From Thermoanaerobaculia bacterium (GTDB taxonomy: Bacteria; Acidobacteriota; Thermoanaerobaculia; Gp7-AA8): DNA of 64,000 nt. Made by a program: the position numbers and the translations under genes. This document shows, piece after piece, positions 1 through 64,000 of this stretch (positions are counted from its first letter, which is position 1; every line of letters starts with the position of its first letter). The stretch is from contig DATLXH010000109.1 of assembly GCA_035576005.1 (NCBI GenBank), forward strand, positions 33,058-97,057. The letters are read 5' to 3'. Below the pieces are notes generated by a model that had not been told where the DNA came from, did not search any database, and worked only from the letters and a program-made list of their open reading frames with translations.

Positions 1-265
1 CACCCTGCTTCTCAATTGTTACGGTTGCCGTGGTGTTGATCGACTCAGGGACCAGTTTCACGTTCGTGAGTTGTCCGGACAGAGCCATGGAGAAGCATCC
101 CGCGTGCGCCGCTCCGATCAACTCCTCGGGATTGGTCCCCTTCCCTTCCTCGAAACGGCTGCTGAAAGAATACTGCGTCTCCTTGAGCACACCGCTCTCG
201 GTCGAGATCACTCCCTTGCCTTCCTTGATGCTGCCCTTCCAGACTGCGGACCCTTTTCTTTTCAA
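1..265 (-). CDS. osmC: OsmC/Ohr-family peroxiredoxin, 3'-truncated by the window edge. TTG start at 265 preceded by GGAGG.
   Basis: Reverse-complement translation gives MKRKGSAVWKGSIKEGKGVISTESGVLKETQYSFSSRFEEGKGTNPEELIGAAHAGCFSMALSGQLT..., the typical OsmC N-terminus. A perfect SD, cctcct on the plus strand, sits at 271-276. This gene is absent from the ATG-only ORF track. Confidence 0.7.
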   Translation of the reverse strand, partial: MKRKGSAVWKGSIKEGKGVISTESGVLKETQYSFSSRFEEGKGTNPEELIGAAHAGCFSMALSGQLTNVKLVPESINTTATVTIEKQG

Positions 266-441
266 AGTTTCCTCCTGAGCGTTACACACCGCAAATGGGT
301 GTTTCTATTCATCTACCATTCCACTTGCATACTGATAGTCGAGGCAAGCCTGCGGTTTGCTGGACGCCGAGGAAATGACGCACAGGGCCGCCGACCCGTC
401 TGGCCACGCCGGAGCGAGGAGAACGTCTGAGCAAACGCGGG

Positions 442-945
442 CTAACGGATAAAGTAGCCGGCGACGCGCCACTTGCCTCGGTCTATCGTCATGACGACAG
501 TCTCGACCGCGGCTTCCTTCTGCCCGAAGGCTGTGGCGTACGTGACTGTCACGTAGTCACCGTCAGGCGCACCCGGAATCGCACGTGAATAGTCGGCCGC
601 CTTGAGCGTCCTCGTGATTACGGGACCGAGAGGGGCGCGCACACTGTCCATGGCGGAGCGCCACTGCTCCTCCGTCACCGCCGCACGGAACATGGACGCG
701 GCACGCCCCCAGCTCTCGTCGTATCTCCCTCCGTCGGTCATCCCCAGCCATGCGCGAGATTCCAACTCAGCCGCTACTGCCTTGGACTCGGCTGCAGCGC
801 TCTGTGTGTCGGGTCCCGATGAGACGCCGGGCGCCACGCGGGAAGTAGAACCTGCGCTGCACGATGTTAGTAGCAGCAGAACAGCAATGAGAAAAACCGA
901 CAGGCGCACGAGTCCTCCTTCTACCGGCTGGCGTACCAGTCGCAA
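442..945 (-). CDS. hypothetical lipoprotein (signal peptide with a LTSC lipobox)
   Basis: 167-aa ORF. N-terminal hydrophobic segment is followed by Cys. The sequence has protein-like composition. No recognisable catalytic motif. Confidence 0.5.
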   Translation of the reverse strand: MRLVRQPVEGGLVRLSVFLIAVLLLLTSCSAGSTSRVAPGVSSGPDTQSAAAESKAVAAELESRAWLGMTDGGRYDESWGRAASMFRAAVTEEQWRSAMDSVRAPLGPVITRTLKAADYSRAIPGAPDGDYVTVTYATAFGQKEAAVETVVMTIDRGKWRVAGYFIR

Positions 946-981
946 TTGAAGCCTTACCGCAGTGTGGCGCGACTCATCACA

Positions 982-1671
982 TCAGCGGCGCCGGGTTGAG
1001 GATCCTGTCGAACGCTTAGACGACTTCGAAGCCCGAACCGGAGCCTTGGCCTTCCTGGATGCGACACCGGCCTTTCGGGCCCCGGACCTGGTACCCTTCG
1101 CGGGAGACTTGGCAGACCGTGACGTTGTCTTCGCTCCCCGCAGACCCGCTTTGAGCAGCCGGGCCTTCGTCTCGGCGGACCTTGCAGACGCACGCTTCCT
1201 GCTTCGGCGACTGCGCAACTGCTCGGTCGTGCTGACTGCGCGACCATAGACCGCGCGCTCCCTTTTTCTTCGAAGCTCGACTGCAAGGCGCAGCGCCTCT
1301 TCCTCTCCATGTTCGGTGATTGAGACGAACTCGCGACGAATCTCACCGGGCATCGGACTCCACGCCACCACGAAACTCTCGCGCGACTGATAAACACCAG
1401 GCACGCCTGTGCGGTTTCTCGTGCTGACCGGTGGAACAATCCGATCAGTACGCGGCTTACCCAGCTCTTTTTCCTTGGCATCTCTCCACTTGATCACCGA
1501 CGTTCGAGCCATCTCCGTGCCGCCGTGGGAAGCGTCCGCCAGATACTTCGAGTGGGTCTTTCCGTTGTACGTGACACGCGCATACCATCCGACTCCGTGG
1601 CGCCCCGGATCATCGATGCGTGTAATTCCCTTAACGTGAGGCCAACTTTTTTTTGATTTCTTCGCCGGCAT
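982..1671 (-). CDS. DNA-binding protein with two AP2-like domains and a Lys/Arg/Ser-rich, histone-H1-like C-terminal tail
   Basis: HGVGWYARVTYNGKTHSKYLADASHGG... and GVPGVYQSRESFVVAWSPMPGE...EEALRLAVELRRK resemble the bacterial AP2 (PF00847) pattern. The C-terminus is a run of K/R/A/S (AKKSKK... SAKSPAKGTRSGARKAG). Confidence 0.5.
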   Translation of the reverse strand: MPAKKSKKSWPHVKGITRIDDPGRHGVGWYARVTYNGKTHSKYLADASHGGTEMARTSVIKWRDAKEKELGKPRTDRIVPPVSTRNRTGVPGVYQSRESFVVAWSPMPGEIRREFVSITEHGEEEALRLAVELRRKRERAVYGRAVSTTEQLRSRRSRKRASARSAETKARLLKAGLRGAKTTSRSAKSPAKGTRSGARKAGVASRKAKAPVRASKSSKRSTGSSTRRR

Positions 1672-2377
1672 GTTGATGCTCTCCTTCTATTGCTACGGTG
1701 TTTCGATTGCACTGGCCCGCTCCGATCCGCTCGCCAGTGATGTGACTGTATCTTACCGCAAGTGGAGCTCAGCGCGAATACTCGAAATGCGGCCGCCGAT
1801 GGTTAGCCGCAACCCTAACAAGCTAACCCGCAGGCCGCGTCCATCCGGATCGGGAACGGTTCGCGGTTCGACGGTCCGATTCGGCAATCTCAACGCGACA
1901 TATCCCGGCACCTTTGTCGCCTTCTCTCCGGAGCGACTCTTCACTGCATTGGGCAGCAACGTTGTCGACGTGAACTTCTTTGTCCCGGGAACAACGACAC
2001 CGGCAACTGTTTCCGGATTCGGTTCCATTTTTACTGATGTCGACCTGAGCAGCGTCACCACGATTCAGTACTTCGACGCGGCTGGCGCGAGCCTTGGAGT
2101 GTTCACAGTTCCGCCGGCCACCGGCGATGTCTCATTTCTTGGCGTGTCATTCAACGCCGGCGAGCGGGTTAGTCGCGTTCGGATCACATCAGGGAATGTC
2201 GCCCTCGGACCGAACGACTCAGTCGCGACGGACGTCGTCGTGATGAATGATTTCATTTACTCCGAGCCGGTCACCGCTGCTGCAGCAGCAGAGGCCGGGA
2301 TACCGACGCTGTCGACCTGGATGACCTTCGCATTCATCGCCCTGATTGGCATGATCGGCTTCCTGCGGATTCGCTAA
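1670..2377 (+). CDS. secreted protein with a C-terminal IPTL-CTERM-like sorting signal; true start uncertain
   Basis: The C-terminus is ...AAAAEAG-IPTLSTW-MTFAFIALIGMIGFL-RIR. This is an IPTL motif, then a hydrophobic helix, then basic residues. The pattern is PEP-CTERM/IPTL-CTERM-like. Confidence 0.5.
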   Translation: MLMLSFYCYGVSIALARSDPLASDVTVSYRKWSSARILEMRPPMVSRNPNKLTRRPRPSGSGTVRGSTVRFGNLNATYPGTFVAFSPERLFTALGSNVVDVNFFVPGTTTPATVSGFGSIFTDVDLSSVTTIQYFDAAGASLGVFTVPPATGDVSFLGVSFNAGERVSRVRITSGNVALGPNDSVATDVVVMNDFIYSEPVTAAAAAEAGIPTLSTWMTFAFIALIGMIGFLRIR

Positions 2378-2454
2378 GCCACTAACAAGTCACTCGCGAG
2401 CGGGTTAACAGCGTGGAAAGCTGGTGAAGAGGTGATGACACGCGGCTTGGACTG

Positions 2455-2650
2455 GCGCCCCGGGGGCGAATCCCTCTCCCCGGCGGGGAGAGGCTGGTCG
2501 CGTAAGCGACCGGAGAGGGGCCGCGAGAGATACGGAGACCTCGCCCTTTCCCACGGACTGACGAGACTTTCACGCCCCTCTCCCTGCTTTGCTTCGCTCG
2601 CTTCCCTCTCCCCGCCGGGGAGAGGGATACGCCGCTTCGCGGCTCAACGA
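2455..2650. repeat. REP-like interspersed element, copy A. It contains two copies of the palindrome CCCTCTCCCCG(C/G)CGGGGAGAGG.
   Basis: Palindromes at ~2471-2492 and ~2604-2626 flank a GCGAAGCGAAGC core. A near-identical inverted copy lies at 36400-36640, and a half copy at 17930-18020. Confidence 0.7.
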
Positions 2651-2754
2651 CGTCAGACAGTGAACCGGTGTCATCAGAAGCGTGAGAACAGCATGAGGAC
2701 ACGCTGGTGAAGAGGTGATGAAGCGTCCCTCCTTGGTACCGCAGGAGGCGCTTT

Positions 2755-2816
2755 GTGGCCGGACATTCCAATGTCCGGCGGTTTCGCTCGCGCCTCCAGC
2801 GCGCCGGACATTGGCC
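2755..2816. repeat. GGCCGGACATTCCAATGTCCGGCG palindromic repeat family, copy 1 (unit plus partial inverted unit)
   Basis: The same ~24-bp imperfect palindrome recurs at 26821, 37849/37900, 41336 and 62625. It creates spurious ORF translations of the form WPDxPMSG. Confidence 0.7.
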
Positions 2817-2899
2817 TCCCCTGGCTGCAAACGCGCCCGAGCTCATTCAATCGAAATGCATATACTTTCTCTCCAACGGTCACACGGGGGATAGAGACT

Positions 2900-4990
2900 A
2901 TGAACAGGTTGAATCGATCGGTCGCTTTGAGTGCGCTGCTTCTCATGGGCGGACTGCCTCTTTTCGCTCAGAAAGAACCGATCTCCCACGAAACACTCTG
3001 GCTCATGAAGCGGGTCGGCGCTCCTGCCGTCAGTCCTGACGGTAAGTGGGTCGTGTTCTTACTTACCTCTCCGTCGTACGAAGAGAAGGAACAAAGTGCC
3101 GACCTTTGGATCGTCCCCGCGGATCGGAGCGCAGAACCGCGACGCCTTACATCAACGAAGGCAACCGAGAACGACGTTGCCTGGAGCAATGACAGCCGCA
3201 GACTCGCCTTCGGAACCAAACGGGAAGGAGACGAGGAGAATCAGATTTACGTCATCGACATCGCCGGGGGTGAAGCGACGCGAGTCACCTCGCTCACTAC
3301 CGGAGCAAGGATGCCAGTCTGGAGTCCCGACAACAATGCGATCGCGTTCATGAGCGGAGTCTTTTTCGGGGCCGCCGATGAAGAAGCCAACAAGAAAACT
3401 GCTTCGGAGCGAAAGAGTCAGAAATTTAAAGTACGTGTTTACGACACATTCCCGATCCGCCGCTGGGACAAGTGGCTCGACGACGCGCAATCGCATGTTT
3501 TCGTTCAGAGACTCGACGCTGGCGCGAAGGCAAAGGACCTCCTCGCGGGAACGCTTCTGGTGAGCGGAGCAGGTTTCGGTGGCCGCGGCAGCGAGGGATC
3601 GGGCGATACTCTTGACCTGGCCTGGACGCCTGACGGAAAGTCGATTGTCTTCACGGCAACGAGTAACCGGAATACCTCGGCGTTCGCATTCACCAACACG
3701 CATCTTTACGAGGTCGCGGTCGCCGGCGGCGAGCCGAAACAGCTAACGAGCGGGAACGACAGCTTCAGCCGTCCAAAGTTCAGCTCTGACGGAAAGAAGC
3801 TCTACTACCTGATCTCGTCAGACTGGGGCAAAGTCTACGCCCTCGACAGGCTCGGGATGACAGCATGGGCATCCGGAGCCCTACGGTTCATCACGATCAC
3901 GAAGGATTTCGATCGATCGATTGGAAGCTGGGATCTGAGCGGAGACGGCCGCACGATCTATCTGACGGCTGAGCACGCAGGCACTGAGCGGATCTTTTCG
4001 ATGCCGGCGGACGGCGGTGAAGTCAAAGAGCTCGTCGCCCCTCCAACTGGTGTCTACACCTCCCTAACCGTCGCCGACCGCTCCCGGACCCCCGTTCTCA
4101 TCGCGAGCTGGGGAAGCTCGATCCAGCCGGCCGAGATTGTGTCGATCGATCCAGTTTCCAGGACCCACAAGCTCCTCACGAGCTTCAACGTCGCCAGCGC
4201 TGCGAAGATCGACTGGAGCGCTCCGCGGCACTTCTGGTTCACAAGCTCGCGCGGCAAGAAAATTCACAACATGATCGTGTTGCCTTCCGGGTTCGACCCA
4301 GCCAGAAAGTATCCGCTTTTCGTTCTCATTCATGGCGGCGCAGCCAACATGTGGCGCGATCAGATCTCCCTTCGATGGAATTACCATCTCCTTGTGAAGC
4401 CGGGCTACGTCCTGCTGCTGACGAACTACACAGGGTCCACCGGGTTCGGTGAGAAGTTCGCCCAGGAGATCGGAGGCGATCCTCTGGCCGGACCGGCGAC
4501 CGAGATCAACGAGGCGGCCGATGAAGCGATCAAGCAGTTTTCATTTATCGACGGATCGAGACAGGCGGCGGGTGGCGCAAGCTACGGCGGGCATCTCACG
4601 AACTGGCTCCTTGCCACCACGACCCGCTACAAGTGTCTCATCAGTCACGCCGGCCTGATGAACCTCGAGGCCCAGTGGGGAACGAGCGACGGAATCTACC
4701 ATCGCGAGATCGTGGCGGGTGGGCCGGTCTGGGAGCAGGGGAAAGTCTGGCGCGAACAGAACCCGATTCGCCGGGCGGCCAGCTTCAAGACGCCGATCCT
4801 CTTCTCAATTGGTGAGAACGACTTTCGCGTTCCCCTCAACAACACCCTCGAAGCATGGAGCGCCGTGCAGAGAATGCAGGTCCCGAGTCGCCTCCTTGTC
4901 TGGCCCGACGAAAATCACTGGATCCTCAAGGGAGAAAACTCCAGGGTCTTTTACCGCGAGGTCCACAACTGGCTGAGCAAGTGGCTCTGA
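2900..4990 (+). CDS. S9-family serine peptidase (dipeptidyl-aminopeptidase/acylaminoacyl-peptidase type) with an N-terminal beta-propeller and a signal peptide
   Basis: After the internal start MNRLNRSVALSALLLMGGLPLFA the sequence shows WD/PD-repeat-like segments. The catalytic GGASYGGHLTNWL (GxSxGG) motif is followed by D and H regions. The track ORF runs 2753..4990, but the first 49 codons derive from the repeat element. Confidence 0.85.
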   Translation: MNRLNRSVALSALLLMGGLPLFAQKEPISHETLWLMKRVGAPAVSPDGKWVVFLLTSPSYEEKEQSADLWIVPADRSAEPRRLTSTKATENDVAWSNDSRRLAFGTKREGDEENQIYVIDIAGGEATRVTSLTTGARMPVWSPDNNAIAFMSGVFFGAADEEANKKTASERKSQKFKVRVYDTFPIRRWDKWLDDAQSHVFVQRLDAGAKAKDLLAGTLLVSGAGFGGRGSEGSGDTLDLAWTPDGKSIVFTATSNRNTSAFAFTNTHLYEVAVAGGEPKQLTSGNDSFSRPKFSSDGKKLYYLISSDWGKVYALDRLGMTAWASGALRFITITKDFDRSIGSWDLSGDGRTIYLTAEHAGTERIFSMPADGGEVKELVAPPTGVYTSLTVADRSRTPVLIASWGSSIQPAEIVSIDPVSRTHKLLTSFNVASAAKIDWSAPRHFWFTSSRGKKIHNMIVLPSGFDPARKYPLFVLIHGGAANMWRDQISLRWNYHLLVKPGYVLLLTNYTGSTGFGEKFAQEIGGDPLAGPATEINEAADEAIKQFSFIDGSRQAAGGASYGGHLTNWLLATTTRYKCLISHAGLMNLEAQWGTSDGIYHREIVAGGPVWEQGKVWREQNPIRRAASFKTPILFSIGENDFRVPLNNTLEAWSAVQRMQVPSRLLVWPDENHWILKGENSRVFYREVHNWLSKWL

Positions 4991-5112
4991 TTCAGACAAA
5001 CACTCCCCGACGTCCGATCACGAACCGTTAACGTTCGAGTGGCGCATTCGTTGTCGCCGGACTCCTCGACACGAAGGTGCAGCAGTCGGTCAGATCACTC
5101 CAGTTCGATCTT

Positions 5113-5295
5113 TAGCCCGCATTTCTCACACTCCTTCGCGGCGAGGCGGCGGAGAGTGGCCTGGATGCGAGGCGCACGGCGATTTTGCGACGAGGCATAG
5201 TCGGCACTATGTCAAGGAGCGAAATTGCCGTGCAACGAAGCAGACAGGCCGCTATCCGTCGTCTCGCGGCGAAGGAGTGTGAGAAATGCAGGCTA
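5113..5295. mobile_element. MITE, copy 1 (~180 bp), with 18-bp terminal inverted repeats AGCCCGCATTTCTCACAC / GTGTGAGAAATGCAGGCT and flanking TA/TA
   Basis: It is ~90% identical to the copy at 43320-43503. The TA dinucleotide on both sides is the target duplication typical of IS630/Tc1-mariner MITEs. There is no internal ORF. Confidence 0.7.
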
Positions 5296-5296
5296 A

Positions 5297-7520
5297 CGGC
5301 ATGGTTCGGTCCCGGCATTCCGCCACGACCCTGGCGCCCGACCCGGGATTCCGCCCGAAATCGGCTGCAACAGCAACCGCGAAGCTGTCCGCAGAAGAAC
5401 TCCCCCATGCAGTTCGCTTGCGCGACCCCGTCTCGGTCAGTCAGAATGGCGCGCACACACTCACAAAAAGCGCTACCTCTTCGGAGCGTTCGAGCTCGAC
5501 GCCAATCTATATGAGCTCCGAGAAGGCACCCGGATTGTCCGCGTGGAGCCGCGCGTACTGGACGTTCTGTTTTACCTCGTGCGAAACCGCGACAGGGTCG
5601 TCTCGAAAGACGAGCTTCTCGAGAAGGTCTGGAAGACGACATTCATCGGCGAATCCGCGCTGAGCCGCTCCATCATGCAGGCGCGAAAGGCGATTGCGTC
5701 CGAAGAAGGAAGTGAGGAGGCGATCAAAACCATCCATCGCCGCGGCTATCGCTTCGTCGCCCCGACGGTCGAGGATCATGGGACGGAGCCAGGGCAGGAC
5801 CCGGCGACTGAGGATCCGGATCCGGTTTCGGCACCAGTTGCGGCCAGCGTTTCGGCGACTACCACACCGACGACGCTCATTTCGGAGAGTCTGGTCGTAG
5901 ATTCATCCCTTGTTAGTGGAGAGGCCGTCCGAGCGACCGGCCAATCGCACCAGGTCATCCGAGTTCGGAGGACGCTGATATTCGTGGCAGCGGCCATTGT
6001 CGTCATGTCCGCGCTTGCACTGCATCGTTCTCATGGCACTGTTCCCGTCTCATCTTCCAGAGGTGTGAGGCTGGCGATCCTTCCTGTTTCCCCCTCCGTC
6101 GCGGAGGATGCGGAGAGCCTGCTCCTCGCAGAGATGGTGAGTGATCTCCTGTCGATCAGACTGGCAGCCGTTCCTGGTCTGATTGTTCGTACACCCGGTG
6201 AGAGCGAGAGGTTATCGACGTCGATGAGCAGCCTCGCCGCGTTAGCACAGCGCGCCGGTGTGACCTTCGTACTCTCCGGAAGTTTGCGTCCGGTACGAGA
6301 GGCCGGCAAAGCTCGAATCGATCTGGCGCTGCACGAGTTTGGAATCAACGGTCGCACCGAAACCACATCTCTCGGTCGCTACGATATCCCTTTCGTCCGC
6401 AACCGGTTTGATGTGCAGCAGCTGCGCACGATCAATGACGGCATCGTTCAGCGAGTGATACGAGAGCTCGTTCCACTCATCCACGCCGGCCCCGCCGCCG
6501 GGGATTCGCCACGCGATCCGCACGCGTACCGACTGTATCTGCTCGGACGGGACCGACTGAGTGAGGAAAAATGTGACGGGGGGGGGCGCCCTCCAGCTGC
6601 TCGAGCGCTCGCTCGAGCTCGATCCTGGCTTCGCTCCGGCGTGGCAGGCTTTTGCACTCGCACACTACGGCCTCGCCTCCTCGTGTGGAGAGGATGCGAC
6701 TCACTACGAAAAAGCGCTGAACGGGATCAGGCGTGCCGTGAAGCTGCATCCGGATATGCCAAGCGCCATGGCGCTGGAAGCAACGGTGCTGGCCGAGAGC
6801 GGGCGCATCGAAGAGGCCTACGAATCTCTGATACGAAGGAAACGAGATGGTGCCGTGGCATGCGACATCGACTACGCGGCGTCAACCGTCCTGTCGTATG
6901 CGGGCTATCTTGATCCGGCGCGCAGGAAGCTCGACAGCGTTCTGAGGGCCGACCCCCAGTACCTCGCGATCGGTGGCTGGACGCCTAGTATTCATCTCTA
7001 TGAATCGGAGCCCGACCGATTTTTACGCTATCTCCCGGCGGCCGAGACCGCGTCGTTCCGCTATTACCGCGGGTACGCGCAGCTGCTTCAGGGAAAGATA
7101 CCTGCAGCACGTGAGAGCCTCGGGCCCGCGTTTCGTCTCAACCCCCACGACGTCTTTGCGAGGCTCAGTGCGGCGCTGCTCGATACCGTGGAGGGCCGAC
7201 CGGTAGAAGCCCTCGAAGTACTGCGCGGTCTCGAACGGCAACGCAGGGCTGTGGGCTCCACGGATGGTGCTCTCACTTACAAGCTCGCTCAGCTCTACGA
7301 GCGGGCGGGAGACAGCGACTCCGCTCTCGAGAGCCTTGGCCGCGCCGTCGACCAGGGATTCTTCTGTACGCCATGCTTCGCCGGCGATCCGCTCTGGAAT
7401 TCCGTCCGGTCGAAAGCAAAGTTTACCGACGCGTTCCGGCGCGCTGAATCGAGGCATCGCGCTTTCGGGAAGCGTTTCGGGTTTCTCGCGAGCTCCGGGA
7501 GCGGACAAGGGGCGCAGTGA
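5297..7520 (+). pseudogene. CadC/OmpR-type winged-helix regulator with a TM segment and a TPR domain. It appears disrupted, with no start codon after the MITE and a frameshift at a 9-G tract.
   Basis: The wHTH-coding frame is open from 5297, immediately after the MITE. It encodes ...YLFGAFELDANLYELREGTRIVRVEPRVLDVLFYLVRNRDRVVSKDELLEKVW...HRRGYRFVAP, but no ATG/GTG/TTG occurs before the GTG at 5543. ORF 5543..6913 then carries a TM helix (LIFVAAAIVVMSALAL). It shifts frame at GGGGGGGGG (6578-6586) into ORF 6561..7520, which is TPR-like. Deleting one G fuses the two reading frames. Confidence 0.55.
6578..6586 (+). repeat. homopolymeric G9 tract inside the regulator coding sequence (frameshift site)
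   Basis: Sequence is gacgggggggggcgcc. The ORFs upstream and downstream are offset by +1. Confidence 0.8.
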
Positions 7521-7587
7521 GCCACAAGTCAGGGAACCGTCACGTTACCAACATCCAACCATCAAGTATCGGAGAGTGTGCCGGCCT

Positions 7588-8007
7588 ATGTTGAGATCAA
7601 TGAAACTGCAACTCGCAATTGCCTTCCTATTCGCCGGGACAGCCTACCCTGGAGGGTCCTCCCCACCCGATCTCGCGATCTCATGGGTCCAGCCAGGGAC
7701 GTTGACTGGCACCGCGGGAGAGACGGCGCAAATTCGATACCTCATCCGTAATGTGGGGGGGACGGACGCTTTCGCGGTGATCTCCCGCATCGGGACGACT
7801 CTCGGTCCAATCGCGCCTGCACGGACACAACCCGGTCCCGAGGCTGGAAAAAGTCTCGAGCGCAAACTCGCTCTGGCCCTCGCCGTGGGCATGCGCGAGC
7901 TCTGCATCGACGTGACCTTGCAGAACATCGCGATCGACGATTCTCCGGATCCGAACCCAAAGAACAACCGCGCCTGCAGACCTGTGGTCGTGCAGGAACC
8001 CAAGTAA
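7588..8007 (+). CDS. small secreted protein, CARDB/Ig-like fold suspected
   Basis: Signal peptide MLRSMKLQLAIAFLFAGTA, then PDLAISWVQPGTLTGTAGETAQIRYLIRNVGGTDA, a CARDB-like pattern. The track ORF 7264..8007 overlaps the upstream TPR gene, so an internal start is used. Confidence 0.45.
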   Translation: MLRSMKLQLAIAFLFAGTAYPGGSSPPDLAISWVQPGTLTGTAGETAQIRYLIRNVGGTDAFAVISRIGTTLGPIAPARTQPGPEAGKSLERKLALALAVGMRELCIDVTLQNIAIDDSPDPNPKNNRACRPVVVQEPK

Positions 8008-8076
8008 AGGAAACCTTCCGTCGCTCAATGCCCCATGCGCTGTTGATCAAAGTCAGGCCCGTTAAAGGAGAATTTC

Positions 8077-9617
8077 ATGCTAGTCACCAGGTCACCCTTT
8101 CCTGTTTTACGAGTCGCGCTCGCGCTTTGCCTTGCGCTACTTTGTGTTTCCGATACTTCCCAGGCGCAATTCCCCGTTCTAACTTCGACAACGACGACCT
8201 TTTCCGTGTCCCCAGCCACAGTCACCGGAGGGGCGAACGCAACGGGCACAATCCGGTTTCCCGGCCTCAATAAAGGAGCAATCGTATTCGAGATCACCAG
8301 CAACAACGCGGTCGCAACCGTTCAGGAGACCGTGACGATGCTCAATCTCGCCGGAACGGCGAGCTTCCCGATCAGAACATCTCCCGTTGCCTCTTCCACA
8401 ACCGTGCAGATCCGCATCGTCGGAACCAATACCGATAGGACCGCAACCTTCACGATCGTTCCACCGGTGCTCTCCGGGTTTACGTTGTCTCCGGGTGCCA
8501 TTGTCGGAGGAAACGCTGTCATCGGCACGGTCACGCTTTCCGGTCCAGCGCCTCTGATCAGCGGAGGACCATTCCGGATTCCTCTTTTTAAATCCTTTGG
8601 GCCATCGGTCACCATGCCCTTCGTTGCCGCGGTCTCGTCCGGCCAGACCTCAGCACCATTCACGATCACGACCGTCCCGGTGCTCCAGGCAGAAAACGGG
8701 ACGATCACCGCCGGTGACGGCGAAACCGCCAGGTCAGTTCCTCTCACCCTGAATCCTCCAACTGTACAGACGATGACTTTTGCCTCTCGAGTGGTAGGGG
8801 GGCGGGTTTCAACTAGAGTCGTCGCCACTCTCAACGGACACCAGCGGGTTTCACGATGTCGGTGTCCAGCAGCTCGCCGGGAGTGATCGTTCCTCCTACA
8901 GTCACTGCCGACGCAATGAGTCGGGGAATCTTTTTGCCCGAGATCCAACCCGTGTTGGTTGACACACCAGCAACGATTACTGTGACAACAGGGAGCGTGA
9001 GTCGAAGTGTAAACTTCGTTGTCATTCCCCCGACGGTCAGTGCGATGAGCTGCACCAGTCCCGGCCGCACACCAGGCTCACCCGTCATCGGCGGCGACTC
9101 GGTGACAAACTGCAAGCTCACCCTCAACGGACCGGCGGCTGACGGCGGGATGAGTATCCCTCTCTTCAGCACCGGTCCAGGTTCGGTACCGTCATCTGTC
9201 AACGTGTCTGCGGGACAATTGGAAAGCGAGCCGTTCTCCGTCGCCACCACGCAGGTCACGAGCAGATCTCAGCTCTCGATCTTCGCAGGCTCAGCGAACG
9301 TCGGTGGGTTCACCGTGATTCCGGTCGCCGTGGCGAACCTGTTGCTTTCGACACAGACGGTTCCGGGCGGGACCATCGTTACCGCTTCGATCATCCTCAA
9401 CGGCGATGCGCCTCCGGGAGGATTCAGCGTACCGCTCTCCAGCGGAAACATCAGTGCCGCGACCGTGCCGCCGACCATTCTGGTTCCGGCGGGACAGACG
9501 ACCGGCAGCTTCCCCATCACCACCTCAGTCGTGCAGAACGACACGACCGTAACCATCACCGCTGGCGCGATCGGAGCGACAAGAACCGCGCCGCTGGTGG
9601 TTCGCGCGGGCTCGTAG
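8077..9617 (+). CDS. secreted protein made of at least six tandem ~85-aa Ig-like repeats. It is split into two overlapping ORFs by an apparent frameshift near 8850-8890.
   Basis: Signal peptide MLVTRSPFPVLRVALALCLALLCVS. A repeated motif runs VsPatVTGGanatGTv.L.GpAP.gG..v.LsS...a.vPptv.vpaGqts..Ftitt. Both ORFs (8077..8886 and 8856..9617) carry the same repeat. Confidence 0.5.
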
Positions 9618-9906
9618 AAACCGACGTTGCGCTTCCATGGTCATTCAGTGAAAAAGCAGCCGAATGTTGGTACGGTGTCGCAGTAGTGAGTTGGAACGAA
9701 GGAACGCCGGCTATCGACAGCGGCGTTCCTTCGTTGTTTTAACGGCGATTCGAACCTCGAGAACAACCGGGCGTTAGGCCGGTGCTCGCGGAGCTCGCAG
9801 TGACGGTGCCTCAGTAGTGGTTGAATATGAAAGAACGCCGGCTGGACTGATGGGTTCTTTCACCGCTTCGTCTGCATCCAACGTCTGATGGTCTCAAGGG
9901 AGTCGC

Positions 9907-10320
9907 ATGAAATGGATTGTCGCACTGATGCTCGTCGTCGGACTGCGCAGCGTCGCGTTAGCCGATGACCCGGCAATCACCGCCAACTTCACGGCGCAGC
10001 AACATCTGCCGTCCAACACTCCAATTGAACTGCGCCTCAATAGACCTCTGGAATCAACCGAGGGCCGTCTCGCGCTCTTCGTGGACAAGACCGACGTCAC
10101 CGCGCTCTTCACCGCCTTGCCGGGTCGCCTTGTCTATCAGGGAGAGCGATACCCTCTGCCTGCGGGTGAGCATGAGGTGATCGTGTATCTGGTCTCGCCC
10201 GAGGGATCGTGGAAGGAGATCGGGCGCTTTCCTGACACGTCGCGGCTTCTCGAAGTCGATCATCGCTCCCGCTGCCGATCTCACGGGGAAAGGACAGCTC
10301 GCCGAGACCCATCGACCTGA
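9907..10320 (+). CDS. small secreted protein; possibly the N-terminal part of the downstream beta-barrel gene
   Basis: Signal peptide MKWIVALMLVVGLRSVALA. The last ~20 codons look off-frame. All three frames are open across 10250-10360. Confidence 0.4.
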   Translation: MKWIVALMLVVGLRSVALADDPAITANFTAQQHLPSNTPIELRLNRPLESTEGRLALFVDKTDVTALFTALPGRLVYQGERYPLPAGEHEVIVYLVSPEGSWKEIGRFPDTSRLLEVDHRSRCRSHGERTARRDPST

Positions 10321-10360
10321 CCAGAACGCACCATCGCGATCGCAGTTCCAGGATGCGACG

Positions 10361-11974
10361 ATGCAGATGACGATCCGGAGCGAGCACGAGCGGCCAGGCT
10401 TCGCCGTGCGCAGCGAAGGTCAGATCACAGGCGTCACCTTTCGACAGGAAGCCCTGCGCTTTGGTGAGAAGCAGGACAGGGCGCCGCTCATCGACCTCTC
10501 GACCTATCGTGTTGACGTTCAGCGCGGGTCTGCGGTCCTATCCATCGGCCACCTCGGATATGGATCGCTACGGCACCTCGTGAATGGTTTCTCGAGCCGC
10601 GGGGTCGCTCTAAAGTACGGCGAAGGAAAGCGCCTCTCATTTCAGCTGGCGCTGCTCAATGGCAGCAGCATCGCAGGGTGGGACAACTTTTTCGGACTTG
10701 GTCAGGACAAGCATCGCATTCTCGGGGGAACTGTGGGAGCTGAGCTGATCCCGTCCAGACCAGGAGGTCTGCGTGTTGAGACGACGTTGTTCTCCGGGTC
10801 GCTGCTGCCGCTCTCCGGGTTCAACCAGGGATCCGTTCAGACAGCCGAGGAGAGTAACGGCGGCGGACTTCGCCTTCAGGCGACATCAAAGAATCAGAGG
10901 TTCACCGTCGACGCGGGGATCACAGGAAGCAGATTCAACGAGGCGCTGGACGAGGAGGTGGAGAGCGGTCTCGCCGTGACTCCAATCCCTTCAAGAACGC
11001 GGCGCGCACAGTACGCCGACGCCTCGTTCGTTCTGCTGCAGAACCGGACCCTGGGGAAACGAAAGACGGCTACGAATCTGGCACTGAGCGTCCGTCACGA
11101 ACGGATCGAGCCTCTGTTCCGAAGCGTTGGCGTATCGCTCCAGGCGGACCTGCAATCCGATACCGTCGATCTGACATGGGGCATCGGACCCTTCGCCACA
11201 CAGCTGAGCCACACCCGGACTCAGGACAACCTGGCTGGAATCGAAACGATCCTGACCACGAAGACTCAGCGCAACGCACTGACAGTAGGAGCGCCCCTGG
11301 CCACCGTCTTTGGAGCGGCGGAGAAGACCGCAAAGTATTTTCCTATCTTCGCGCTGCAACTGGACCAGACCCATCAGAAAGGTTCCGGCCTTCCGCCAAA
11401 CAGCGACTTCGAGCCGGCGAACCTGCCCGATCAGATCAGCCTCAACGGCGGGGCGAGTCTGGCCTGGCAGGTGGGCATTTTCCAGATCGGATACCGGATC
11501 GGCAAGACTCTGCAGGATAACCGTCAGATTGGACGGGAACGTGCGGACTTCGACACCTCGACGAATGCCGTGACGATCGGCTTCGCACCAGGCCAGCGCC
11601 TCAATGTCAGCTTCGATGTCTCGCGCGAAGAGAACGGCAGTGAAGAAGACGGCAAACGCGATCGAACCAATCGGTTCGGTACGAATGTGTCCTGGACACT
11701 TTTCGGCCAGACCGCGCTCGCGGGAAACATCTCGCAGACGCTTGGGAACAACAACCTCGGCACCAGCAATCAGCGAGGAACTGACGGGTTCCTGGAGCTA
11801 GCCTCGGGATTCAAGGTACCGCTCGGCGCCCAGAAACGACAAGGCCGTGCATTCGTGAGGTTCGCTGATCAACGGGCAAGATCGAAAGACCTCGTGTTCG
11901 GTACGAGCTCAGACAGACAAGGTGCGACGGTTACGTCCGGAGTGACCTTCAGCCTCTTCAAGGGGGAGAAATGA
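10361..11974 (+). CDS. putative outer-membrane beta-barrel (porin-like) protein
   Basis: 537 aa with many short amphipathic strand-like segments: QRFTVDAGITGSRF, ATNLALSVRHE, TVDLTWGIGPF, GASLAWQVGIFQIGYRIG, NAVTIGFAPGQRLNVSFDVS, TNVSWTLFGQTALAGNISQTLG, GATVTSGVTFSLF. It is rich in G/N/S/T/Q. Confidence 0.55.
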   Translation: MQMTIRSEHERPGFAVRSEGQITGVTFRQEALRFGEKQDRAPLIDLSTYRVDVQRGSAVLSIGHLGYGSLRHLVNGFSSRGVALKYGEGKRLSFQLALLNGSSIAGWDNFFGLGQDKHRILGGTVGAELIPSRPGGLRVETTLFSGSLLPLSGFNQGSVQTAEESNGGGLRLQATSKNQRFTVDAGITGSRFNEALDEEVESGLAVTPIPSRTRRAQYADASFVLLQNRTLGKRKTATNLALSVRHERIEPLFRSVGVSLQADLQSDTVDLTWGIGPFATQLSHTRTQDNLAGIETILTTKTQRNALTVGAPLATVFGAAEKTAKYFPIFALQLDQTHQKGSGLPPNSDFEPANLPDQISLNGGASLAWQVGIFQIGYRIGKTLQDNRQIGRERADFDTSTNAVTIGFAPGQRLNVSFDVSREENGSEEDGKRDRTNRFGTNVSWTLFGQTALAGNISQTLGNNNLGTSNQRGTDGFLELASGFKVPLGAQKRQGRAFVRFADQRARSKDLVFGTSSDRQGATVTSGVTFSLFKGEK

Positions 11975-13236
11975 GACGCGTTCTTCTGCTCACAGTCGTC
12001 ATGATCTGCACGCTCAACGTTACGGCGCAGATTCGTAGAGATCCGGTTGGCGTCAACGTCAATACACAGGGTCCCACCACCGTCTTCATCAGTTATGGCA
12101 ACGTCCAGGGCAAGATCGCCGCAGAGGCGGTCTGGTGCGCCGGTCTGGTTCCGGCAGCTCCGGATATCGGAATGAAATGCAATCCGGCATCGACCTGGGG
12201 CCGTCTTCCGGCGCGATACGACCTCACGAGGACGAGCGGAGTGAATGGACTCACCGACATCATGACGATCACGCAGAACGTGGCGCGTCGTGCCTACGAG
12301 AGCGCCGCGAGAGGAGCGAAGTCGAGTTTCTTTTACGTGCGACGCTTCATTGACCCCGCGGGCGGTCCGGATGAGTACGTCTTCGTCATTTGTCGACTTG
12401 CCGGCGGAGGCGCAAGCGTGCCGCTCGCGCTCACGGATGTGAAGCTGCAGTTCGCTACGGAGAAGCAAGTCCTCTCCACCCGCGTCGGCGAGGCCCCGCC
12501 GGCACTCTCGGCTGACATCGTCTACAACGGAACGGGACGACTTGCCGGTCGCTGGGAGGTCGTCCTCCCGGGAGACGAGCCGCCGACCTCCGAGGATCTG
12601 CTCACCGAAGGAAGCCTTCCGATCGAGCTCCGTGGACAGCAGAGACGTTACACGCAGTTGGAACGCTTCAACGTATTCCTGCCTCCCGGCGGTCGTCATC
12701 GACTGGAAGGGCCACCACCTTCGAAGCTGCCGACGAGCGTTGAGGGTCTGTATCTGGTCCTGCTGCGCGTCGAAGCAACGAACGACAAGGAAGGCAACAC
12801 CGACCTGGCGGCACTGGGGTCGGGAGGCGGTGTGGTGACGAGCGGCGGCGTGGCGGGTTTCTCCCTGCCGGTTCTCCGATATTACGTAGGCTCGACGAAT
12901 CCTTCCCTCGAGGCGGGAGTCCGCGAGCAGATCGAACAGATCCTTCCGCTCCCCGGTTTCGAGGTGCAGCGAACTGCACCCCTTGAATTCACATTCCGCT
13001 CGGACTTGCCCGACGTGGTGCTGTCACGCCTCGAGGTTCGCGACGCGTCCCAGGCCATTGTCCTGTCCGCGATCGTCGATCGCAGCAGCGGCAGATACGT
13101 TGCTCCGAGCTGGTTGGCTGAGAAGATCAGTGGCGACGCGCTCTCATGGAGAGTCGTCGGCCTCAACGCCGAGAGCCGCGTTGTACAGAGCTCGACGTGG
13201 CGGATCCTGAAGTACTCAAAGGCAAAGGAACAATGA
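11971..13236 (+). CDS. secreted hypothetical protein, translationally coupled to the beta-barrel gene (4-nt overlap)
   Basis: Signal peptide MRRVLLLTVVMICTLNVTAQ. 421 aa with no recognisable catalytic motif. Start and stop overlap the upstream gene. Confidence 0.55.
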   Translation: MRRVLLLTVVMICTLNVTAQIRRDPVGVNVNTQGPTTVFISYGNVQGKIAAEAVWCAGLVPAAPDIGMKCNPASTWGRLPARYDLTRTSGVNGLTDIMTITQNVARRAYESAARGAKSSFFYVRRFIDPAGGPDEYVFVICRLAGGGASVPLALTDVKLQFATEKQVLSTRVGEAPPALSADIVYNGTGRLAGRWEVVLPGDEPPTSEDLLTEGSLPIELRGQQRRYTQLERFNVFLPPGGRHRLEGPPPSKLPTSVEGLYLVLLRVEATNDKEGNTDLAALGSGGGVVTSGGVAGFSLPVLRYYVGSTNPSLEAGVREQIEQILPLPGFEVQRTAPLEFTFRSDLPDVVLSRLEVRDASQAIVLSAIVDRSSGRYVAPSWLAEKISGDALSWRVVGLNAESRVVQSSTWRILKYSKAKEQ

Positions 13237-13489
13237 GCTTTGTGAAGCGGAAGCAATGCGATTCTCTCGATGCTCGAAGAGCGTGACGCTTCGGCGTCCA
13301 TCTGCCCTTCAGAGGTCGCCGTCAGATGGCGCCGCGTGCCTCGCGAAGACACATGGAGGACGTCAGAAACGCGGCGCGACGCTTCGCCCGACGCGAAGAG
13401 GTGGCGATCACCCAACGCGGAAAAGTGCTCGATCCCGACAGTGAGTTTCGCGGCTCCGTCCGAATCTCCCGGCCACGATAGCCCGCATT

Positions 13490-15628
13490 TCATTTCCCCT
13501 TTGGCATCTGCAAGCCGAGATTTGCAACCAGGAACGCCCACTGGTCAGCGATCTCTTCAATTGTCTTGGTGATCGGCTTGCCGGCGCCATGTCCGGCGCG
13601 GGTCTCGATCCGAATCAGAACCGGATCCGTCCCGGCCTGCGCCTCCTGCAATGCGGCGGCGAACTTGAAGCTGTGACCTGGAACGACGCGGTCATCATGA
13701 TCGGCGGTTGTCACCAGCGTGGCGGGGTAATGCTTTCCCTTGCGCAGGTTGTGGTATGGCGAGTAAGCGTAGAGAGCCTTGAACTCCGTGGGATCGTCAG
13801 CGGAACCGTAGTCGTCGACCCAGTATCGGCCAGCTGTGAACTTGTGAAAGCGAAGCATGTCCATGACGCCAACGGCCGGGAGCGCAGCTCCGAAGAGCTC
13901 CGGACGCTGGGTCATCACTGCTCCGACCAGCAGGCCGCCGTTGCTCCCTCCCCAGATCCCAAGCTTTTCCGGGCGGGTATATTTGTTCGCTACCAGCCAC
14001 TCCGCTGCAGCGATGAAATCGTCGAAGACGTTCTGCTTCTTGAGCTTCGTTCCCGCCTTGTGCCACTCCTCTCCGTACTCCCCGCCTCCGCGCAGATTCG
14101 GCAAGGCATACACCCCTCCCATCTCCATCCACACCAGACGTGAGATGGAAAATCCGGGAGTCATCGACGCGTTGAATCCGCCGTAGGCATAGAGCAGCGT
14201 CGGGTTGTTGCCGTCCAGACGGACTCCCTTCTTGTGCGAGATGAACATCGGCACACGTGTCCCGTCCTTGGACTTGTAGAACACCTGCTTGACTTCGTAC
14301 TGATTCGGGTCGAATTTCACGTTGGCGCGAGAGACCAGCTTCTTCTCGCCCGTGACCACGTCATAGCGGTAGATGCTCGGGGGAACGGTAAAGCTGGCGA
14401 AAGAGTAGAACGTTTCCGGGTCGTTCGGCTTGCCCGAAAAGCCAGACGCTGTGCCGATCGTTCCCAACTCCAGCTTGCGGACCAGCTTGCCCTCAGTCGT
14501 GAAGACCTTTACTTCGCTCTTGGCATCCTCGAGGTACTCGGTGACGAAATGCCCTCCAACGTAGTCGACGTCAGTGAGCGAGTTTTCGCTCTGAGCAATG
14601 ATCCCCTCCCACTTGCTCCGGTCTGGCTGCCGGACGTTGATGGCGATGAGGCGGGCTCGGGGAGCGTCGAGGTCGGTCTTGAAGTAGAAGCGAGGGCCGT
14701 CGTTGCCAACGAACGAATACTCGTTGTCGAAATTGTCAATCAGAGCGATCGGCATCCCGTACGGCTCAGTGAGGTCTTTGTAGAGAATCTGATTCCTGGC
14801 GTCCGTCCCTTTCCAGACCGAGATGATCAGGTACCGGCCATCTTCCGTGACACTGGCCGAATAGCTCCACTCGGGCTGCTCGGGCCGGTGGTAGACCAGG
14901 ACATCCTCGGATTGCGGCGTCCCGACCCGATGGTAGTAAAGCTTCTGATTTTTGTTGAGGCTCTGAAATGTCGAGTTCGTGGAAGGCTCGGGAAAGCGAC
15001 TGTAAAAAAATCCTTTGCTGTCCCTGGTCCAGTCAGTCCCAGAGAATTTCACCCACTTCAATTCGTCGGAAAGCAGTTTGCCGCTCTCGATCTCCATCAC
15101 TTTCCAGGTTGTCCAGTCCGAGCCCGCCTCCGAGACGCCGTAGGCCATGTGGCGGCCGTCATCGCTGAACGAGTAGCCGGCGAGCGCGATCGTTCCGTCT
15201 TTTGACCAGCTGTTGGGATCGAGGAGGGTCCGGGCTGTGGACTCCAGCGATTTCTGCACATAAAGGACTGATTGGTTCTGGAGGCCGCTATTCTTTTGAA
15301 AGTAATACCGCCCTCCCCTTTTGGTCGGTATCGAATACTTCTCGTAATTCCAGATCTCTGTCAGACGCTGCTTGATCGATTCACGATAAGGGAGCGTTTG
15401 CAGATAGCCGAAGGTCACCTTGTTTTGTGCTTCGATCCATTCCGAGACCTCCCTGGACTCCCGAACGTCGGTTTCCAGCCAGCGATAGGGATCGATCACC
15501 TCCACTCCGGCGAAGCTGTCCTTCTGCTCGACCTTCCTGGTCGGCGGATACACAAACTTCGTCTGGGCACTGGCACCGAATGCCCCGAGGGTCAACAGCA
15601 ACAAGGCGGCTGCGCGAACCTTCATCAT
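13490..15628 (-). CDS. prolyl oligopeptidase (S9A family), secreted
   Basis: Signal peptide. The N-terminal beta-propeller is followed by a C-terminal alpha/beta hydrolase domain with GGSNGGLLVGA (catalytic Ser), then D and H regions. The sequence is typical of prolyl endopeptidases. Confidence 0.9.
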   Translation of the reverse strand: MMKVRAAALLLLTLGAFGASAQTKFVYPPTRKVEQKDSFAGVEVIDPYRWLETDVRESREVSEWIEAQNKVTFGYLQTLPYRESIKQRLTEIWNYEKYSIPTKRGGRYYFQKNSGLQNQSVLYVQKSLESTARTLLDPNSWSKDGTIALAGYSFSDDGRHMAYGVSEAGSDWTTWKVMEIESGKLLSDELKWVKFSGTDWTRDSKGFFYSRFPEPSTNSTFQSLNKNQKLYYHRVGTPQSEDVLVYHRPEQPEWSYSASVTEDGRYLIISVWKGTDARNQILYKDLTEPYGMPIALIDNFDNEYSFVGNDGPRFYFKTDLDAPRARLIAINVRQPDRSKWEGIIAQSENSLTDVDYVGGHFVTEYLEDAKSEVKVFTTEGKLVRKLELGTIGTASGFSGKPNDPETFYSFASFTVPPSIYRYDVVTGEKKLVSRANVKFDPNQYEVKQVFYKSKDGTRVPMFISHKKGVRLDGNNPTLLYAYGGFNASMTPGFSISRLVWMEMGGVYALPNLRGGGEYGEEWHKAGTKLKKQNVFDDFIAAAEWLVANKYTRPEKLGIWGGSNGGLLVGAVMTQRPELFGAALPAVGVMDMLRFHKFTAGRYWVDDYGSADDPTEFKALYAYSPYHNLRKGKHYPATLVTTADHDDRVVPGHSFKFAAALQEAQAGTDPVLIRIETRAGHGAGKPITKTIEEIADQWAFLVANLGLQMPKGK

Positions 15629-15775
15629 GATTCCTCCCGAGCTCGACTGCGTTCAGGCGACTCTTCCTGCCCGCTACGTTGCGAGGCATGAGTGCGAAGT
15701 CCGGTCCAGAAGAGCGGAGTTTGCCGTGGAGCAGGTTGGCCAAGGATGGCATCGCGCAAAGCGCCTCGTGCGGAC

Positions 15776-16525
15776 TCATTCACGCATCGCACGGAGTCTG
15801 ATGGCACGGAGCCACATCACGCGGATGAAGGAGCTTCCCGGGTAGATGAAACGCCAGTAGACCGCAAAGCGGCGTCGGGCGGAAAGGCTGTTGGCATGAA
15901 CCCTGGTGGTCGTGGAAACAATCGAGCCGCCGGTGGCATCGGGAGTGACGATGAAGTTCATCGTCGCCAGTGTGATTCCAGGTGGCAACTGGCGCCGGAA
16001 CTTGTCTGGCGTCAACTTCCCGATGCCGATACCGGCTGGAGCCGAGATGACGCTTCCAACAACCATCTCGCGCGGCGCCTCGTCGGCGAGCCAGATGAAC
16101 CCTGATCTCGTGGCGACCTCGAGGATCGGCTTCTCATCAGGGGCATTGAGAACACTCTCTCTGGTGCGACGTCCGCCGCGACGGATCGTGGTGAGAAGCC
16201 GGAACAGCGTGATCTCGTCGGCACGAACTTTGTGGATCGCGTCATAGACGCGCTCCGGCGGAGCTGCGACCCGCGTAACGTGATGCTCGTCGAACTCCCA
16301 CACCGACATGAACGAGTCGAGCTTCGATGAATGCTGTGAAACACGCATTTCTGGCGCCGGCAAGAACGCGGCAACGAGAGAGATACCGAGACCCACAGCT
16401 GCGAGTGCGGCCCCCCGTCTCCTGGTGCGAACCCGAAACATCCGAAGAGGGCGGATCATGCTGAGGCAACCGAGAGTCAGCAATATGAGTCCGCTGTAGA
16501 GTAAGAGCGAGCCTGACACCGGCAT
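15776..16525 (-). CDS. hypothetical membrane-anchored protein
   Basis: N-terminal TM segment (LLLYSGLILLTLGCLSMI), then a ~200-aa soluble domain. No motif recognised. Confidence 0.45.
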   Translation of the reverse strand: MPVSGSLLLYSGLILLTLGCLSMIRPLRMFRVRTRRRGAALAAVGLGISLVAAFLPAPEMRVSQHSSKLDSFMSVWEFDEHHVTRVAAPPERVYDAIHKVRADEITLFRLLTTIRRGGRRTRESVLNAPDEKPILEVATRSGFIWLADEAPREMVVGSVISAPAGIGIGKLTPDKFRRQLPPGITLATMNFIVTPDATGGSIVSTTTRVHANSLSARRRFAVYWRFIYPGSSFIRVMWLRAIRLRAMRE

Positions 16526-16984
16526 GATTGTAGTTCTGATGGCAGTGGATGAGCGGCCGACCGTCGATCGCCTCCACTTTGCGGGCAGCGGAGGCCGACC
16601 GCGCGGGCCGAGAAGATTAGATCGTCTCGACTGCCTTCTTCATCGCGGCGTGCGCGACAACCATGGTCCTCGGTCATGGAGGAGTGATGCATCGCGACGC
16701 GAGCGAGTGTCGCGACCCTAATGGCGAAAAAGTACGGGAGCCGCTGACGGATGCTGCGTGTGCGAAGGTCCATTTGCCAAATTCTCCCTGAAGACGAATG
16801 GCTGATGACTCGTCGTGGGAGCGACGTGAATCAAGCGTACGCTGTTTGGAAACTGAGGGGTGAAAATCACATGGATCCCTTCCGCTATCAAGTTCGGCGC
16901 CCCCCTCCAGCTCGCATTTTCACCGACCTTTGTCGTTAGACGGCGCTGCCCGACGGCAGGACGAAGTAGACCCCGCCAGAACTC

Positions 16985-17160
16985 CACTTCGCGGTTCACC
17001 CAGATCCAGAGTGTCGTGAGCAGCGAGTCTCACAGCTCCTCGGACTTACGTCCTTTGCAGTCCTCTCGAATGCGTGAGGTTTCAACCGCGGGGGGCACTC
17101 GGCAATCGATTCAGACACTAAAAACAGGTCGAGCCGAGGCTCGCCCTTTCTGGTGAAACT
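16985..17160. repeat. ~160-nt duplicated block, copy 1; ends in a terminator-like hairpin GGTCGAGCCGAGGCTCGCCC
   Basis: It shares CCAGATCCAGAG(T/C)GTCGTG(T)GAGCAGCGAGTCTCACAGCTC and ...CGAGCCGAGGCTCGCCCTTTCTGGTGAA..TGAAATC with 18010-18135. It lies in a ~680-nt ORF-less region. Confidence 0.55.
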
Positions 17161-17208
17161 TCGTTGAAATCCCAATGCTCCTGACGCCAGTGATATGACG
17201 GGCGCTCC

Positions 17209-17604
17209 TCATCGTCTGCCAGCCCACACCGCTGCCTTGTAGTGGCGGCGGATGGACGCGTCCTTGGTGAGTAACCTCGCCGCCTCGAGCCCAGCCTGCG
17301 CGACGATCAATCGATCGAAAGGATCGCGAGTCCAACTGGACCCGCATGCCTCCCGGACCACGTCCTCGAAGGGTGCGGTCGCCGTGTGAAGCCCGATGGT
17401 TCGCTCCAGTGAAACAACGATCGTCGCTGCGTCCGCATCGATCCTGCGAATCTCGTTCAAATACTGCAGCTCGAGCAACACGATCGGCGAGATCGCAAGT
17501 TCATCTTCTTCCATCACGCCACGCACTCTCGAGGGAAACAGATCTACGCGACCGGCGTATAGCCACACCACCACGTGCGTGTCGAGGTGGATCACGGTTT
17601 CCAC
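17209..17604 (-). CDS. vapC: PIN-domain toxin (VapC family)
   Basis: 131 aa with LDTHVVVW...acidic residues in the PIN pattern. The start overlaps the upstream antitoxin stop. Confidence 0.75.
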   Translation of the reverse strand: METVIHLDTHVVVWLYAGRVDLFPSRVRGVMEEDELAISPIVLLELQYLNEIRRIDADAATIVVSLERTIGLHTATAPFEDVVREACGSSWTRDPFDRLIVAQAGLEAARLLTKDASIRRHYKAAVWAGRR

Positions 17605-17813
17605 TCGTCGGACCAGTCGATGTGAACCAGTTCCTGCGGTTCGACAAGGATGCAGTCACGCTTCTCGAGACGCGAGAATTTAGACGTGGTCTCCGGAGGA
17701 GAAATCTTGAGAATCTTGCCACGACGCTCGATTTCCAGAGGGACGCCACTGTCGAGCACCTCGTCGAGAACGCGATAAATGTTCTGGCGCAACTTCGAAG
17801 CGGTCATTTTCAT
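17592..17813 (-). CDS. Phd/YefM-family antitoxin
   Basis: 73 aa, MKMTASKLRQNIYRVLDEVLDSGVPLEIERRGK..., a Phd/YefM-like N-terminus. It overlaps the vapC start by 13 nt. Confidence 0.7.
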   Translation of the reverse strand: MKMTASKLRQNIYRVLDEVLDSGVPLEIERRGKILKISPPETTSKFSRLEKRDCILVEPQELVHIDWSDEWKP

Positions 17814-17929
17814 TACGTACGTTCCTTGTTTGCCAAAACGTACGTACGTGCGTCAGGCATTCCACTGTACGCCCAGGACGCGAGGTGACGGCACAAAGAG
17901 ACCTCTCCGCCCGGGCCCCGGCCGGGAGA

Positions 17930-18020
17930 TTCGCGAGACTTTCACGCCCCTCACCCTGCTCCGCTTCGCTCGCTTCCCTCTCCCCGCCGGGGAGAGGGAG
18001 ACGCCGCTTCGCTGCTCAGC
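17930..18020. repeat. REP-like element, half copy B
   Basis: GAGACTTTCACGCCCCTCACCCTGCTCCGCTTCGCTCGCTTCCCTCTCCCCGCCGGGGAGAGGGAGACGCCGCTTCGC matches the B-half of copies A and C. Confidence 0.65.
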
Positions 18021-18135
18021 CCCAGATCCAGAGCGTCGTGTGAGCAGCGAGTCTCACAGCTCGTCGCACTCAAAGTCAGTCACAAAAAAAGGGCGAGCCG
18101 AGGCTCGCCCTTTCTGGTGAAGTGTCGCTGAAATC
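18010..18135. repeat. ~160-nt duplicated block, copy 2 (partner of 16985-17160)
   Basis: See copy 1. This copy contains the rpoC terminator hairpin. Confidence 0.55.
18084..18119 (-). terminator. rho-independent terminator downstream of rpoC
   Basis: The minus-strand transcript reads GGGCGAGCC-UCGG-GGCUCGCCC followed by UUUUUUU. It lies 20 nt after the rpoC stop. Confidence 0.75.
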
Positions 18136-21100
18136 TTACTGCTCGTCGTCGATGTCCGCCATGGCGATGGCTTCTTCGTCTTCCTGACGCAATGCTTCTT
18201 CGAGATCCATCGGTTTCGGCTCGTCTTTCTCGAGGAAGACATCCCGATACGTCGGCATGCCGGTTCCGGCGGGGATGAGACGTCCGACAATGACGTTCTC
18301 CTTGAGCCCACGCAGGTAGTCGACACGGCCGGCAATCGCGGCCTCTGTGAGAACCCTCGTCGTCTCCTGGAACGATGCTGCGGAGATGAAGGAATCGGTC
18401 GAGAGCGATGCTTTGGTGATCCCGAGCAGAAGCGGAGTACCGTCTGCCGGCTCGCCGCCACGCGCCATGACTTTCTCGTTCTCTTCGAGGAAGCGGAAAC
18501 GATCCACCTGCTCGTCGATGAGGAAGTCCGTGTCGCCGACGCGAGTCACACGGACTGATCGCATCATCTGACGTGTGATGACTTCGATGTGCTTGTCGTT
18601 GATGGCAACCGACTGTGAACGGTAAACCTCCTGGATCTTGTCGACCAGGTAGCGCTGCAGCTCTTTGACTCCGAGAACTGCCAGAACGTCGTGAGGATCG
18701 ATCGGACCGTCGATGAGAGGATCACCGGCGCGGACCTGCTCGCCTTCCTGAACGTTGACGTGTGTATGGCGCGGAACTGAGTACTCGTGACGCGACCCTT
18801 CGTCAGTCTCAACGATGACGCGACGCATACCCTTGACGACGGTTCCATGATGAATCGTTCCGTCGACCTCGGTGATGACTGCTTTCTCCCGCGGATGACG
18901 TGCCTCGAAGAGCTCTACGACGCGAGGCAGACCGCCGGTGATGTCCTTCGTCTTGGTCTGTGCGCGAGGAATCTTGGCGAGAATGTCGCCGGGATAAACT
19001 TCCTGACCATTGCTGACCATGAGGTGAGCGCCGGTCGGCAGGAGGTATTTTTTCTCCTCGCCTTTCTTCGACTTGACTGTGACCTGCGGCGTCCGCTTCT
19101 CGCTCGCAGCTGACTCGACGATGACCATCTGCGTGAGTCCGGTCACCTTGTCTGTCTCTTCGCGGATGTTCTCGCCTTCGACGATATCCTTGAAGACGAT
19201 CTTTCCGCCGAGCTCAGTGAGAATCGCTGAGGTGAATGGATCCCATTCGACCAGCGGCTGACCCGGAACGACGTGCTCGCCTTCGTGGACCTTGAGGGTC
19301 GAGCCGTAAACCACTGCGTAACGCTCTTTCTCGCGGCCTGTTGTGACGGGGGCCTCGACCGGACGCGTGTCCTTCTTACCCTTGACCACGGTGACGACCT
19401 TGTCATCCATGATCAGAAGCTTTCCGTTACGGTTGATGACGACGAGATCGCCATTCTTGTTCGTGACGGTGGCAACGTTGAGGAACGCCACACGACCCGG
19501 GTTCGTTGCTTCGTGTTTCGACTGCTCGGAAACACGTGAGGCCGTACCACCGACGTGGAATGTACGCATCGTGAGCTGCGTGCCGGGCTCTCCGATCGAC
19601 TCAGCCGCGATGACACCGACTGCTTCGCCGATCTCGACGAGACGACCGCTCGCCAGATTGCGTCCGTAGCAGCGACGGCAGACTCCGCGACGTGTTTCAC
19701 ATGTGAGCACCGAGCGGATTTTTGCGCGCTCGATTCCAGCTTCCTGAATCGAGTTTGCGAGATCGTCGGTAATCTCATCATTCTGACTGACCAGCTTCTC
19801 TCCGTCGATCGGATCCCAGATCTCTTCCTGGGCAATGCGTCCGACGATGCGGTCGCGAAGAGGCTCGAGAATGTCTCCCCCCTCCATGATCGCGCTGACG
19901 GTAATGCCTTCGAACGTCTGGCAGTCCTGCTCGGTGACGATAACGTCCTGAGCGACGTCGACGAGACGACGTGTGAGGTATCCCGAGTCAGCCGTTTTCA
20001 AGGCTGTATCGGCGAGTCCCTTACGAGCGCCGTGCGTCGAGATGAAGTACTGAAGCACCGAAAGACCTTCACGGAAGTTGGCCGTGATCGGTGTCTCGAT
20101 GACTTCGCCGGAGGGCTTCGACATCAGTCCCCGCATACCAGCGAGCTGACGCACCTGCTCTTTCGAGCCTCGGGCGCCTGAGTCCGCCATCATGAAGATG
20201 GGGTTGAACTCGTGACGCTCCTCTTCAGCCTTTCTCATGTCGGAGAACATCTCATCGGAAACCTGCTCGGTCGCACGGTGCCAGATGTCGATGATCTTGT
20301 TGTGGCGCTCACCGTGAGTGATCGCGCCGTCGAGACGCTGGCGCTCGACTTCGAGCACGCCGATGCGCGCCTTGTCGACGATCTCACCCTTGCGGGCCGG
20401 GATGACCATGTCTTCGAGAGCGATCGAAACGCCGGCTTTCGTTGCGTAGAGGAACCCGACCTCTTTGATTTCGTCGAGCATCTTGACTGTGAGGTCGTTT
20501 CCGAAATTGAGGAAGGCAAAGTTGACCAGCTCGCCGAGGCCTTTCTTCTTGAGGAGACCATTGATGAAAGGGATCTCATCGGGAAGATGCATGTTGAAGA
20601 TGACGCGACCGACTGTGGTCTCGACCAGCCTCTTGTCAACGTCCTGAATCTCGGCGTGAGTGATGTCCTGATCGTTGAAGTGTGTCGTCAGATCGATGAG
20701 CTTGCCTGTGACCCGCATCTTGATCGGGGTCAGCAACTCGACCTCGCCAGCCTGAAGCGCGAGGACGGCCTCATCATAACTACCGAAGATCTTCCCTTCA
20801 CCCTTCGCTCCGCCCTTGGCCTTCGTCAGGTAATAGCAGCCGAGAACGAGATCCTGTGAAGGGACCGCCAGAGGCTTCCCGTTCGCAGGAGAAAGAATGT
20901 TGTTCGAGGCAAGCATGAGGACCTGCGACTCGACCTGAGCTTTCGGTGACAGAGGAACGTGAACGGCCATCTGGTCACCGTCGAAGTCTGCGTTAAACGC
21001 CGTGCAGACCAGAGGATGAATCTTGATCGCCTTCCCTTCGACGAGAACCGGCTCGAAAGCCTGGATGCCGAGGCGGTGAAGCGTTGGGGCGCGGTTCAAC

Positions 21101-22377
21101 AGTACCGGATGCTCTTTGATGACCTCTTCGAGCGCATCCCACACTTCAACCTGCTGGAGCTCGACCATTTCCTTCGCAGCCTTGATCGTTCCAACCAGAC
21201 CCTTGGCTTCCAGTCTGTTGTAAATGAACGGCTTGAAGAGCTCGAGAGCCATCTTCTTCGGCAGTCCGCACTGATGGAGCTTGAGCTCCGGACCAACGAC
21301 GATGACCGAACGACCCGAGTAATCGACACGCTTGCCGAGAAGGTTCTGGCGGAAGCGACCCTGCTTGCCTTTGAGTGTGTCGGAGAGCGACTTGAGCGGG
21401 CGGTTGTTGGAGCCTTTGAGGACTCGTCCTCGACGACCGTTGTCGAAGAGAGCATCGACCGCTTCCTGCAGCATCCGCTTTTCATTTCGGACGATGACAT
21501 CAGGAGCGCGAAGTTCGAGAAGCTTTTTCAGACGGTTGTTGCGGTTGATGACTCGACGATAGAGATCGTTCAGATCGGAAGTCGCGAAGCGGCCGCCGTC
21601 CAGAGGAACGAGAGGACGAAGCTCAGGGGGGATGACCGGGATGACGTCGAGGATCATCCACTCAGGACGATGACCCGACTTGCGGAACGCGTCGACCACC
21701 TTGAGCCGTTTTGCCGCTTTCAGCTTTTTAATCTGCGAGGTCTCGGTACGCATGATGAGACGAAGCTCATCAGAAAGCTCATCGACGTTGACCAGTCTCA
21801 AAAGCTCCTTGATTGCCTCGGCGCCCATCTTCGCGATGAACACATCGCCATGCTGTCCACGAAGCTCGCGATAACGCTCTTCGGTCAGGAGCTCTTTCTC
21901 TTCGATGATCTCGGCGATGTCACCTGGATCGATGACGACGTACGACTCGAAGTAAAGAATCCGCTCGAGGTCGCGCAGTGTGATGTCGAGCAAGTGTCCG
22001 ATTCTCGAGGGGAGTCCCTTGAAGAACCAGACGTGTGAGACAGGCGAGGCAAGCTCGATATGTCCCATGCGCTCGCGGCGGACTTTCGACTTTGTGACTT
22101 CGACACCACACTTATCGCAGATGACTCCGCGATGCTTCATTCGCTTGTACTTGCCGCAGAGACACTCCCAGTCGGTGATCGGACCGAAGATCTTTGCGCA
22201 GAAAAGGCCGTCGCGCTCGGGCTTGAACGTCCGGTAGTTGATCGTTTCCGGCTTCGTTACCTCGCCGTAGGACCACGACCGGATCTTGTCCGGTGATGCC
22301 AGAGAGATCTTGATTGCGTTGAAATCATTGATCGCCTGCGGTTTCACCGGTTGAAACATCTGGTTGAAACTTTCCAA
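18136..22377 (-). CDS. rpoC: DNA-directed RNA polymerase subunit beta'
   Basis: 1413 aa. N-terminal zinc-binding CxxC...CxxC, the NADFDGD catalytic loop, and full-length collinearity with RpoC. Confidence 0.97.
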
Positions 22378-22430
22378 AGTAGCCTCCCTTCAGGAGTTCA
22401 GGTTCATGTCAGTAAGGGTGAGGGTGACGA

Positions 22431-26780
<4,350 letters not shown>

Positions 26781-26820
26781 ACTTCCGGAAGGACGACGAA
26801 TCGGAGCAAATGCACGATGT

Positions 26821-26845
26821 GGCCGGACACGCCAATGTCCGGCGC
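26821..26845. repeat. GGCCGGACA(C/T)(G/T)CCAATGTCCGGCG repeat, copy 2
   Basis: Single palindromic unit in the rplL-rpoB intergenic region. Confidence 0.65.
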
Positions 26846-27015
26846 CCTCACGCGCATCAAGTCAGATCGTTCGAAGCTTCTCTGGGGTGTAGTGCCCTGT
26901 CAGGGAATCCGACGATGCGAGGTTCGCCGCAGGCAACGCGTCGAAATGATTCGCGGGTTTTGAGTCAATGTGGAGAAGGCCGCTCCCCCCCTCTCCTGAC
27001 TCGCAAATGTAAAAG

Positions 27016-27122
27016 CTGAATTCAGAACGCAGAACGCAGAAGGAAGAATTGAGAAAAAAGAAGGGGGACCGCTGCCTGCCTTCTTCGTTCTTCATTCTGC
27101 GTTCTACATTCTGCGTTCATCC
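27016..27122 (-). promoter_or_regulatory. long imperfect hairpin built from CAGAACG heptad repeats, in the rplL-rpoB spacer. Candidate RNA processing or attenuation structure.
   Basis: GAATTCAGAACGCAGAACGCAGAAGGAAGAA ... TTCTTCGTTCTTCATTCTGCGTTCTACATTCTGCGTTC, with ~30-nt complementary arms. Confidence 0.45.
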
Positions 27123-27126
27123 TTCA

Positions 27127-27169
27127 CAACAAAACCGAATTCCGGGCAGGTCCAACCCGCCCGGAATTC
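27127..27169 (-). terminator. attenuator / rho-independent terminator immediately after rplL
   Basis: The minus transcript reads GAAUUCCGGGC-GGGUUGGACCU-GCCCGGAAUUC then GGUUUUGUUGUG. It lies 7 nt after the rplL stop. Confidence 0.7.
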
Positions 27170-27175
27170 AACAGA

Positions 27176-27571
27176 CTATTTGACGGTGACTTTGGCGCCA
27201 GCCTCTTCGAACTTCTTCTTGATGTTGGCGGCTTCGTCCTTGTTGATGCCTTCCTTGATGGTCTGAGGAGCACCTTCGACGAGGTCCTTGGCTTCTTTCA
27301 GCCCGAGGCTCGTTACTTCGCGAACTGCCTTGATGACGTTGATCTTCTTGTCGCCGACTTCCGTGAGGACGACGGTGAACTCGGTCTGCTCTTCAACAGG
27401 GGCTGCGGCCGCTGCTGCGCCGCCACCGGCCATCATCATCGGGGCTGCTGCAGCTGCGGAGACGCCGAAGCGCTCTTCGAGAGCCTTCACGAGGTGCGAG
27501 AGATCCAGCACGGACATTGTTTCGATCTGTTTTACAAATTCTTCAGTAGACGTTGCCATTAGAGCCTCCAA
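27176..27571 (-). CDS. rplL: 50S ribosomal protein L7/L12
   Basis: Ala-rich hinge and C-terminal domain ...[25 protein letters not shown]...[10 protein letters not shown]. Confidence 0.95.
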
Positions 27572-27582
27572 GAAGTAGTGGA

Positions 27583-28269
27583 TTAAGCGTTTTCAGTAGG
27601 GGTTTCGGTTGGGGATTCGGCTGCCGGGGCATCGCCTGTCGAGGCCTCACTGACCGGCGCATCGACTGCAGGCACCTGACTGGGAGAGGCATCGCTCGGA
27701 GGAGCATCACCCGAAGAAGCTTCGCTCGGAGACGCGTCTCCCGGAGTCGCGTCGCCGCCCTGTTTCTTCGCGATCTGGTCGATGACGACGGCCAGGTTGC
27801 GAATGTTGGCCTGGAGCACCGTGGCGATCCCTCGCATCGGACTCTGGAGAACATAGAGGAGTTTTGATACGAGCTCTTCGCGGGAAGGAAGCGACGCGAT
27901 CGCCTCGATCTCCGTTGCCGCGACGATCTTTCCGTCGAGCATCGCGCCTTTGAACTTGACCGTCGGAACATCTTTTCCGAATTTCGTCAGCGCCTTAGCG
28001 AGGGCAACTGCGTCGTTGGCGTTGAATGCAACCGCAGTCGGGCCGGCGAACTGGTCGCGAAGCTCGATGAGGGGCGAATCCTTGAGCGCAATCAGAGCGA
28101 GCGTGTTCTTGACGACCACGTACTCAGACTTCGTATCGCGAATCTGGCGCCGCAGCTCTGTGACCTGCGGAACTGTGATTCCTTTGAAATCAATCAGGAA
28201 GGCATTGGTTGCCTTGCCGATGTTGGCAGCGAGAGTGGAGACGGCGTCGGATTTCTGGTCTTTATTCAT
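27583..28269 (-). CDS. rplJ: 50S ribosomal protein L10, with a ~55-aa low-complexity (S/P/A/D/E) C-terminal extension
   Basis: The L10 core is MNKDQK...[10 protein letters not shown]. It is followed by [58 protein letters not shown]. There is a tight SD/ATG junction with rplL. Confidence 0.92.
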
Positions 28270-28279
28270 CCATCCCTCC

Positions 28280-28987
28280 CTATTCTGCCTTCAGCTCGCC
28301 CACGGTTGCGTCGATCTGAATCGACGGACTCATCGTGGACGAGACGTAAATGGTTCGCATGTACTTGCCTTTCGCGGCAGGCGGCTTGGCCTTGCGAACG
28401 GCGCTGATGATCGATGACGCGTTCTCAGCAAGCTGGTCGGGAGAGAAGGAAACCTTCCCAACCGGCACGTGGATGATCGAAGTCTTGTCGACGCGGAACT
28501 CGACCTTACCTGCCTTGATCTCCTGGAGCGCTTTCGCTACATCAAAGGTCACGGTACCGGTCTTCGGATTGGGCATGAGACCGCGAGGTCCGAGCACTTT
28601 TCCGAGCCGGCCGACCGATCTCATCATGTCGGGGGTTGCGATGACTGCGTCGTAATCAACCCAACCACCGTTGATCTTTTCGACCATCTCGTCGCCACCG
28701 ACAAAATCGGCGCCTGCTTCCTGCGCTTCGCGTTGCTTGTCTCCCGAAGCGATGACAAGCACCCGTTTCGTCTGGCCGGTGCCGTGAGGAAGCACGGTCG
28801 TTCCCCGGACCATCTGATCGGCATGCTTTGGATCTACACCGAGAAGCATGGAGAGCTCGACCGTCTCATTGAACTTCGCGAATGCGATCTGCTTGAGCAG
28901 ACCAAACGCTTCATTCAATTGATACGGTCGTTCTTCAACCTTCTCAGCCGCTGCACGATACTTCTTGCCGTGTATGGCCAATTTCAC
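28280..28987 (-). CDS. rplA: 50S ribosomal protein L1
   Basis: 235 aa collinear with L1. The stop is 10 nt from the rplJ ATG, with a GGGAGGG SD. Confidence 0.95.
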
Positions 28988-29084
28988 CTCCGTAGTGCAA
29001 GCGACGGCGGTTTTCCACGCCGTCTCCTACGTTGTTGGTTGATCTAACCCGCGGCGACACGTCGCGGGGTACTAAAGCCTGAGC

Positions 29085-29510
29085 TTATCCCTGAATCTCG
29101 AGACCCATGGAGCGCGCGGTTCCTTCAACAGTCTTGATGGCAGCTTCGAGCGAGCCTGCGTTCAGATCGGGCATCTTGGTCTTCGCGATTTCTTCAACCT
29201 GCCCTCTGGTGACATGTCCGACCTTGGTCTTGTTCGGCACGCCCGACCCTTTCGGAATTCCGGCGGCACGAAGCAGAAGAATCGCGGCCGGCGGGGTCTT
29301 GGTAATGAACGTGAACGAGCGGTCGGCGAAGACGGTAATGACGACCGGGATGATCAAACCCTGCTGGGGCGCTGTCCGGGCGTTGAATGTCTTGCAGAAC
29401 TCCATGATGTTCACACCGTGCTGTCCCAGAGCGGGACCGACGGGAGGAGCCGGTGTTGCAGCTCCTGCGGGGATCTGAAGTTTGATGTATCCGGTAATTT
29501 TCTTTGCCAT
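29085..29510 (-). CDS. rplK: 50S ribosomal protein L11
   Basis: [43 protein letters not shown]..., the canonical L11. Confidence 0.95.
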
Positions 29511-29587
29511 GAATCAGCCTCTCATTTGCGCGATTCGTCTCGCGCGATTCGTCTCGAATGACTGGGCGGACGACCCGCCGCTGGAAG

Positions 29588-30178
29588 CTACCTGCCGCTC
29601 TTGGTCGGTGCCGCCGCCTGATCTTCGGCGGCGTCGTAGCGATTGACCTGAAGGAAATCGAGCTCGACCGGAGTCGAGCGGCCGAAGATCGTTACCATGA
29701 CTTTCAAGGTATTGCGATCGAGATTCACATCCTCGACTACGCCGGTGAAGTTCGTAAACGGGCCGTCGCTGATCCGGACGTGCTCGCCATGCTCGTAAAC
29801 ATGCTTTGGTTTCGGCTTTTCTTTCGTCGCCACGACCTGGTTGAGAATCGAATCGACCTCTTCCTGAGTCAGGGGAGTCGGCTTCTTGCCCGTTCCAACA
29901 AAACCAGTGACTTTCGGCGTGTTCTTCACCAGATGCCAGGCATCGTCGGACATCAGCATCTCTAGCAGGATGTACCCAGGGAAGAACTTGCGCTGCACTT
30001 CGCGCTTCTTGCCGCCCTTCATTTCGATGAGCGTCTCGGTCGGGATCTTGACCTCGCCGAACTTCTCCCGCATCCCCAGCGCATCGATCCTCTGTTCGAG
30101 GTTCTCGCGCACCCGCTCCTCGAATCCGGAGTAGGTATGAACGATGTACCACTGCTTGCTTGTAGCTGCTTCAACCAT
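29588..30178 (-). CDS. nusG: transcription termination/antitermination factor NusG
   Basis: An internal Met gives [23 protein letters not shown]...KOW domain ...[18 protein letters not shown]. The track ORF extends to 30385, but the ATG at 30178-30176 matches the NusG N-terminus. Confidence 0.9.
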
Positions 30179-30180
30179 CT

Positions 30181-30405
30181 TTAGGTGCCTGCTCCAAATC
30201 GGGTGAACAACAAATTGATCGCGCGGTAAAAGATAAGGTCGCAGAGCCAGAGATAGACTCCGAAGAGGATGACGGCCACGATGACGACAGTCGTCGTGCC
30301 GACGACTTCCGCACGACCCGGCCACGAGACCTTCTTCATCTCGGACTTTGTTTCGCGCCAGAACTCTGTCGTTCTGCGCCACCAATCTTTTGGTTCAAAC
30401 GCCAT
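30181..30405 (-). CDS. secE: preprotein translocase subunit SecE
   Basis: 74-aa product MAFEPKDWWRRTTEFWRETKSEMKKVSWPGRAEVVGTTTVVIVAVILFGVYLWLCDLI. A single TM helix sits in the conserved position upstream of nusG. Confidence 0.8.
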   Translation of the reverse strand: MAFEPKDWWRRTTEFWRETKSEMKKVSWPGRAEVVGTTTVVIVAVILFGVYLWLCDLIFYRAINLLFTRFGAGT

Positions 30406-30429
30406 GCATCGACTCCCCGAAACGTGGGC

Positions 30430-30506
30430 TGGCAGGCCAGGAGGGACTCGAACCCCCAACAAGCGGTTTTGGAGACCGCCGCTCTACCAATTGGAGCTAC
30501 TGGCCT
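30430..30506 (-). tRNA. tRNA-Trp (anticodon CCA)
   Basis: Minus-strand sequence is AGGCCAGUAGCUCCAAUUGGUAGAGCGGCGGUCUCCAAAACCGC...GGGUUCGAGUCCCUCCUGGCCUGCCA. It has a cloverleaf with T-loop GTTCGAGTC and an encoded CCA. This is the canonical position between rpmG and secE. Confidence 0.85.
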
Positions 30507-30609
30507 AAATTGCTGATTTTATGAATTCAGAGCTGGACATCGGAAGCGAGGGCTCGCGAAAAGAGCCGCAAACGGGCTACAGGTCGCGTGCCAACCGTTT
30601 TATTCCCAA

Positions 30610-30768
30610 CTATTTCGCTTCACGATGGACCGTGTGCCGGCGATCGTGACGGCAGAATTTCTTGAGCTCGATTTTCTCGGTCGTCGTCTTTTTGTTCTTG
30701 GTCGTCGAGTAATTCCGACGTTTGCACTCGGTGCACTGAAGGGAAATGATTTCGCGGACGGCTGCCAT
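30610..30768 (-). CDS. rpmG: 50S ribosomal protein L33
   Basis: Reverse-complement translation gives [52 protein letters not shown] (52 aa). It is too short for the ORF track. Confidence 0.85.
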
Positions 30769-30860
30769 GGTGATCTCCGTGTTGTAGATTCTGACTGCAG
30801 TGCAGCCGAAAAGTTTCTGGTTTCATCCCGAGCGAGGGATAACACCATCATATGAATTTC

Positions 30861-30935
30861 TGGAGCCCTCTACGAGAGTTGAACTCGTGACCCCGTCCTT
30901 ACCAAGGACGTGCTCTACCCCTGAGCTAAGAGGGC
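30861..30935 (-). tRNA. tRNA-Thr (anticodon GGT)
   Basis: Minus strand GCCCUCUUAGCUCAGGGGUAGAGCACGUCCUUGGUAAGGACGGGGUCACGAGUUCAACUCUCGUAGAGGGCUCCA. Confidence 0.85.
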
Positions 30936-30966
30936 TGATCTCATTAAATGCAGAATTTGAATGCGT

Positions 30967-31041
30967 TGGAGCGGGAGACGGGGATCGAACCCGCGACCAA
31001 CAGCTTGGAAGGCTGTGACTCTACCACTGAGTTACTCCCGC
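30967..31041 (-). tRNA. tRNA-Gly (anticodon TCC)
   Basis: Minus strand GCGGGAGUAACUCAGUGGUAGAGUCACAGCCUUCCAAGCUGUUGGUCGCGGGUUCGAUCCCCGUCUCCCGCUCCA. Confidence 0.85.
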
Positions 31042-31105
31042 GTTTTTGAGCTGACGCACCGACCCTTTCGTTTCGTCGAGTCGTCAGGTCGGTAAGGTTT
31101 ACGAT

Positions 31106-31192
31106 TGGTGGAGAGAGGAGGATTCGAACCTCCGAAGGGTGAAACCCGGCAGATTTACAGTCTGCTGCCTTTGGCCGCTCAGCAATCTCTCC
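31106..31192 (-). tRNA. tRNA-Tyr (anticodon GTA), long variable arm
   Basis: Minus strand GGAGAGAUUGCUGAGCGGCCAAAGGCAGCAGACUGUAAAUCUGCCGGGUUUCACCCUUCGGAGGUUCGAAUCCUCCUCUCUCCACCA. Confidence 0.85.
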
Positions 31193-31213
31193 TCATTTCT
31201 CGCAAGCGTGGCT

Positions 31214-31289
31214 TGGAGCTGGCGATGGGACTCGAACCCGCGACCTGCTGATTACAAATCAGCTGCTCTGCCAACTGAGCTACGCCAGC
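31214..31289 (-). tRNA. tRNA-Thr (anticodon TGT)
   Basis: Minus strand GCUGGCGUAGCUCAGUUGGCAGAGCAGCUGAUUUGUAAUCAGCAGGUCGCGGGUUCGAGUCCCAUCGCCAGCUCCA. Confidence 0.85.
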
Positions 31290-31361
31290 ATGAATCGGTT
31301 TTTCAAAGACACAAACAGCCACAAATGACGACTGGGGGGGGAAGGAGCCCTCCGAAACGAG

Positions 31362-31390
31362 AGCCCCGCCTTATAGCAAAGTTGACCAAC
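31362..31390 (-). promoter_or_regulatory. candidate sigma70 promoter for the tRNA cluster
   Basis: On the minus strand: TTGCCT, then 18 nt, then TATAAG, ~85 nt upstream of the tRNA-Thr(TGT) 5' end. Weak sequence-only call. Confidence 0.3.
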
Positions 31391-31437
31391 GGAAGGCAAC
31401 CGCGCGGTTATTCCGAGTAGCCGCCTGCGCTCCCAGC

Positions 31438-32982
31438 ATGGCATCATCCGCCGCGATGCGCCGCGCTGACTCGCAAAGCCCTTCTGCCGCGAGCCGCCAC
31501 ACAACCCTCGCGCTGTTTGGATTGCTGTTCTTCAGCTATTCCTACTTTTTTGGCGGAAGCGGCTTCAATCAGAACGCTACGTTCGACCTGACTCGTGCCA
31601 TGGTCGAGCGGCGCTCGATCGACATCGCTCCCTATGCGTCGAACACCGCCGACATTTCCCGGTACGAAGGGAAAGTCCTTTCCAACAAGCCGCCAGGATT
31701 GTCCCTGCTCGCCGCAATTCCTTACACGATTCTGCAACTGCGTGAGGGCGCGACCGGCGATGCAATCTCGCTGACAATCAACCTCTACCTCTGCACCATC
31801 TTCACTTCGGGTATCGCGGGTGCCCTCGTCGGACTGCTCCTTTTCCGCACCGCGCGAAGGCGCGGAGTCAGCGCTCGCTGGGCTGTCTCCACTGCGCTTC
31901 TGGCAGGACTCGGGACGCCTCTTTTCGCGTACTCGACCATGCTTTTCGTTGCGGTTCCAACGGGACTTCTCATCCTCGGGGCGCTCCTGAGCATCTCGGA
32001 CCTCGAGCAACCGAGTCCTGCCATCGCAGGGGCAGCTTTGGGTCTCGCCACCACTATGAACTACCTCTGCGCTATTGTCGTCGTGATCGTCGGCGCCTTC
32101 CTTCTCGTCAGGAGTCGTCGCCGGTTTCGCGACGCCGTGGCATTTGTCGCCGGCGGCGTCCCTTTTCTCCTGCTCCTGCTCTGGTATCAGAAGAGCGCCT
32201 TCGGGTCGCCCCTCAGCACCTCGATCGATACGCAAAACCCCGCCTTCGTCACGACAGGATCCTGGCTCGGGATTCTCGGCGCACCCAGTGCCGAGGCTTT
32301 GTGGGGCATTACGTTCTCCCCGTACCGCGGCCTCTTTTTTATCGCGCCGATTCTCCTGCTGGCGATACCAGGGTCCATCATGATGGCCAGACAGATAGAG
32401 CGTCGCAGCGAGTTGATCGCCGTCCTTTGCGTCGTCGCTTTTTTCATCCTCGTCAACGCATCGTTCAATGGGTGGCACGGCGGCTACGCGATCGGACCAC
32501 GCTACCTGATCCCGATCATCCCGATCCTCGTCATCCCCATGCTTTATGTGACCGCCAGATTCCGCCTCATCTGGGTTGTGCTGGCGATGATCTCTCTATT
32601 CCTGAATCTGGCCGCCACAGCGGTCGATCCACAGCCGCCTGATAGTCTGAGGAATCCGCTGATCCGGTACGAGATCCCCGCACTTCTTTACGGCGGCGTC
32701 GATTCAGCTGACGATGAAGTCCCGGTCTGGATCCGGACTCTCTACCGAGGACATACGTCGACGAATCGTGTCGCTGCAGACGAGATGCTCCCTTTTCAGA
32801 AACATCGGCCCGGTGCTCCCGCGTCCGAGTGGGCCAGCTTTAATCTGGGCGAGCCGTTCACAGAGCCGGGATCTCTGTTCTCACTCCTGCCATGGGGAAT
32901 GGTCCTGATGATCTCGCTGCTGGCAATCTATCGATCCACCGCAGGCGATTCGGAGTCGCCATCGATCGACCATCAGCAGTGA
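31438..32982 (+). CDS. polytopic membrane protein, GT-C-fold glycosyltransferase-like (ArnT/PMT-type)
   Basis: 514 aa with ~11 predicted TM helices. The first periplasmic loop, ...ISRYEGKVLSNKPPGLSLLAAIPY, resembles the KPPL motif of the GT83/GT39 families. Confidence 0.6.
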   Translation: MASSAAMRRADSQSPSAASRHTTLALFGLLFFSYSYFFGGSGFNQNATFDLTRAMVERRSIDIAPYASNTADISRYEGKVLSNKPPGLSLLAAIPYTILQLREGATGDAISLTINLYLCTIFTSGIAGALVGLLLFRTARRRGVSARWAVSTALLAGLGTPLFAYSTMLFVAVPTGLLILGALLSISDLEQPSPAIAGAALGLATTMNYLCAIVVVIVGAFLLVRSRRRFRDAVAFVAGGVPFLLLLLWYQKSAFGSPLSTSIDTQNPAFVTTGSWLGILGAPSAEALWGITFSPYRGLFFIAPILLLAIPGSIMMARQIERRSELIAVLCVVAFFILVNASFNGWHGGYAIGPRYLIPIIPILVIPMLYVTARFRLIWVVLAMISLFLNLAATAVDPQPPDSLRNPLIRYEIPALLYGGVDSADDEVPVWIRTLYRGHTSTNRVAADEMLPFQKHRPGAPASEWASFNLGEPFTEPGSLFSLLPWGMVLMISLLAIYRSTAGDSESPSIDHQQ

Positions 32983-32999
32983 CGAGGGCCGAAGGTTCT

Positions 33000-33767
33000 T
33001 TATTGCTCTCTCGCTTTCTTTCTCTGCTGTCGTTGGACCTCATAGCAAACCACTGCCGCGGCCGTGGCGACATTGAATGATTCGATGTGCCCCAGCATTG
33101 GGATCGAGACCTTCGCGTCGCAGTGATCGAGCACGTTGCGACGAATGCCCTTCCCTTCATTCCCCAGGACGATCGCGACCTTACCGCTGAAGTCGGTCTT
33201 GTCGATCGGCTCGCCGCCGCCCGCGCTGCCGTAGACCCAGAAGCCTTCCTTCTGCAGTCGTTCGATGGCTCGGGCGAGGTTCGTGACCTGCGCTACTGGA
33301 ACCCATTCCGAGGCGCCGGCCGACGCCTTGACGGCGACCGCCGTGAGACCGACACTCTCGTGCTCGGGAATGACTACGAGATGCACGCCGAAGCCGTCGG
33401 CAACGCGCAGGATCGCGCCGAAGTTCTGCGGATCCTGAATGCTGTCGAGGATGAGAACAAAGCTGGTCGAGGCGCGCGCGAGGATTCCATCAAAATCTGC
33501 GTAAGCAACGTGGGAAACATCTGCGACGACTCCGTTGTGCACACCTCCCTCTGCCATCCTGTCGAGTTGCTCCGGCGGCATCTGGCGGACCGGGACATCG
33601 AGACGTCGTGCTTCACTGAGAAGTTTCTGAAGCTTCCCCTCCGATGCCGCAGCCGTGCTTCCACCCGCGGGTCGAGACGTCCCTGCTCTCGATACTCCGA
33701 TGAAATGGATACGCGCGGGATCAGCGCGAAGTGCTTCGGTAACAGGGTTGAGTCCGTAAATGATCAT
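33000..33767 (-). CDS. rlmB: SpoU-family RNA 2'-O-methyltransferase (RlmB/TrmH-like)
   Basis: N-terminal L30e-like substrate-binding region, then the SPOUT motifs ...DPQNFGAILRVADGFGV...IVLGNEGKGI...SFNVATAAAVV. Confidence 0.85.
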   Translation of the reverse strand: MIIYGLNPVTEALRADPARIHFIGVSRAGTSRPAGGSTAAASEGKLQKLLSEARRLDVPVRQMPPEQLDRMAEGGVHNGVVADVSHVAYADFDGILARASTSFVLILDSIQDPQNFGAILRVADGFGVHLVVIPEHESVGLTAVAVKASAGASEWVPVAQVTNLARAIERLQKEGFWVYGSAGGGEPIDKTDFSGKVAIVLGNEGKGIRRNVLDHCDAKVSIPMLGHIESFNVATAAAVVCYEVQRQQRKKAREQ

Positions 33768-33797
33768 TGGCGAGGCACTCGCGCGACTGAGTCTGAA

Positions 33798-34832
33798 TCA
33801 CTCTCTGTGAGCATCGACACGGTCCCGCATCGCTCGCGCAATCGTGCGCGGCATCGAGGGCCCCTCATAGATGAAACCGGTGTAGCACTCCACCAGATCT
33901 GCTCCGGCCGCCATCTTGGCTTGAACGTCATCCGCTGAGAATACGCCTCCGACGCCGACCAATGGATATCCAGGACCAACGAGCGTCCGCACATTCCGCA
34001 GAATCGAGGTGGAAAGCTCGAACAACGGCCTTCCCGACAACCCTCCACTCTCGTTCGAGCTCACGCCCTGGCGTTGAATGGTTGTATTCGTTGCGACGAT
34101 CCCATCAGAGAGCTCGAGACAGACCTGAGCAATGTCGTGCAGCTGTTCTGCATCCAGATCAGGCGCGATCTTGACGAGGATCGGATGATTCCCCGGACGG
34201 AGAAAACGGGTTCTCGCTCGCTCGCTCCTCAGCGAGTGCAGCAGCTCGATGAGAGGGCTTCGGTTCTGGAGATCCCTGAGCCCCGGTGTATTCGGAGATG
34301 ACAGGTTCACCACGACGCCGTCACTCACCGGCGCCATAACTTCGTAGCAGTGTCGATAAGCTTCCGTTGCATCCGCGGCGGCGACATCACGATTTTTTCC
34401 AATGTTGACGAACAATGGAGGACCGGGATCCAGCTGCGCCAGTCTTTCAGCGACCTTGTGGGCTCCATCGTTGTTGAAGCCGAGGCGATTGATCAACGCC
34501 GCCTCGTCCGGGTAACGGAACATCCGCGGCCTGGGGTTGCCCGGCTGAGGCAGAAGCGTAACGGTGCCGACTTCGAGAAATCCAAAGCCGATGGCGCGGA
34601 GGAAGGGCACCATCTCTCCATTCTTATCGAACCCTGCCGCCATCCCCAGAGGACTCGCGAATTGCATCCCCCAGAGTTGCCTCGGCGCGAATCCTCCCTT
34701 CTCACCAAGAAGTTTCGAAAGGCCGCGCAATGCCAGCGGTATCGCCTGAATCCTCAGGATCTGTTCGACCGCCAGTTCGTGCGCAGCCTCAGGGTCGCTC
34801 AGAAAGAGCGCACGCCGGACCAGGCTGTACAT
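33798..34832 (-). CDS. pyrD: dihydroorotate dehydrogenase (quinone), class 2
   Basis: Collinear with PyrD: ...GMAAGFDKNGE...NLSSPNTPGLR...IGVGGVFS.... Confidence 0.92.
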   Translation of the reverse strand: MYSLVRRALFLSDPEAAHELAVEQILRIQAIPLALRGLSKLLGEKGGFAPRQLWGMQFASPLGMAAGFDKNGEMVPFLRAIGFGFLEVGTVTLLPQPGNPRPRMFRYPDEAALINRLGFNNDGAHKVAERLAQLDPGPPLFVNIGKNRDVAAADATEAYRHCYEVMAPVSDGVVVNLSSPNTPGLRDLQNRSPLIELLHSLRSERARTRFLRPGNHPILVKIAPDLDAEQLHDIAQVCLELSDGIVATNTTIQRQGVSSNESGGLSGRPLFELSTSILRNVRTLVGPGYPLVGVGGVFSADDVQAKMAAGADLVECYTGFIYEGPSMPRTIARAMRDRVDAHRE

Positions 34833-36364
34833 CAGCGCCTGAGCTCATTGAGGACGCCCTCGATGCGTCGAAGAGCAGGTTCAACCGGAAGGGCCAGTCC
34901 TTCGATCGAGCTTCCCTTTTCCAGTAACGCGAAAATCCTCTGCAGATCGGGGCCGTGGTCAGCCCCGGTCAGCGCGATTCGGATCGGCATGAACAGCTCT
35001 TTGGCCTTGAGGCCGGACGCAGATTTCAGCTGTTCGGTGAGAGCCTTGTACTCCGCGACGCTGGACGGCGCGCCGGTCTCACACAGCTCGCTTACGAGAT
35101 CCTTGAGCAGACTCGTGGTGTCGCGGTTTGCGAGTAGCGTCCTGTTAGCTTCGAGAACTTGCGCGGGGTCGAACTCGAAGAGGAATCGCATCGCATCCAC
35201 GAATTCATCGAGCCGCTGGACTTTCTTTTTCACCGCTTCAATTGCTTCTTCGAACCAGCGTCTTGCATCAGCGGAAACCACAGGGCTGGTTATCCAACCA
35301 GCATTTCGAAAGCGCGCCTCCAGCCCTTCGTAGAGCGCTGAGGCAGCTGTTTGATGAATGTGCTGACCGTTGAGCCATGTCAGCTTGTTCTGATCGAAGA
35401 CGGCAGGAGCAGCATTCACGCGATCGAGCGAGAAGTGTTTTACCGCGTAATCGATCGGAAAGAATTCGCGCTCTTCAGCCGAAGTCCATCCAAGTCTCGA
35501 AAGATAGTTGAACATCGCGCCGGGGAGGAACCCCGATTCTGCATACGCAGCTACCGACGTGGCGCCATGCCTCTTGGAAAGCTTCGAGCGGTCCTCTCCG
35601 AGAATGAGGGAGACGTGAGCAAAGTGCGGCGTCTCCCATCCCATCGCGCGGTAGATCAACACCTGACGATGCGTGTTCGTCAGATGCTCTTCAGCGCGAA
35701 TCACATGCGAGATCGCCATCAGGTGATCGTCGACGACGACTGAAAAATTGTACGTCGGCATCCCATCGGACCGGACCAGGATGAAATCTCCCAGCGTCTC
35801 CTTTTTCCATGTGACCTTGCCGCGAATCAGGTCATCAATGGTCACATCCCCATCCAGCGATTCGCCGCTTTCTTTGGGCACATGAAAACGGATGGCATGA
35901 GCATCGCCACTCTCGATACGCGCGGCTACGTCATCGGCCGCAAGGCGGTAGCAGCGGAGATCGTAGTGCGGCGCGACCCCTTCATGCTCAGTGGCACTCC
36001 TTCTTTCATCAAGCTCTTCTTCCGTGCAGAAGCAGGGATAGGCGTTCCCTGAGGAAACGAGCGCTTTTGCGATCCCGCCATAGGTCTCGCGACGCTCGGA
36101 CTGACGGTAAGGCGCCCAGGGCCCCCCGATGTCCGGACCTTCGTCCCAATCAAGACCGAGCCAGCGAAGATCGCTGAGCACCATCCCCTCGGATTCTCGC
36201 GTGGAGCGCTCCTGATCCGTATCTTCGACACGAAGGATGAAGCTGCCTCCGTGGTGTCGAGCGAAGAGCCAGTTGAAGATTGCGGTTCGCGCCCCGCCAA
36301 CGTGAAGGTGCCCCGTCGGAGATGGAGCGAAGCGCACACGAATGGGATTGTGGTTAGCTGGCAT
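34832..36364 (-). CDS. gltX: glutamyl-tRNA synthetase
   Basis: HIGH motif (PSPTGHLHVGG) and KMSKS-like KLSKRHG. 510 aa collinear with GluRS. Confidence 0.95.
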   Translation of the reverse strand: MPANHNPIRVRFAPSPTGHLHVGGARTAIFNWLFARHHGGSFILRVEDTDQERSTRESEGMVLSDLRWLGLDWDEGPDIGGPWAPYRQSERRETYGGIAKALVSSGNAYPCFCTEEELDERRSATEHEGVAPHYDLRCYRLAADDVAARIESGDAHAIRFHVPKESGESLDGDVTIDDLIRGKVTWKKETLGDFILVRSDGMPTYNFSVVVDDHLMAISHVIRAEEHLTNTHRQVLIYRAMGWETPHFAHVSLILGEDRSKLSKRHGATSVAAYAESGFLPGAMFNYLSRLGWTSAEEREFFPIDYAVKHFSLDRVNAAPAVFDQNKLTWLNGQHIHQTAASALYEGLEARFRNAGWITSPVVSADARRWFEEAIEAVKKKVQRLDEFVDAMRFLFEFDPAQVLEANRTLLANRDTTSLLKDLVSELCETGAPSSVAEYKALTEQLKSASGLKAKELFMPIRIALTGADHGPDLQRIFALLEKGSSIEGLALPVEPALRRIEGVLNELRR

Positions 36365-36399
36365 GACTCACCCTCCCGCGGGCGACGTTTGGTGGGCTC

Positions 36400-36640
36400 A
36401 GAATCTCGTCGCGACCTGCTGCGCGCGACAGATGCGAGCGAGCCGCGAAGCGGCGTTCCCTCTCCCCGGCGGGGAGAGGGAAGCGAGCGAAGCGAAGCAG
36501 GGAGAGGGGCGTGAAAGTCTGGCGATCCATTAGAAAGTCGCAGTCTCCGTATCTCTCGCGGCCCCTCTCCCGGTCGCTGGCGCGACCACCCTCTCCCCGC
36601 CAGGGAGAGGGTTTCGCGCGTCCCTCCGGGTCTGTCGCGC
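36400..36640. repeat. REP-like element, copy C (inverted relative to copy A)
   Basis: Palindromes CCCTCTCCCCGGCGGGGAGAGGG at ~36457-36480 and CCCTCTCCCCGCCAGGGAGAGGG at ~36589-36611 flank a GCGAAGCGAAGCAGGGAGAGGGGCGTGAAAGTC core. It lies in the gltX-ispF spacer. Confidence 0.7.
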
Positions 36641-36655
36641 GTCCCTGGCGATTCC

Positions 36656-37135
36656 TCATGAGTGAAGCTCCAGTGCAACGATCGCGGTCGCTGCAATCCC
36701 CTCTTCGCGACCAATGAATCCGAGATGATCCGTTGTGGTCGCTTTGATATTCACGAGCTCTTTGTGAACATCGAGAAGGTCAGCGACGGACTGACGGATC
36801 GCATCTTTATGCTCTGCCAGACGCGGCGTCTCCGCGAGGATCGTGACGTCGAGATTCGTGATGCTGGCTTTTCTTTCATACACCAGCCGGAGAGCTTCCC
36901 GAACGAACGCGGACGAGTCGGCATCCTTCCACCGCGAGTCATTCGAAGGAAAGTGCTCGCCGATGTCACCCGCCCCAATCGCACCGAGCAGTGCGTCCGT
37001 GATCGCGTGCAAGACCACATCCGCATCCGAGTGACCGGCCAGGCCCGGTGAGGCTGGTATCAGCACGCCACCAAGGACCAGCCGACGCTTCGCATCGAAC
37101 GCGTGAACATCCCATCCCTGCCCGACTCGAATCAT
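36656..37135 (-). CDS. ispF: 2-C-methyl-D-erythritol 2,4-cyclodiphosphate synthase
   Basis: MIRVGQGWDVHAFDA...GHSDADVVLHAITDALLGA... The internal Met matches IspF N-termini. The track ORF begins 4 codons earlier. Confidence 0.9.
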   Translation of the reverse strand: MIRVGQGWDVHAFDAKRRLVLGGVLIPASPGLAGHSDADVVLHAITDALLGAIGAGDIGEHFPSNDSRWKDADSSAFVREALRLVYERKASITNLDVTILAETPRLAEHKDAIRQSVADLLDVHKELVNIKATTTDHLGFIGREEGIAATAIVALELHS

Positions 37136-37824
37136 CGTGATCTCCATAGCTCGTAGTTCGCGTCGGCAACTGACCAGTCTTCGGGTCTGGTGATCTTGAA
37201 GTTCGCCGCGTCTCCTTCGATGATGCGGACAGGATAGCCGTAGTGCACGGCAAGTCCTGCCTCATCCGAGGCCTCGAGGCCGTCGCCGCCTGCCCTGTTC
37301 AAGATGTCGATCAGGATCGAGGCCCTGAAACATTGCGGAGTCTGGGCAGCAACGAGATGATCGCGTTGAGGCGTCTCAACGATCAGGCGATCCTCGACGC
37401 GATGAATGGTGTCGACCACGGGTATCGCGACCAGCGATGCTCCGTGATCCTCGGCGCCCTTCAAAGCTGCGCGCAGGATCGAGCTCTTGAGGAAAGGTCG
37501 AACGGCATCGTGAACCGCGATGACGAGCGTGTCCGTCAATCGAAGGCTGGCTACCGCCAGAGAGACGGACTGCTGGCGAGTCGCGCCTCCGGCGATGGAC
37601 CGCACTTGATCGCTCCAGCCGAGACCATTTACGAGATCATCGAACCAGACGCGGCGATCGGGACTCACCGCGACGACAACCTCGCTGAGGTCCCGCTCGT
37701 CGAGGAAGCTCTCGATCGTATGGGCGATGAGAGGACGCCCCTTGAGGGGAAGGAACTGTTTCGGGAGCTCGCCCCCGAAACGCGATCCGGTGCCGGCGGC
37801 GGGAATGATGAGGGACCAGTTCAT
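37132..37824 (-). CDS. ispD: 2-C-methyl-D-erythritol 4-phosphate cytidylyltransferase
   Basis: MNWSLIIPAAGTGSRFGGELPKQFLPLKGRPL... matches the IspD N-terminal signature. It overlaps the ispF start. Confidence 0.88.
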   Translation of the reverse strand: MNWSLIIPAAGTGSRFGGELPKQFLPLKGRPLIAHTIESFLDERDLSEVVVAVSPDRRVWFDDLVNGLGWSDQVRSIAGGATRQQSVSLAVASLRLTDTLVIAVHDAVRPFLKSSILRAALKGAEDHGASLVAIPVVDTIHRVEDRLIVETPQRDHLVAAQTPQCFRASILIDILNRAGGDGLEASDEAGLAVHYGYPVRIIEGDAANFKITRPEDWSVADANYELWRSR

Positions 37825-37848
37825 TCGGATTGCTGGGCTTAAATTTGT

Positions 37849-37925
37849 GGCCGGACGTCCCAATGTCCGGCGTCGGGAGTGGCCCGGGACAGGTTGAAGG
37901 CGCCGGACATTGGGATGTCCGGCCA
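37849..37925. repeat. GGCCGGAC(G/A)T(C/T)CCAATGTCCGGCG repeat, copy 3 (two inverted units)
   Basis: Units at 37849-37872 and 37900-37925, in the frr-ispD spacer. Confidence 0.7.
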
Positions 37926-37928
37926 GGG

Positions 37929-38486
37929 CTATACGTCCATGATCTCTGTTTCTTTGTGCCTGAGCAGTTCAGCAACCTGGCCGATGAAGCGATCCGTCAA
38001 CTTCTGAGTATCTTCGAGTGCACGCTTTTCATCGTCTTCGGAGATCTCACTTTCCTTGAGCATCCTCTTGATCTTGTCGTTTCCGTCGCGTCGAACCTGG
38101 CGGATCGCGGTTCGGGTTTCCTCCGCGGCCACATGAGCTTTTTTCGCGAGCTCCTTCCGGCGCTCTTCGGTCAACTGAGGTATCGGTATGCGAACCACCT
38201 TACCGTCATTGCTCGGATTCAGACCGAGATCGGCATTCCGGATGGCCTTCTCAATGGCCGGGATCATCGACTTGTCCCACGGTTGCGCCACGAGGAGTGA
38301 GGCCTCCGGTACGGAAATGTTGGCGACGCCGCTGATGGGCGTCGGCGTTCCGTAATAGTCGACCATTACCCCGTCGACAATGGCAGCACTCGCCCGCCCT
38401 GTTCGTAGCGCCCGGAACTCGCCATGCAGCGATTCAATCGCACCATTCATTCTCTTTTCGAGGTCTCGATTGACATCTTTGATCAT
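37929..38486 (-). CDS. frr: ribosome recycling factor
   Basis: 185 aa, [46 protein letters not shown]..., the canonical RRF. Confidence 0.95.
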
Positions 38487-39232
38487 CGACTTTCTCCGAC
38501 CGGCTCGGGATCATCGCAAACGATCGAGCCGATGTCTTCCCCATTGACGGCCTTGCTGATGTTTCCCGGTTCCTCGAGTGAAAAAATGTAGATCGGAATC
38601 GAGCTGTTTCTGGCCAGATCGATTGCGGTTGCGTCCATGACGTTGAGTCGCTCGGCGAGAACGCGTTGATAGTTCGTTCTTGCGATGCGTTTCGCGGTCG
38701 GATCCTTCTTCGGGTCCGCTGTGTAAATCCCGTCGACCTTCGTCGCCTTGAAGATGATCTCGCACTTGAGCTCACTTGCACGGAGCGCCGCCGCGGAATC
38801 TGTTGTGAAGAACGGATTACCGGTACCGGCCGCGCAGATCACCACACGACCTTTCTCCAGATGTCGAACGACGCGTCGTCTGATGAACGGTTCCGCGACC
38901 TCGGACATCGTGATCGCCGTTGTCACCCTGGTATGGACTCCGCGACGTTCCAGCGCATCCTGCAAGGCCAGAGAGTTGATGACGGTCGCAAGCATGCCCA
39001 TATGATCCCCGGCCACCCGATCGATCCCCTCGGTTGCTGCCGTCACGCCGCGGAAGATGTTGCCGCCGCCGATTACGATGACCAGCTGAACGCCAAGCCT
39101 GCTTACCACGGCCACTTCATCAGCAATGCCTGCAAGAGTTTCCGGGTCGATCCCGAATCTGCGGCCGCCCATGAGTGCCTCGCCGGACAGTTTGAGCAGG
39201 ATTCTCTTGTATTTGAGGGGTTTTTCGGCCAT
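38483..39232 (-). CDS. pyrH: uridylate kinase
   Basis: [20 protein letters not shown]...GGGNIFRG... UMP kinase motifs. 4-nt overlap with frr. Confidence 0.95.
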
Positions 39233-39493
39233 GTGAAGCCTCCGGAGGGCGAGACCTTATACCACAGCGATTCTGGTCTTCGCGCGAGTGGGGGAAGAGC
39301 AAAGCGCGGGCCTTGATTGGCGCCTGAAGAACTTGCGCAGCCTCCGCCGGTACGAGCGACGCGTCATCCCGAGCTTGGGCCCACACACCCACAACAAGCT
39401 CGGGACGACACGTCCGAACCAGGCACAGCCACGCCGTAAAATAAAAAGGCGAGCCTCGCGGCTCGCCTTTGACTCAATCGATCACTGAAGCGA

Positions 39494-40423
39494 CTACATC
39501 CCTGCCTGCGCCATGACCTCACTCGCGAAATCGCTTTCCTTCTTCTCGATGCCTTCGCCAAGTTTGAACCGGCTGAAACGTTTGACCTTGAAGCCGGTAC
39601 CGGACTTTTTTCCCTGCTGGTCAAGCAGCTGAGTGATCGTCAACTTGTCGTCTTTGATGAAAGGCTGCTCCAGAAGGCAGGCCTCGCCATAGAACTTCTC
39701 CATCTTGCCGTTCACGATCTTCTCGACGACCGCTTCCGGTTTGCCGGACTTGATCGCCTGGTCGCGAGCGATCTCCTTTTCAGTATCGAGATCTTTCTGC
39801 GTCACTTCATCGCGCCCCACGAAACGAGGCTCAGCGGCTGCGATGTGCATTGCAACATCTTTTGCCACCGTCGTCAGCTCGTCGCGACCACCGGCTCCGT
39901 TCGCGCCCAGCTCGATCAGAACGCCGATCTTACCGTTGGCGTGGATGTACGATCCAAACGCTCCATGCTCGTCAGCTTCGTAGCGGACGAACCTGCGCAG
40001 ATTGATGTTCTCTTTCATTGTGGCGATCTTGCTCGCGATCAGCTGCGATACGTCGTGCCCTTCCGGATCGCCCTGCACTTTTTCCTGGAGGAAGCCGTCG
40101 ACATCCTCAGCGCTCGAACCAGCAATCATCTTCGCCAGAGCCTCGACGAGCTTTTTGAACTCGTCGGTTTTCGCGACGAAGTCGGTCTCGCTGTTGACTT
40201 CCAGCAGCACTGCCTTTCGCCCTTCGACAAAAGCGTGAACGATTCCTTCCGACGTCACGCGCCCGGCTTTCTTGCCAGCGGCCGCAAGTCCCTTCTTCCG
40301 AAGAATCTTGATCGACTCTTCCAGGTCACCATTCGCCTCGGTGAGCGCCGACTTGCATTCCATCATTCCTGCGCCGGTCTTGTCGCGCAGTTCCTTCACC
40401 TGAGCTGCTGTGATCTGTGCCAT
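39494..40423 (-). CDS. tsf: elongation factor Ts
   Basis: MAQITAAQVKELRDKTGAGMMECKSALTEANGDLEESIKILRKKG..., a UBA-like N-terminus plus the EF-Ts core. Confidence 0.93.
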   Translation of the reverse strand: MAQITAAQVKELRDKTGAGMMECKSALTEANGDLEESIKILRKKGLAAAGKKAGRVTSEGIVHAFVEGRKAVLLEVNSETDFVAKTDEFKKLVEALAKMIAGSSAEDVDGFLQEKVQGDPEGHDVSQLIASKIATMKENINLRRFVRYEADEHGAFGSYIHANGKIGVLIELGANGAGGRDELTTVAKDVAMHIAAAEPRFVGRDEVTQKDLDTEKEIARDQAIKSGKPEAVVEKIVNGKMEKFYGEACLLEQPFIKDDKLTITQLLDQQGKKSGTGFKVKRFSRFKLGEGIEKKESDFASEVMAQAGM

Positions 40424-40527
40424 TCCTACTCCCTGTTGCCCGAGCGTTTCCTGTCGGGCGGACGCGATGAAAATGAAGAGGGCTCCGGTCGAAACCGGAG
40501 CCCAGGGTTGAAATCGAGTTGGGCTGA

Positions 40528-41301
40528 TTACGTGACGCTCGGGATCGCTTCGGGCTCCGAGACAGCCATGGCAGCTGGCTGAGCGAGCGGAGCTGGCTCC
40601 TCCTGCTTGTCATCTGTCCCGATGTACTTCTCTTCGGCGACACCATAGCCCTCGAGGACTGAATCGGCGATTTTCTGCGTGAACAAACGGATCGCTCGAA
40701 TCGCGTCGTCATTCCCCGGAATCACGTGATCGATTGCTTCGGGATCGCAGTTGGTGTCGACGATTGCGACAACCGGGATCCCGAGCTTCTTCGCTTCCTG
40801 GACAGCGATGTACTCCTTCTTCGGATCGATGACGAAAAGGGCGTCGGGAAGACCGTCCATCTCGCGGATTCCGATCAGGTTCTTCTGGAGCTTGTCTCGC
40901 TCGCGATCGAGCGTCGCACGCTCTTTCTTGGAGAGCTCTTTTTCTTTGTCATTGAGCACGGACTCGAGGTCTTTGAGCCGCTCGATCGACTTTTTGACGG
41001 TGGTGAAATTCGTGAGAGTGCCGCCCAGCCAGCGGTTGTTCACATAGAACATCCCGCAGCGGTTGGCCTCTTCGAGAATGGCATCCTGCGCCTGGCGCTT
41101 GGTGCCGACAAACAGGACCCGCTTCCCGGCTGCGGAGAGATCCGATACAAAGGCGGAAGCTTCCTTGAAGAGCTTGAGCGTTTTCTGCAGGTCAATGATG
41201 TAGATCCCATTGCGCTTGCCGAAGATGTACTTCTTCATCTTCGGATTCCAGCGCTTGGTCTGATGACCGAAGTGGACGCCAGCTTCCAACAGCTCTTTCA
41301 T
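40528..41301 (-). CDS. rpsB: 30S ribosomal protein S2
   Basis: An internal Met gives [41 protein letters not shown]... The track ORF starts 15 codons upstream. Confidence 0.92.
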
Positions 41302-41335
41302 CGTGATGGATACTGCCAAGTTGATCCTCCTTATG

Positions 41336-41360
41336 TGGCCGGACATTCCAATGTCGGCGG
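41336..41360. repeat. GGCCGGACATTCCAATGTCGGCGG repeat, copy 4
   Basis: Single unit in the rpsB upstream region. Confidence 0.6.
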
Positions 41361-41446
41361 CTTTGGTGATGCTGATGCGTAACGTGAATCGTTGTCCTGC
41401 CAGTTAGCGGACCCATTCCGCTCGGAAACCGTGCGACTGAAGAACG

Positions 41447-41470
41447 AGACAGACAAGAGTGTCTGTCCTA
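41447..41470. repeat. GACAGACAAGAGTGTCTGTCCTACA hairpin-repeat family, copy 1 (single arm)
   Basis: Stem GACAGACA/TGTCTGTC with loop AGAG. Related to the palindromes at 52328 and 63553. Confidence 0.6.
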
Positions 41471-41503
41471 CAAACAAAAGGACAGGAGCTCCCGCCCCTG
41501 TCC
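41471..41503 (-). terminator. rho-independent terminator after rplM-rpsI
   Basis: Minus transcript GGACAGGGGCGGGAGCUCCUGUCC followed by UUUUGUUUGU. It lies ~40 nt after the rpsI stop. Confidence 0.65.
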
Positions 41504-41539
41504 CAATTCAAAATCAGAAAAAAACAACCAGCATCGAGA

Positions 41540-41932
41540 TCAGCGCTTGGAGAACTGGAAACGTGCGCGTGCACCTTTCTGTCCGTACTTTTTGCGCTCT
41601 TTCATGCGGGGATCGCGTGTGAGGAGGCCCGCCTTCTTGAGACGCTTGCGAAGCTCAATGTCGAAAAGATTCAGGGCACGAGAGATTCCGTGACGGATCG
41701 CTCCAGCCTGACCGCTCGGCCCGCCGCCATCGACTGTCACCACGATGTCGAACTTGTCGGTCATCTCGGTGAGGGAAAGTGGCTGCCTGACGATCATCCT
41801 GAGCACTTCGTTCGGGAAGTACTCATCGAACTCGCGATGGTTGACAGTAATGACGCCACTGCCCTGCCGCAGATGCACGCGGGCAGTGGATGTTTTTCTT
41901 CTTCCGGTTCCGTAATATTCGACTAACGCCAA
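41540..41932 (-). CDS. rpsI: 30S ribosomal protein S9
   Basis: ...[12 protein letters not shown]...C-terminal [17 protein letters not shown]. Confidence 0.95.
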
Positions 41933-41947
41933 AATCGCCTCCGTTGG

Positions 41948-42415
41948 TTAACTGCCGCTCTCGGACTTTTCAGACTCGGACCCCTGAACGGTGTCCAGAG
42001 CTTCCGGCCGCTGTGCCTCGTGCGGATGCTGTGCCCCGCGATAAACCTTCAGCTTTTTGAGCATCTTCCGGCCCAGCTTGTTTTTCGGAAGCATTCCCCA
42101 CACAGCCGTCTCGATCATCGTCTCAGGCTTCTCGGCCCGAACGATTTTCGCGGTTTTCGATTTGAGCCCGCCCGGGTAACCGGTGTGGTGACGATAAAGC
42201 TTCTCGTCTTCCTTCCGGCCGGTGAGTACGATCTTCTCGGCATTCACGACGATCACGTGATCGCCAGTGTCGAGAAACGGAGTGTAAGTCGGCTTCGCCT
42301 TGCCGGAAATAATGTTGGCGATTGTGGTCGACATCCTGCCGAGGACTTGCCCCTCGGCGTCGATGACAAACCACTTCGGTTCAATGTCTCCCTCTTTGGG
42401 AAAATACGTGCGCAT
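41948..42415 (-). CDS. rplM: 50S ribosomal protein L13
   Basis: [39 protein letters not shown]..., the canonical L13. Confidence 0.95.
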
Positions 42416-42700
42416 GACTCTCCCCGCGTGTGCGGACTATAAGATTTGCAAATCTTCGGAGGATCTCGGCGAGCCGTGGAACGACGGGGCTCTCGAAAAC
42501 TAATCAAAAGATGTACAGAACACAAACTACCCCTGTGAAGGGGGAGAAACGGTAACACCACCGAACAGAGGGGGTCAAGAAATTCATTCCCACTCGATTT
42601 TTACAAGTGACCGACCATACGCCAGGACCCTGGTGGGGCAGCCCCTCCCCTCGAGCGGGCTGACAAATGATGATATCATCCTTTTCCGGAGTGTTATCAC

Positions 42701-42925
42701 ATGATCCGCACTCAAATCAGTTTTACGGAAGAAGAGTTCGAGGCTGCGCAGCGTGAAGCCGGCGAGCTCGGCATCTCGCTGGCGGAGTTGTTGCGCCGGG
42801 CGGTGCGTCCCCTGTTGCCTTCCGATCCGACCAAACCCTGGATGCGTTACGCCGGAATGATTGAATCGGGCGACTCCAGATCCAGCCAATCGATCGACAG
42901 CGTCGTTTATGACCGCAAAGATTGA
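42701..42925 (+). CDS. ribbon-helix-helix antitoxin (VapB/CopG-like)
   Basis: MIRTQISFTEEEFEAAQREAGELGISLAELLRRAV. This is an RHH fold pattern. A 12-bp perfect palindrome GATGATATCATC lies ~25 nt upstream. The gene overlaps the downstream PIN gene. Confidence 0.7.
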   Translation: MIRTQISFTEEEFEAAQREAGELGISLAELLRRAVRPLLPSDPTKPWMRYAGMIESGDSRSSQSIDSVVYDRKD

Positions 42926-43322
42926 AGCGTACGTCGACACCTCCGCCCTGATTGCCTTCGCCGACCGCTCAGACAGCTTTCATCATCTTTTCCGGCGAGC
43001 GTTCGCCGACCCCCCTCACTTAGTCTCAACAACGCTGGTGGTCGCCGAGGGTCATGGATGGTTTCTGAGGCGATTCGATTCCTACCGTGCTCTCGAGTTC
43101 ATCGCCATGATCCAGGCGATGACGCCCCTCGTCATAGTCTCAGTCGGTACCAGGGAGTGGACTGCCGGCACAGAGGTACTCAGGAAGTATTCCGATCAGG
43201 CTCTAACACTGACCGATGCGGTCGGGCTTCACCTCATGAAGTCCCGTCGCATCAAAACATGCTGGTCCACCGACTATCATCTCGGTTTGACCGGCGTGCC
43301 ATTGTTGATTCACCAACTCTAG
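42909..43322 (+). CDS. vapC: PIN-domain toxin (VapC family)
   Basis: MTAKIEAYVDTSALIAFADRSD...LTDAVGLHLM...WSTDYH, with PIN acidic residues. The track ORF starts 16 codons earlier, inside the antitoxin gene. Confidence 0.75.
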   Translation: MTAKIEAYVDTSALIAFADRSDSFHHLFRRAFADPPHLVSTTLVVAEGHGWFLRRFDSYRALEFIAMIQAMTPLVIVSVGTREWTAGTEVLRKYSDQALTLTDAVGLHLMKSRRIKTCWSTDYHLGLTGVPLLIHQL

Positions 43323-43503
43323 CCCGCATTTCTCACAGACCTTTGTCGTGAGACGGCGGAGAGGGGCTTGGATGCGAGGCGCACGGCGATTTTGCGACGA
43401 AGGCATAGTCGACACTATGTCAAGGAGCGAAATTGCCGTGTAACGAAGCAGACAGGCCGCTATCCGTCGTCTCGCGGCGGAGGTCTGTGAGAAATGCGGG
43501 CTA
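43320..43503. mobile_element. MITE, copy 2, with perfect 21-bp TIRs AGCCCGCATTTCTCACAGACC and a TA target duplication
   Basis: It begins at TA|GCCCGC and ends at GCGGGC|TA. Internal sequence is ~90% identical to copy 1. It lies between vapC and ubiE. Confidence 0.75.
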
Positions 43504-43535
43504 GCCGGAAGCGACGATCGATTCTGTGCAAGAGT

Positions 43536-44228
43536 ATGACGGTGCTAGACAAGTCCCCGAAAACCATCGCGGAGATGTTCGCCCGGATCGCCCCCCGCTA
43601 CGATCGCGCGAACCGAGTCCTTTCATTCAGGATCGACGTGGCGTGGCGAAGGAAGGTCGCGAAAAGGTTTCAGGGCCTCGACGGCCCGATCCTGGATCTC
43701 GCGTCCGGAACGGGTGACCTTGCCCTTGCGCTGCGCGAGAATGAGCGAGCAATCGTGGCCGCCGACCTCACATTCGAAATGCTTCTCGAAGCAAGACGAA
43801 AGTTCGCGACCGGGAACGCCCGCATCCCGCTGGTGGTAGCGGATGCTCTCCACCTCCCCTTTCGAACGGGAGCATTCGAGGGAATCGTCATCGCATTCGG
43901 GATCCGCAACTTCTCGGATCCCGTTGAGGGGCTGATAGACATCCGAAGAACGCTCAATACGCACGGGCTGCTCGGAGTACTCGAGTTCTCACGCCCCGCT
44001 CTTCCGGTCCGCTTCTTTTACGAGGGGTATTCGAGGTTCGTTCTTCCGCTGGTCGGCGGAATGATCACCGGCGCTCGCAGCGCCTACAGCTATCTGCAGC
44101 GATCGTCCTCGACGTTTCCCGACGGCAAGCGATTCCTCGGCATGATGCAGGCTGCCGGGTTCGGTGAGACCCGCGCGAAACGGCTCACCTTCGGGATCGT
44201 GACTTTTTATACGGGACGCAAGCCGTGA
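43536..44228 (+). CDS. ubiE: demethylmenaquinone/ubiquinone C-methyltransferase
   Basis: ...MFARIAPRYDRANRVLSF..LDLASGTGDLA... SAM-MTase motif I, collinear with UbiE/MenG. An internal start is used. The track ORF starts at 43494 inside the MITE. Confidence 0.85.
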   Translation: MTVLDKSPKTIAEMFARIAPRYDRANRVLSFRIDVAWRRKVAKRFQGLDGPILDLASGTGDLALALRENERAIVAADLTFEMLLEARRKFATGNARIPLVVADALHLPFRTGAFEGIVIAFGIRNFSDPVEGLIDIRRTLNTHGLLGVLEFSRPALPVRFFYEGYSRFVLPLVGGMITGARSAYSYLQRSSSTFPDGKRFLGMMQAAGFGETRAKRLTFGIVTFYTGRKP

Positions 44229-45142
44229 GTGCCGGAATTCTCGATGGTCGCGCTGTCGCTTCGAAGATTGAAGCCGAGCTCAAGGAACGGATCGTCGCGC
44301 TGGCTTCGCGTGGAATCCGCCCGCGCCTCGTAGTCCTTCGCGTCGGCAACGATCCGGCGTCGGAGATCTACGTCCGCGCCAAGGCGAAGAAAGCAGTGGA
44401 GCTCGGCATCGACGCGGAGCCACGCCACCTTCCCGACACGCTCTCCGAGGAAGCGCTACTGGGAATCATCGCCTCACTCAATAAGGACCAGTCAGTGGAC
44501 GGAATCCTCGTCCAGCTTCCTCTGCCTCCACAGATTGCTGCGTCGAACATCATCGAAGCGATCGATCCTCGCAAAGATGTCGATGGCTTCCATCCCTCTA
44601 ACGTCGGGCGACTGCAGCTTGGTCGCGCCATGCTGGTTCCCTGCACGCCGGCCGGAATCATGCGTCTGCTCGATTCCGCAGCGGTTCCACTCAAGGGCGC
44701 CCATGCTGTGGTCATCGGGAGAAGCGACATTGTCGGTAAGCCGGCCGCGGCCTTACTTCTGCAGCGCGACGCGACCGTGACAATCTGTCATTCCAAAACC
44801 CGCGACCTCGCATCCATAGTCGGCGAAGCAGACATCGTGATCGCTGCAGTGGGCAAACCGCACCTCATCCGCGGCGAGATGATCAAGCGCGGGGCAATCG
44901 TGATCGATGTCGGCGTCAACCGCCTCGATCGCTCGGAGGAGAACCTGGGACTGCTCCAGAGAACACCGCTCAAGCTCCGCACTCTCGAGGAGAAGGGGTC
45001 GGTGCTGGTTGGCGATGTCGAGTTCACTACCGCTTCCGAAAGAGCCAGCTGGATTACGCCGGTGCCCGGCGGGGTGGGACCTCTCACCATCGCGATGCTC
45101 ATGGAGAACAGCGTGACCGCATGCGAGGCGCGACACCGATGA
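44225..45142 (+). CDS. folD: bifunctional methylenetetrahydrofolate dehydrogenase/cyclohydrolase
   Basis: MSAGILDGRAVASKIEAELKERI...VQLPLP...GRSDIVGKPAA...VGVNR. Confidence 0.93.
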   Translation: MSAGILDGRAVASKIEAELKERIVALASRGIRPRLVVLRVGNDPASEIYVRAKAKKAVELGIDAEPRHLPDTLSEEALLGIIASLNKDQSVDGILVQLPLPPQIAASNIIEAIDPRKDVDGFHPSNVGRLQLGRAMLVPCTPAGIMRLLDSAAVPLKGAHAVVIGRSDIVGKPAAALLLQRDATVTICHSKTRDLASIVGEADIVIAAVGKPHLIRGEMIKRGAIVIDVGVNRLDRSEENLGLLQRTPLKLRTLEEKGSVLVGDVEFTTASERASWITPVPGGVGPLTIAMLMENSVTACEARHR

Positions 45143-45780
45143 TGCTACGTGTCGGGCTGACAGGGGGCATTGCCTCGGGGAAATCGACGGTCGCGCACCT
45201 GCTCGCAGAGTGGGGCTGCTTTGTCGTCGATGCGGACAAGGTCGTTGCAGAGCTCTACCAGATAGGAAGTCCCGGCCACGACGCGATTCGAGAGAGATAT
45301 GGGGAAGGTGTCCTCGACGAAGAAGGCGAGATCGACCGGATGAAACTCTCCGCCGTCGCGCTTGCTACTCCTGAAGCAGCAAATGAGCTCAACACGTTGA
45401 TCCATCCTCTCGTCATCGCGGAAACGCAGCGACGACTCCATGAGAAAGAAGAGGCCGTGAAGCCGGATGCCTTGATTGGAGTCGTCGAAGCGACTCTCAT
45501 CATCGAGGGTGGGACGAAGCATCTCTACGACAAAATCGTCGTGGTGGACGCCGATCCAGTCTCTCAGGTCGATCGTGCGATCCAGCGCGGTCTTACCCGT
45601 GAGGAAGCCGAGAGACGGATGGCCAGACAGTCCGAGCGCGACATCAGGCTCCGGGACGCCGATTACGTGATCCGGAACGACGGAGATCGACTCGACATGG
45701 CGGATCAGGTGAAACAACTTCACACGAAACTTCTTCTGGATCTTGAAAGGAAATCTCGCGGCGTGATTTCCCTTTCCTGA
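45139..45780 (+). CDS. coaE: dephospho-CoA kinase
   Basis: MLRVGLTGGIASGKSTVAHLLAEWGCFVVDADKVV. P-loop, collinear with CoaE. It overlaps the folD stop. Confidence 0.85.
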   Translation: MMLRVGLTGGIASGKSTVAHLLAEWGCFVVDADKVVAELYQIGSPGHDAIRERYGEGVLDEEGEIDRMKLSAVALATPEAANELNTLIHPLVIAETQRRLHEKEEAVKPDALIGVVEATLIIEGGTKHLYDKIVVVDADPVSQVDRAIQRGLTREEAERRMARQSERDIRLRDADYVIRNDGDRLDMADQVKQLHTKLLLDLERKSRGVISLS

Positions 45781-45904
45781 GATGACGACATAGTGAATTT
45801 GCCGTGCGTGGCTTCGTGGCAAGTGAGCCCTCATCCGGCGCTCACAATCTCTCCCTCGGGAGAGGTGTGACAGCAGTTCGCGCGTCGAGGTTCAACAGCC
45901 GCAC

Positions 45905-45936
45905 AACAAAAATGCCCCGCCTTTCGGCGGGGCATC
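45905..45936 (-). terminator. rho-independent terminator after the Met-rich lipoprotein gene
   Basis: Minus transcript GCCCCGCC-GAAA-GGCGGGGC followed by AUUUUUGUUGUG. Confidence 0.65.
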
Positions 45937-45959
45937 GAGTGAATCTTAAAGAGAAAAGC

Positions 45960-46292
45960 TTACGGGGTTTTGGTGCTGCCCATGGTCGTCGTTGCTGATG
46001 TTCCCGACGTCGTCGTTGCGGTCGTCTGGGTCATCATCGTGCCGGAAGTGTCGGTCATCGTTCCGCCACTCATGGTGCTGGTGGTGGTCATGCCACCCAT
46101 GGTGTCGGTCGACATCATCGCGGTGTCGGTCGACATGGTGCCGCTCATGGCGGTGTCAGTGGACATCGTGCCGCTCGTCATGGTGTCGGTCGTGGCCGTG
46201 TCGGTGACGACGGTCTCTTCCTTCTTACATCCGACGGCAAGAATCGTGACTGCAACGAGGGCGATCATGGTGCTCTGGAGTGACTTTTTCAT
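45960..46292 (-). CDS. Met/Thr-rich low-complexity lipoprotein
   Basis: Lipobox LAVGC. The mature region is T(D/S)T(A)M(S/T)GTM repeats with 18 Met in ~85 aa. M-x2-3-M spacing is reminiscent of Cu(I)-binding Met-rich motifs. Confidence 0.55.
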   Translation of the reverse strand: MKKSLQSTMIALVAVTILAVGCKKEETVVTDTATTDTMTSGTMSTDTAMSGTMSTDTAMMSTDTMGGMTTTSTMSGGTMTDTSGTMMTQTTATTTSGTSATTTMGSTKTP

Positions 46293-46551
46293 TTAAAGCT
46301 CCTTTATTATCCTGAGATCGGTTGATCTCATCATTGGGTTTTGGGCAAAGAATTCGTTTACTCCGTATGTTCTTTTGCTGGGTTGCCGAAATCACCTCTC
46401 TTCTCAGGTTTTCTTACGTCATGCCTCAATAGCAAAAAGTCTTCCATAAAGCAGAATTCTGCCCTTGGAAAGAACATTTTCAAGTTTTGGGGTTCCGAAC
46501 GGAGCCTGCCCCGAGTCCGTCGGAGCCCCCATCTTAAGGTACCTGAGCGTT

Positions 46552-47364
46552 ATGTCAAGAAGATCGGGGACTTCCGCCCCCCACGGAAACGATGCAGGGG
46601 ACTGGACGGGCCAGATCAGCTCCTCTGACGGCACCGCGATCCACTATGACGTCTATCACAACGAAAGCCGATCTGTCGGCTTGCCGCTGATTCTGATCAT
46701 CCCCGGCTTCTGGCGCCATCGGCGGTATCCAACCATGCCGCGCCTCGCACGATTTATTCAATCTCTCGGTTACAGCGTGGCGATTCTCGACGTGCGAGGG
46801 CACGGCCAGAGCGGAGGGAGCTTCGGGTTCAACCTGAAAGAACATGAGGATGTCGAAGCAGTCGGAAAAGAGCTCCTCGCGAGGCTGCAAGCCAGCTCAA
46901 TCATCCTGTTCGGATTCTCCCTCGGGGGGGCGATCGCCGTCTCGACTGCCGCGCGGACCTCTCTTCCCATTCGCGCTCTGCTTCTGATCTCCCCGGTTGC
47001 TGACCTCTCGCTGGTGTCGCCGCGCGTGAACCCGTTCTCGCTCCATCGACACGTCGCGCTCTCCCAGATTTTCAGCAGGCCGCGCTTCAGCTGGCGATTT
47101 CGCCGATCCGAAAAAATCCGGGCGCTCGACGACATCGCCAGGGTCGCCCAGCCTCTCACCTTGATCCACGTAAAGAATGACTGGCTCGTCGGGCACCAGC
47201 ACTCGATTGCGCTCTTCGAGGCCGCTGTGGAGCCTAAAGAGCTCGTGATCCTCGATCTACCGGGCAATCTGCATGCGGACAGAATCTTCAGCGATGCTGC
47301 GAGCTCGATCGAACCGCTGGTCTGTGAGTTTCTGGCCAGGAACGGGTCAGCGAAGTCAGTGTGA
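46552..47364 (+). CDS. alpha/beta-fold hydrolase
   Basis: ...ILDVRGHGQSGG...IILFGFSLGGAIA (GxSxG nucleophile elbow)...HVKNDWLVGHQH. The track ORF starts at 46465. An internal ATG at 46552 is preceded by AAGG. Confidence 0.7.
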   Translation: MSRRSGTSAPHGNDAGDWTGQISSSDGTAIHYDVYHNESRSVGLPLILIIPGFWRHRRYPTMPRLARFIQSLGYSVAILDVRGHGQSGGSFGFNLKEHEDVEAVGKELLARLQASSIILFGFSLGGAIAVSTAARTSLPIRALLLISPVADLSLVSPRVNPFSLHRHVALSQIFSRPRFSWRFRRSEKIRALDDIARVAQPLTLIHVKNDWLVGHQHSIALFEAAVEPKELVILDLPGNLHADRIFSDAASSIEPLVCEFLARNGSAKSV

Positions 47365-47705
47365 CGAACCGTTCGTCACGGTCGGACGCTGTTTGTCACG
47401 GGACACTGACGGCGTTGGGGCCCGGTGGACAATCGGCCGAATTTCGATGATCTGAACCTCCGGTACGAACTCTCCGGGATACGAAGGGGTGATGCGCGAT
47501 GGCCGGCCTGACTCTCCGACCTCGTCACTCGTCCACTCTTCTCCATCGAATACCCACATGGTGGCGGCCCTCTCTGTCCGTAGACTGGTACGCTTCAAGC
47601 CGCCTGCCAGACCTTGGGGAAAACATTAAAAGACGGAAAGATCTGACCCACCATCACTTAGCGTCAAATTTGCAGCCGCGGCTGAAACGCTCGCGCCGGA
47701 GAGTG

Positions 47706-48287
47706 TCACTTTACTGCGCGTTTTCGTCCAGCTTCTGTGTCACTCGTTGCCAGGAATTCGCGGAGCTGCTCGTACGCCCTGCCGCGATGAGAGACTTGAT
47801 CCTTCTCTTCCGGCTCCATCTCTGCGAATGTTTTTTTTGAGTCGCGGGGAACGAACCATGGGTCCCAACCGAAGGTCTCTTCGCCGCGCGGTTGAACGAG
47901 GATCTCTCCCTCAATCTGGCCGATGAAGATGTGGGATTGCGCGCCATCCCAGTAACCGAGACAGCATTGCGCAAGAGCTCGGCGATCGCGTAGGGCGTAG
48001 GCAATTGCTCCGAGTCCTGTGCCGCCGGCATTCTCGAGGAGCCAGCGTACGTAGGGACCTGGGAAGTTTCCCAGTTCCACGAAGCCGAGCGACACATCTT
48101 CCACAAGCAAACGGTTATAGCCCTTGGCCTTCGCCGTCTCGAGCTTATGGCGCGTGATCTCTTCAGCGGTGGCAGCCTGAATCTCAGGAAGGCTTATCGA
48201 TACGCGAAGCAGTGGCTGGCGAAGGATACGCTCGGCCTCGATTGCTTTTTTGGGATTGGAGGAGACGAGGATGAGAGGGTCATTCAT
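47706..48287 (-). CDS. rdgB: non-canonical purine NTP pyrophosphatase (RdgB/HAM1)
   Basis: MNDPLILVSSNPKKAIEAERIL...GFGWDPWFVP...TFAEM...KDQVSHRGRA. Confidence 0.88.
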   Translation of the reverse strand: MNDPLILVSSNPKKAIEAERILRQPLLRVSISLPEIQAATAEEITRHKLETAKAKGYNRLLVEDVSLGFVELGNFPGPYVRWLLENAGGTGLGAIAYALRDRRALAQCCLGYWDGAQSHIFIGQIEGEILVQPRGEETFGWDPWFVPRDSKKTFAEMEPEEKDQVSHRGRAYEQLREFLATSDTEAGRKRAVK

Positions 48288-48346
48288 CGGCGCATTCTAC
48301 GTCAGCAACCCTCGCAAGCGGCGACGAACAGCATATCGGAAATTCA

Positions 48347-48580
48347 GCTCTCCGACCGCGAGCCGGTCCCTGTACCAGCCAGCCGACTTCTCAATTGCTC
48401 GGGCGCAGAGAATCGCGCCAGACGTCGCTTCAGGAACGAACGGATACGACGATGAATCGTGAGCCGATCGTCGCAGTCTTTACATTCATCGAGATGCTTG
48501 CGCACATCGAGCTTCTTTGCATCACCAAGCTGTTCGTCAAGGAAGAAATAGGCGATTCGTTTTACGTCGTCACACAGCAT
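48347..48580 (-). CDS. zinc-binding anti-sigma factor (ZAS family)
   Basis: MLCDDVKRIAYFFLDEQLGDAKKLDVRKHLDECKDCDDRL. Spacing is C-x25-H-x3-C-x2-C, as in RsrA/ChrR. It lies directly downstream of the ECF sigma gene. Confidence 0.65.
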
Positions 48581-48629
48581 GCGAGGACCTCTCGGGATTG
48601 AAGTGACGAATGCGCCTCTGCAAACTGGG

Positions 48630-49394
48630 TTACTCGAGCTGGAATTCCTCTTCAGTCTCTTCCTCGAGCTCGAAATCGAACTCGGCGTCGCCTGCGAACA
48701 AGGCCGTTTCGTCCTCTCCCTCTTCCGCTTCCACAACTTCTGGAGCGTCAGCAACGGCTGATTTCTTTCTCGTCTTCGTTTCATCCTTGCGGGAGCGCAT
48801 CTTCGCGGGCTCGCCGCTCCTGATGTAGCCGTACTTTTTCGCGTACTCGAGCAGCGTGCGCTCGAGCATCTTGCGTCCGCGATATAGACGCGACATCACA
48901 GTTCCGACCGGACAGTCGAGAATCTCAGCAATCTCTTTGTAGGAAAAACCTTCGATGTCGGCGAGAAGGACGACCATTTTGTAGTCGTGAGGCAACGTGT
49001 CGAGTGCCTTCTTGACGTCCTCGTCCATCATGTCCTGGAAGATCTCGCTTTCCGGATCCTTGATCAGATCAGGAGCGTTCTTCTGGATCACGCGCTCATA
49101 CGACTCTTCGATCTCCGAAAAATCGATCTTATGCGGCGTCAGCTTCTTCTTCCGATAGTTGTTGATGAAGGTGTTCTTCATGATCTTGAAGAGCCACGCC
49201 TTGAAGTTCGTCCCTTCCTCGAATTTGTCGTAGTATTTGTACGCCTTGAGATAGGTCTCCTGAACCAGATCCTCGGCATCCTCGGAGTTCCGGGTCATGC
49301 GATACGCGGTGTTATAGAGAGAGTCGACGTACGGCATCGCCGCTTTCTCAAAGTTCCAGCCCTGTTCGTGCTCGTAGGCTTCAGCGCTCTTCAT
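48630..49394 (-). CDS. ECF-type sigma-70 family factor with a ~60-aa acidic C-terminal extension
   Basis: Region 2 is ...EDLVQETYLKAYKYYDKF...NFKAWLFKIMKNTFIN. Region 4 is ...LADIEGFSYKEIAEILDCPVGTVMSRLYRGRKMLE. The tail is ...EVVEAEEGEDETALFAGDAEFDFELEEETEEEFQLE. Confidence 0.85.
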   Translation of the reverse strand: MKSAEAYEHEQGWNFEKAAMPYVDSLYNTAYRMTRNSEDAEDLVQETYLKAYKYYDKFEEGTNFKAWLFKIMKNTFINNYRKKKLTPHKIDFSEIEESYERVIQKNAPDLIKDPESEIFQDMMDEDVKKALDTLPHDYKMVVLLADIEGFSYKEIAEILDCPVGTVMSRLYRGRKMLERTLLEYAKKYGYIRSGEPAKMRSRKDETKTRKKSAVADAPEVVEAEEGEDETALFAGDAEFDFELEEETEEEFQLE

Positions 49395-49768
49395 GGATTC
49401 TCCAGTGGATGGGTCGCGAGTTATGCGACAGGTGAATGATTTTCATAAGTCGTGCCGCTCAACCCTTTGATTCATGAGCCTCGGTTATGGTTACGAAGCT
49501 CGAGGCATTCAGGATTTGTGCGACACGTAAAACATTGAATCTGAATCAGTTAAACTTCCTACACCGCTTGACCCCTCCTCCAGCCCCTCATGACACCAGC
49601 GCCGAATTCAAGTCATCTGAGTTCGCAGCGATGTCCTCGGAAGATGGAATTTGAGGTAAAAACAGGACTGCACGGGAAGGTTCGATCGTTAAAACCGGAC
49701 TAAAACGCCTGATCGCCGAAGGGAAATTCCTTTCGAGCGACGTACTCTATCAGCGGTGGCAGGAAATT

Positions 49769-50500
49769 TCAATCCCACCCCTCGGACGCCATGAGCCGTT
49801 CGTAGACCCGTGTGATCTGGATGAAACGCTCGGCTGCAGCGGCGCGCTCGTCGGCCGGATGGTCGTGAAAACGGTCGGGGTGGTGTAGAGCCGCAAGGCG
49901 CCGATACGTCGAAACGACACTCTTGCGATCTGCATCGCCTCCAAGGCCCAGCACAGAGAGCATCAGGGATCGGTCGTCCGGAACCGCGCCAGCCGTCGCC
50001 TTCTCGAACAGCGGGCGCGACTCCGCCGAGCCGCGACTTCGCGGCACGGAATCAAACCCATACCGGGTCCGAAGCATGGCAAGCGAATCCGTGTGAAATC
50101 CCAACGCGAAGGCGAGATTCATGAGAGCCGAGTATTGCGACTGCGGAAGCGTCCTGCTTCGGATGACTGCCGCGACTACGCAGTCTTCCAGGAGAGCCTC
50201 ACGGTCGGCAGTGGAGCTGATTCTCGAGAACGCCTCTCCCCAGGTTTGAAGGTCGATACTCCCGGTCACCTCTCCTGCATTACGCCCTACCCGCCTTAAA
50301 GCTTCGCGCGCCTCCTGACCGGTTGCTCCGCCTTCGACGACGATCTGCGTGACGATCGAGGCGGCCAGCGATTCGCGATCGATGCTTTCCCTCGCGACGC
50401 CGGCCCGTTCACGGCGCTGAAAGACCGCAACCCCGACGAGGAATGCCACCGCGATGATCCCGCCAGCAGCAATCATGAGCAGAAGTAGGAACAGTTCCAT
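49769..50500 (-). CDS. DjlA-like membrane co-chaperone (N-terminal TM, TerB-like middle, C-terminal J domain)
   Basis: MELFLLLLMIAAGGIIAVAFLVGV (TM)...C-terminal ...YRRLAALHHPDRF... with the HPD motif. Confidence 0.72.
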   Translation of the reverse strand: MELFLLLLMIAAGGIIAVAFLVGVAVFQRRERAGVARESIDRESLAASIVTQIVVEGGATGQEAREALRRVGRNAGEVTGSIDLQTWGEAFSRISSTADREALLEDCVVAAVIRSRTLPQSQYSALMNLAFALGFHTDSLAMLRTRYGFDSVPRSRGSAESRPLFEKATAGAVPDDRSLMLSVLGLGGDADRKSVVSTYRRLAALHHPDRFHDHPADERAAAAERFIQITRVYERLMASEGWD

Positions 50501-50591
50501 TGCGAGGACTCAGGATTGCACAGGGTCAACCCAACGGCCTGAACTTAACCCGCATTTCCCACAGATATTGGGCCGCGGCAGGGCCACCGTC

Positions 50592-51155
50592 TCAGGCCAG
50601 CAGAAAATCAACCTGTTCGATTCTCGCGACCAATGCCAGCTCCTCGACAGTCTGCGAGGACAAAGATGTGTCGATCTCGTCATCGAGGCTGATCCAGCTT
50701 CGACATCCGGCATACGCGCTACTGTTCACGACCTCAACAGGCGACTGCAGCCGCCAGACCCGCAACGCCAGCAACTGTAGCTTCTGGTCAGCGCGAAATC
50801 GAAAACGCTCGTCGAGCGTCTCCCGGGTGAAGATGAACAGCGGCTCGATCCGATCGAGAGCGGCCAGGTCTGAGATCGTCCAACTCCGAACGACGTCCGC
50901 CCAGGATGAAATCGTCACAATTGCTGGCTCGGACTCCCGGTCGGTCTGAGCGAAATGATCTCGACCTTCCGGTTTGAACTGATTCTCCTTCTGGTGCAGG
51001 TAGGTCGGAAAAAGGTAAAACTGCTCGGCTTCGATGGCGAAGCGCGAGTCCGCTATGCCCCCTTTTCTCAGAATGCAGATCTGCTCCCCGGTTTGAAGAG
51101 CTGAGATCACAGAGGCCCACTCTTTCAACGCCGTGTGGTTCGGAAGCTTCTTCAT
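50592..51155 (-). CDS. hypothetical protein
   Basis: 188 aa from the internal Met MKKLPNHTALKEW.... The start overlaps the queD stop. No motif recognised. Confidence 0.45.
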   Translation of the reverse strand: MKKLPNHTALKEWASVISALQTGEQICILRKGGIADSRFAIEAEQFYLFPTYLHQKENQFKPEGRDHFAQTDRESEPAIVTISSWADVVRSWTISDLAALDRIEPLFIFTRETLDERFRFRADQKLQLLALRVWRLQSPVEVVNSSAYAGCRSWISLDDEIDTSLSSQTVEELALVARIEQVDFLLA

Positions 51156-51541
51156 GGGCCGACCCGATAGACGGCCGAGTTGAACGGCCCTTCCCACACA
51201 GTGACGGAACGAACGAGCGCCTTCTCGTTGGCCACGGCCGGAGCCAGCTCGTCAGCAAACCATCGGGCGATGTTCTCTGCCGATGGATTCAATCTGTCGA
51301 ACGGTGCCACATCGTTGATGCAACGATAGTCGAGCTTCTTCGCGAGGGACTGCAGCGTGCGTCCCGAGCTCACGAAGTCGACCGCGATTGCGTCTCCGTC
51401 GAGACCTCGTGTCGAAGCGACGAGCTCCACTTCGACTTTGTATGAATGTCCGTGGAGAGGTTCAGCCTCGCCTCGATAGCTGCGAAGAAAATGTGCGGAT
51501 TCGAAGCGGGCCTCGACTCGAATCGTGAATTCACCGGGCAT
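51152..51541 (-). CDS. queD: 6-carboxy-5,6,7,8-tetrahydropterin synthase (QueD/PTPS)
   Basis: MPGEFTIRVEARFESAHFLRSYRGEAEPLHGHSYKVEVEL.... This is the PTPS His/Cys-His Zn site pattern, 129 aa. Confidence 0.88.
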   Translation of the reverse strand: MPGEFTIRVEARFESAHFLRSYRGEAEPLHGHSYKVEVELVASTRGLDGDAIAVDFVSSGRTLQSLAKKLDYRCINDVAPFDRLNPSAENIARWFADELAPAVANEKALVRSVTVWEGPFNSAVYRVGP

Positions 51542-51627
51542 GATGCGTCACAGTGTAGCTGGCAGCCCACGGTTCCAGTGGGGCGATCGACAGGTCGATC
51601 GAGGCCATCGTGTAGAATCCGGCCTCA

Positions 51628-52314
51628 ATGCCGTTGCCCAAGAGTCTCCTCTGTGTCAGCTGTAAGCACACGTACCCCGAAGGTTGGAAGCGCTGCCCTT
51701 ATTGCGGTTACGACGAAGTCCGGGCCCGGCAGGAGGCCCAGCTGGCGCGTGTGACCGCAGAAAAGAAACGGCTCGAACAGGCAGCAATGCGTCCCCGCTC
51801 GCAGCGTCCGGGTGAGAGACCCCGCAAGGGAGACAAGCTTCCCCAGCGTCAGGAAGGTGGCGGCAGACCTCGCGGCAATCGCCCTGGACAGCGTGAGCGA
51901 AACAGCCAGGAACGCAGCACTGGAGCGCCGAGACCTCCGAGGAGCGACCGTCCGCCGCGGCAGGGGCAGTCAGTTGCTGCCTCACGGCCAGCTGAAGTCA
52001 GAAACCAACCTACTGTGAATCCGCCGGCAGGATCGGCTGGACCAGGGGGCGAAAATCGTCCGCGGCGAGAGCGACCTCGCCGGCGCGGGCGCCGGCGCCC
52101 CGAGGGTTCGATGGGTGAGCCCGGTACTTCGAGCCCGGACTCATTGGCCCAGAGCCCGGGAGTCGTGGCTGCGCAGCCACGACTCCCGGGTCCCGATGCG
52201 CCGGGTGAAGGGAAACCGCAGGAGGGAGGAGTCAAGAAGAAACGGCGACGTTTCAGACGCCGCCCCGGCGGCGGTGGGGGCAACACTCCGCGACCTGGCG
52301 GCAAGCAGCCGTAG
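51628..52314 (+). CDS. zinc-ribbon protein with an Arg/Pro/Gly-rich disordered tail
   Basis: N-terminal CVSCKHTYPEGWKRCPYCGYDE (CxxC...CxxC) then R/P/G/E low complexity. Could be an over-called ORF in GC-rich DNA. Confidence 0.4.
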   Translation: MPLPKSLLCVSCKHTYPEGWKRCPYCGYDEVRARQEAQLARVTAEKKRLEQAAMRPRSQRPGERPRKGDKLPQRQEGGGRPRGNRPGQRERNSQERSTGAPRPPRSDRPPRQGQSVAASRPAEVRNQPTVNPPAGSAGPGGENRPRRERPRRRGRRRPEGSMGEPGTSSPDSLAQSPGVVAAQPRLPGPDAPGEGKPQEGGVKKKRRRFRRRPGGGGGNTPRPGGKQP

Positions 52315-52327
52315 AACGCGAGCTGCG

Positions 52328-52390
52328 CGACAAAGACAAGAGTGTCTGTCCTACATGCGCGTCTGGGACAGACACTCTTGTCTGTCACGC
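52328..52390. repeat. GACA(A)AGACAAGAGTGTCTGTCCTACA nested palindrome, copy 2
   Basis: Two inverted arms around CATGCGCG, each arm itself a hairpin. It lies just after the 51628 gene stop. Confidence 0.65.
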
Positions 52391-52514
52391 GGACCGTCAA
52401 TTGAACGTCGTCGTTTGCACAAGCTGCCTCGTATCAACCAACCGATGCGCTTCGCACCCATGCCGTCATCTTCACGACGAAGGGCTGTGAGAAACAGCCG
52501 CTAGCCCGTGTCGC

Positions 52515-53429
52515 TCACGCTGTCGGTTGCTCGACAAGGGGCTGCTGACTGTTGCGCACGATGTAGCGCACCGAGCACTCGGCGAATCCTTCGCACCGGA
52601 CACAATACCGATCCTCATTTTCCGGCTTGAAGTCTGCGGGCGAGGGACAGATATTGACTCCACGGACGATCTCTGCCGTCTGCGCCTGTCGCAGTGACTC
52701 GATTTCAGGCTGGACTCCCCCACTGAGGCTCTCCTTGATCTGACGGAAACGGACAAGGTTCCCCTCCCCTGCCCCGTCGACAACGGGAGTCAGTGGACCC
52801 TCGGGCAGTGGATTCTGGAGCGCCGGCCGTCGCTTCCGAGGCAGCGGAAATCCCGCGTTCGTAATCAGGGAGAAATAGACGAAGCTTGCCGCAGCCCCTC
52901 CCGCGGCGGCGATGCTGGGAAGACTGCCCACGAGGACCCCAAGCAGGAGAATGCCGAGAGCGAAGTATGCAATCCATCGCACTTTGACCGGCAGCACGAG
53001 GAAAACGTAGAAAGTCTGATCGGGATTGAGCCTGGCGAAGACGAAGAGAAGCGAGTAGCTCAGAAACAACGAGCTGAGAAGGGGAGCAGGAAACAGAAGC
53101 GCCACTGCCGCGGATGCCAGCGTCGAGAGCAGGAAGAAGATCGCAAAGTGAAGCGTCCCGAGCTGCTCCTCAACCGCGGATCCCATGATGTAGAGCACCA
53201 TGAGACTGAAGAAGAGACCGAGGGCGGGACTCCCCAGAAACGACCCCTGGACGAACTGGTACGTGAACAGGCGCCAGAGCTGGCCGCTGAGTACGGCTCC
53301 CCGCTCAAACTGGAAGATGGCCTGGTAGCGCTCCTGATCCTGAATCTGCAGGAAAAAAAACGCGATGTTCAGGAAGAGCAGGACGTAAATCGAATGCAGG
53401 TTCTCGCGAGAAGATCGGATAAGCGACAT
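52515..53429 (-). CDS. rhomboid-like membrane protein, possibly catalytically inactive, with a Cys-rich C-terminal tail
   Basis: TM2 WR motif (SGQLWRLFTYQF) and TM4 IMGSAVEE (GxSx) are present. No His is seen in the TM6-like AAGGAAASF segment. The C-terminus is ICPSPADF...YCVRCEGFAEC. Confidence 0.55.
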   Translation of the reverse strand: MSLIRSSRENLHSIYVLLFLNIAFFFLQIQDQERYQAIFQFERGAVLSGQLWRLFTYQFVQGSFLGSPALGLFFSLMVLYIMGSAVEEQLGTLHFAIFFLLSTLASAAVALLFPAPLLSSLFLSYSLLFVFARLNPDQTFYVFLVLPVKVRWIAYFALGILLLGVLVGSLPSIAAAGGAAASFVYFSLITNAGFPLPRKRRPALQNPLPEGPLTPVVDGAGEGNLVRFRQIKESLSGGVQPEIESLRQAQTAEIVRGVNICPSPADFKPENEDRYCVRCEGFAECSVRYIVRNSQQPLVEQPTA

Positions 53430-53486
53430 GGTTGGCTCTTTCGGGCAGGTCGGAGCCGGTAACCCCACCTCGCAGCGTCTTATTCG

Positions 53487-53978
53487 TTACCGGGCCTGCG
53501 CCCAGTCGATCCCGGCAAGGCGCAATTTCTGACCGACCGCAAGAGCATGCGCCTGCGCCTGCCCACCTGCGAGCTCGAGGACCGCGTCGGCGGGAACGCC
53601 GGGCGGGTAACTTCGACAAGGGTCCGCCTGGCACGGGACAGCATTCGAGTGGATGGCGCGAATCGTTCCATCCCTTGCGAGCCAGATCATGTCGAGCTTG
53701 ATCAGTGTATTCTTCATCCAGAACGCGTGCTCTGCGGGTGCGGGGAAGAGAAAGATCATTCCGCGATCGAGTGCAAGACTCTCCCGGAACATCAGGCCTT
53801 GTGCACGCGTCTCGTCGTTTGCAACCACTTCAACAGTTACCTCGAAGCCGTCGGGCAGCGTGACCATGGACCGGCGCTCTGTCGTACCGGTTCCGATCCC
53901 GGTAGGGAGCTGCCCCCTGTCCGCTGAGCACATCACGATCATCATCATCGACGCGAGAATAAGCCGCTCAACTTTCAT
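53487..53978 (-). CDS. DUF192 (COG1430) family secreted protein
   Basis: Signal peptide, then ...TRAQGLMFRESLALDRGMIFLFPAPAEHAFWMKNTLIKLDMIWLARDGTIRAIH, the DUF192 consensus. Confidence 0.7.
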   Translation of the reverse strand: MKVERLILASMMMIVMCSADRGQLPTGIGTGTTERRSMVTLPDGFEVTVEVVANDETRAQGLMFRESLALDRGMIFLFPAPAEHAFWMKNTLIKLDMIWLARDGTIRAIHSNAVPCQADPCRSYPPGVPADAVLELAGGQAQAHALAVGQKLRLAGIDWAQAR

Positions 53979-55380
53979 GGGGTTCCTCTGATTCAGGCTC
54001 ACTCTCTTCGTCCGTCTGCTTCGGAATCAAATCGTATTTCTTCGCATAATAACGAAACGAGCGGAATGACATCTGGAGCAGCTCGGCCGCCTGAGTCTGC
54101 ACTCCATCGGTCCGCGCCAGAGCCTTGAGCATGAAGGTCTTGCCGATGGTCTCCAGATGTTTTTCGAGACTCATGCCCTCGTCCGGGATCTCCCAGAGTC
54201 CTCCAGCCGTTTCGAGTCCCAGCACGACTTGATCCGGCAGCGAACGGGTAGTGACGACGTCCTCCGGCTCCAGAGCAATCGTCCTCTCGATCACATTCTC
54301 GAGCTCCCGCACGTTGCCGGGCCACGCATATTTTTCGAGCACGCGCATCGCATCGACCGAGATCCGCTTCTGCGGCATCCCCATGCTGCTGCAGAATTTG
54401 GAAATGAAATGGTGCGCCAGCAGGGGAATGTCCTCCTTCCGATGCCGCAACGGAGGAAGCTCGATTGGAATGACATTGATCCTGTAAAAAAGATCTTCGC
54501 GAAACGTTCCCTTCTGAATGGACTCGGCGAGATCGCGATTGGTGGCCGTCAGAATACGGACGTCTACCTGCACTTCGGCGTTACCTCCGACCTTGCGGAC
54601 AACACGGTCCTGCAGAACGCGGAGGAGTTTGATCTGCATTGCTGTGGTCATCTCTCCGATCTCGTCGAGAAAGACCGTTCCTCGCTCCGCTTCCTGCAGC
54701 AGCCCCTTCTTCTCGCGGATCGCTCCGGTAAACGCGCCTCGCTCGTGGCCGAAAAGCTCGGACTCGAGGAGATTTTCCGGAAGGGCGCCGCAGTTGATCG
54801 AAACGAATTTCCCGCGACGTCCGGAGTTGTAATGGATCGCCCGCGCGATCAGCTCTTTTCCTGTTCCTGATTCCCCGGAGATAAGGACGGTCGACGTGTT
54901 GGGAGCGATGCGGGCGACGATCGAAAAGATCTCCTGCATCTTGCGGCTTCTGCCGATGATGTTGTTGAACGTGAAGCGCTCTTCGAGCGCGTTCCGGAGA
55001 TGAATATTCTCGTCCTCGAGCTCGAGTCGCTCGAATGCTTTCCGGACGATGATCTTGAGCTCTTCGATATCGAACGGTTTGGCGATGTAGTCGAACGCTC
55101 CGGCCTTGAGTGCTTCGACAGCGGACCTGGTCGACGTGAATGCCGTGATCATGATGATCGGGAGTGACGGCTTCTGCGTCTTGACCTCTTTGATGAAGTC
55201 GATGCCGGAGCCGTCGGCCAGCATCAGATCGCAAAGAATGACGTCGGGCTCCTCTTTCGCGAACTGGATCCTGGCTTCGGCGAGGGACTCCACGCTCTCG
55301 ACCTTCCATCCTTCGCCTTCAAAGACGATGGTGAGAAAGTCGCGGAGGGAGGCTTCGTCATCAACAATAAGCAGGCTCAT
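53968..55380 (-). CDS. sigma-54-dependent response regulator (NtrC family). No cognate kinase gene is adjacent.
   Basis: Receiver MSLLIVDDEASLRDFL...ILCDLMLADGSG. AAA+ sigma54 activation domain with GESGTGKE...GAFTGA...ESELFGHE. C-terminal HTH. The start overlaps the helicase stop (ATGA). Confidence 0.92.
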   Translation of the reverse strand: MSLLIVDDEASLRDFLTIVFEGEGWKVESVESLAEARIQFAKEEPDVILCDLMLADGSGIDFIKEVKTQKPSLPIIMITAFTSTRSAVEALKAGAFDYIAKPFDIEELKIIVRKAFERLELEDENIHLRNALEERFTFNNIIGRSRKMQEIFSIVARIAPNTSTVLISGESGTGKELIARAIHYNSGRRGKFVSINCGALPENLLESELFGHERGAFTGAIREKKGLLQEAERGTVFLDEIGEMTTAMQIKLLRVLQDRVVRKVGGNAEVQVDVRILTATNRDLAESIQKGTFREDLFYRINVIPIELPPLRHRKEDIPLLAHHFISKFCSSMGMPQKRISVDAMRVLEKYAWPGNVRELENVIERTIALEPEDVVTTRSLPDQVVLGLETAGGLWEIPDEGMSLEKHLETIGKTFMLKALARTDGVQTQAAELLQMSFRSFRYYAKKYDLIPKQTDEESEPESEEPHES

Positions 55381-57554
55381 CGGGCGTGGAGATTATAGGA
55401 GTTCGCGCCGGCTGCTGCAGAACCGGCAGCAGCGCTCCAGTCATTTGTGAAGACCCCGCCCACGATTTCGATTCGGAGTGTTGACGGATTCGTCATCTCC
55501 CGAAGGTCCCATGAGAGAAGCCGCGAGAGGTAGCCCCTCCGGTCCTCGTCGAAAAACTCACCGCTCATTTCTTCGATCAGGATCTCGAGTCCGACCCGGA
55601 AACGCCCTGTGAGCAGCGCTTCAAAGTCCGGATCGAACGAGCCAGAACTGCGTAGAAGCGCTGCGAGCCGCTCACGCGAAGCAGTCTGCGATTGAAGCGA
55701 CGGCATCACGGAGCGCATGCGAGTCAACTCATCAGCCGCGCGGACAGCCTCGATGAGAGGCTCAGGCAGACCGTCGGCGTCGCGGAAATTGCGCGCGCGA
55801 CGAAGGTGTCGCGCAGCTGCGGCAGGCGCGATCTCGGTTGACAGCTCGCCCGCCAGCGTCACCTCGCGAAACCTTTTTCGCTCGCCGGAAGCAAAGACCT
55901 CATGCAGAAGGAGAACAGAATACGAAGTCGAGTGATCGACCGAAAGGTATGGCGATTCGTTTGTCGACGTCATGGAAAGAGCGTTTCCATCCGCGTCTTT
56001 GCCTGCAGGATCCGGGAGGAATCTCCGGCTCATCCTCGCCTTGCGAAGGACGATAGGCAGGAAAGATGACGCCCGGCCCTGCGACTCGTTCACGAAGTAG
56101 ATTGAGCTGACCGAAGACCGCTTCTGGCCGATACGACATGCACGAGCTTCGCGCTGCTCGAGCCGAACCATGTTCCAGGCCAGGTCGTAATGAATCACCG
56201 TACCCGCCTGCTGCAGGTTCAACCCCTCAGCGGCCATGTCGGTAGCGATCAGACAGGTGATCGCCCCTGAGCGAAATGCGTGAAAGACATCTTCGGACGT
56301 GACCCGGCCTGGCAGTCCTGCAGCCGAGCAGAGTCTGGACGACACGATTCCACATCGATGGAGCGGCGTGAGCAGCGCATAGAGAGACCGAGCCGTCGCT
56401 ACGGCCGAGGTATAGATCAACACTTCGGGCTCTTTGAGGGCAGCGAGCGTTTCCATGAGACGCGCGCGCTTCGGCTCGTCGATGTCTGAGGCAGCGACTG
56501 CCAGCCGTTCGAGCATTCTGATCTCGCGATCGATTCGGTCACCCAGTTCCGGGTCCGCTTGCGAAGGCGCTGACCAGAGATCGCGGAAAAGGACGTCCTG
56601 GAACTCGATCGCATCATCTTCGATACCAAACATCGCTCTGTAATCGCCTCTGCTCAAAAGAACACCTTTCAACCACGACTCCCGCGCACGCCGGTAGAAG
56701 CGCCCCTGGCGTCTCACCGACTCAATGAATGCGCTCCCGCTCGACTCGAGCCTCCTCCATAGAAAGGCGCGCACCAGTGCCACAGCGGATGCATCAGCCA
56801 GAAGAGGGGCATTGAGTGTCGCAATGGCCTCGGCAATCGCTGCGTGCGGATCGGATAGAGAAAAGTGGACGACACTTCGCTCCAGCCGAGCCAGTCGAAG
56901 CGCTCCCGACAAGACCTCGCGGCCGCGACGGACTATGAGCTCATCACGGATCCGCGCAATCGACTCCCGATTGCCCTGAGCAAAACTCTCCTGGAGCGAG
57001 CCGACGCCGTATGACCTGAGGAGATCATCCGCGGCGAACAGCGCGACAAGCGCGTGGAGATCTCCGATCGAATTGCAGATGGGCGTTGCCGTGATCAGTA
57101 GAACTTTGGCGCCCACCGCACGCAGCGCAAGCGATCGGTAACGCTTTCTTTTCGAGTTCCTGAACCTGTGAGCCTCATCCACGATAAGCAATCGCATTCC
57201 TTCGACTGAAGGCATGCAACCTCGCCCCGACAACGCCTCCTGACTTTCCAGAGATGCCGAAAGGCGGAATTGCTCGAGAAGGAGCGCCCACTGAGGAATG
57301 AGTGCGTGCGGAACAATCAGCTCCACTACAGCGCCGCGCGCTTCGAACCGCTGTGCTACCGCCGCCGCAATATAGGACTTTCCAAGGCCTGCGGCGTCGG
57401 CCAGGAGAACCCCTGGATAGATTTCCAGACTGCTCAGAATCCGATCGGTAGCTTCGCGCTGATGCGACGCAAGTAAGTCGGGCTCTACCTGAGTTCGCGC
57501 TTCGCGGACTTGCAAACTCATCAGAAACCGGGTGACGAGATCCTCGCTGTTCAT
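55377..57554 (-). CDS. SNF2/RAD54-family superfamily-2 helicase with a ~250-aa uncharacterised C-terminal region
   Basis: Walker A LLADAAGLGKS, DEAH-box LIVDEAHRFRN, and helicase-C motif VI HYDLAWNMVRLEQREARACRIGQK. The start overlaps the MTase stop (57551-57554). Confidence 0.85.
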   Translation of the reverse strand: MNSEDLVTRFLMSLQVREARTQVEPDLLASHQREATDRILSSLEIYPGVLLADAAGLGKSYIAAAVAQRFEARGAVVELIVPHALIPQWALLLEQFRLSASLESQEALSGRGCMPSVEGMRLLIVDEAHRFRNSKRKRYRSLALRAVGAKVLLITATPICNSIGDLHALVALFAADDLLRSYGVGSLQESFAQGNRESIARIRDELIVRRGREVLSGALRLARLERSVVHFSLSDPHAAIAEAIATLNAPLLADASAVALVRAFLWRRLESSGSAFIESVRRQGRFYRRARESWLKGVLLSRGDYRAMFGIEDDAIEFQDVLFRDLWSAPSQADPELGDRIDREIRMLERLAVAASDIDEPKRARLMETLAALKEPEVLIYTSAVATARSLYALLTPLHRCGIVSSRLCSAAGLPGRVTSEDVFHAFRSGAITCLIATDMAAEGLNLQQAGTVIHYDLAWNMVRLEQREARACRIGQKRSSVSSIYFVNESQGRASSFLPIVLRKARMSRRFLPDPAGKDADGNALSMTSTNESPYLSVDHSTSYSVLLLHEVFASGERKRFREVTLAGELSTEIAPAAAARHLRRARNFRDADGLPEPLIEAVRAADELTRMRSVMPSLQSQTASRERLAALLRSSGSFDPDFEALLTGRFRVGLEILIEEMSGEFFDEDRRGYLSRLLSWDLREMTNPSTLRIEIVGGVFTNDWSAAAGSAAAGANSYNLHAR

Positions 57555-60500
57555 CGCACGCCGAGACGACGGCGAACATAGGCGCTCAGAATCTCGTGCT
57601 CTTCGCTGGTGATTCCGAATAGTTTCTCAACGATCTGATCGATCTCCACCGCGATGTCCGGTCTGAGCACCGCCCGGCGGCCCAGCCGGACGAGATCGCC
57701 GCGGACCGCGTCGTTCGCGTGCACCTGCGGGAGCGGCAAGCGAGATACGAGCGTGCCGAAGAATCGCTGATGGAAATCCTTGGCGTGTTCCGCCGATGCG
57801 ATCGCGACGGCGTTCAGCACTGTCGAGTTGAGAAAGGCAGATAAGAAATGCGCCTCGTCAATGGAAACAGCATCCAGAAAGTACGTCGTCTGATTGGGGA
57901 TCAGAGGGAAGTCGGTCCCGGAGATCCTGACCATCTCCGGAAGTACGGCGGCCTGCAGCCCTTTGCTCACATCCTTCCAGACGACTTTCATCCCGAGGTG
58001 TTCGGGTTTGACGAACGAGAGGCGGAACGAATCGGGTGTGGTCGCCATGTGATTGGCAAGCTCGAGCACCCACGCGGGTGGATTGCTCCACCCTCGCATC
58101 GGAGGCCAGAGCATCCAGCACGAGGCACCGGCATGCCACCGTCGGACATCCCGGCCACGAACGGCACGACAGAGATGCTCGATGGGGATCCGAACGCGCG
58201 AGCCGGGTATCGACGCGCCATTCCCCGAGAGAACGAGCTCCGGTAGAAAGAAGCGATCGTTCGCGCCCGTCTTGACGCCCATCAACGGAACCCTGCCGAG
58301 AGTGTCGGAAAGGGGAGGGAAACTCTTTCGCAGCCTGTGAATCAGAGCGGAAACTTCTGGTGGAGCGAGGAGCCACTCCTGTTCGGTCACGATCTCGGCT
58401 CGGAGAGCCAGCCTCTCCTGTCCATCGCTCCAGATCGCGATGTCCCTCGTCACCCGTTGCCGCTTGGAAAGCGTGATCCCGAGAGGAAACGTATCAGCGC
58501 CAAATAGTTTCTTTCCGCGATCGCTCCAGTCGTGGAGTTGTGAGAGGTAGTTGGAGTGTCTTTCCCGCAGCTTCCATGCGTACCCTGCACTTGCAAACTT
58601 TGCCGGTACGAGCATGGACATCGCTCCACCCTCTTTCAGCAGATCAAAACTTTTCTCACAGAACGCCACGGCAAGGTCGCTCTGCTCGAACCCTTTCGAT
58701 TTTCCATCCGCGCCCCTTGCGCCAAAACTCTCATACCGGTCCCGGAACATCTGACGCGCGGCGGGCTCGATTCTCGACGATCGAACCCACGGCGGATTTC
58801 CGATGATCACGTCGAATCCCCCCTCCGAGAGGACCGCGCTGAAGTGAACATCAAACGAGAAGAAGTCGAGCTCACCCCGAAGGACGTTCGCAAGATGAAC
58901 CCTGGTTTCCTCGATTCGCCTCGCGAGGAAACTGGCAGCGTTGCTATCCACCTCGGAGCGCCTGTTGAGTCGCGGAAACAGCGGCGCATTTCCCGTCCGT
59001 ATGAACTGCAGCTCCTTTTCATCCTCAGTGATCGCGTGCTCGAGCATTGCCGCGGCAAGCTCCTCATCACCCTTGCGAAGTACGCGATACAAGTGGGGCC
59101 GCTCGTCCGGCGGCGCATGCCGGAACCTCTCGGTCATGCCCTTTCGAAGCTGAAGAGCGCATGACCACTTCTGATACAAGCTGATCCTTCCGGCTCCAAG
59201 AAAATCGAGAGGGCTGAGCAGAGCATTTCCCTGCAGGATATTTCGATCGAGATTCGGCAGTGGTCGCACGGAAGCCGCTGAAGCGGATGAGTCGGTCACG
59301 ATTGCGAGCCAGAGCCGAAGCTCGCAGAGCCGGACGGCTTCCCGTTTGAGATCGACACCGAACAGAGACCGCTCGACGATTTTCTGACGGAGATCGGGGT
59401 CCGTCGACCGCCCGACCCTTGTGTTCAGAGAGATCGTCAAACGCTCGATGCATTGAAGCGCTGACAGAAGAAACGCCCCGGAGCCGCAAGCAGGATCAAG
59501 CACGGTGAGATGCTCCAGCCGGTCCAGCAGGCCGACTGCCTGCTCGACCGACATTCCGCTCATTGGTGCTGACAAACCAGGTTTCAACGACCTGGCAAGC
59601 TCGTCATTACCCGCGGCGGCCCACAGGCTGATTGCCGAGGTAGCCAGAGCATCCACGATTTCCTTTGGCGTGTAGAAGCTGCCGCTGGACGCACGTTGAT
59701 CCGACGCCATGAGCGATTCGAAAACTTTCCCGAGCATCTCGGGATCGATATGCACTCCGTCCTCGTCGTTCTCATCGAGACAGAAAGAGAACTTCTCGAA
59801 TGTCGAAAAGATCTCCACAAGGGTCTGGTTCGACACTCTCATCCCGGCGTGATCCCTTTCGTAAGATGACGGGTCGAACAGACCACCATTCAGGTAAGGA
59901 ATCTCCCCCAGCTCGAGAGCCCGGGATGCTCGGTGAATCGGCGGTGTGTTGAGGCAGCCGAAGAAGAGCGGAACGAGCAACTCGTCGTAAAGCGGCCGCT
60001 CAGAACGGGCAAGGCGTCTGACACGATTCTTGAGAAACTGCCGGTCACCCGCCAGCCATCCTTTCTCCTGTACGAAGTGGAGAAAGAGAATTCGGGACAA
60101 CATGAGAAGTGCCTGGGATCGCGCTGCTTCCTCTGATCCGCCGTCGGATACGAGTTCGGCGGTTACCGCGACTATCGCTTCACGAAACCGGCGGAAGAAT
60201 CGCCGCGACAGAGCCTCCCGATCAAGCGCTTTATCCAACCTCGCTTCGATCTCTTCGCGATCAGGTACCGTCCCGGAATCGAGCTGAAGCTCAGTAAGAC
60301 GGCGCGAGGCCTCACTATCGGCGATGGAGAGATCAACCTCGAGGTGGCGGACACGTCCCACTGAAGTCTGATCACATAGAACGAACCATCGTGGTCGATT
60401 GTCATCTACCAAAATGATGATGATTTTTCGTAGTCGATTTCTGCGCCGATAAAATTTGAATAGATGGACGACGGCACTTCGGCCCGTCGTGCCCCTGTCT

Positions 60501-60763
60501 CTAACGAACAGGATCTCCAGAATGCCAAGAGAACAGGCGTGAAAGATCGTCAATGAGTCAGACAACTGGAAATCGAGTCCGCACTCCTGCCATATGCGCG
60601 AGCTCACAGGTCGCAAGTCGATCGGGTAGTTAAGCGAGCGGAAAAGCTCGGCGACTTCGCCGTCCCCCTCCCCACCACAACCAGCCGGTCCCGGGCTTTC
60701 ACCACCCACAGCGACGCGGCGGCTCATGCCATCCCTCGGGGTCCCGCCGCTATACTGGGCCAC
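57551..60763 (-). CDS. large gamma-class N6-adenine DNA methyltransferase (Eco57I/PglX/DrmMI-like, ~1070 aa) with a long N-terminal region and a C-terminal putative TRD. The N-terminal extent is uncertain.
   Basis: Motif X SFYTPKEIVDAL, motif I LTVLDPACGSGAFLLSAL, and motif IV VIIGNPPWVRSS (NPPW), in gamma-class order. ~500 aa follow the catalytic core. The annotated ATG lies only 5 nt from a divergent gene start, so the true start is probably internal. Confidence 0.85.
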   Translation of the reverse strand: MAQYSGGTPRDGMSRRVAVGGESPGPAGCGGEGDGEVAELFRSLNYPIDLRPVSSRIWQECGLDFQLSDSLTIFHACSLGILEILFVRDRGTTGRSAVVHLFKFYRRRNRLRKIIIILVDDNRPRWFVLCDQTSVGRVRHLEVDLSIADSEASRRLTELQLDSGTVPDREEIEARLDKALDREALSRRFFRRFREAIVAVTAELVSDGGSEEAARSQALLMLSRILFLHFVQEKGWLAGDRQFLKNRVRRLARSERPLYDELLVPLFFGCLNTPPIHRASRALELGEIPYLNGGLFDPSSYERDHAGMRVSNQTLVEIFSTFEKFSFCLDENDEDGVHIDPEMLGKVFESLMASDQRASSGSFYTPKEIVDALATSAISLWAAAGNDELARSLKPGLSAPMSGMSVEQAVGLLDRLEHLTVLDPACGSGAFLLSALQCIERLTISLNTRVGRSTDPDLRQKIVERSLFGVDLKREAVRLCELRLWLAIVTDSSASAASVRPLPNLDRNILQGNALLSPLDFLGAGRISLYQKWSCALQLRKGMTERFRHAPPDERPHLYRVLRKGDEELAAAMLEHAITEDEKELQFIRTGNAPLFPRLNRRSEVDSNAASFLARRIEETRVHLANVLRGELDFFSFDVHFSAVLSEGGFDVIIGNPPWVRSSRIEPAARQMFRDRYESFGARGADGKSKGFEQSDLAVAFCEKSFDLLKEGGAMSMLVPAKFASAGYAWKLRERHSNYLSQLHDWSDRGKKLFGADTFPLGITLSKRQRVTRDIAIWSDGQERLALRAEIVTEQEWLLAPPEVSALIHRLRKSFPPLSDTLGRVPLMGVKTGANDRFFLPELVLSGNGASIPGSRVRIPIEHLCRAVRGRDVRRWHAGASCWMLWPPMRGWSNPPAWVLELANHMATTPDSFRLSFVKPEHLGMKVVWKDVSKGLQAAVLPEMVRISGTDFPLIPNQTTYFLDAVSIDEAHFLSAFLNSTVLNAVAIASAEHAKDFHQRFFGTLVSRLPLPQVHANDAVRGDLVRLGRRAVLRPDIAVEIDQIVEKLFGITSEEHEILSAYVRRRLGVR

Positions 60764-60768
60764 CAGCG

Positions 60769-62502
60769 ATGCGACCCGGCCCTGATTACCTGAAGCGAGT
60801 GCTCGCGGGCTCTACCTTCGGGCTCTACATGGCCCACCTGCTCTACTTTCTCAATCCACAGATCGAGATCACGCCGTGGCGCATCATTCGCGCAAGCATC
60901 CTCTACGGCATCACCTGCGGCATCCTTTTCGGCTCGCTCCTCTGGCTGCTCAGAATTCTCCGCCGAAAACTTTTCCCGATTCACGCGCGAATGGGCCGGC
61001 GACATGGCTTCGGACTCACCGTCGCAGCGACGTTCTTTTCCACGATGGTGTTCTGGCTGCACACCTTCGTGCTGCGCATCTACCTTCCCATCGGCGCCGT
61101 ACGAATCCTCATCAAGGCTACCAACCTGATTGCGTTCGTAGCCTTTCTGCTGTTGATCCTCTGGGTGATCGAGCGGAATGCGACCGTGCGTGTCTCCCGA
61201 ATCCTGACTTGCGTCGGCGCCGGCCTCATTGCAGTATCGTGCGTGGTCCTTTTCCTCCGGCGCGATCGCTACCAGGAGGAGTCGAGCAACGCGCCGCCGA
61301 TACGGATCGACGCGGTGACAAACAAACGGCCTCTGCTCATCGTGGCCATTCGAGACCTTCCATACGACTGGCTGATCACGCTCAAGGGTGAAGAACGGCT
61401 CAACTTCTTCGACCGCGCAATCGACCACGATTTCTTTGCCCGGCTCGAGCCCTTTCCCACAACCAGCCCAAAGGCCCTGTGGGCGTCTCTGGTCACCGGC
61501 AAGCTTCCCCACCGGCATGGGGTGACAGGCCGGTTCTCCTACGAGAGCTTCTTTACGGGCAGCGGTCACGACGGCCGCTTTCTGATCCTTCCAGCCGGAG
61601 TTGGTTTCCGGGTCTGGGGGCTTCTCCCACCAGTCCGCCGCATCTCGGCGCAGCTCCCCTCCGGGGACGCACTGCCATTCTGGTCTGCCTTCGAGCGGCT
61701 CGGCGTTCAATCGAGCGTGATCGGGTGGCCGTCGACGAACGTCCGGCACAATCCGGCCTCCTTCATGGTGACCGAAACGTTTCTTCGCCAGGGAAAAGGG
61801 GGGAACGAGATCACCCCTGTATCGCGGAACGCCGAGATCGCGGCTTTGCTCCGGTCGCCGAGCAGCAAGGATCCCAGTCGCTTTTCCCAACTCCCGACTC
61901 CAGCAGCTTCCGTAGCAAGGCAAGCTCTCGCTTTCGATCTGTCCGCCGTAGCGATCGCCCGCTCGGAGCTCCGAGAATCGCCGCGTCCTCTCACTGTCCT
62001 CTCCCTTGGCGGATTCGCCGACGTTCAAAATTCGGTGGGAATCGATTCGAATCGCCTCCCCGACGCAACAAGCAGCCGGGGTCGCGTGGTGCGCGCCTAC
62101 ATCGAGGAGCTCGACTCGCTTCTCGGGTCCATCGAGCAGCAGTTTCCCGAGCAGACCATCATTGTGGTCTCGCCATCGGGACCCAGTCCTCCGGCCATCC
62201 CTGCGCATCCCATAGCAGTCGCAATCAAAGTGATGAAGGACGACGATCCGGGAGTCGAAGATGGATTCGTGATGATCCATGGCGCAGGGATGAGGTCTCG
62301 CCCCAATCCTCAGCCGGCACGTACCGTCGATATCGTACCGACCATGTTGTTCATCTCCGGACTCCCGATCGCGCGTGACATGGATGGACGCATCCTGACG
62401 GAGGCCTTCGACGACGACTTTCTCCGGGTTCACGCTCTGTCGCTGATTCACACCTACGAACCGGAGGAGGCGCCACTCACCAGTCGCGGTGGGCGCCGCT
62501 AA
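60769..62502 (+). CDS. membrane-anchored alkaline-phosphatase-superfamily enzyme (type I phosphodiesterase / nucleotide pyrophosphatase-like)
   Basis: Five N-terminal TM helices, then ...LLIVAIRDLPYDW...FPTTSPKALWASLVTGKLPHRHGVTG. This resembles the NPP motifs SID..R.D and PT.TFPNH.S..TG..P..HGI. The opposing 652-aa ORF is compositionally implausible. Confidence 0.62.
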   Translation: MRPGPDYLKRVLAGSTFGLYMAHLLYFLNPQIEITPWRIIRASILYGITCGILFGSLLWLLRILRRKLFPIHARMGRRHGFGLTVAATFFSTMVFWLHTFVLRIYLPIGAVRILIKATNLIAFVAFLLLILWVIERNATVRVSRILTCVGAGLIAVSCVVLFLRRDRYQEESSNAPPIRIDAVTNKRPLLIVAIRDLPYDWLITLKGEERLNFFDRAIDHDFFARLEPFPTTSPKALWASLVTGKLPHRHGVTGRFSYESFFTGSGHDGRFLILPAGVGFRVWGLLPPVRRISAQLPSGDALPFWSAFERLGVQSSVIGWPSTNVRHNPASFMVTETFLRQGKGGNEITPVSRNAEIAALLRSPSSKDPSRFSQLPTPAASVARQALAFDLSAVAIARSELRESPRPLTVLSLGGFADVQNSVGIDSNRLPDATSSRGRVVRAYIEELDSLLGSIEQQFPEQTIIVVSPSGPSPPAIPAHPIAVAIKVMKDDDPGVEDGFVMIHGAGMRSRPNPQPARTVDIVPTMLFISGLPIARDMDGRILTEAFDDDFLRVHALSLIHTYEPEEAPLTSRGGRR

Positions 62503-62683
62503 AGCCTCCACACGATGAAGCACGTCTCGCTCCCCGCGGCTGGTACGGGACGATGGATGACTTATGCAAGAGTATTGAGTCTGGACACGGGGCACACGGT
62601 TCTCCTGGGGAGCGTCGGCCGGCAGCTCAATGTCCGGCCTGGTTTCACAACTGCTGAGAGCGGTTAGCTGCGGGAACTTCACG

Positions 62684-62718
62684 CCGCAAAACGGCCGTCC
62701 CTCATCGCGAGGGACGGC
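62684..62718 (-). terminator. bidirectional hairpin terminator between the convergent AlkP-like and comEA genes
   Basis: GGCCGTCCCTC-ATCGC-GAGGGACGGCC. The minus transcript follows with GUUUUGCGG. Confidence 0.6.
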
Positions 62719-62732
62719 CTGGGCGGGAGGCG

Positions 62733-63128
62733 CTACTGCGCCTGGGGTGAGGATTGGGGGCGGGAGCCGGCCGCTTTCGCGGAACGCGGCTTGCGGGGGG
62801 CGCGCTGCTTGGAAGAAAGTGTCGTCTTCCCATCAACGGTGAGATAGCTGCTCAGGAGCTCGAACGACTTGTCGCCAATCCCCTTGACCTGCATGAGGTC
62901 GGTCGTCGCCTTGAACGCGCCGTTATCCTTGCGGTAGGCGACGATGCGCTCACCCGCTTTGACTCCAACGCGGGGAAGAAGAGCGAACTGAGACGCATCA
63001 GCAGTGTTGATGTTGATGACACCGGCAGAAGATGCTTTTCCGGCGGGTGCTGCATCTGCGTGAAGGCTTGTGGTGAGAGTAGCGATTGCGAGAACTGTGG
63101 CTGCGAGAATGTGTAGGGACTTCCGCAT
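62733..63128 (-). CDS. comEA: ComEA-like helix-hairpin-helix DNA-binding competence protein
   Basis: Signal peptide, then VININTADASQFALLPRVGVKAGERIVAYRKDNGAFKATTDLMQVKGIGDKSFELL. These are the tandem HhH motifs typical of ComEA. Confidence 0.75.
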   Translation of the reverse strand: MRKSLHILAATVLAIATLTTSLHADAAPAGKASSAGVININTADASQFALLPRVGVKAGERIVAYRKDNGAFKATTDLMQVKGIGDKSFELLSSYLTVDGKTTLSSKQRAPRKPRSAKAAGSRPQSSPQAQ

Positions 63129-63399
63129 GGTCGTAACCTCCTTTTTTCTTGAAACTGCGGTTGGACTGCTTACTGCGCATCTGACATTTGCTTACCCACA
63201 CTGGCCCTGCTGTAGATTTGTTTTTCTCTCCTCTGCACCACCTCCTTTCGGTGGATACAGACTTCAAGCTCGCGGCCGAGTTGGCGTAAGACGTTAACTC
63301 GTTGAGCGAATTGAGCTTGCCGCCTTTTGAAAAGAAGGGGAGATGTCAAAAAAACTTGCCACTGTGTTGCGAAAGACAGGTTCGGCTCCCCGCGGCGTG

Positions 63400-63550
63400 G
63401 AAGGACGCGTCTCTCACGGACCTTCAACGTGAAAGATGCGGAGAGGGGCCCGGATGCGAGACGCACGATGGTTCTGCGACGAAGGTGTAGTCACCACCAT
63501 GTCGAGGAGCGAGAGCAGTTGGGCAACGAAACGTCCAAACGAAAATGTCG
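63400..63550. mobile_element. degenerate third MITE copy (~75% identical internal segment, TIRs decayed)
   Basis: GCGTCTCTCACGGACC...GGATGCGAGACGCACGATGGTTCTGCGACGAAGGTGTAGTCACCACCATGTCGAGGAGCGAG aligns to the internal region of copies 1 and 2. Confidence 0.5.
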
Positions 63551-63552
63551 CC

Positions 63553-63612
63553 GTGACAGACAGGAGTGTCTGTCCTACACGAGCATGTAGGACAGACACT
63601 CCTGTCTGTCAC
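63553..63612. repeat. perfect 27-bp-arm nested palindrome GTGACAGACAGGAGTGTCTGTCCTACA-cgagca-TGTAGGACAGACACTCCTGTCTGTCAC, copy 3 of the family
   Basis: Each arm is itself a hairpin (GACAGACA/TGTCTGTC). It ends ~54 nt upstream of the clpX-like ATG. Confidence 0.75.
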
Positions 63613-63665
63613 GCGCGGGAAGATTCCGCTTCAGAAATGAGCGCTATACTCACAGGCTCAGGACG

Positions 63666-64000
63666 ATGAAGGAAAAGCGCGACATCTACCGCTTCCTCCA
63701 CCTCTCGCCTCGGCGGATATTCGAACAGCTCAATCGCTCTGTGGTAGGCCAGAAGCAGGCGAAAGAAGTGCTGGCCATCGCCGCCTACAATCACCTCAAG
63801 AGGATCGAGTACCTCAAGTTCGGCGGCGAAGTCGCGATCCGCAAGTCGAACATCCTGATGATCGGACCCTCCGGATCAGGCAAGACCTACCTTGCGCGAA
63901 CGCTCGCCAAAATCCTCGACGTACCTTTCGCTTACAACGACGCGACATCCTTCACCGAGGCTGGATACTACGGGGAGGACGTGGAGGTCGCGATCGGCCG
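63666..64000 (+). CDS. clpX: ClpX-like AAA+ unfoldase, 3'-truncated by the window. There is no N-terminal zinc-binding domain before the AAA+ core.
   Basis: [48 protein letters not shown]...[48 protein letters not shown]. This closely parallels ClpX just after its zinc-finger domain. Confidence 0.8.

Follow-up and report, generated by a model that had tools for sequence, protein, structure and literature searches.

Hairpin-forming MITEs of a Thermoanaerobaculia bacterium carry termini matching those of IS1380-family insertion sequences

Copies, remnants and insertion sites

Two intact copies of a repeat of about 180 bp were observed in the window (the whole 64,000-nucleotide stretch of DNA that was analysed), copy 1 flanked by genes for an S9 peptidase and a winged-helix regulator and copy 2 between a PIN (vapC) gene and ubiE. 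The two copies were about 90% identical, with the repeat comparison giving 88% over 84 nt (D7) and 94% over 103 nt (D3). A first-pass annotation of this DNA had reported both repeats and the same gene context, and the exact limits of the elements are now given in Table 1. To locate further copies, we searched the window with the 19-mer of the terminus at up to 3 mismatches and obtained five matches compared with 0.01 expected, four of which were the ends of the intact elements and the fifth a solo site (50546-50564). A second search used an nhmmer profile built from 35 family members, which recovered both intact copies and also a diverged third copy, previously placed near 63400-63550. The match to the third copy covered profile positions 3-123, and since it stops at position 123 the right arm is missing. 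The left terminus of this copy has decayed (about 10 of the 13 alignable terminal-repeat positions, 3-15, are kept), the left arm and apex are retained, and the right arm is lost at the start of an unrelated 70-nt palindromic repeat (63547-63616).

Several smaller remnants were also observed. An arm fragment on the minus strand was detected with the profile and escaped the 19-mer search at up to 3 mismatches; a further copy of the 70-nt palindromic repeat (52325-52394) lies some 50 nt away. Weak profile matches were found at 50549-50649 (E 0.039) and 16911-16965 (E 0.038). The solo terminus may be the end of a very decayed half element of about 100 nt that reaches to 50649. Both the solo terminus and the arm fragment had been noticed earlier, at about 50547-50575 and 52482-52503, respectively. 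When the remnant at 16911-16945, absent from that earlier list, was aligned by eye with the copy 2 left arm, about 32 of 36 positions agreed and a single 1-nt gap was needed.

Table 1. Intact elements, degenerate copies and their flanking tetranucleotides in the window.
Feature	Position	Strand	Observation
Copy 1, left flanking 4-mer TTAG	5112-5115	+	Only the central TA in common with the right 4-mer; atypical mismatched pair
MITE copy 1, 177 nt	5116-5292	+	Hairpin; 19-mer matches; profile E 1e-45
Copy 1, terminal repeats	5116-5130 and 5278-5292		CCCGCATTTCTCACA and TGTGAGAAATGCAGG; 1 mismatch
Copy 1, right flanking 4-mer CTAA	5293-5296	+	TAA 5294-5296 in frame with the downstream regulator frame
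Left-arm remnant, copy-2 sublineage	16911-16945	+	Preceded by CCAG; profile E 0.038 and comparison by eye
Copy 2, left target-site duplication CTAG	43319-43322	+	Contains the TAG stop (43320-43322) of the PIN/vapC ORF 42861-43322
MITE copy 2, 178 nt	43323-43500	+	Profile E 9.5e-51; missing at the orthologous L243 site
Copy 2, terminal repeats	43323-43337 and 43486-43500		Both perfect
Copy 2, right target-site duplication CTAG	43501-43504	+
Solo terminus TAACCCGCATTTCCCACAG	50546-50564	+	Preceded by TTAA; 2 mismatches; 0.01 chance matches expected
Degenerate arm fragment	52446-52497	-	Profile positions 7-61, E 6.6e-4
Copy 3, old and degenerate	63404 to about 63535	+	Repeat comparison D1, 83%; profile match 63406-63529, E 2e-17

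All ORFs of at least 60 aa that overlap the two window copies cross the element borders and run mostly in flanking DNA, and the window elements showed no similarity to an IS1380 transposase, which agrees with the earlier statement that the repeats lack coding capacity. By tblastn, no IS1380 transposase was encoded anywhere in the 64-kb window.

The winged-helix/TPR regulator downstream of copy 1 (5294-7520) appears disrupted. Its conserved N-terminal motif RYLFGAFELD is encoded at 5468-5497, and no in-frame ATG, GTG or TTG was observed from the TAA at 5294 to a GTG at 5543. An ATG at 5301 lies in a different frame, an A5 run is present at 5465-5469, and the TPR part shifts to a different frame (ORF 6561-7520). 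Homologues of the regulator are single proteins of 595-630 aa, and the region is either a pseudogene or a consensus error of the MAG. An empty site for copy 1 was sought through these homologues, the best of which was 42% identical, and no orthologue was found among them.

Inspection of related strains for empty sites had been proposed in the first-pass annotation, and for copy 2 such a site was found on JGI contig Ga0136612_10012183 (L243). In a search with ubiE, a 100% identical protein named in NCBI as Thermoanaerobaculia identified the MAG of origin, and the orthologue on L243 was 89% identical. The antitoxin-PIN-ubiE order on this contig is the same, and the PIN-ubiE gap is just 33 nt and contains no element. 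The junction on L243 reads ...caccaactcTGAGccggaagc... and that in the window ...caccaactcTAG[178-nt element]CTAGccggaagc..., with flanks that are 92% and 84% identical. Judged from this alignment, L243 is the orthologous empty site for copy 2, and the insertion is located exactly at the vapC stop codon. The stop codon TAG of vapC is within the duplicated CTAG of copy 2, and the L243 allele has TGA at the same place. The empty-site allele thus reads CTGAG, not CTAG, and a CTAG is presumed to have occupied the copy 2 site before insertion.

Copies of the element were abundant in metagenomes. A search pattern of 24 specified bases, taken from the hairpin apex, retrieved at least 120 stretches of this subfamily, with at least 36 complete copies (176-179 nt for those listed) and at least 97 cut by contig ends. 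At least 8 full and at least 22 partial copies were 93% or more identical to copy 2. The empty site of copy 2 and the many near-identical copies at other metagenome loci bear out the view that the element was recently active, and the repeats, being non-coding, miniature, bounded by inverted repeats and recently active, were rightly described as MITEs.

Since most copies were cut by contig ends, assemblies break at this repeat, and the element is a systematic assembly breakpoint in these samples. The ends of short-read contigs (L119 and many of Ga0136612) fall at 14-45 nt from the apex of the MITE hairpin. The only contig of the assembly collection found to encode the folD of the window, Logan contig SRR7741809_35048 (L119), starts inside copy 2, and when synteny between the window and the metagenome loci was examined for more empty sites this was the only contig to overlap. 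One metagenome copy (L210, 16-192) combined a left arm of an L133-like sublineage with a right arm of an L136-like sublineage and had 52 Watson-Crick pairs, the fewest of all copies. Recombination between sublineages could have produced this copy, or else it is a chimera of the assembly at a contig end.

Target duplication and transposase family

The repeats had been assigned to an IS630/Tc1-mariner-like family of MITEs that duplicate a TA dinucleotide. Both window copies do have TA directly outside G/CCCGC... at each end, and the flanks of copy 1 have only this TA in common. RUP and Correia elements have TA-type targets. Both are among the bacterial repeat elements listed as known (PMC3184786). 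To determine the length of the duplication, we took 43 paired elements and compared the tetranucleotide to the left of CCCGC... with that to the right of ...GCGGG. The left and right 4-mers were identical in 25 of the 43 pairs, with CTAG as the consensus, followed by TTAG, CTAA and TTAA (YTAR). Left and right agreed significantly at position 1 (Fisher p = 2e-5) and position 4 (p = 0.0017) as expected of a direct repeat, whereas the rival model in which position 4 is the first base of the inverted repeat gave no association (p = 0.6). Non-palindromic 4-mers formed 8 direct-repeat pairs (TTAG/TTAG, CTAA/CTAA and similar) and 2 inverted ones, and an independent metagenome set contained CTAG/CTAG ten times and TTAG/TTAG six times among the matches listed. 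Pairs such as TTAG/TTAG, CTAA/CTAA and ATAT/ATAT are inexplicable by duplication of TA.

The target duplication is 4 bp long with the consensus CTAG (YTAR), and TA is merely its centre. The TA reported on both sides of both copies is therefore real as the centre of a 4-bp site, and it was mistaken for the duplication itself. With its TTAG/CTAA flanks, copy 1 is one of only 2 'inverted' cases in 17 informative pairs, and its mismatched flanks may stem from decay or from recombination of one copy with another. Insertion at stop codons is frequent, as the target includes TAG or TAA. At 40 of 220 element ends the TAG or TAA within the duplicated site terminated an ORF of 150 or more codons, compared with 22 and 13 in the two control frames.

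Full-length elements with the same ends were sought by scanning for the 16-mer terminus GCCYGCATTTCYCACA, with one genome per species, which gave at least 118 loci. By our own arithmetic about 1,000 chance matches to a 16-mer are expected over the whole collection, so only loci with two inverted matches were trusted. Among the matches listed, the paired loci formed two size classes, one of about 50-300 bp and the other of 1.65-1.72 kb. The long elements L056 (1686 bp), L018 (1719 bp), L046, L072 and L093 each contained one ORF of about 460-490 aa, and the L056 protein matched PF13701 (E 3.6e-149) and the NF033539 model 'IS1380 family transposase' (E 8.2e-120). L056 and L121 carried the 15-mer CCCGCATTTCTCACA unchanged at each end, and L018, L046, L072, L093 and L120 had at most one mismatch to it at either end. 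Within the matches listed, full-length elements with these termini were observed in Acidobacteriota, Proteobacteria and annotated plasmids.

A tblastn search of plasmids with the transposase returned 728 records. L120 and L121 (Bradyrhizobium pCB82_1 and Pseudomonas putida pKF715A) are annotated in RefSeq as IS1380-family transposases and end in this same 15-mer; the copy in S. fredii NGR234 (L122) is unannotated and its termini are degenerate. All three were flanked by CTAG/CTAG. Each of the 12 transposase-bearing loci with these termini among the matches listed matched IS1380-family transposases by tblastn, the query transposase being one classed as IS1380-family by NCBIfam. The transposases of L056 and L018 have identical termini at just 50% protein identity, so the terminus is strongly conserved within the clade.

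None of the matches listed was an IS630-family element with these termini. The full-length elements listed that do have them encode IS1380-family DDE transposases, and the assignment to IS630/Tc1-mariner does not hold. The first-pass annotation had regarded the lack of a matching transposase terminus as evidence against its reading. For IS630 no such terminus was found among the matches listed, and a matching transposase does exist, in another family. The window elements resemble IS630/Tc1-mariner MITEs in having TA at both element borders and differ from them in that this TA is the core of a 4-bp duplication and in having the termini of IS1380-family elements. On the family features tested, the IS630/Tc1-mariner reading is already refuted, and we regard it as extremely improbable.

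The length of the inverted repeat was also revised. Repeats of 18-21 bp had been described, and while inverted repeats are real, the whole element is palindromic and the terminus common to the family is only the 15 bp of CCCGCATTTCTCACA. The G that precedes this sequence belongs to the flanking 4-mer and not to the terminus. The interior of the MITE was similar to the sampled full-length ISs only over about 16-18 bp at the termini. Derivation of the MITE interior from a parent IS by internal deletion was considered and rejected, as no similarity past the termini was found in the sampled ISs. Many MITEs with the same termini carry unrelated interiors. In MFD01721.bin.1.215, a related Acidobacteriota MAG, a full-length IS (L018) occurs alongside a copy of the MITE (L009), which at 79% identity is the closest genome copy among the matches listed.

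Some further features of the full-length elements were observed. At L018 the IS (1122-2840) lies 166 nt from a 113-nt MITE (3006-3118) with the same termini. The IS at L056 (2568-4253) is located between two ORFs that we take to resemble parts of a Tn3-family transposase gene. In L046, L056, L072, L120, L121 and L122 a conserved subterminal motif, RGGTGCAYCGGGCC, is present at one end of the IS, about 22-36 nt in from the end, and the MITEs are without it. This motif may be an extra transposase or regulatory site found only in autonomous elements.

Hairpin folding and candidate host functions

Both intact copies are end-to-end imperfect palindromes predicted to fold into a single hairpin, with minimum free energies of -143.9 kcal/mol (z -16.3) for copy 1 and -141.3 kcal/mol (z -17.6) for copy 2. 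Covariation was measured in the subfamily alignment A2, which contains 35 sequences. The consensus hairpin has 59 pairs, with 95% of cells paired, and 41 of the 59 pairs had changed on both sides, compared with 28.9 +/- 2.2 in shuffled alignments. The covariation score was 0.451, compared with 0.159 in shuffles and at most 0.099 with slid partners. Because covariation exceeds both the shuffled and the slid controls, the arms co-evolve, with compensatory changes keeping the end-to-end hairpin intact.

Stable folding was not restricted to this subfamily. Twenty-five MITEs with the same termini, nearly all outside the subfamily alignments, had z-scores of -3 to -18 relative to shuffled sequences. 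Many of these are end-to-end hairpins, and for six the interior was directly shown to be unrelated. Since stable folding is common to unrelated MITEs with the same termini, we take it to be a generic property and not that of a specific RNA gene. The hairpin is probably linked to how such elements arise, transpose or are tolerated. Folding could help to bring the ends together, could result from fold-back genesis, or could make the element tolerable to its host.

A different explanation would give the element first and foremost a host function, as a structured RNA or as a DNA hairpin that binds protein; it might stabilise mRNA, provide an RNase III site or serve as a cassette for translation initiation. 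The hairpin and apex would then be conserved for that function, and transposition would merely spread the element. The strong covariation of the arms is consistent with this, as is the near-invariant apex (GACGAAGGCATAGT..ACTATGTCGAGGAG) in sublineages from Acidobacteriota and a gammaproteobacterial MAG, although the apex was also the metagenome search pattern and its invariance there is partly by construction. The strong folding of same-terminus MITEs with mostly non-homologous interiors argues instead for a generic constraint. Also in favour of a host function, both intact copies are co-oriented with the flanking genes, and mismatches in the window sublineage are biased, with about 10 G.T and 1 A.C. 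Across the predicted structure, G.T mismatches numbered 186 and A.C 12. When pairing was defined without RNA energy rules the counts were 209 and 81, and almost all of the excess came from the near-identical window sublineage. Other sublineages had no G.T excess, and the bias was therefore rejected as general evidence of strand-specific selection on an RNA.

The terminus also contains GGAG and, 8-9 nt further on, an outward-reading ATG whose frame is that of the downstream ORFs (ubiE and ORF 5286). Over 265 element ends, ORFs of at least 50, 100 and 150 codons numbered 103, 54 and 31 in the ATG frame and 90, 47 and 35 in the +1 control frame, respectively. The ATG frame is thus no more open than the control, and we rejected the idea of the MITE as a portable translation start, the in-frame ATG being a coincidence. 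No sigma-70-like promoter and no intrinsic-terminator-like site was found in or at the elements, and a promoter or terminator function was likewise rejected for want of consensus sites. These results do not support the influence on neighbouring genes that the first-pass annotation had suggested. Only tRNAs passed the gathering score in an Rfam search of the window, and at relaxed thresholds copy 2 matched only a plant miRNA precursor model, spuriously (36 bits compared with a gathering score of 190). We consider a primary host function of the element very unlikely.

A narrower proposal is that selection acts on the hairpin itself, as a structured RNA or protein-binding module, on the basis of the near-invariant apex, conserved asymmetric internal loops and co-varying arms. 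This is doubtful in our view, if less so than a primary host function. If it were true, the module could be an mRNA stabiliser or processing site, or a docking site for the transposase or a host factor that boosts mobility, and IS1380 transposases would be the means by which a functional structured element spreads among soil Acidobacteriota and passes horizontally into Gammaproteobacteria.

Being a long palindrome, the element could also be a REP/BIME-like or IS200/IS605-type palindrome mobilised as single-stranded DNA by a Y1 (HUH) transposase, and the window is indeed rich in other short palindromic repeats. Elements mobilised by Y1 transposases are not known to make a target duplication or to carry terminal inverted repeats. 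The elements described here have 15-bp terminal inverted repeats identical to those of an IS family with a DDE transposase, together with a 4-bp direct duplication and a clean empty site, and mobilisation by a Y1 transposase is the least probable of the explanations considered, with next to no chance of being correct.

Proposed mobilisation, related elements and other repeats

We are highly confident that the repeats are non-autonomous MITEs and that their transposition signals are limited to the 15-bp termini, CCCGCATTTCTCACA, of a single clade within the IS1380 family. In the proposed mechanism, an IS1380-family DDE transposase would be made by a full-length element elsewhere in the cell and would bind both termini. 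The element of about 177 bp would then be inserted into a 4-bp YTAR site, preferably CTAG, and the site would be duplicated. We infer both the mobilisation in trans in this Thermoanaerobaculia host and the chemistry of the reaction.

The window elements resemble IS1380-family ISs (IS1380, IS1247, ISEcp1; NF033539, PF13701) in their termini, which match those of the sampled members and start with CC, and in a short target duplication, 4 bp here, with CTAG flanking the annotated plasmid copies. For IS1247 a 5-bp duplication and inverted repeats of 16/13 bp have been described (PMC3281130). As short duplications of 4-5 bp are reported for the IS1380 family, the 4-bp duplication fits IS1380 and not IS630/Tc1-mariner. 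Unlike these ISs, the window elements are 177-178 nt long, non-coding and palindromic from end to end, and have only about 16 bp in common with them.

Other bacterial MITEs, including Correia, RUP, ERIC, Nezha, Chunjie and MITEPye1, are similarly small and non-coding, with termini that match ISs, flanking direct repeats, very stable predicted hairpins, empty and filled sites and an intergenic location (features compared from PMC3184786 and PMC11578231). The parent of the present elements is of the IS1380 family, in contrast to IS1182 for MITEPye1 and an ISNpu3-like element for Nezha, and the CTAG/YTAR target is specific to the IS1380-terminus group.

The elements also share features with piggyBac, in that both have a 4-bp, TA-centred palindromic target. 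As in the present elements, piggyBac ends begin with CCC. There are eukaryotic MITE derivatives of piggyBac, such as MER75 and MER85, and its excision is seamless and proceeds via hairpin intermediates. The tetranucleotide duplicated by piggyBac is TTAA (PMC7351741), whereas the present elements use CTAG (YTAR) and reside in a bacterium. IS1380 transposases are prokaryotic relatives of piggyBac and form an outgroup to it (PMC10813416). We regard the resemblance as a suggestive analogy, and not as evidence on the reaction chemistry.

The literature searched contained no description of an IS1380-derived MITE or of the terminus CCCGCATTTCTCACA. The element is thus of an ordinary kind, with a family assignment for which we found no description in that literature, and the present evidence does not reveal a new kind of biological system. 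Correcting the family is of practical use, as pipelines and repeat libraries would otherwise misfile repeats that are apparently abundant in the scanned metagenome assemblies. The repeat also accounts for assembly breaks in these Thermoanaerobaculia and other Acidobacteriota populations. The 15-bp terminus and CTAG target provide a sequence-defined, testable substrate for IS1380-family transposases, bacterial relatives of piggyBac whose mechanism has been little studied. Given the preference for CTAG/YTAR, stop codons are natural places for insertion, a simple rule for where the elements accumulate.

Several other repeats were observed in the window. A second dispersed family of about 90-170 nt, with copies 94-98% similar, is present at 2465-2646, 17931-18018 and 36457-36620. 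Its copies have CCCTCTCCCCGCCGGGGAGAGGG palindromes at the core and occur in both orientations between genes (D2, D6, I1, I2, I8, I10), and they may represent another MITE- or REP-like element. A REP-like short hairpin repeat, TGGCCGGACATTCCAATGTCCGGCG, was found at 2756-2785, 26820-26850, 37848-37872 with 37901-37925, and 41336-41360, in one case as an inverted pair 28 nt apart (D5, I13, I16, I24). The near-perfect palindromic repeat of 60-70 nt (CGTGACAGACAGGAGTGTCTGTCCTACA...TGTAGGACAGACACTCCTGTCTGTCACG) occurs as a half copy at 41445-41472 and at 52325-52394 and 63547-63616. Two of its copies adjoin MITE remnants, namely copy 3 and the fragment at 52446-52497, which suggests nested insertion or a common hotspot.

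A segment of about 120-160 nt is duplicated about 1 kb apart (16999-17180 and 18021-18144; 85-95% similar; D9, D20) and includes a GC-rich hairpin followed by TTT (GGGCGAGCCGAGGCTCGCCCTTT), terminator-like in appearance. At 27008-27128 a 48-nt inverted repeat, 77% complementary with a 25-nt spacer, is made up of short repeats of the CAGAACG/GAAGAA type (I9, I11). Five tRNA genes are clustered on the minus strand at 30433-31289.

Follow-up and report, generated by a model that had tools for sequence, protein, structure and literature searches.

Probable recent inactivation of a ToxR/CadC-like wHTH-TPR regulator in a decaying accessory module of a Thermoanaerobaculia bacterium

The stretch of DNA analyzed here (the window, 64,000 nt), from an uncultured Thermoanaerobaculia bacterium of soil, contains a regulatory gene at 5297 to 7520 that is in all probability a genuine pseudogene of recent origin, part of an accessory module in decay. 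The locus reads as a disrupted member of an intact gene family, in that single-ORF homologues span both of its fragments and disabling lesions are present. We propose that the gene encoded a ToxR/CadC-like one-component regulator, composed of a cytoplasmic OmpR-type wHTH, one TM helix, and a sensor outside the cytoplasm with alpha/beta and TPR parts, and that it was recently inactivated by two independent single-nucleotide lesions, a change of ATG to AAG at 5468 to 5470 and a +1 slippage insertion converting G8 into G9 at 6578 to 6586. The G insertion would part the DNA-binding and membrane portion from most of the sensor. Other members of the module are probably decaying too, namely, an Ig-like protein (1-nt deletion) and an outer-membrane-like protein (11-bp deletion). 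The features of the regulator region are as follows.

5296 to 5467, plus strand: non-coding leader/promoter region that separates the repeat element from the former start; its lack of stops in the wHTH frame is due to chance
5468 to 5470, plus strand: AAG codon at the ancestral start position, probably derived from ATG by T to A at 5469
5474 to 5764, plus strand: OmpR/PhoB-type wHTH DNA-binding domain (YLFGAFELD ... HRRGYRFVAP), Pfam PF00486 Trans_reg_C
5972 to 6022, plus strand: single predicted TM helix TLIFVAAAIVVMSALAL, a hydrophobic stretch read from the sequence and flanked by RVRR and HR
6023 to 6577, plus strand: predicted extracytoplasmic alpha/beta domain and first TPR helix, up to the frameshift, by alignment to P0001-P0006
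6578 to 6586, plus strand: G9 tract, site of the +1 frameshift; G8 (GGG GGG GGC, Gly-Gly-Gly) would put the frame back
6587 to 6913, plus strand: continuation of the wHTH frame beyond the shift, out of frame for 109 codons up to TGA at 6911 to 6913
6588 to 7520, plus strand: TPR-like all-helical sensor domain in frame 0, by Pfam, NCBIfam, and Foldseek matches

When one G is removed, the repaired protein comprises 683 aa from the ancestral start and consists of a wHTH domain, one TM helix, an alpha/beta domain, and a TPR part. Its wHTH domain (residues 31 to 103) matched Pfam PF00486 Trans_reg_C at 50.7 bits (cut-off, 26.2; E = 1.9e-13), and no match to a receiver domain (Response_reg) was found in the regulator by Pfam search. 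The TPR part exceeded the Pfam cut-offs for TPR_19 (40.5 versus 25 bits), TPR_14 (34.2 versus 23.5), and TPR_2 (33.1 versus 27), as well as that of the NCBIfam model TPR_END_plus (40.4 versus 32 bits). The closest homologue, P0001, was modelled as a stand-in for the repaired protein. In its AlphaFold model (pLDDT 87), the segment aligned with the TM helix forms a helix (129 to 150) that is preceded by a disordered linker and followed by the alpha/beta domain, the latter labelled "TolB-like" in the JGI annotation; strands and helices at 158 to 293 are then followed by a helix at 307 to 322. The model is helical over 307 to 626, and its top Foldseek matches are TPR superhelices. With an N-terminal wHTH, one predicted TM helix, and no receiver domain, the regulator would be of the ToxR/CadC-like membrane-bound one-component type. 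The Pfam matches and the predicted helix bear out the reading of an earlier note on this DNA, which had described an OmpR/CadC-type wHTH-TM-TPR regulator.

The overall layout is that of ToxR and CadC, which likewise possess an N-terminal cytoplasmic OmpR-type wHTH, a single TM helix, and a C-terminal extracytoplasmic sensor and carry no receiver. The NCBIfam CadC equivalog NF007540 aligned with residues 28 to 191 at 58.7 bits against a cut-off of 400, a score short of orthology, and the homologue model matched the CadC periplasmic domain (3lya) weakly in Foldseek (rank 39; E = 1.1e-4; target-normalised TM, 0.39), with generic TPR proteins placed higher. Unlike that of CadC, this sensor combines an alpha/beta domain with a long superhelix of TPR repeats, about 320 aa in size, and the regulator resides in Acidobacteriota beside unrelated, uncharacterised secreted and outer-membrane genes and is a putative pseudogene here. 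The best NCBIfam similarity of the wHTH was to HilA/EilA (NF009037), in which a wHTH is also combined with TPR repeats, at 69.7 bits versus a cut-off of 589 and over residues 5 to 108, the N-terminal domain only, so that membership of this family is not indicated. HilA is cytoplasmic and is not known to carry the TM helix or the alpha/beta domain. Domain order, length, and start position are shared with uncharacterised "wHTH / TolB-like / TPR" proteins that occur in Acidobacteriota and further soil bacteria (P0001-P0006 and P0012); these are intact single ORFs without poly-G, whereas the window copy is start-less and frameshifted.

Homologues of the regulator were found as single ORFs of 595 to 683 aa that show 38 to 48% identity and cover 93 to 97% of the repaired protein, including six of 630 to 683 aa (P0001, P0003-P0006, and P0012) at 97% coverage. 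Intact single-ORF counterparts, the comparison proposed by the earlier note, are therefore present in relatives, and the orthologues do not exist as two naturally separate genes, an arrangement that it had kept in view. Deletion of one G from the tract yields a continuous protein whose junction, ...RLSEEKCDGGG followed by ALQLLERSLELDP, is gapless against the homologues in a protein alignment. Fusion of the two ORFs by a single-G deletion, as had been suggested, is thus supported, with the length of the product revised from about 650 aa to 683 aa. The nearest relatives found were 48% identical for the regulator and 76% identical for the outer-membrane-like protein. A scan of GTDB representatives with a five-sequence alignment yielded no relative above 36% identity to the regulator, a JGI metagenome scan with the repaired protein yielded nothing above 42%, and no exact match to either the 319-aa or the 456-aa ORF was found in the contig index.

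By contig search, the sequence is present in one sample only. Other window proteins matched Logan contigs of SRR7741809, and these contigs are 100% identical to the window over 5251 to 17990 (12.7 kb), including G9, AAG, and both neighbour lesions. The window comes from a third-party MAG and very probably shares its sequencing run with the Logan contigs; the two represent two assemblers, not two data sets. We infer the directions of the mutations from ancestral bases deduced from distant homologues; likewise, the presence of all lesions in one strain is drawn from a MAG, a population consensus in which the four lesions need not share one chromosome, and control of the neighbour genes by the regulator is a deduction as well.

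The 5' lesion was located by a survey of start positions. In 9 of the 11 homologous loci, the residue aligned with the Y of YLFG is preceded, at a distance of exactly two codons, by an in-frame ATG or GTG, and homologue N-termini begin M-x-(Y/F)-x-F-G; the start region of locus L095, for example, reads ATG ATT TAC AGA TTC GGA GCG TTC GAG CTC GAC. Because this position is kept in most loci and is occupied in the window by AAG, one substitution from ATG, the start of the regulator was most likely lost by ATG to AAG at 5468 to 5470. An alternative 5' model, with ATG 5446 (frame 1) and a 1-nt insertion in the A5 run at 5465 to 5469, ranked second after this survey. Under that model, both regulator lesions would be homopolymer insertions. 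A promoter scan of 4900 to 5600 found no sigma-70-like promoter.

At the second lesion, the coding signal passes from the wHTH frame (frame 2) to frame 0. The codon-usage scan placed the high-scoring segments at 5462/5465 to 6547/6571 in frame 2 and at 6567 to 7436 in frame 0; the frame 2 score falls after about 6550 to 6570, and the signal past the G tract belongs to frame 0 (6561 to 7520). This switch agrees with the +1 shift into a TPR-like ORF at G9 that the earlier note had seen in the sequence. The homologues have no homopolymer at the site, where L095 reads TGT GAC GGC GAG GCG, and in the P0001 model the tract would fall in the loop that joins the first and second TPR helices (residues 325 to 330). 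Apart from the two lesions, the regulator keeps all conserved residues, and some low-level function is formally conceivable.

Upstream of the regulator lies a palindromic repeat, of which three copies were found in the window.

5113 to 5295, no strand assigned: MITE-like palindromic repeat, copy A, 183 bp, intergenic, 5' of the regulator and outside its coding sequence
43320 to 43503, no strand assigned: second full copy of the MITE-like repeat (B), 184 bp, sharing 91% identity with copy A and located between genes for a PIN-domain protein and a methyltransferase
63402 to 63545, no strand assigned: degenerate third copy (C), whose sequence is 83% identical with the copy B core

The element is a real multi-copy MITE-like repeat, being short and non-coding, with inverted-repeat termini, dispersed copies, and sharp boundaries. 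The arms of copy A (5112 to 5168 and 5240 to 5296) are 57 nt long and 86% complementary, its termini read TA-GCCCGCATTTCTCACA...TGTGAGAAATGCAGGC-TA, and the repeat consensus is TAGCCCGCATTTCTCACA... Upon folding, the whole of copy A forms a single hairpin (dG, -146 kcal/mol; z, -16.8). On either side, homology between copies A and B stops precisely at a TA; this dinucleotide borders both full copies (TA...TA) and, being self-complementary, may be part of the inverted repeat instead of a target-site duplication. The core pattern also matches Logan contig L091, and Logan contigs of SRR7741809 break inside copy A, at 5169 and 5251. There was no Rfam match in 4900 to 5600 and no protein match to the repeat, no match outside the source genome in 97 fetched loci, and no parent IS/transposase with matching ends in the 64-kb window. 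In its size of about 183 bp, non-coding nature, and terminal inverted repeats, the element resembles bacterial TA-target MITEs (IS630/Tc1-mariner-type derivatives) and long palindromic intergenic repeats, and the window copies are, like these, TA-bounded, multi-copy, and intergenic, with assembly breaks at copies. It differs from such MITEs in being entirely one long hairpin.

Downstream of the regulator, four further genes of the module were delineated.

7588 to 8007, plus strand: intact 139-aa signal-peptide protein, directly 3' of the regulator, a conserved gene pair with such regulators
8077 to 9617, plus strand: broken Ig-like repeat secreted protein, in which loss of 1 nt at about 8837/8838 moves the reading from frame 1 into frame 0
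9907 to 11974, plus strand: broken 690-aa outer-membrane-like protein, now two ORFs of 137 aa and 537 aa as a result of an 11-bp deletion at about 10237/10238
11971 to 13236, plus strand: intact 421-aa protein, encoded in relatives invariably 3' of the outer-membrane-like gene

The 139-aa protein has no Pfam match and is 50% identical to the product of the 136-aa gene that, in L095, directly follows the closest homologue of the regulator. The fused 513-aa reading of the Ig-like protein is colinear over residues 12 to 513 with a 508-aa single ORF, P0238 (46% identity; E = 5e-120), and its deletion falls within a repeat unit, not a homopolymer. In the case of the outer-membrane-like protein, a fused 688-aa query was 99% covered by single ORFs of 687 to 702 aa at up to 76% identity, and DNA alignment revealed the 11-bp gap against the orthologues in L096 and L097. 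The genes 3' of these two orthologues are 77 to 80% identical to residues 1 to 419 of the 421-aa protein. The module of a wHTH-TPR regulator, the 690-aa protein, and the 421-aa protein is uncharacterised, and its members are without a Pfam family. The pairing of such a regulator with these neighbour genes recurs in relatives, which ties the regulator functionally, if circumstantially, to the adjacent uncharacterised genes. Elsewhere in the window, rpoB, rpoC, rpsB, tsf, coaE, and both S9 peptidases show full-length Pfam coverage, and folD is also intact. A codon-usage scan, crude and of limited sensitivity (one version missed known cases), gave no further convincing frame switch outside 5.4 to 13.2 kb; a GC3-based search was too noisy, and candidates at about 40.5 kb and 45.1 kb proved to be the normal gene junctions rpsB/tsf and folD/coaE.

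Other explanations of the broken frame were weighed against the pseudogene. The repeat could have cut off the 5' end of a coding sequence that once reached upstream of 5297. In keeping with this, the element is genuinely of a mobile type, and the wHTH frame is stop-free right after it, from 5297, with no ATG, GTG, or TTG until GTG 5543, exactly as the earlier note had recorded. Such a truncation is nonetheless extremely unlikely. No homologue has an N-terminal extension matching 5297 to 5467 (protein alignment and locus survey), their start aligns to 5468 to 5470, and frame 2 codon-usage scores are negative in the leader (-11 to -1.6), turning positive from about 5465 to 5480. Moreover, the stop opening the frame, TAA 5294 to 5296, is made of the terminal TA of the element plus one base (A), and stop-free runs of such length occur often in the window, at least 57 open codons preceding about 31% of randomly chosen positions. 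Because the interval is non-coding and without a homologue counterpart, the opening of the frame right after the repeat is a coincidence. The gene is thus disrupted twice, as had been claimed, at the AAG and at G9, but the 5' disruption is not the repeat, which stops 172 nt before the coding sequence begins. Hardly more credible is a recoding of the G9 tract, in which transcriptional slippage or +1 ribosomal frameshifting would give some full-length protein. Polymerase slippage on long homopolymers is established for A/T runs in endosymbionts and IS elements, and both reading frames are open across the tract here. Against this, there is no usable start codon before the wHTH domain, the site offers neither a stop nor a rare codon to favour +1 frameshifting (the zero frame continues for 109 codons), and the tract is not conserved in homologues.

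The earlier note had left a choice among a decaying pseudogene, a phase-variable switch, and two sequencing or assembly errors, and the evidence favours the first. It is quite improbable that the gene is in truth intact, with G8 and perhaps also ATG, and that the frameshift arose as a homopolymer consensus error. Homopolymers are the most error-prone sequences, the window is a MAG contig, and both assemblies probably derive from one read set; however, the sequences from two different assemblers are identical across 12.7 kb, the change at the 5' end is a substitution, and the neighbours bear an 11-bp deletion and a 1-nt deletion outside any homopolymer. In addition, the other G7, G8, and C7 runs of the window (among them G8 at 31334 to 31341 and G7 at 7755 and 46924) leave their genes unbroken, and long housekeeping ORFs are intact. 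A contingency switch between G8 (ON) and G9 (OFF) by slipped-strand mispairing is very improbable. A G8/G9 tract in a coding sequence is a classic slippage substrate, as in Neisseria, Haemophilus, and Campylobacter contingency loci, where the length of a poly-G within the coding sequence sets the frame; here G8 is exactly in frame, the tract is the longest homopolymer in the 64-kb window, and the gene otherwise shows little damage. Unlike those loci, however, this one has a tract that is neither conserved in homologues nor enriched, and the gene bears a second, irreversible lesion: with the start codon also gone, G8 alone would not restore expression. Two neighbour genes are irreversibly broken as well, and a single G9 path is seen in both assemblies. 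G/C runs of at least 7 numbered 5 in the window against 4.7 expected, and those of at least 9 numbered 1 against 0.26 (first-order Markov model, analytic expectation). The length of the G9 tract, like the upstream open frame, is not beyond chance.

The case is ordinary and does not change the current understanding of gene regulation or phase variation. Its main value is an annotation correction and a cautionary example. In the public record, the TPR half is a separate 319-aa "tetratricopeptide repeat protein" (HXI13012; 6561 to 7520), the wHTH half is unannotated, with the antisense "hypothetical proteins" HXI13010 and HXI13011 laid over it, and both neighbour pseudogenes are split into fragments; viewing the locus as a decaying module keeps these fragments from counting as novel small genes. 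A new small palindromic repeat family, which fragments short-read assemblies, is also documented in Thermoanaerobaculia. It is unlikely that the four lesions record a stepwise shutdown, in which the MITE insertion 172 nt upstream silenced the regulator before the regulator and the unexpressed structural genes decayed neutrally, or that the G tract is still an ON/OFF switch in strains keeping the ATG. If either were true, the locus would be a rare natural snapshot tying a widely conserved Acidobacteriota module to a single regulon. Taken together, the results point to a recent pseudogene. Since the regulator and two of its neighbours are broken, the module appears to have been released from selection in this Thermoanaerobaculia population.

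The longest homopolymer of the window, a G9 tract at 6578-6586, lies within the regulator gene. Frame 2 has no stop between 5297 and the TGA at 6911-6913, and its product, YLFGAFELD...HRRGYRFVAP, matches Pfam Trans_reg_C at 50.7 bits (curated cut-off, 26.2). The following features come after the wHTH in this frame:

After the wHTH and before the hydrophobic helix: low-complexity linker
5972-6022: single hydrophobic helix, TLIFVAAAIVVMSALAL
After the hydrophobic helix: alpha/beta region

From the G tract on, the coding signal lies in frame 0, in an ORF (6561-7520) with several above-cut-off TPR matches, and taking one G out of the G9 tract yields an uninterrupted regulator protein. A codon-usage model trained on the long ORFs of the window agreed: its top-scoring segments were 5462/5465-6547/6571 in frame 2 and 6567-7436 in frame 0. 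The segments, the domain matches and the effect of removing one G therefore confirm what the earlier note had observed, that is, a G9 frameshift between a wHTH frame and a TPR frame; it was also correct that the wHTH frame holds no ATG, GTG or TTG ahead of 5543, where a GTG is the earliest.

Searches with the repaired protein retrieved full-length single ORFs of 595 to 683 aa, at 93 to 97% query coverage and 38 to 48% identity, which JGI labels "wHTH / TolB-like / TPR." No relative closer than these turned up among 5.8 billion protein clusters, the GTDB representatives or the JGI metagenomes. In the protein alignment, the junction of ...AYRLYLLGRDRLSEEKCDGGG with ALQLLERSLELDPGFAPAW is colinear, without a gap, with ...AYRLYLLARDRLSQGACDGEASVELLKRSIELDPNFAPAW of a homologue. 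These single-ORF homologues and the ungapped junction refute the alternative, also raised earlier, that the two frames belong to naturally separate genes. P0001, the closest homologue, has an AlphaFold model (pLDDT 87, pTM 0.73) of five parts:

Residues 1-102: wHTH with a four-stranded N-terminal sheet
Between the wHTH and the long helix: disordered linker
Residues 129-150: one long helix
Residues 158-293: alpha/beta domain
Residues 307-626: all-helical repeat domain

Mapped on this model, the frameshift site falls in the loop joining helices 1 and 2 of the repeat domain. Foldseek ranked TPR superhelices first and returned the CadC periplasmic domain (3lya) weakly (E 1e-4, TM 0.39), while the top NCBIfam similarities were HilA/EilA and CadC, each far under its cut-off. 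The regulator is predicted to work like the ToxR/CadC-type membrane-bound one-component regulators, a family described previously (PMC5430869), but it is an orthologue of neither CadC nor HilA.

Homologue starts fall three to four residues ahead of the conserved F-G. In 9 of 11 homologous loci with DNA, an ATG or GTG precedes the residue matching the Y of YLFG by exactly two codons, and P0002, a homologue seemingly short at the N terminus, has in its DNA (L095) an in-frame ATG giving MIYRFGAFELD. In the window, the codon at the conserved start position is AAG (5468-5470), reading K-R-Y-L-F-G. The simplest history would be an ATG>AAG change (T>A at 5469). We ranked second a model in which the ATG at 5446 (frame 1) was the start and 1 nt was inserted in the A5 run at 5465-5469, giving MARTHSQKRYLFG...; a single event suffices here too, but this model disagrees with the conserved start position. 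Starting at GTG 5543 would cost the wHTH all four N-terminal strands, a loss that would be expected to destabilise the domain.

Upstream of the lost start lies a MITE-like repeat, whose family has three copies in the window:

5113-5295: copy A, with 57-nt arms of 86% complementarity
43320-43503: copy B, a full copy 91% identical to copy A
~63402-63545: third copy, degenerate

Copy A folds over its entire 183 nt as a single hairpin (dG -146 kcal/mol, z -16.8), which has no match in Rfam, and the homology of copy B stops exactly at the flanking TA on both sides. The multi-copy behaviour and the sharp TA boundaries therefore make the MITE label reasonable, as the earlier note had proposed; the flanking TA is ambiguous as a target duplication, and no transposase could be assigned as the parent of the element. 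Logan contigs (run SRR7741809) end inside copy A, the left-hand one at 5169 and the right-hand one at 5251, and further contig ends fall at other families of small repeats. The breaks in copy A are the expected effect of a multi-copy element on de Bruijn assembly; with no perfect inverted stretch longer than 21 nt, its palindrome by itself would not be enough to break a graph of presumed k=31. Paired changes between copies A and B preserve the hairpin (left CT/right AG in A versus left GA/right TC in B), which suggests that the inverted repeat is constrained or that there are two subfamilies. The first bases of copy B supply the stop TAG (43320-43322) of a PIN-domain toxin-like ORF (42861-43322), and the ORF-finder ATG (43494) of the methyltransferase that follows falls within the other end of the element.

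The stretch 5297-5467, between copy A and the former start, scores negative for codon usage in frame 2 and has no counterpart in any homologue aligned; moreover, the TAA at 5294-5296 that opens the frame is the terminal TA of the element plus one base. These features argue that the stretch is not coding, and stop-free runs of 57 codons are common in window DNA. Copy A, separated by 172 nt from the former start codon downstream, belongs to the leader/promoter region and not to the gene. The 5' end is indeed defective, but, contrary to what had been thought, the MITE did not cut it off; the AAG at the conserved position points to a lost start codon instead.

Other repeats and genes of the window are as follows:

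2562-2646, 17934-18018 and 36457-36525 (inverted); also 2466-2548/36534-36617: second interspersed family, copies 94-98% alike; Logan contig L092 ends within one, at 17990
2754-2791, 26818-26855, 37846-37883, 41334-41371 and 37895-37925 (inverted): TGTGGCCGGACATTCCAATGTCCGGCGG, a short repeat with an internal palindrome and at least 5 intergenic copies; Logan contig L094 begins within one, at 2768
52326-52391 and 63547-63616: perfect-centre palindrome of ~66 nt, AGACAAGAGTGTCTGTCC...GGACAGACACTCTTGTCT, whose two copies bound Logan contig L091; the degenerate MITE copy abuts the second
31334-31341: intergenic G8 tract between a tRNA-like repeat cluster (30429-31273), which ends shortly before it, and a 514-aa ORF (31438-32982; no Pfam family), whose ATG follows after ~97 nt
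55377-60763, minus strand, also in L091: restriction-modification or defence-like pair, an MmeI/Eco57I-type N6 methyltransferase-endonuclease (1058-1070 aa) and an SNF2/helicase protein (725 aa), adjoined by a sigma-54-dependent response regulator

Downstream of the regulator, a single Ig-like repeat secreted protein (8077-9617) is spread over two frames, as ORFs 8077-8886 and 8856-9617. A 1-nt deletion at ~8837/8838, within one of its repeat units, switches the frame; once fused, the 513-aa reading is colinear from end to end with P0238, a homologue of 508 aa (46% identity, E 5e-120). In relatives, likewise, a single gene takes the place of the ORFs 9907-10320 (137 aa, with a signal peptide) and 10361-11974 (537 aa, without one). 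Single ORFs of 687 to 702 aa cover 99% of the fused 688-aa query, which represents the 690-aa outer-membrane-like protein, at up to 76% identity, and DNA alignment with two orthologous loci, L096 and L097, placed an 11-bp deletion at ~10237/10238 of the window. Members of this family, for which Pfam has no model, occur widely across Acidobacteriota. Both the 139-aa gene and the 421-aa gene are intact. Beyond 5.4-13.2 kb, a frame-switch scan of the window yielded no further convincing case, and rpoB, rpoC, rpsB, tsf, coaE, dihydroorotate dehydrogenase and both S9 peptidases show full domain coverage.

L092 reproduces window 5251-17990 at 100% identity, including the AAG, the G9 and the lesions of the neighbouring genes, and the sole difference between the assemblies is at 63543, in a repeat at a contig end. 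This agreement is between two assemblers that probably share a single read set, so there is a small residual chance of a systematic read error at G9. Against poor sequence quality, four lesions hit three of the five adjacent genes and two of them cannot be homopolymer errors, which argues that the local relaxation of selection is real. The G9 tract is a plausible slippage site and a G8 tract would be in frame, as a functional phase switch through tract length would have it. However, the regulator lacks a start codon, homologues have no tract at the same site, and the presumed target genes carry irreversible lesions; nor are G/C runs enriched in the window (5 observed versus 4.7 expected for at least 7 nt; 1 versus 0.26 for at least 9 nt). 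The switch suggested in the earlier note is therefore unlikely. Recoding by +1 ribosomal frameshifting at G9 would lack a stop or hungry codon to drive it, because the zero frame continues for 109 codons. What fits best is another of the options it offered, a decaying pseudogene, here with a lost start, a G8>G9 slip and two broken neighbours; overall, the original observation stood and its interpretation was partly right.

The outer-membrane-like gene is always followed by the 421-aa gene, beside a wHTH-TPR regulator of differing paralogue groups, in an uncharacterised conserved module at three loci:

Window, 9907-13236
L096, 8511-13493
L097, 6454-13345

The two relatives carry orthologues of both genes at 70 to 80% identity, and their adjoining regulator belongs to a different paralogue group. 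In L095, the closest regulator homologue with DNA (52 to 54% identity), the gene directly downstream is homologous to the 139-aa gene (50% identity). No Pfam family matched any of these structural proteins. We infer that regulators of the wHTH-TPR type may control such secreted/outer-membrane modules.

Public annotation (a third-party-annotated MAG; locus tags VNM92_102xx, proteins HXI13009-13060) splits or misses the regulator and neighbouring genes, and two "hypothetical proteins" are annotated antisense to the regulator:

5507-5779, minus strand: HXI13010, 90 aa
~6245-6484, minus strand: HXI13011, 80 aa

Both calls are very probably spurious, made where the wHTH half had been left unannotated, and the annotation of this region can now be corrected. 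Taken together, the regulator appears to be a recently inactivated ToxR/CadC-like gene, part of an accessory module that is decaying in this Thermoanaerobaculia MAG. Inactivation would have come through start-codon loss and a G8>G9 slip, with the upstream MITE-like repeat as a bystander or possible promoter disruptor. An inactivated regulator module of this kind is ordinary biology.

Follow-up and report, generated by a model that had tools for sequence, protein, structure and literature searches.

Thermoanaerobaculia carry, at a fixed position of the core chromosome, a gene pair for a large N6-adenine DNA methyltransferase (MTase) together with an SNF2-like ATPase, which by sequence comparison is inherited vertically and almost never lost. 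The two genes form a functionally linked, translationally coupled and co-diverging unit, and both ancestral nuclease positions are lost or degenerate in the clade represented by the window (the whole stretch of 64,000 nucleotides that was analysed). That the pair constitutes a vertically inherited, two-subunit, nuclease-free methyltransferase-translocase module from a restriction-like ancestor is the preferred explanation, which is given about an even chance of being right. Gene pairs of an MTase and a helicase are mostly interpreted as phage defence, from which the pair in the window departs. The features concerned are the following:

57551..60727, minus strand: N6-adenine DNA methyltransferase gene, 1058 aa from the ATG at 60727
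57551..60763, minus strand: longest MTase ORF, 1070 aa from a GTG start at 60763
60218..60670, minus strand: MTase N-terminal domain (aa ~20-170), clade-specific alpha/beta, without nuclease signature
59678..60205, minus strand: helical spacer domain (aa ~175-350), MmeI_hel/DUF7814-like, from sub-threshold Pfam matches, structure model and conservation
58478..59677, minus strand: gamma-class MTase catalytic domain (aa ~351-750), containing the motifs FYTP, DPACGSG and NPPW; includes a long helical insertion
57554..58477, minus strand: C-terminal TaqI_C-like target-recognition domain (aa ~751-1058), from fold matches
57551..57554, minus strand: ATGA stop/start overlap of MTase and helicase
55377..57554, minus strand: SNF2-like ATPase (helicase) gene, 725 aa
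56070..57473, minus strand: SNF2-like ATPase core (aa ~28-495; Pfam SNF2-rel_dom, ResIII, Helicase_C)
55377..56069, minus strand: helicase C-terminal region (aa ~496-725), mostly lineage-specific insertion and low-complexity tail
60769..62502, plus strand: membrane-anchored alkaline-phosphatase-superfamily (AlkP) gene, divergent, upstream of the MTase (Pfam Phosphodiest)

The size of about 1070 aa given for the MTase in a first-pass annotation of this DNA holds for the longest ORF but not for the public gene calls, which start at the ATG instead of the GTG. The protein is 100% identical to P0001, 'DNA methyltransferase [Thermoanaerobaculia bacterium]'. The motifs described earlier are present in the translations (FYTP, DPACGSGAFL and NPPW in the MTase; GLGKS, DEAH and QREARACRIGQ in the helicase), and the Pfam search proposed alongside them returned Eco57I (77.7 bits), MmeI_Mtase (44.1 bits, cut-off 27) and N6_Mtase (41.4 bits) in the former and Helicase_C (55.6 bits), SNF2-rel_dom (41.2 bits) and ResIII (35.1 bits) in the latter. 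The reported 4-nt start/stop overlap of the two genes was likewise borne out, and similar overlaps, 4-14 nt long, are seen again at many orthologous loci in Thermoanaerobaculia and Gemmatimonadota.

Wherever flanking sequence suffices, the pair is complete in Thermoanaerobaculia, Gemmatimonadota and more distant phyla, with the SNF2 gene adjoining the MTase in every related locus that has at least 1.5 kb of flank. Retention was counted per locus within Thermoanaerobaculia, with the neighbouring AlkP-like gene as anchor: the MTase was present in 65 of 66 loci and the SNF2 gene in 46 of 47, the pair being lost from one locus and the MTase being frame-split in 2 of the 65. Moreover, the pairwise identities of the two proteins correlate (r = 0.94), and their adjacency is kept across phyla while all other neighbours change. 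The proposal that the two genes form a unit co-occurring in other genomes is thus sustained. Accordingly, it is hardly credible that they are unrelated neighbours, i.e., an ordinary Type IIG enzyme with a nuclease of its own beside a RapA-like housekeeping helicase, a scenario which the first-pass annotation had itself raised and which the co-occurrence data contradict. RapA does appear among the weak helicase matches (54.5 bits in NCBIfam at a cut-off of 576; PDB), whereas the conserved adjacency, the correlated distances, an MTase N-terminus without conserved PD-ExK residues and the closeness of the helicase to the HKD-SNF2 partners of related MTases all argue the other way.

The MTase has intact SAM-binding and catalytic motifs as well as a TaqI_C-type recognition domain. 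DPxCGSG and NPPW occur without variation in 31 orthologues, the PADLOC model REase_MTase_IIG was matched at 2.7e-42, and Foldseek matches comprise CamA, PglX/BrxX, M.BseCI and MmeI (E 5e-14 for the MmeI structure 5hr4), with CamA fitting the MTase and recognition-domain part best in structure (TM 0.7 on target). At aa 220-313 in the numbering of the 1070-aa ORF, the spacer matches DUF7814 (22.5 bits) and MmeI_hel (19.6 bits) of Pfam below threshold; it is entirely helical in the structure model and is strongly conserved. About 410 residues follow NPPW, which is shorter than the roughly 500 reported before, but the reading of this stretch as a recognition domain is supported by fold matches to CamA, M.BseCI, MmeI and M.TaqI. 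No shuffling of the recognition domain was seen among orthologues. Its mean pairwise identity of 0.51 and many invariant polar residues indicate that it is not hypervariable, although this identity does not imply a constant specificity, because one or two substitutions can switch the specificity of MmeI-family enzymes.

Neither the MTase N-terminus nor the helicase C-terminus contains a recognisable nuclease motif, an earlier observation with which conservation and domain searches agree. The N-terminal PD-ExK endonuclease motif of the MmeI family was not found in the MTase, and its N-terminal domain features no invariant D, E or K among orthologues. An ExK-like motif ('FEIK') in the N-terminus of a 1380-aa Fibrobacterota MTase was dismissed as a counterpart, as hhalign gave no match to the N-terminal domain. 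The helicases of the window clade begin about 25 aa before motif I, without a PLD domain, and the Pfam search found neither PLDc_2 nor another nuclease domain in the helicases of the window or of Gemmatimonadota; the same search did detect PLDc_2 in distant relatives. These relatives carry it on a helicase of about 1100 aa (PADLOC 'HKD+Snf2'), have AbiEii, Shedu and dynamin-PLD genes as neighbours and are located in defence islands and on plasmids.

Helicase motifs I, II, III, V and VI are kept in Thermoanaerobaculia and Gemmatimonadota, and the conservation across the two phyla at 27-46% identity points to long purifying selection on the ATPase. PDB sequence matches comprise CHD1, Snf2, Sth1, LSH and RapA. 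Near motif VI, the window helicase deviates from the consensus of its clade (WNM for WNP, QREAR for QRNGR); it also has further C-terminal peculiarities, namely an odd, read-through-like tail. Residues 480-725, formerly considered as a possible location of an effector, were rejected as such, since the region is unconserved and for the most part made up of an insertion and a tail not present in most orthologues: these are 520-640 aa long, without aa ~525-610 and ~700-725, and tblastn matches mostly stop at aa ~513.

The genomic context is that of a core chromosome. The genes rpoBC (about 30 kb from the pair), tsf, frr and pyrH and ribosomal-protein genes all lie within the window, along which the GC content is flat. 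A housekeeping block of more than 15 kb around the pair is collinear in Thermoanaerobaculia, in most loci in the order HHH_3-AlkP-MTase-SNF2-NtrC-DUF192-rhomboid-PTPS-DUF1802-DnaJ-ECF sigma-Ham1, and the identities of the pair correlate with those of its neighbours at 0.88-0.89. In Gemmatimonadota, the pair is likewise placed among housekeeping genes, with PhoU, a Na/Pi transporter, an aldo-keto reductase, a HAD hydrolase and a Ser/Thr kinase as flanks and a gene order kept within subgroups. No defence gene lies close to the pair in the window, and none is among the genes that were examined at related loci of the two phyla. After the helicase, no third gene is conserved across related loci, this place being taken by NtrC, MerR or a peptidase in Thermoanaerobaculia and by PhoU or an aldo-keto reductase in Gemmatimonadota. 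There is no tRNA near the locus, and a promoter and terminator scan of 53.4-63.3 kb gave nothing exceeding shuffled expectation.

The framing as a novel defence system is therefore not upheld for a locus that is no island, evolves vertically with its housekeeping neighbours and is retained almost without exception. Still, an ongoing anti-phage or anti-plasmid role is a serious, if rather unlikely, alternative, in which the MTase would mark self and the complex, on foreign DNA that is unmethylated, would either block replication or transcription without cutting, in a BREX-like exclusion, or recruit a nuclease from another locus. The homologues are all of defence type, namely Type IIG, DrmMI and PglX on the MTase side and DpdE, DrmD, BrxH and HKD+Snf2 on the helicase side, nuclease-bearing relatives reside in defence islands and on plasmids, the ATPase motifs are preserved despite the missing nuclease, and V. 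crassostreae homologues of the B. subtilis proteins DnmA and YeeB protect against some phages (cited in PMC9973331). Near-universal retention at a fixed core locus, co-divergence with housekeeping neighbours and the lack of defence genes in the window and in the examined genes of both phyla speak against such a role, as do a recognition domain that is neither shuffled nor hypervariable and the loss or degeneration of both nuclease positions.

Some adjoining elements were considered separately. The divergent AlkP-like gene, the sole alkaline-phosphatase-superfamily gene and absent from the first-pass annotation, contains near its N-terminus about five hydrophobic segments that look TM-like by eye. 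Its identification as PglZ was rejected on account of these segments, the missing PADLOC match and its absence from Gemmatimonadota loci; furthermore, it adjoins the pair no more tightly than the HHH_3 gene beyond it. Downstream, Pfam agrees with the DUF192 and rhomboid-like genes and the sigma-54 response regulator named before. The ATGA overlap of helicase stop and NtrC start exists in the window, but orthologues show gaps of 100-4000 bp instead. A functional link to the regulator was discarded because the overlap is unique to this genome and other genes intervene in several orthologous loci. A palindromic repeat of 58-70 nt occurs on both sides of the block (52325-52394 and 63547-63616); with a further copy at 41445, it was assigned to a dispersed REP-like element rather than to the boundaries of a mobile island.

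Compared with known systems, the pair is neither DISARM, BREX, MANTIS/Hma nor Type ISP. The absence of the usual partners from the window, stated earlier, was confirmed by a PADLOC scan of the 45 other ORFs, which yielded one weak match only (mad2, 7e-7), and curated family scores far under the cut-offs likewise place the pair outside DISARM, BREX and Type ISP. Class 1 DISARM features the same domain pair of N6-adenine MTase and SNF2 helicase, but PADLOC matches to DrmD and DrmMI are partial only, and the helicase reached 98.1 bits against the DrmD model NF038317 (cut-off 610) and 84.6 bits against NF038318 (cut-off 950). DrmA (the DUF1998-associated helicase), DrmB and DrmC are absent from the window according to PADLOC, and none occurs among the Pfam-matched genes of three orthologous loci or the conserved ORF clusters of related loci. 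PglX/BrxX of BREX resembles the MTase in its fold and helical N-terminal spacer (Foldseek E ~1e-17), and BREX type 3 has BrxHII alongside it. The PglX models of BREX-1, -2, -5 and -6 were matched at 36-50 bits (cut-offs 400-900), and PglZ, BrxC, BrxA, BrxB and BrxL are missing at the window locus. Type ISP enzymes (LlaGI, LlaBIII) likewise unite an SF2 motor with a gamma-class MTase and a recognition domain, but in one polypeptide with an Mrr-type nuclease, whereas the window has two ORFs and no Mrr/PD-(D/E)xK domain; split plasmid relatives of Type ISP exist (L. cremoris pJM1F).

The helicase is closest to the partners of related MTases in HKD(PLD)-SNF2 systems with an N6-MTase (PADLOC 'HKD+Snf2', C3a139). 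In these, the MTase is homologous to that of the window at 25-30% identity over aa ~166-1050, and the SNF2 core, encoded next to it in the same orientation, is homologous as well. The ATPase-MTase partnership is also common to BREX-related Type-2 systems and MANTIS (Gao_RL, Hma relatives; PMC12839542; bioRxiv 10.64898/2026.09.23.753747), and in MANTIS the ATPase is needed to load the MTase (bioRxiv 10.64898/2026.09.23.753747). In contrast to these systems, the window clade has no HKD/PLD on the helicase and no DUF3780 protein and lies outside a defence island. Helicase-nuclease fusions (HKD in BR type 2, PD-(D/E)xK in type 1) do not occur in the window or Gemmatimonadota helicases, and the window yielded no match to a DUF499 AAA+ ATPase (MtsA/HmaC, BrxC-like), which is also missing from the conserved clusters of neighbouring genes at 85 related loci. 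Representative flanking genes of related loci are housekeeping or other defence genes according to Pfam.

The general architecture has been known since 2009 and is not new, contrary to the earlier suggestion. The MTase shows the build of the MmeI family (Type IIL/IIG), i.e., a helical spacer, a gamma-class MTase and a fused recognition domain. Morgan et al. (2009; PMC2731913) reported MmeI homologues without the PD-ExK motif and with a helicase alongside, and such a set, DnmA(YeeA)-YeeB-YeeC, was later investigated in B. subtilis (Nye et al., 2020, PMC7261158; Fernandez et al., 2023, PMC9973331). Judged by the described architecture, the pair corresponds to the definition of PMC2731913 (MmeI homologue without endonuclease motif, SF2 helicase downstream), and it shares with DnmA-YeeB-YeeC the large MmeI-type MTase, a non-nuclease N-terminal domain of about 100-170 aa and an SF2 helicase gene directly downstream. 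A YeeC-like GIY-YIG/T5orf172 third gene is not conserved at the examined loci. Moreover, the B. subtilis locus is part of an island of low GC content that was acquired horizontally and holds toxin-antitoxin and recombinase genes, whereas the window pair belongs to a core block inherited vertically across the class, with a helicase clearly under selection.

DnmA, an MTase from an RM relic, acts as a regulatory orphan (PMC7261158, PMC9973331), and DnmA-YeeB-YeeC, which showed no defence phenotype, is interpreted as a relic (PMC9973331). By this model, the window pair could be a decaying restriction-like relic in which the MTase alone is functional and the helicase is kept by operon linkage, as the unusual helicase tail, the substitutions near motif VI, the two frame-split MTases and the locus without the pair might suggest. 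This is nevertheless improbable in view of helicase motifs I-VI conserved over two phyla, a helicase retained in all but one of the scored loci and a maintained translational coupling. Clade-conserved orphan adenine MTases such as C. difficile CamA, Dam and CcrM display the same lineage-wide vertical conservation without a cognate nuclease; they act alone, in contrast to the window MTase with its obligatorily linked SNF2 ATPase and about 350 extra N-terminal residues.

Taken together, the missing nuclease, the kept catalytic motifs and the fixed core position point to a selected, ATP-dependent, non-cutting function. According to the preferred reading of a nuclease-free methyltransferase-translocase module, the ancestor would have been a restriction-like system with an MmeI/Eco57I-type MTase and an SF2/SNF2 motor that carried or recruited a nuclease. 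The MTase would place m6A chromosome-wide at a short asymmetric motif, on one of its two strands, as MmeI-family enzymes and DnmA do. Its clade-specific N-terminal domain, in place of the MmeI nuclease, may dock the SNF2 motor, which could use ATP for the loading, movement or recycling of the MTase on nucleoid DNA, or for a response to unmethylated sites. The function selected today would probably be chromosomal, i.e., epigenetic regulation or maintenance, rather than classical restriction. The methylation motif, the ATPase activity and the MTase-SNF2 interaction are predictions from sequence. Several points count against this reading: vertical inheritance is compatible with defence, a nuclease encoded elsewhere could be recruited, and the phage protection by the V. 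crassostreae homologues and the motif VI deviations of the window helicase have to be weighed as well.

In a further-reaching and doubtful version, the SNF2 ATPase would be indispensable as a cofactor when chromosomal m6A is deposited or read out, and the pair would be an epigenetic system of restriction-like ancestry, fixed lineage-wide in Thermoanaerobaculia and Gemmatimonadota. It might then parallel, in bacteria, the DNA methylation that remodellers assist (DDM1/LSH with DNMTs). If the motor were needed to write or read host m6A, the pair would be a clear case of a restriction-like system co-opted for chromosome biology and would open a first access to the epigenetics of two soil lineages that are abundant and poorly cultured. 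Several of the MAGs are seemingly long-read assemblies (single contigs of 1.9-5.9 Mb), the raw signal of which may contain the methylation motif.

ORF calling recovered the MmeI/Eco57I-type N6-adenine methyltransferase (MTase) and the SNF2-like helicase where the first-pass annotation had placed them, next to a divergent gene of the alkaline-phosphatase superfamily (AlkP-like gene) which it had not mentioned:

57551..60763, minus strand, MTase (ORF calling)
55377..57554, minus strand, helicase (ORF calling)
60769..62502, plus strand, AlkP-like gene (Pfam Phosphodiest match)

As described before, the MTase stop and the helicase start overlap as ATGA, likewise the helicase stop and the start of the sigma-54 response regulator. 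The reported motifs are present in the translations (FYTP, DPACGSGAFL and NPPW in the MTase; GLGKS, DEAH and QREARACRIGQ in the helicase), and the domain calls were borne out by Pfam for the MTase (Eco57I, MmeI_Mtase, N6_Mtase; MmeI_hel and DUF7814 sub-threshold), the helicase (SNF2-rel_dom, ResIII, Helicase_C) and the downstream genes (Response_reg/Sigma54_activat, DUF192, Rhomboid). In public gene calls the MTase begins with the ATG at 60727 (1058 aa); it is 100% identical to a protein from a Thermoanaerobaculia (Acidobacteriota) MAG. The MTase and AlkP-like starts lie head-to-head, ~40 bp apart (window 60727-60769; 35-134 bp in the related loci L001, L003 and L005), and an overlap of the two promoters, or of promoters with the coding regions, is unavoidable.

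More than 120 full-length relatives of the MTase feature ~44-47% identity, the named ones belonging to Thermoanaerobaculia or Acidobacteriota. A scan of species-representative genomes with the MTase returned 80 loci, including Thermoanaerobaculia (43-46% identity), many Gemmatimonadota (30-35%) and scattered Cyanobacteria, Anaerolineae, Fibrobacterota, Fraserbacteria and 'Deltaproteobacteria' (25-30%). The co-occurrence on which the earlier proposal depended was found by tblastn with the window proteins in all loci with enough flank, a same-strand helicase homologue adjoining the MTase, often with a 4-14 nt start/stop overlap. Gemmatimonadota flanks consist of housekeeping genes varying by subgroup, with the pair constant, and neighbourhood ORF clustering revealed MTase and helicase as the only two genes common to all lineages. 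This effectively rules out that both are unrelated neighbours, a scenario left with next to no probability. By sequence, the two genes form a conserved pair with intact catalytic motifs and are predicted to be co-expressed.

The full-length MTase model (pLDDT 77.9) matches CamA, PglX/BrxX, M.BseCI, MmeI, BpuSI and M.TaqI, and the enzyme is thus gamma-class with a TaqI_C-type recognition domain. Across 31 orthologues DPxCGSG and NPPW are invariant, as are many polar residues of the recognition domain; mean pairwise identity is 0.61-0.64 in the catalytic core, 0.51 in the recognition domain and 0.38 in the N-terminal domain (aa ~20-170). Neither domain swapping nor hypervariability of the recognition domain is evident among the orthologues; this does not in itself prove constant specificity. 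The N-terminal domain is homologous between Thermoanaerobaculia and Gemmatimonadota (hhalign 95.5%, E 1.3e-8), which points to an old, selected, probably non-catalytic domain. In such MmeI homologues, a domain of this kind was proposed as a nuclease replacement contacting the helicase (Morgan et al., 2009; PMC2731913), and by analogy it may do so here.

In distant relatives, the helicase has ~1100 aa with a PLDc_2 (HKD) nuclease domain at its start (L060, L078, L080, L083) and matches the PADLOC model 'HKD+Snf2' over most of its length; these loci are surrounded by AbiEii, Shedu and dynamin-PLD genes or are plasmid-borne, among them a Lactococcus plasmid whose recognition-domain cassette is invertible. 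No PLD domain was detected by Pfam in helicases of the Thermoanaerobaculia/Gemmatimonadota clade, where the protein starts ~25 residues before motif I. Both groups have kept motifs I, II, III, V and VI. The effector suspected by the first-pass annotation in helicase residues 480-725 found no support: residues ~525-610 (55730-55980) are a lineage-specific insertion and ~700-725 (55377-55460) a lineage-specific, low-complexity Ala/Gly/Ser-rich tail, and therefore the region is not conserved, clade orthologues having mostly 520-640 aa. The tail extends into the NtrC start codon; orthologues end 100-4000 bp earlier, and a loss of the original stop with read-through of the former spacer is suggested. 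Around motif VI (aa 455-475), the window helicase reads DLAWNMVRLEQREARACRIGQ versus the clade consensus DiPWNPvkLdQRNGRAxRIGQ, retaining the arginines despite its departure from an otherwise strict consensus; in this comparison the window lineage is the most divergent of the set. The absence of the usual partners was confirmed, as PADLOC of the 45 other window ORFs revealed nothing like DrmABC, BrxC/DUF499, PglZ or a nuclease and a single weak match (mad2, 7e-7). The pair has no nuclease in cis.

The window is core chromosome, holding rpoB and rpoC (18.1-26.8 kb), ribosomal-protein genes, tsf, rpsB, frr, pyrH and a tRNA cluster, with flat GC content over the locus. In Thermoanaerobaculia, the order HHH_3-AlkP-like-MTase-SNF2-NtrC-DUF192-rhomboid-PTPS-DUF1802-DnaJ-ECF sigma-Ham1 is collinear in most loci, with sporadic exceptions due to insertions or an inversion. 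Between genomes, pairwise identities correlate for MTase and SNF2 (r = 0.94), for either with the AlkP-like gene (r = 0.89 each) and with rhomboid (r = 0.88 for MTase, 0.89 for SNF2), and with NtrC (Spearman 0.78 and 0.72, respectively). Among 80 metagenomic loci fetched via the AlkP-like neighbour, which avoids selection by the MTase itself, the MTase occurred in 65 of the 66 whose flank on the relevant side was ≥1 kb long, and SNF2 in 46 of the 47 where it was ≥4.5 kb; in two loci (L161, L168) the MTase is frame-split, occupying two reading frames. Contig L139 (1-9784) is 97% identical to the carriers L134/L138 over AlkP-HHH_3, similarity ending ~110 nt into the MTase, and lacks both MTase and SNF2 over 10 kb, representing either a recent deletion/replacement or a chimeric assembly. 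The pair is vertically inherited within this housekeeping block.

All curated family models fail widely (DrmD, 98 bits vs cut-off 610; PglX, 36-50 vs 400-900; DpdE, 101 vs 500; RapA, 54 vs 576). DISARM, BREX, BREX-related/Hma/MANTIS (PMC12839542; bioRxiv 10.64898/2026.09.23.753747) and Type ISP were each rejected, at least one defining component missing at the locus. The closest described kind are MmeI homologues that lack PD-ExK and have a helicase and a GIY-YIG protein as neighbours (PMC2731913), best known as Bacillus subtilis DnmA-YeeB-YeeC. DnmA hemimethylates the sequence GACGAG and modulates promoters; neither restriction nor an anti-phage phenotype was observed for the system (PMC7261158, PMC9973331). 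According to work cited in PMC9973331, homologues from Vibrio crassostreae do defend. A defence function, non-cleaving or with a nuclease in trans, is possible for the present pair, if rather doubtful. In contrast to DnmA-YeeB-YeeC, the pair has no YeeC-like gene, is core-chromosomal instead of lying in a low-GC island, and is retained through one class and a second phylum. The ATPase motifs of its clade's helicases are also preserved, so that a simple relic in which the MTase alone still functions is an improbable reading. That the pair is a chromosomal (epigenetic) module has about even chances. Its function would then be chromosomal rather than restriction: the MTase would hemimethylate (m6A) an asymmetric motif in host chromosomal DNA, the SNF2 motor would dock on the clade-specific N-terminal domain, and ATP might drive MTase loading, scanning or turnover, or sensing of unmethylated sites.

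The AlkP-like protein was considered as a PglZ analogue; given ~five hydrophobic stretches in its N-terminal part that look TM-like on visual inspection, no PADLOC match and no occurrence outside Thermoanaerobaculia in tblastn of the related loci, it is treated as a syntenic neighbour. An intergenic palindromic element of ~60-70 nt (41445-41468, 52325-52394, 63547-63616), with the core GGACAGACACTCCTGTCTGTCACG, itself a hairpin, gave 4 matches vs 0 expected by chance. The rhomboid-to-HHH_3 block is coincidentally flanked by two copies; because of the further copy at 41.4 kb, an island border was rejected in favor of a dispersed REP-like element. Elsewhere, Fibrobacterota and 'Deltaproteobacteria' loci (L080:9488-13627, L085:3743-7900) encode a 1380-aa MTase with a C-terminal DUF6577/AbiEi antitoxin-like domain (PADLOC AbiEi 5e-32 in L080), directly followed by an AbiEii toxin gene (L080:13700-14785, L085:7942-9018); the fusion sits inside a defence island, with Shedu also in L080. 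The Lactococcus cremoris plasmid pJM1F (L087, 833-9326) encodes helicase (1233 aa) and N-6 MTase (1106 aa) as separate proteins; behind them come a stand-alone TaqI_C specificity cassette in inverted orientation and an invertase of the Mpi family. The arrangement resembles a split, phase-variable system of Type ISP-like character.
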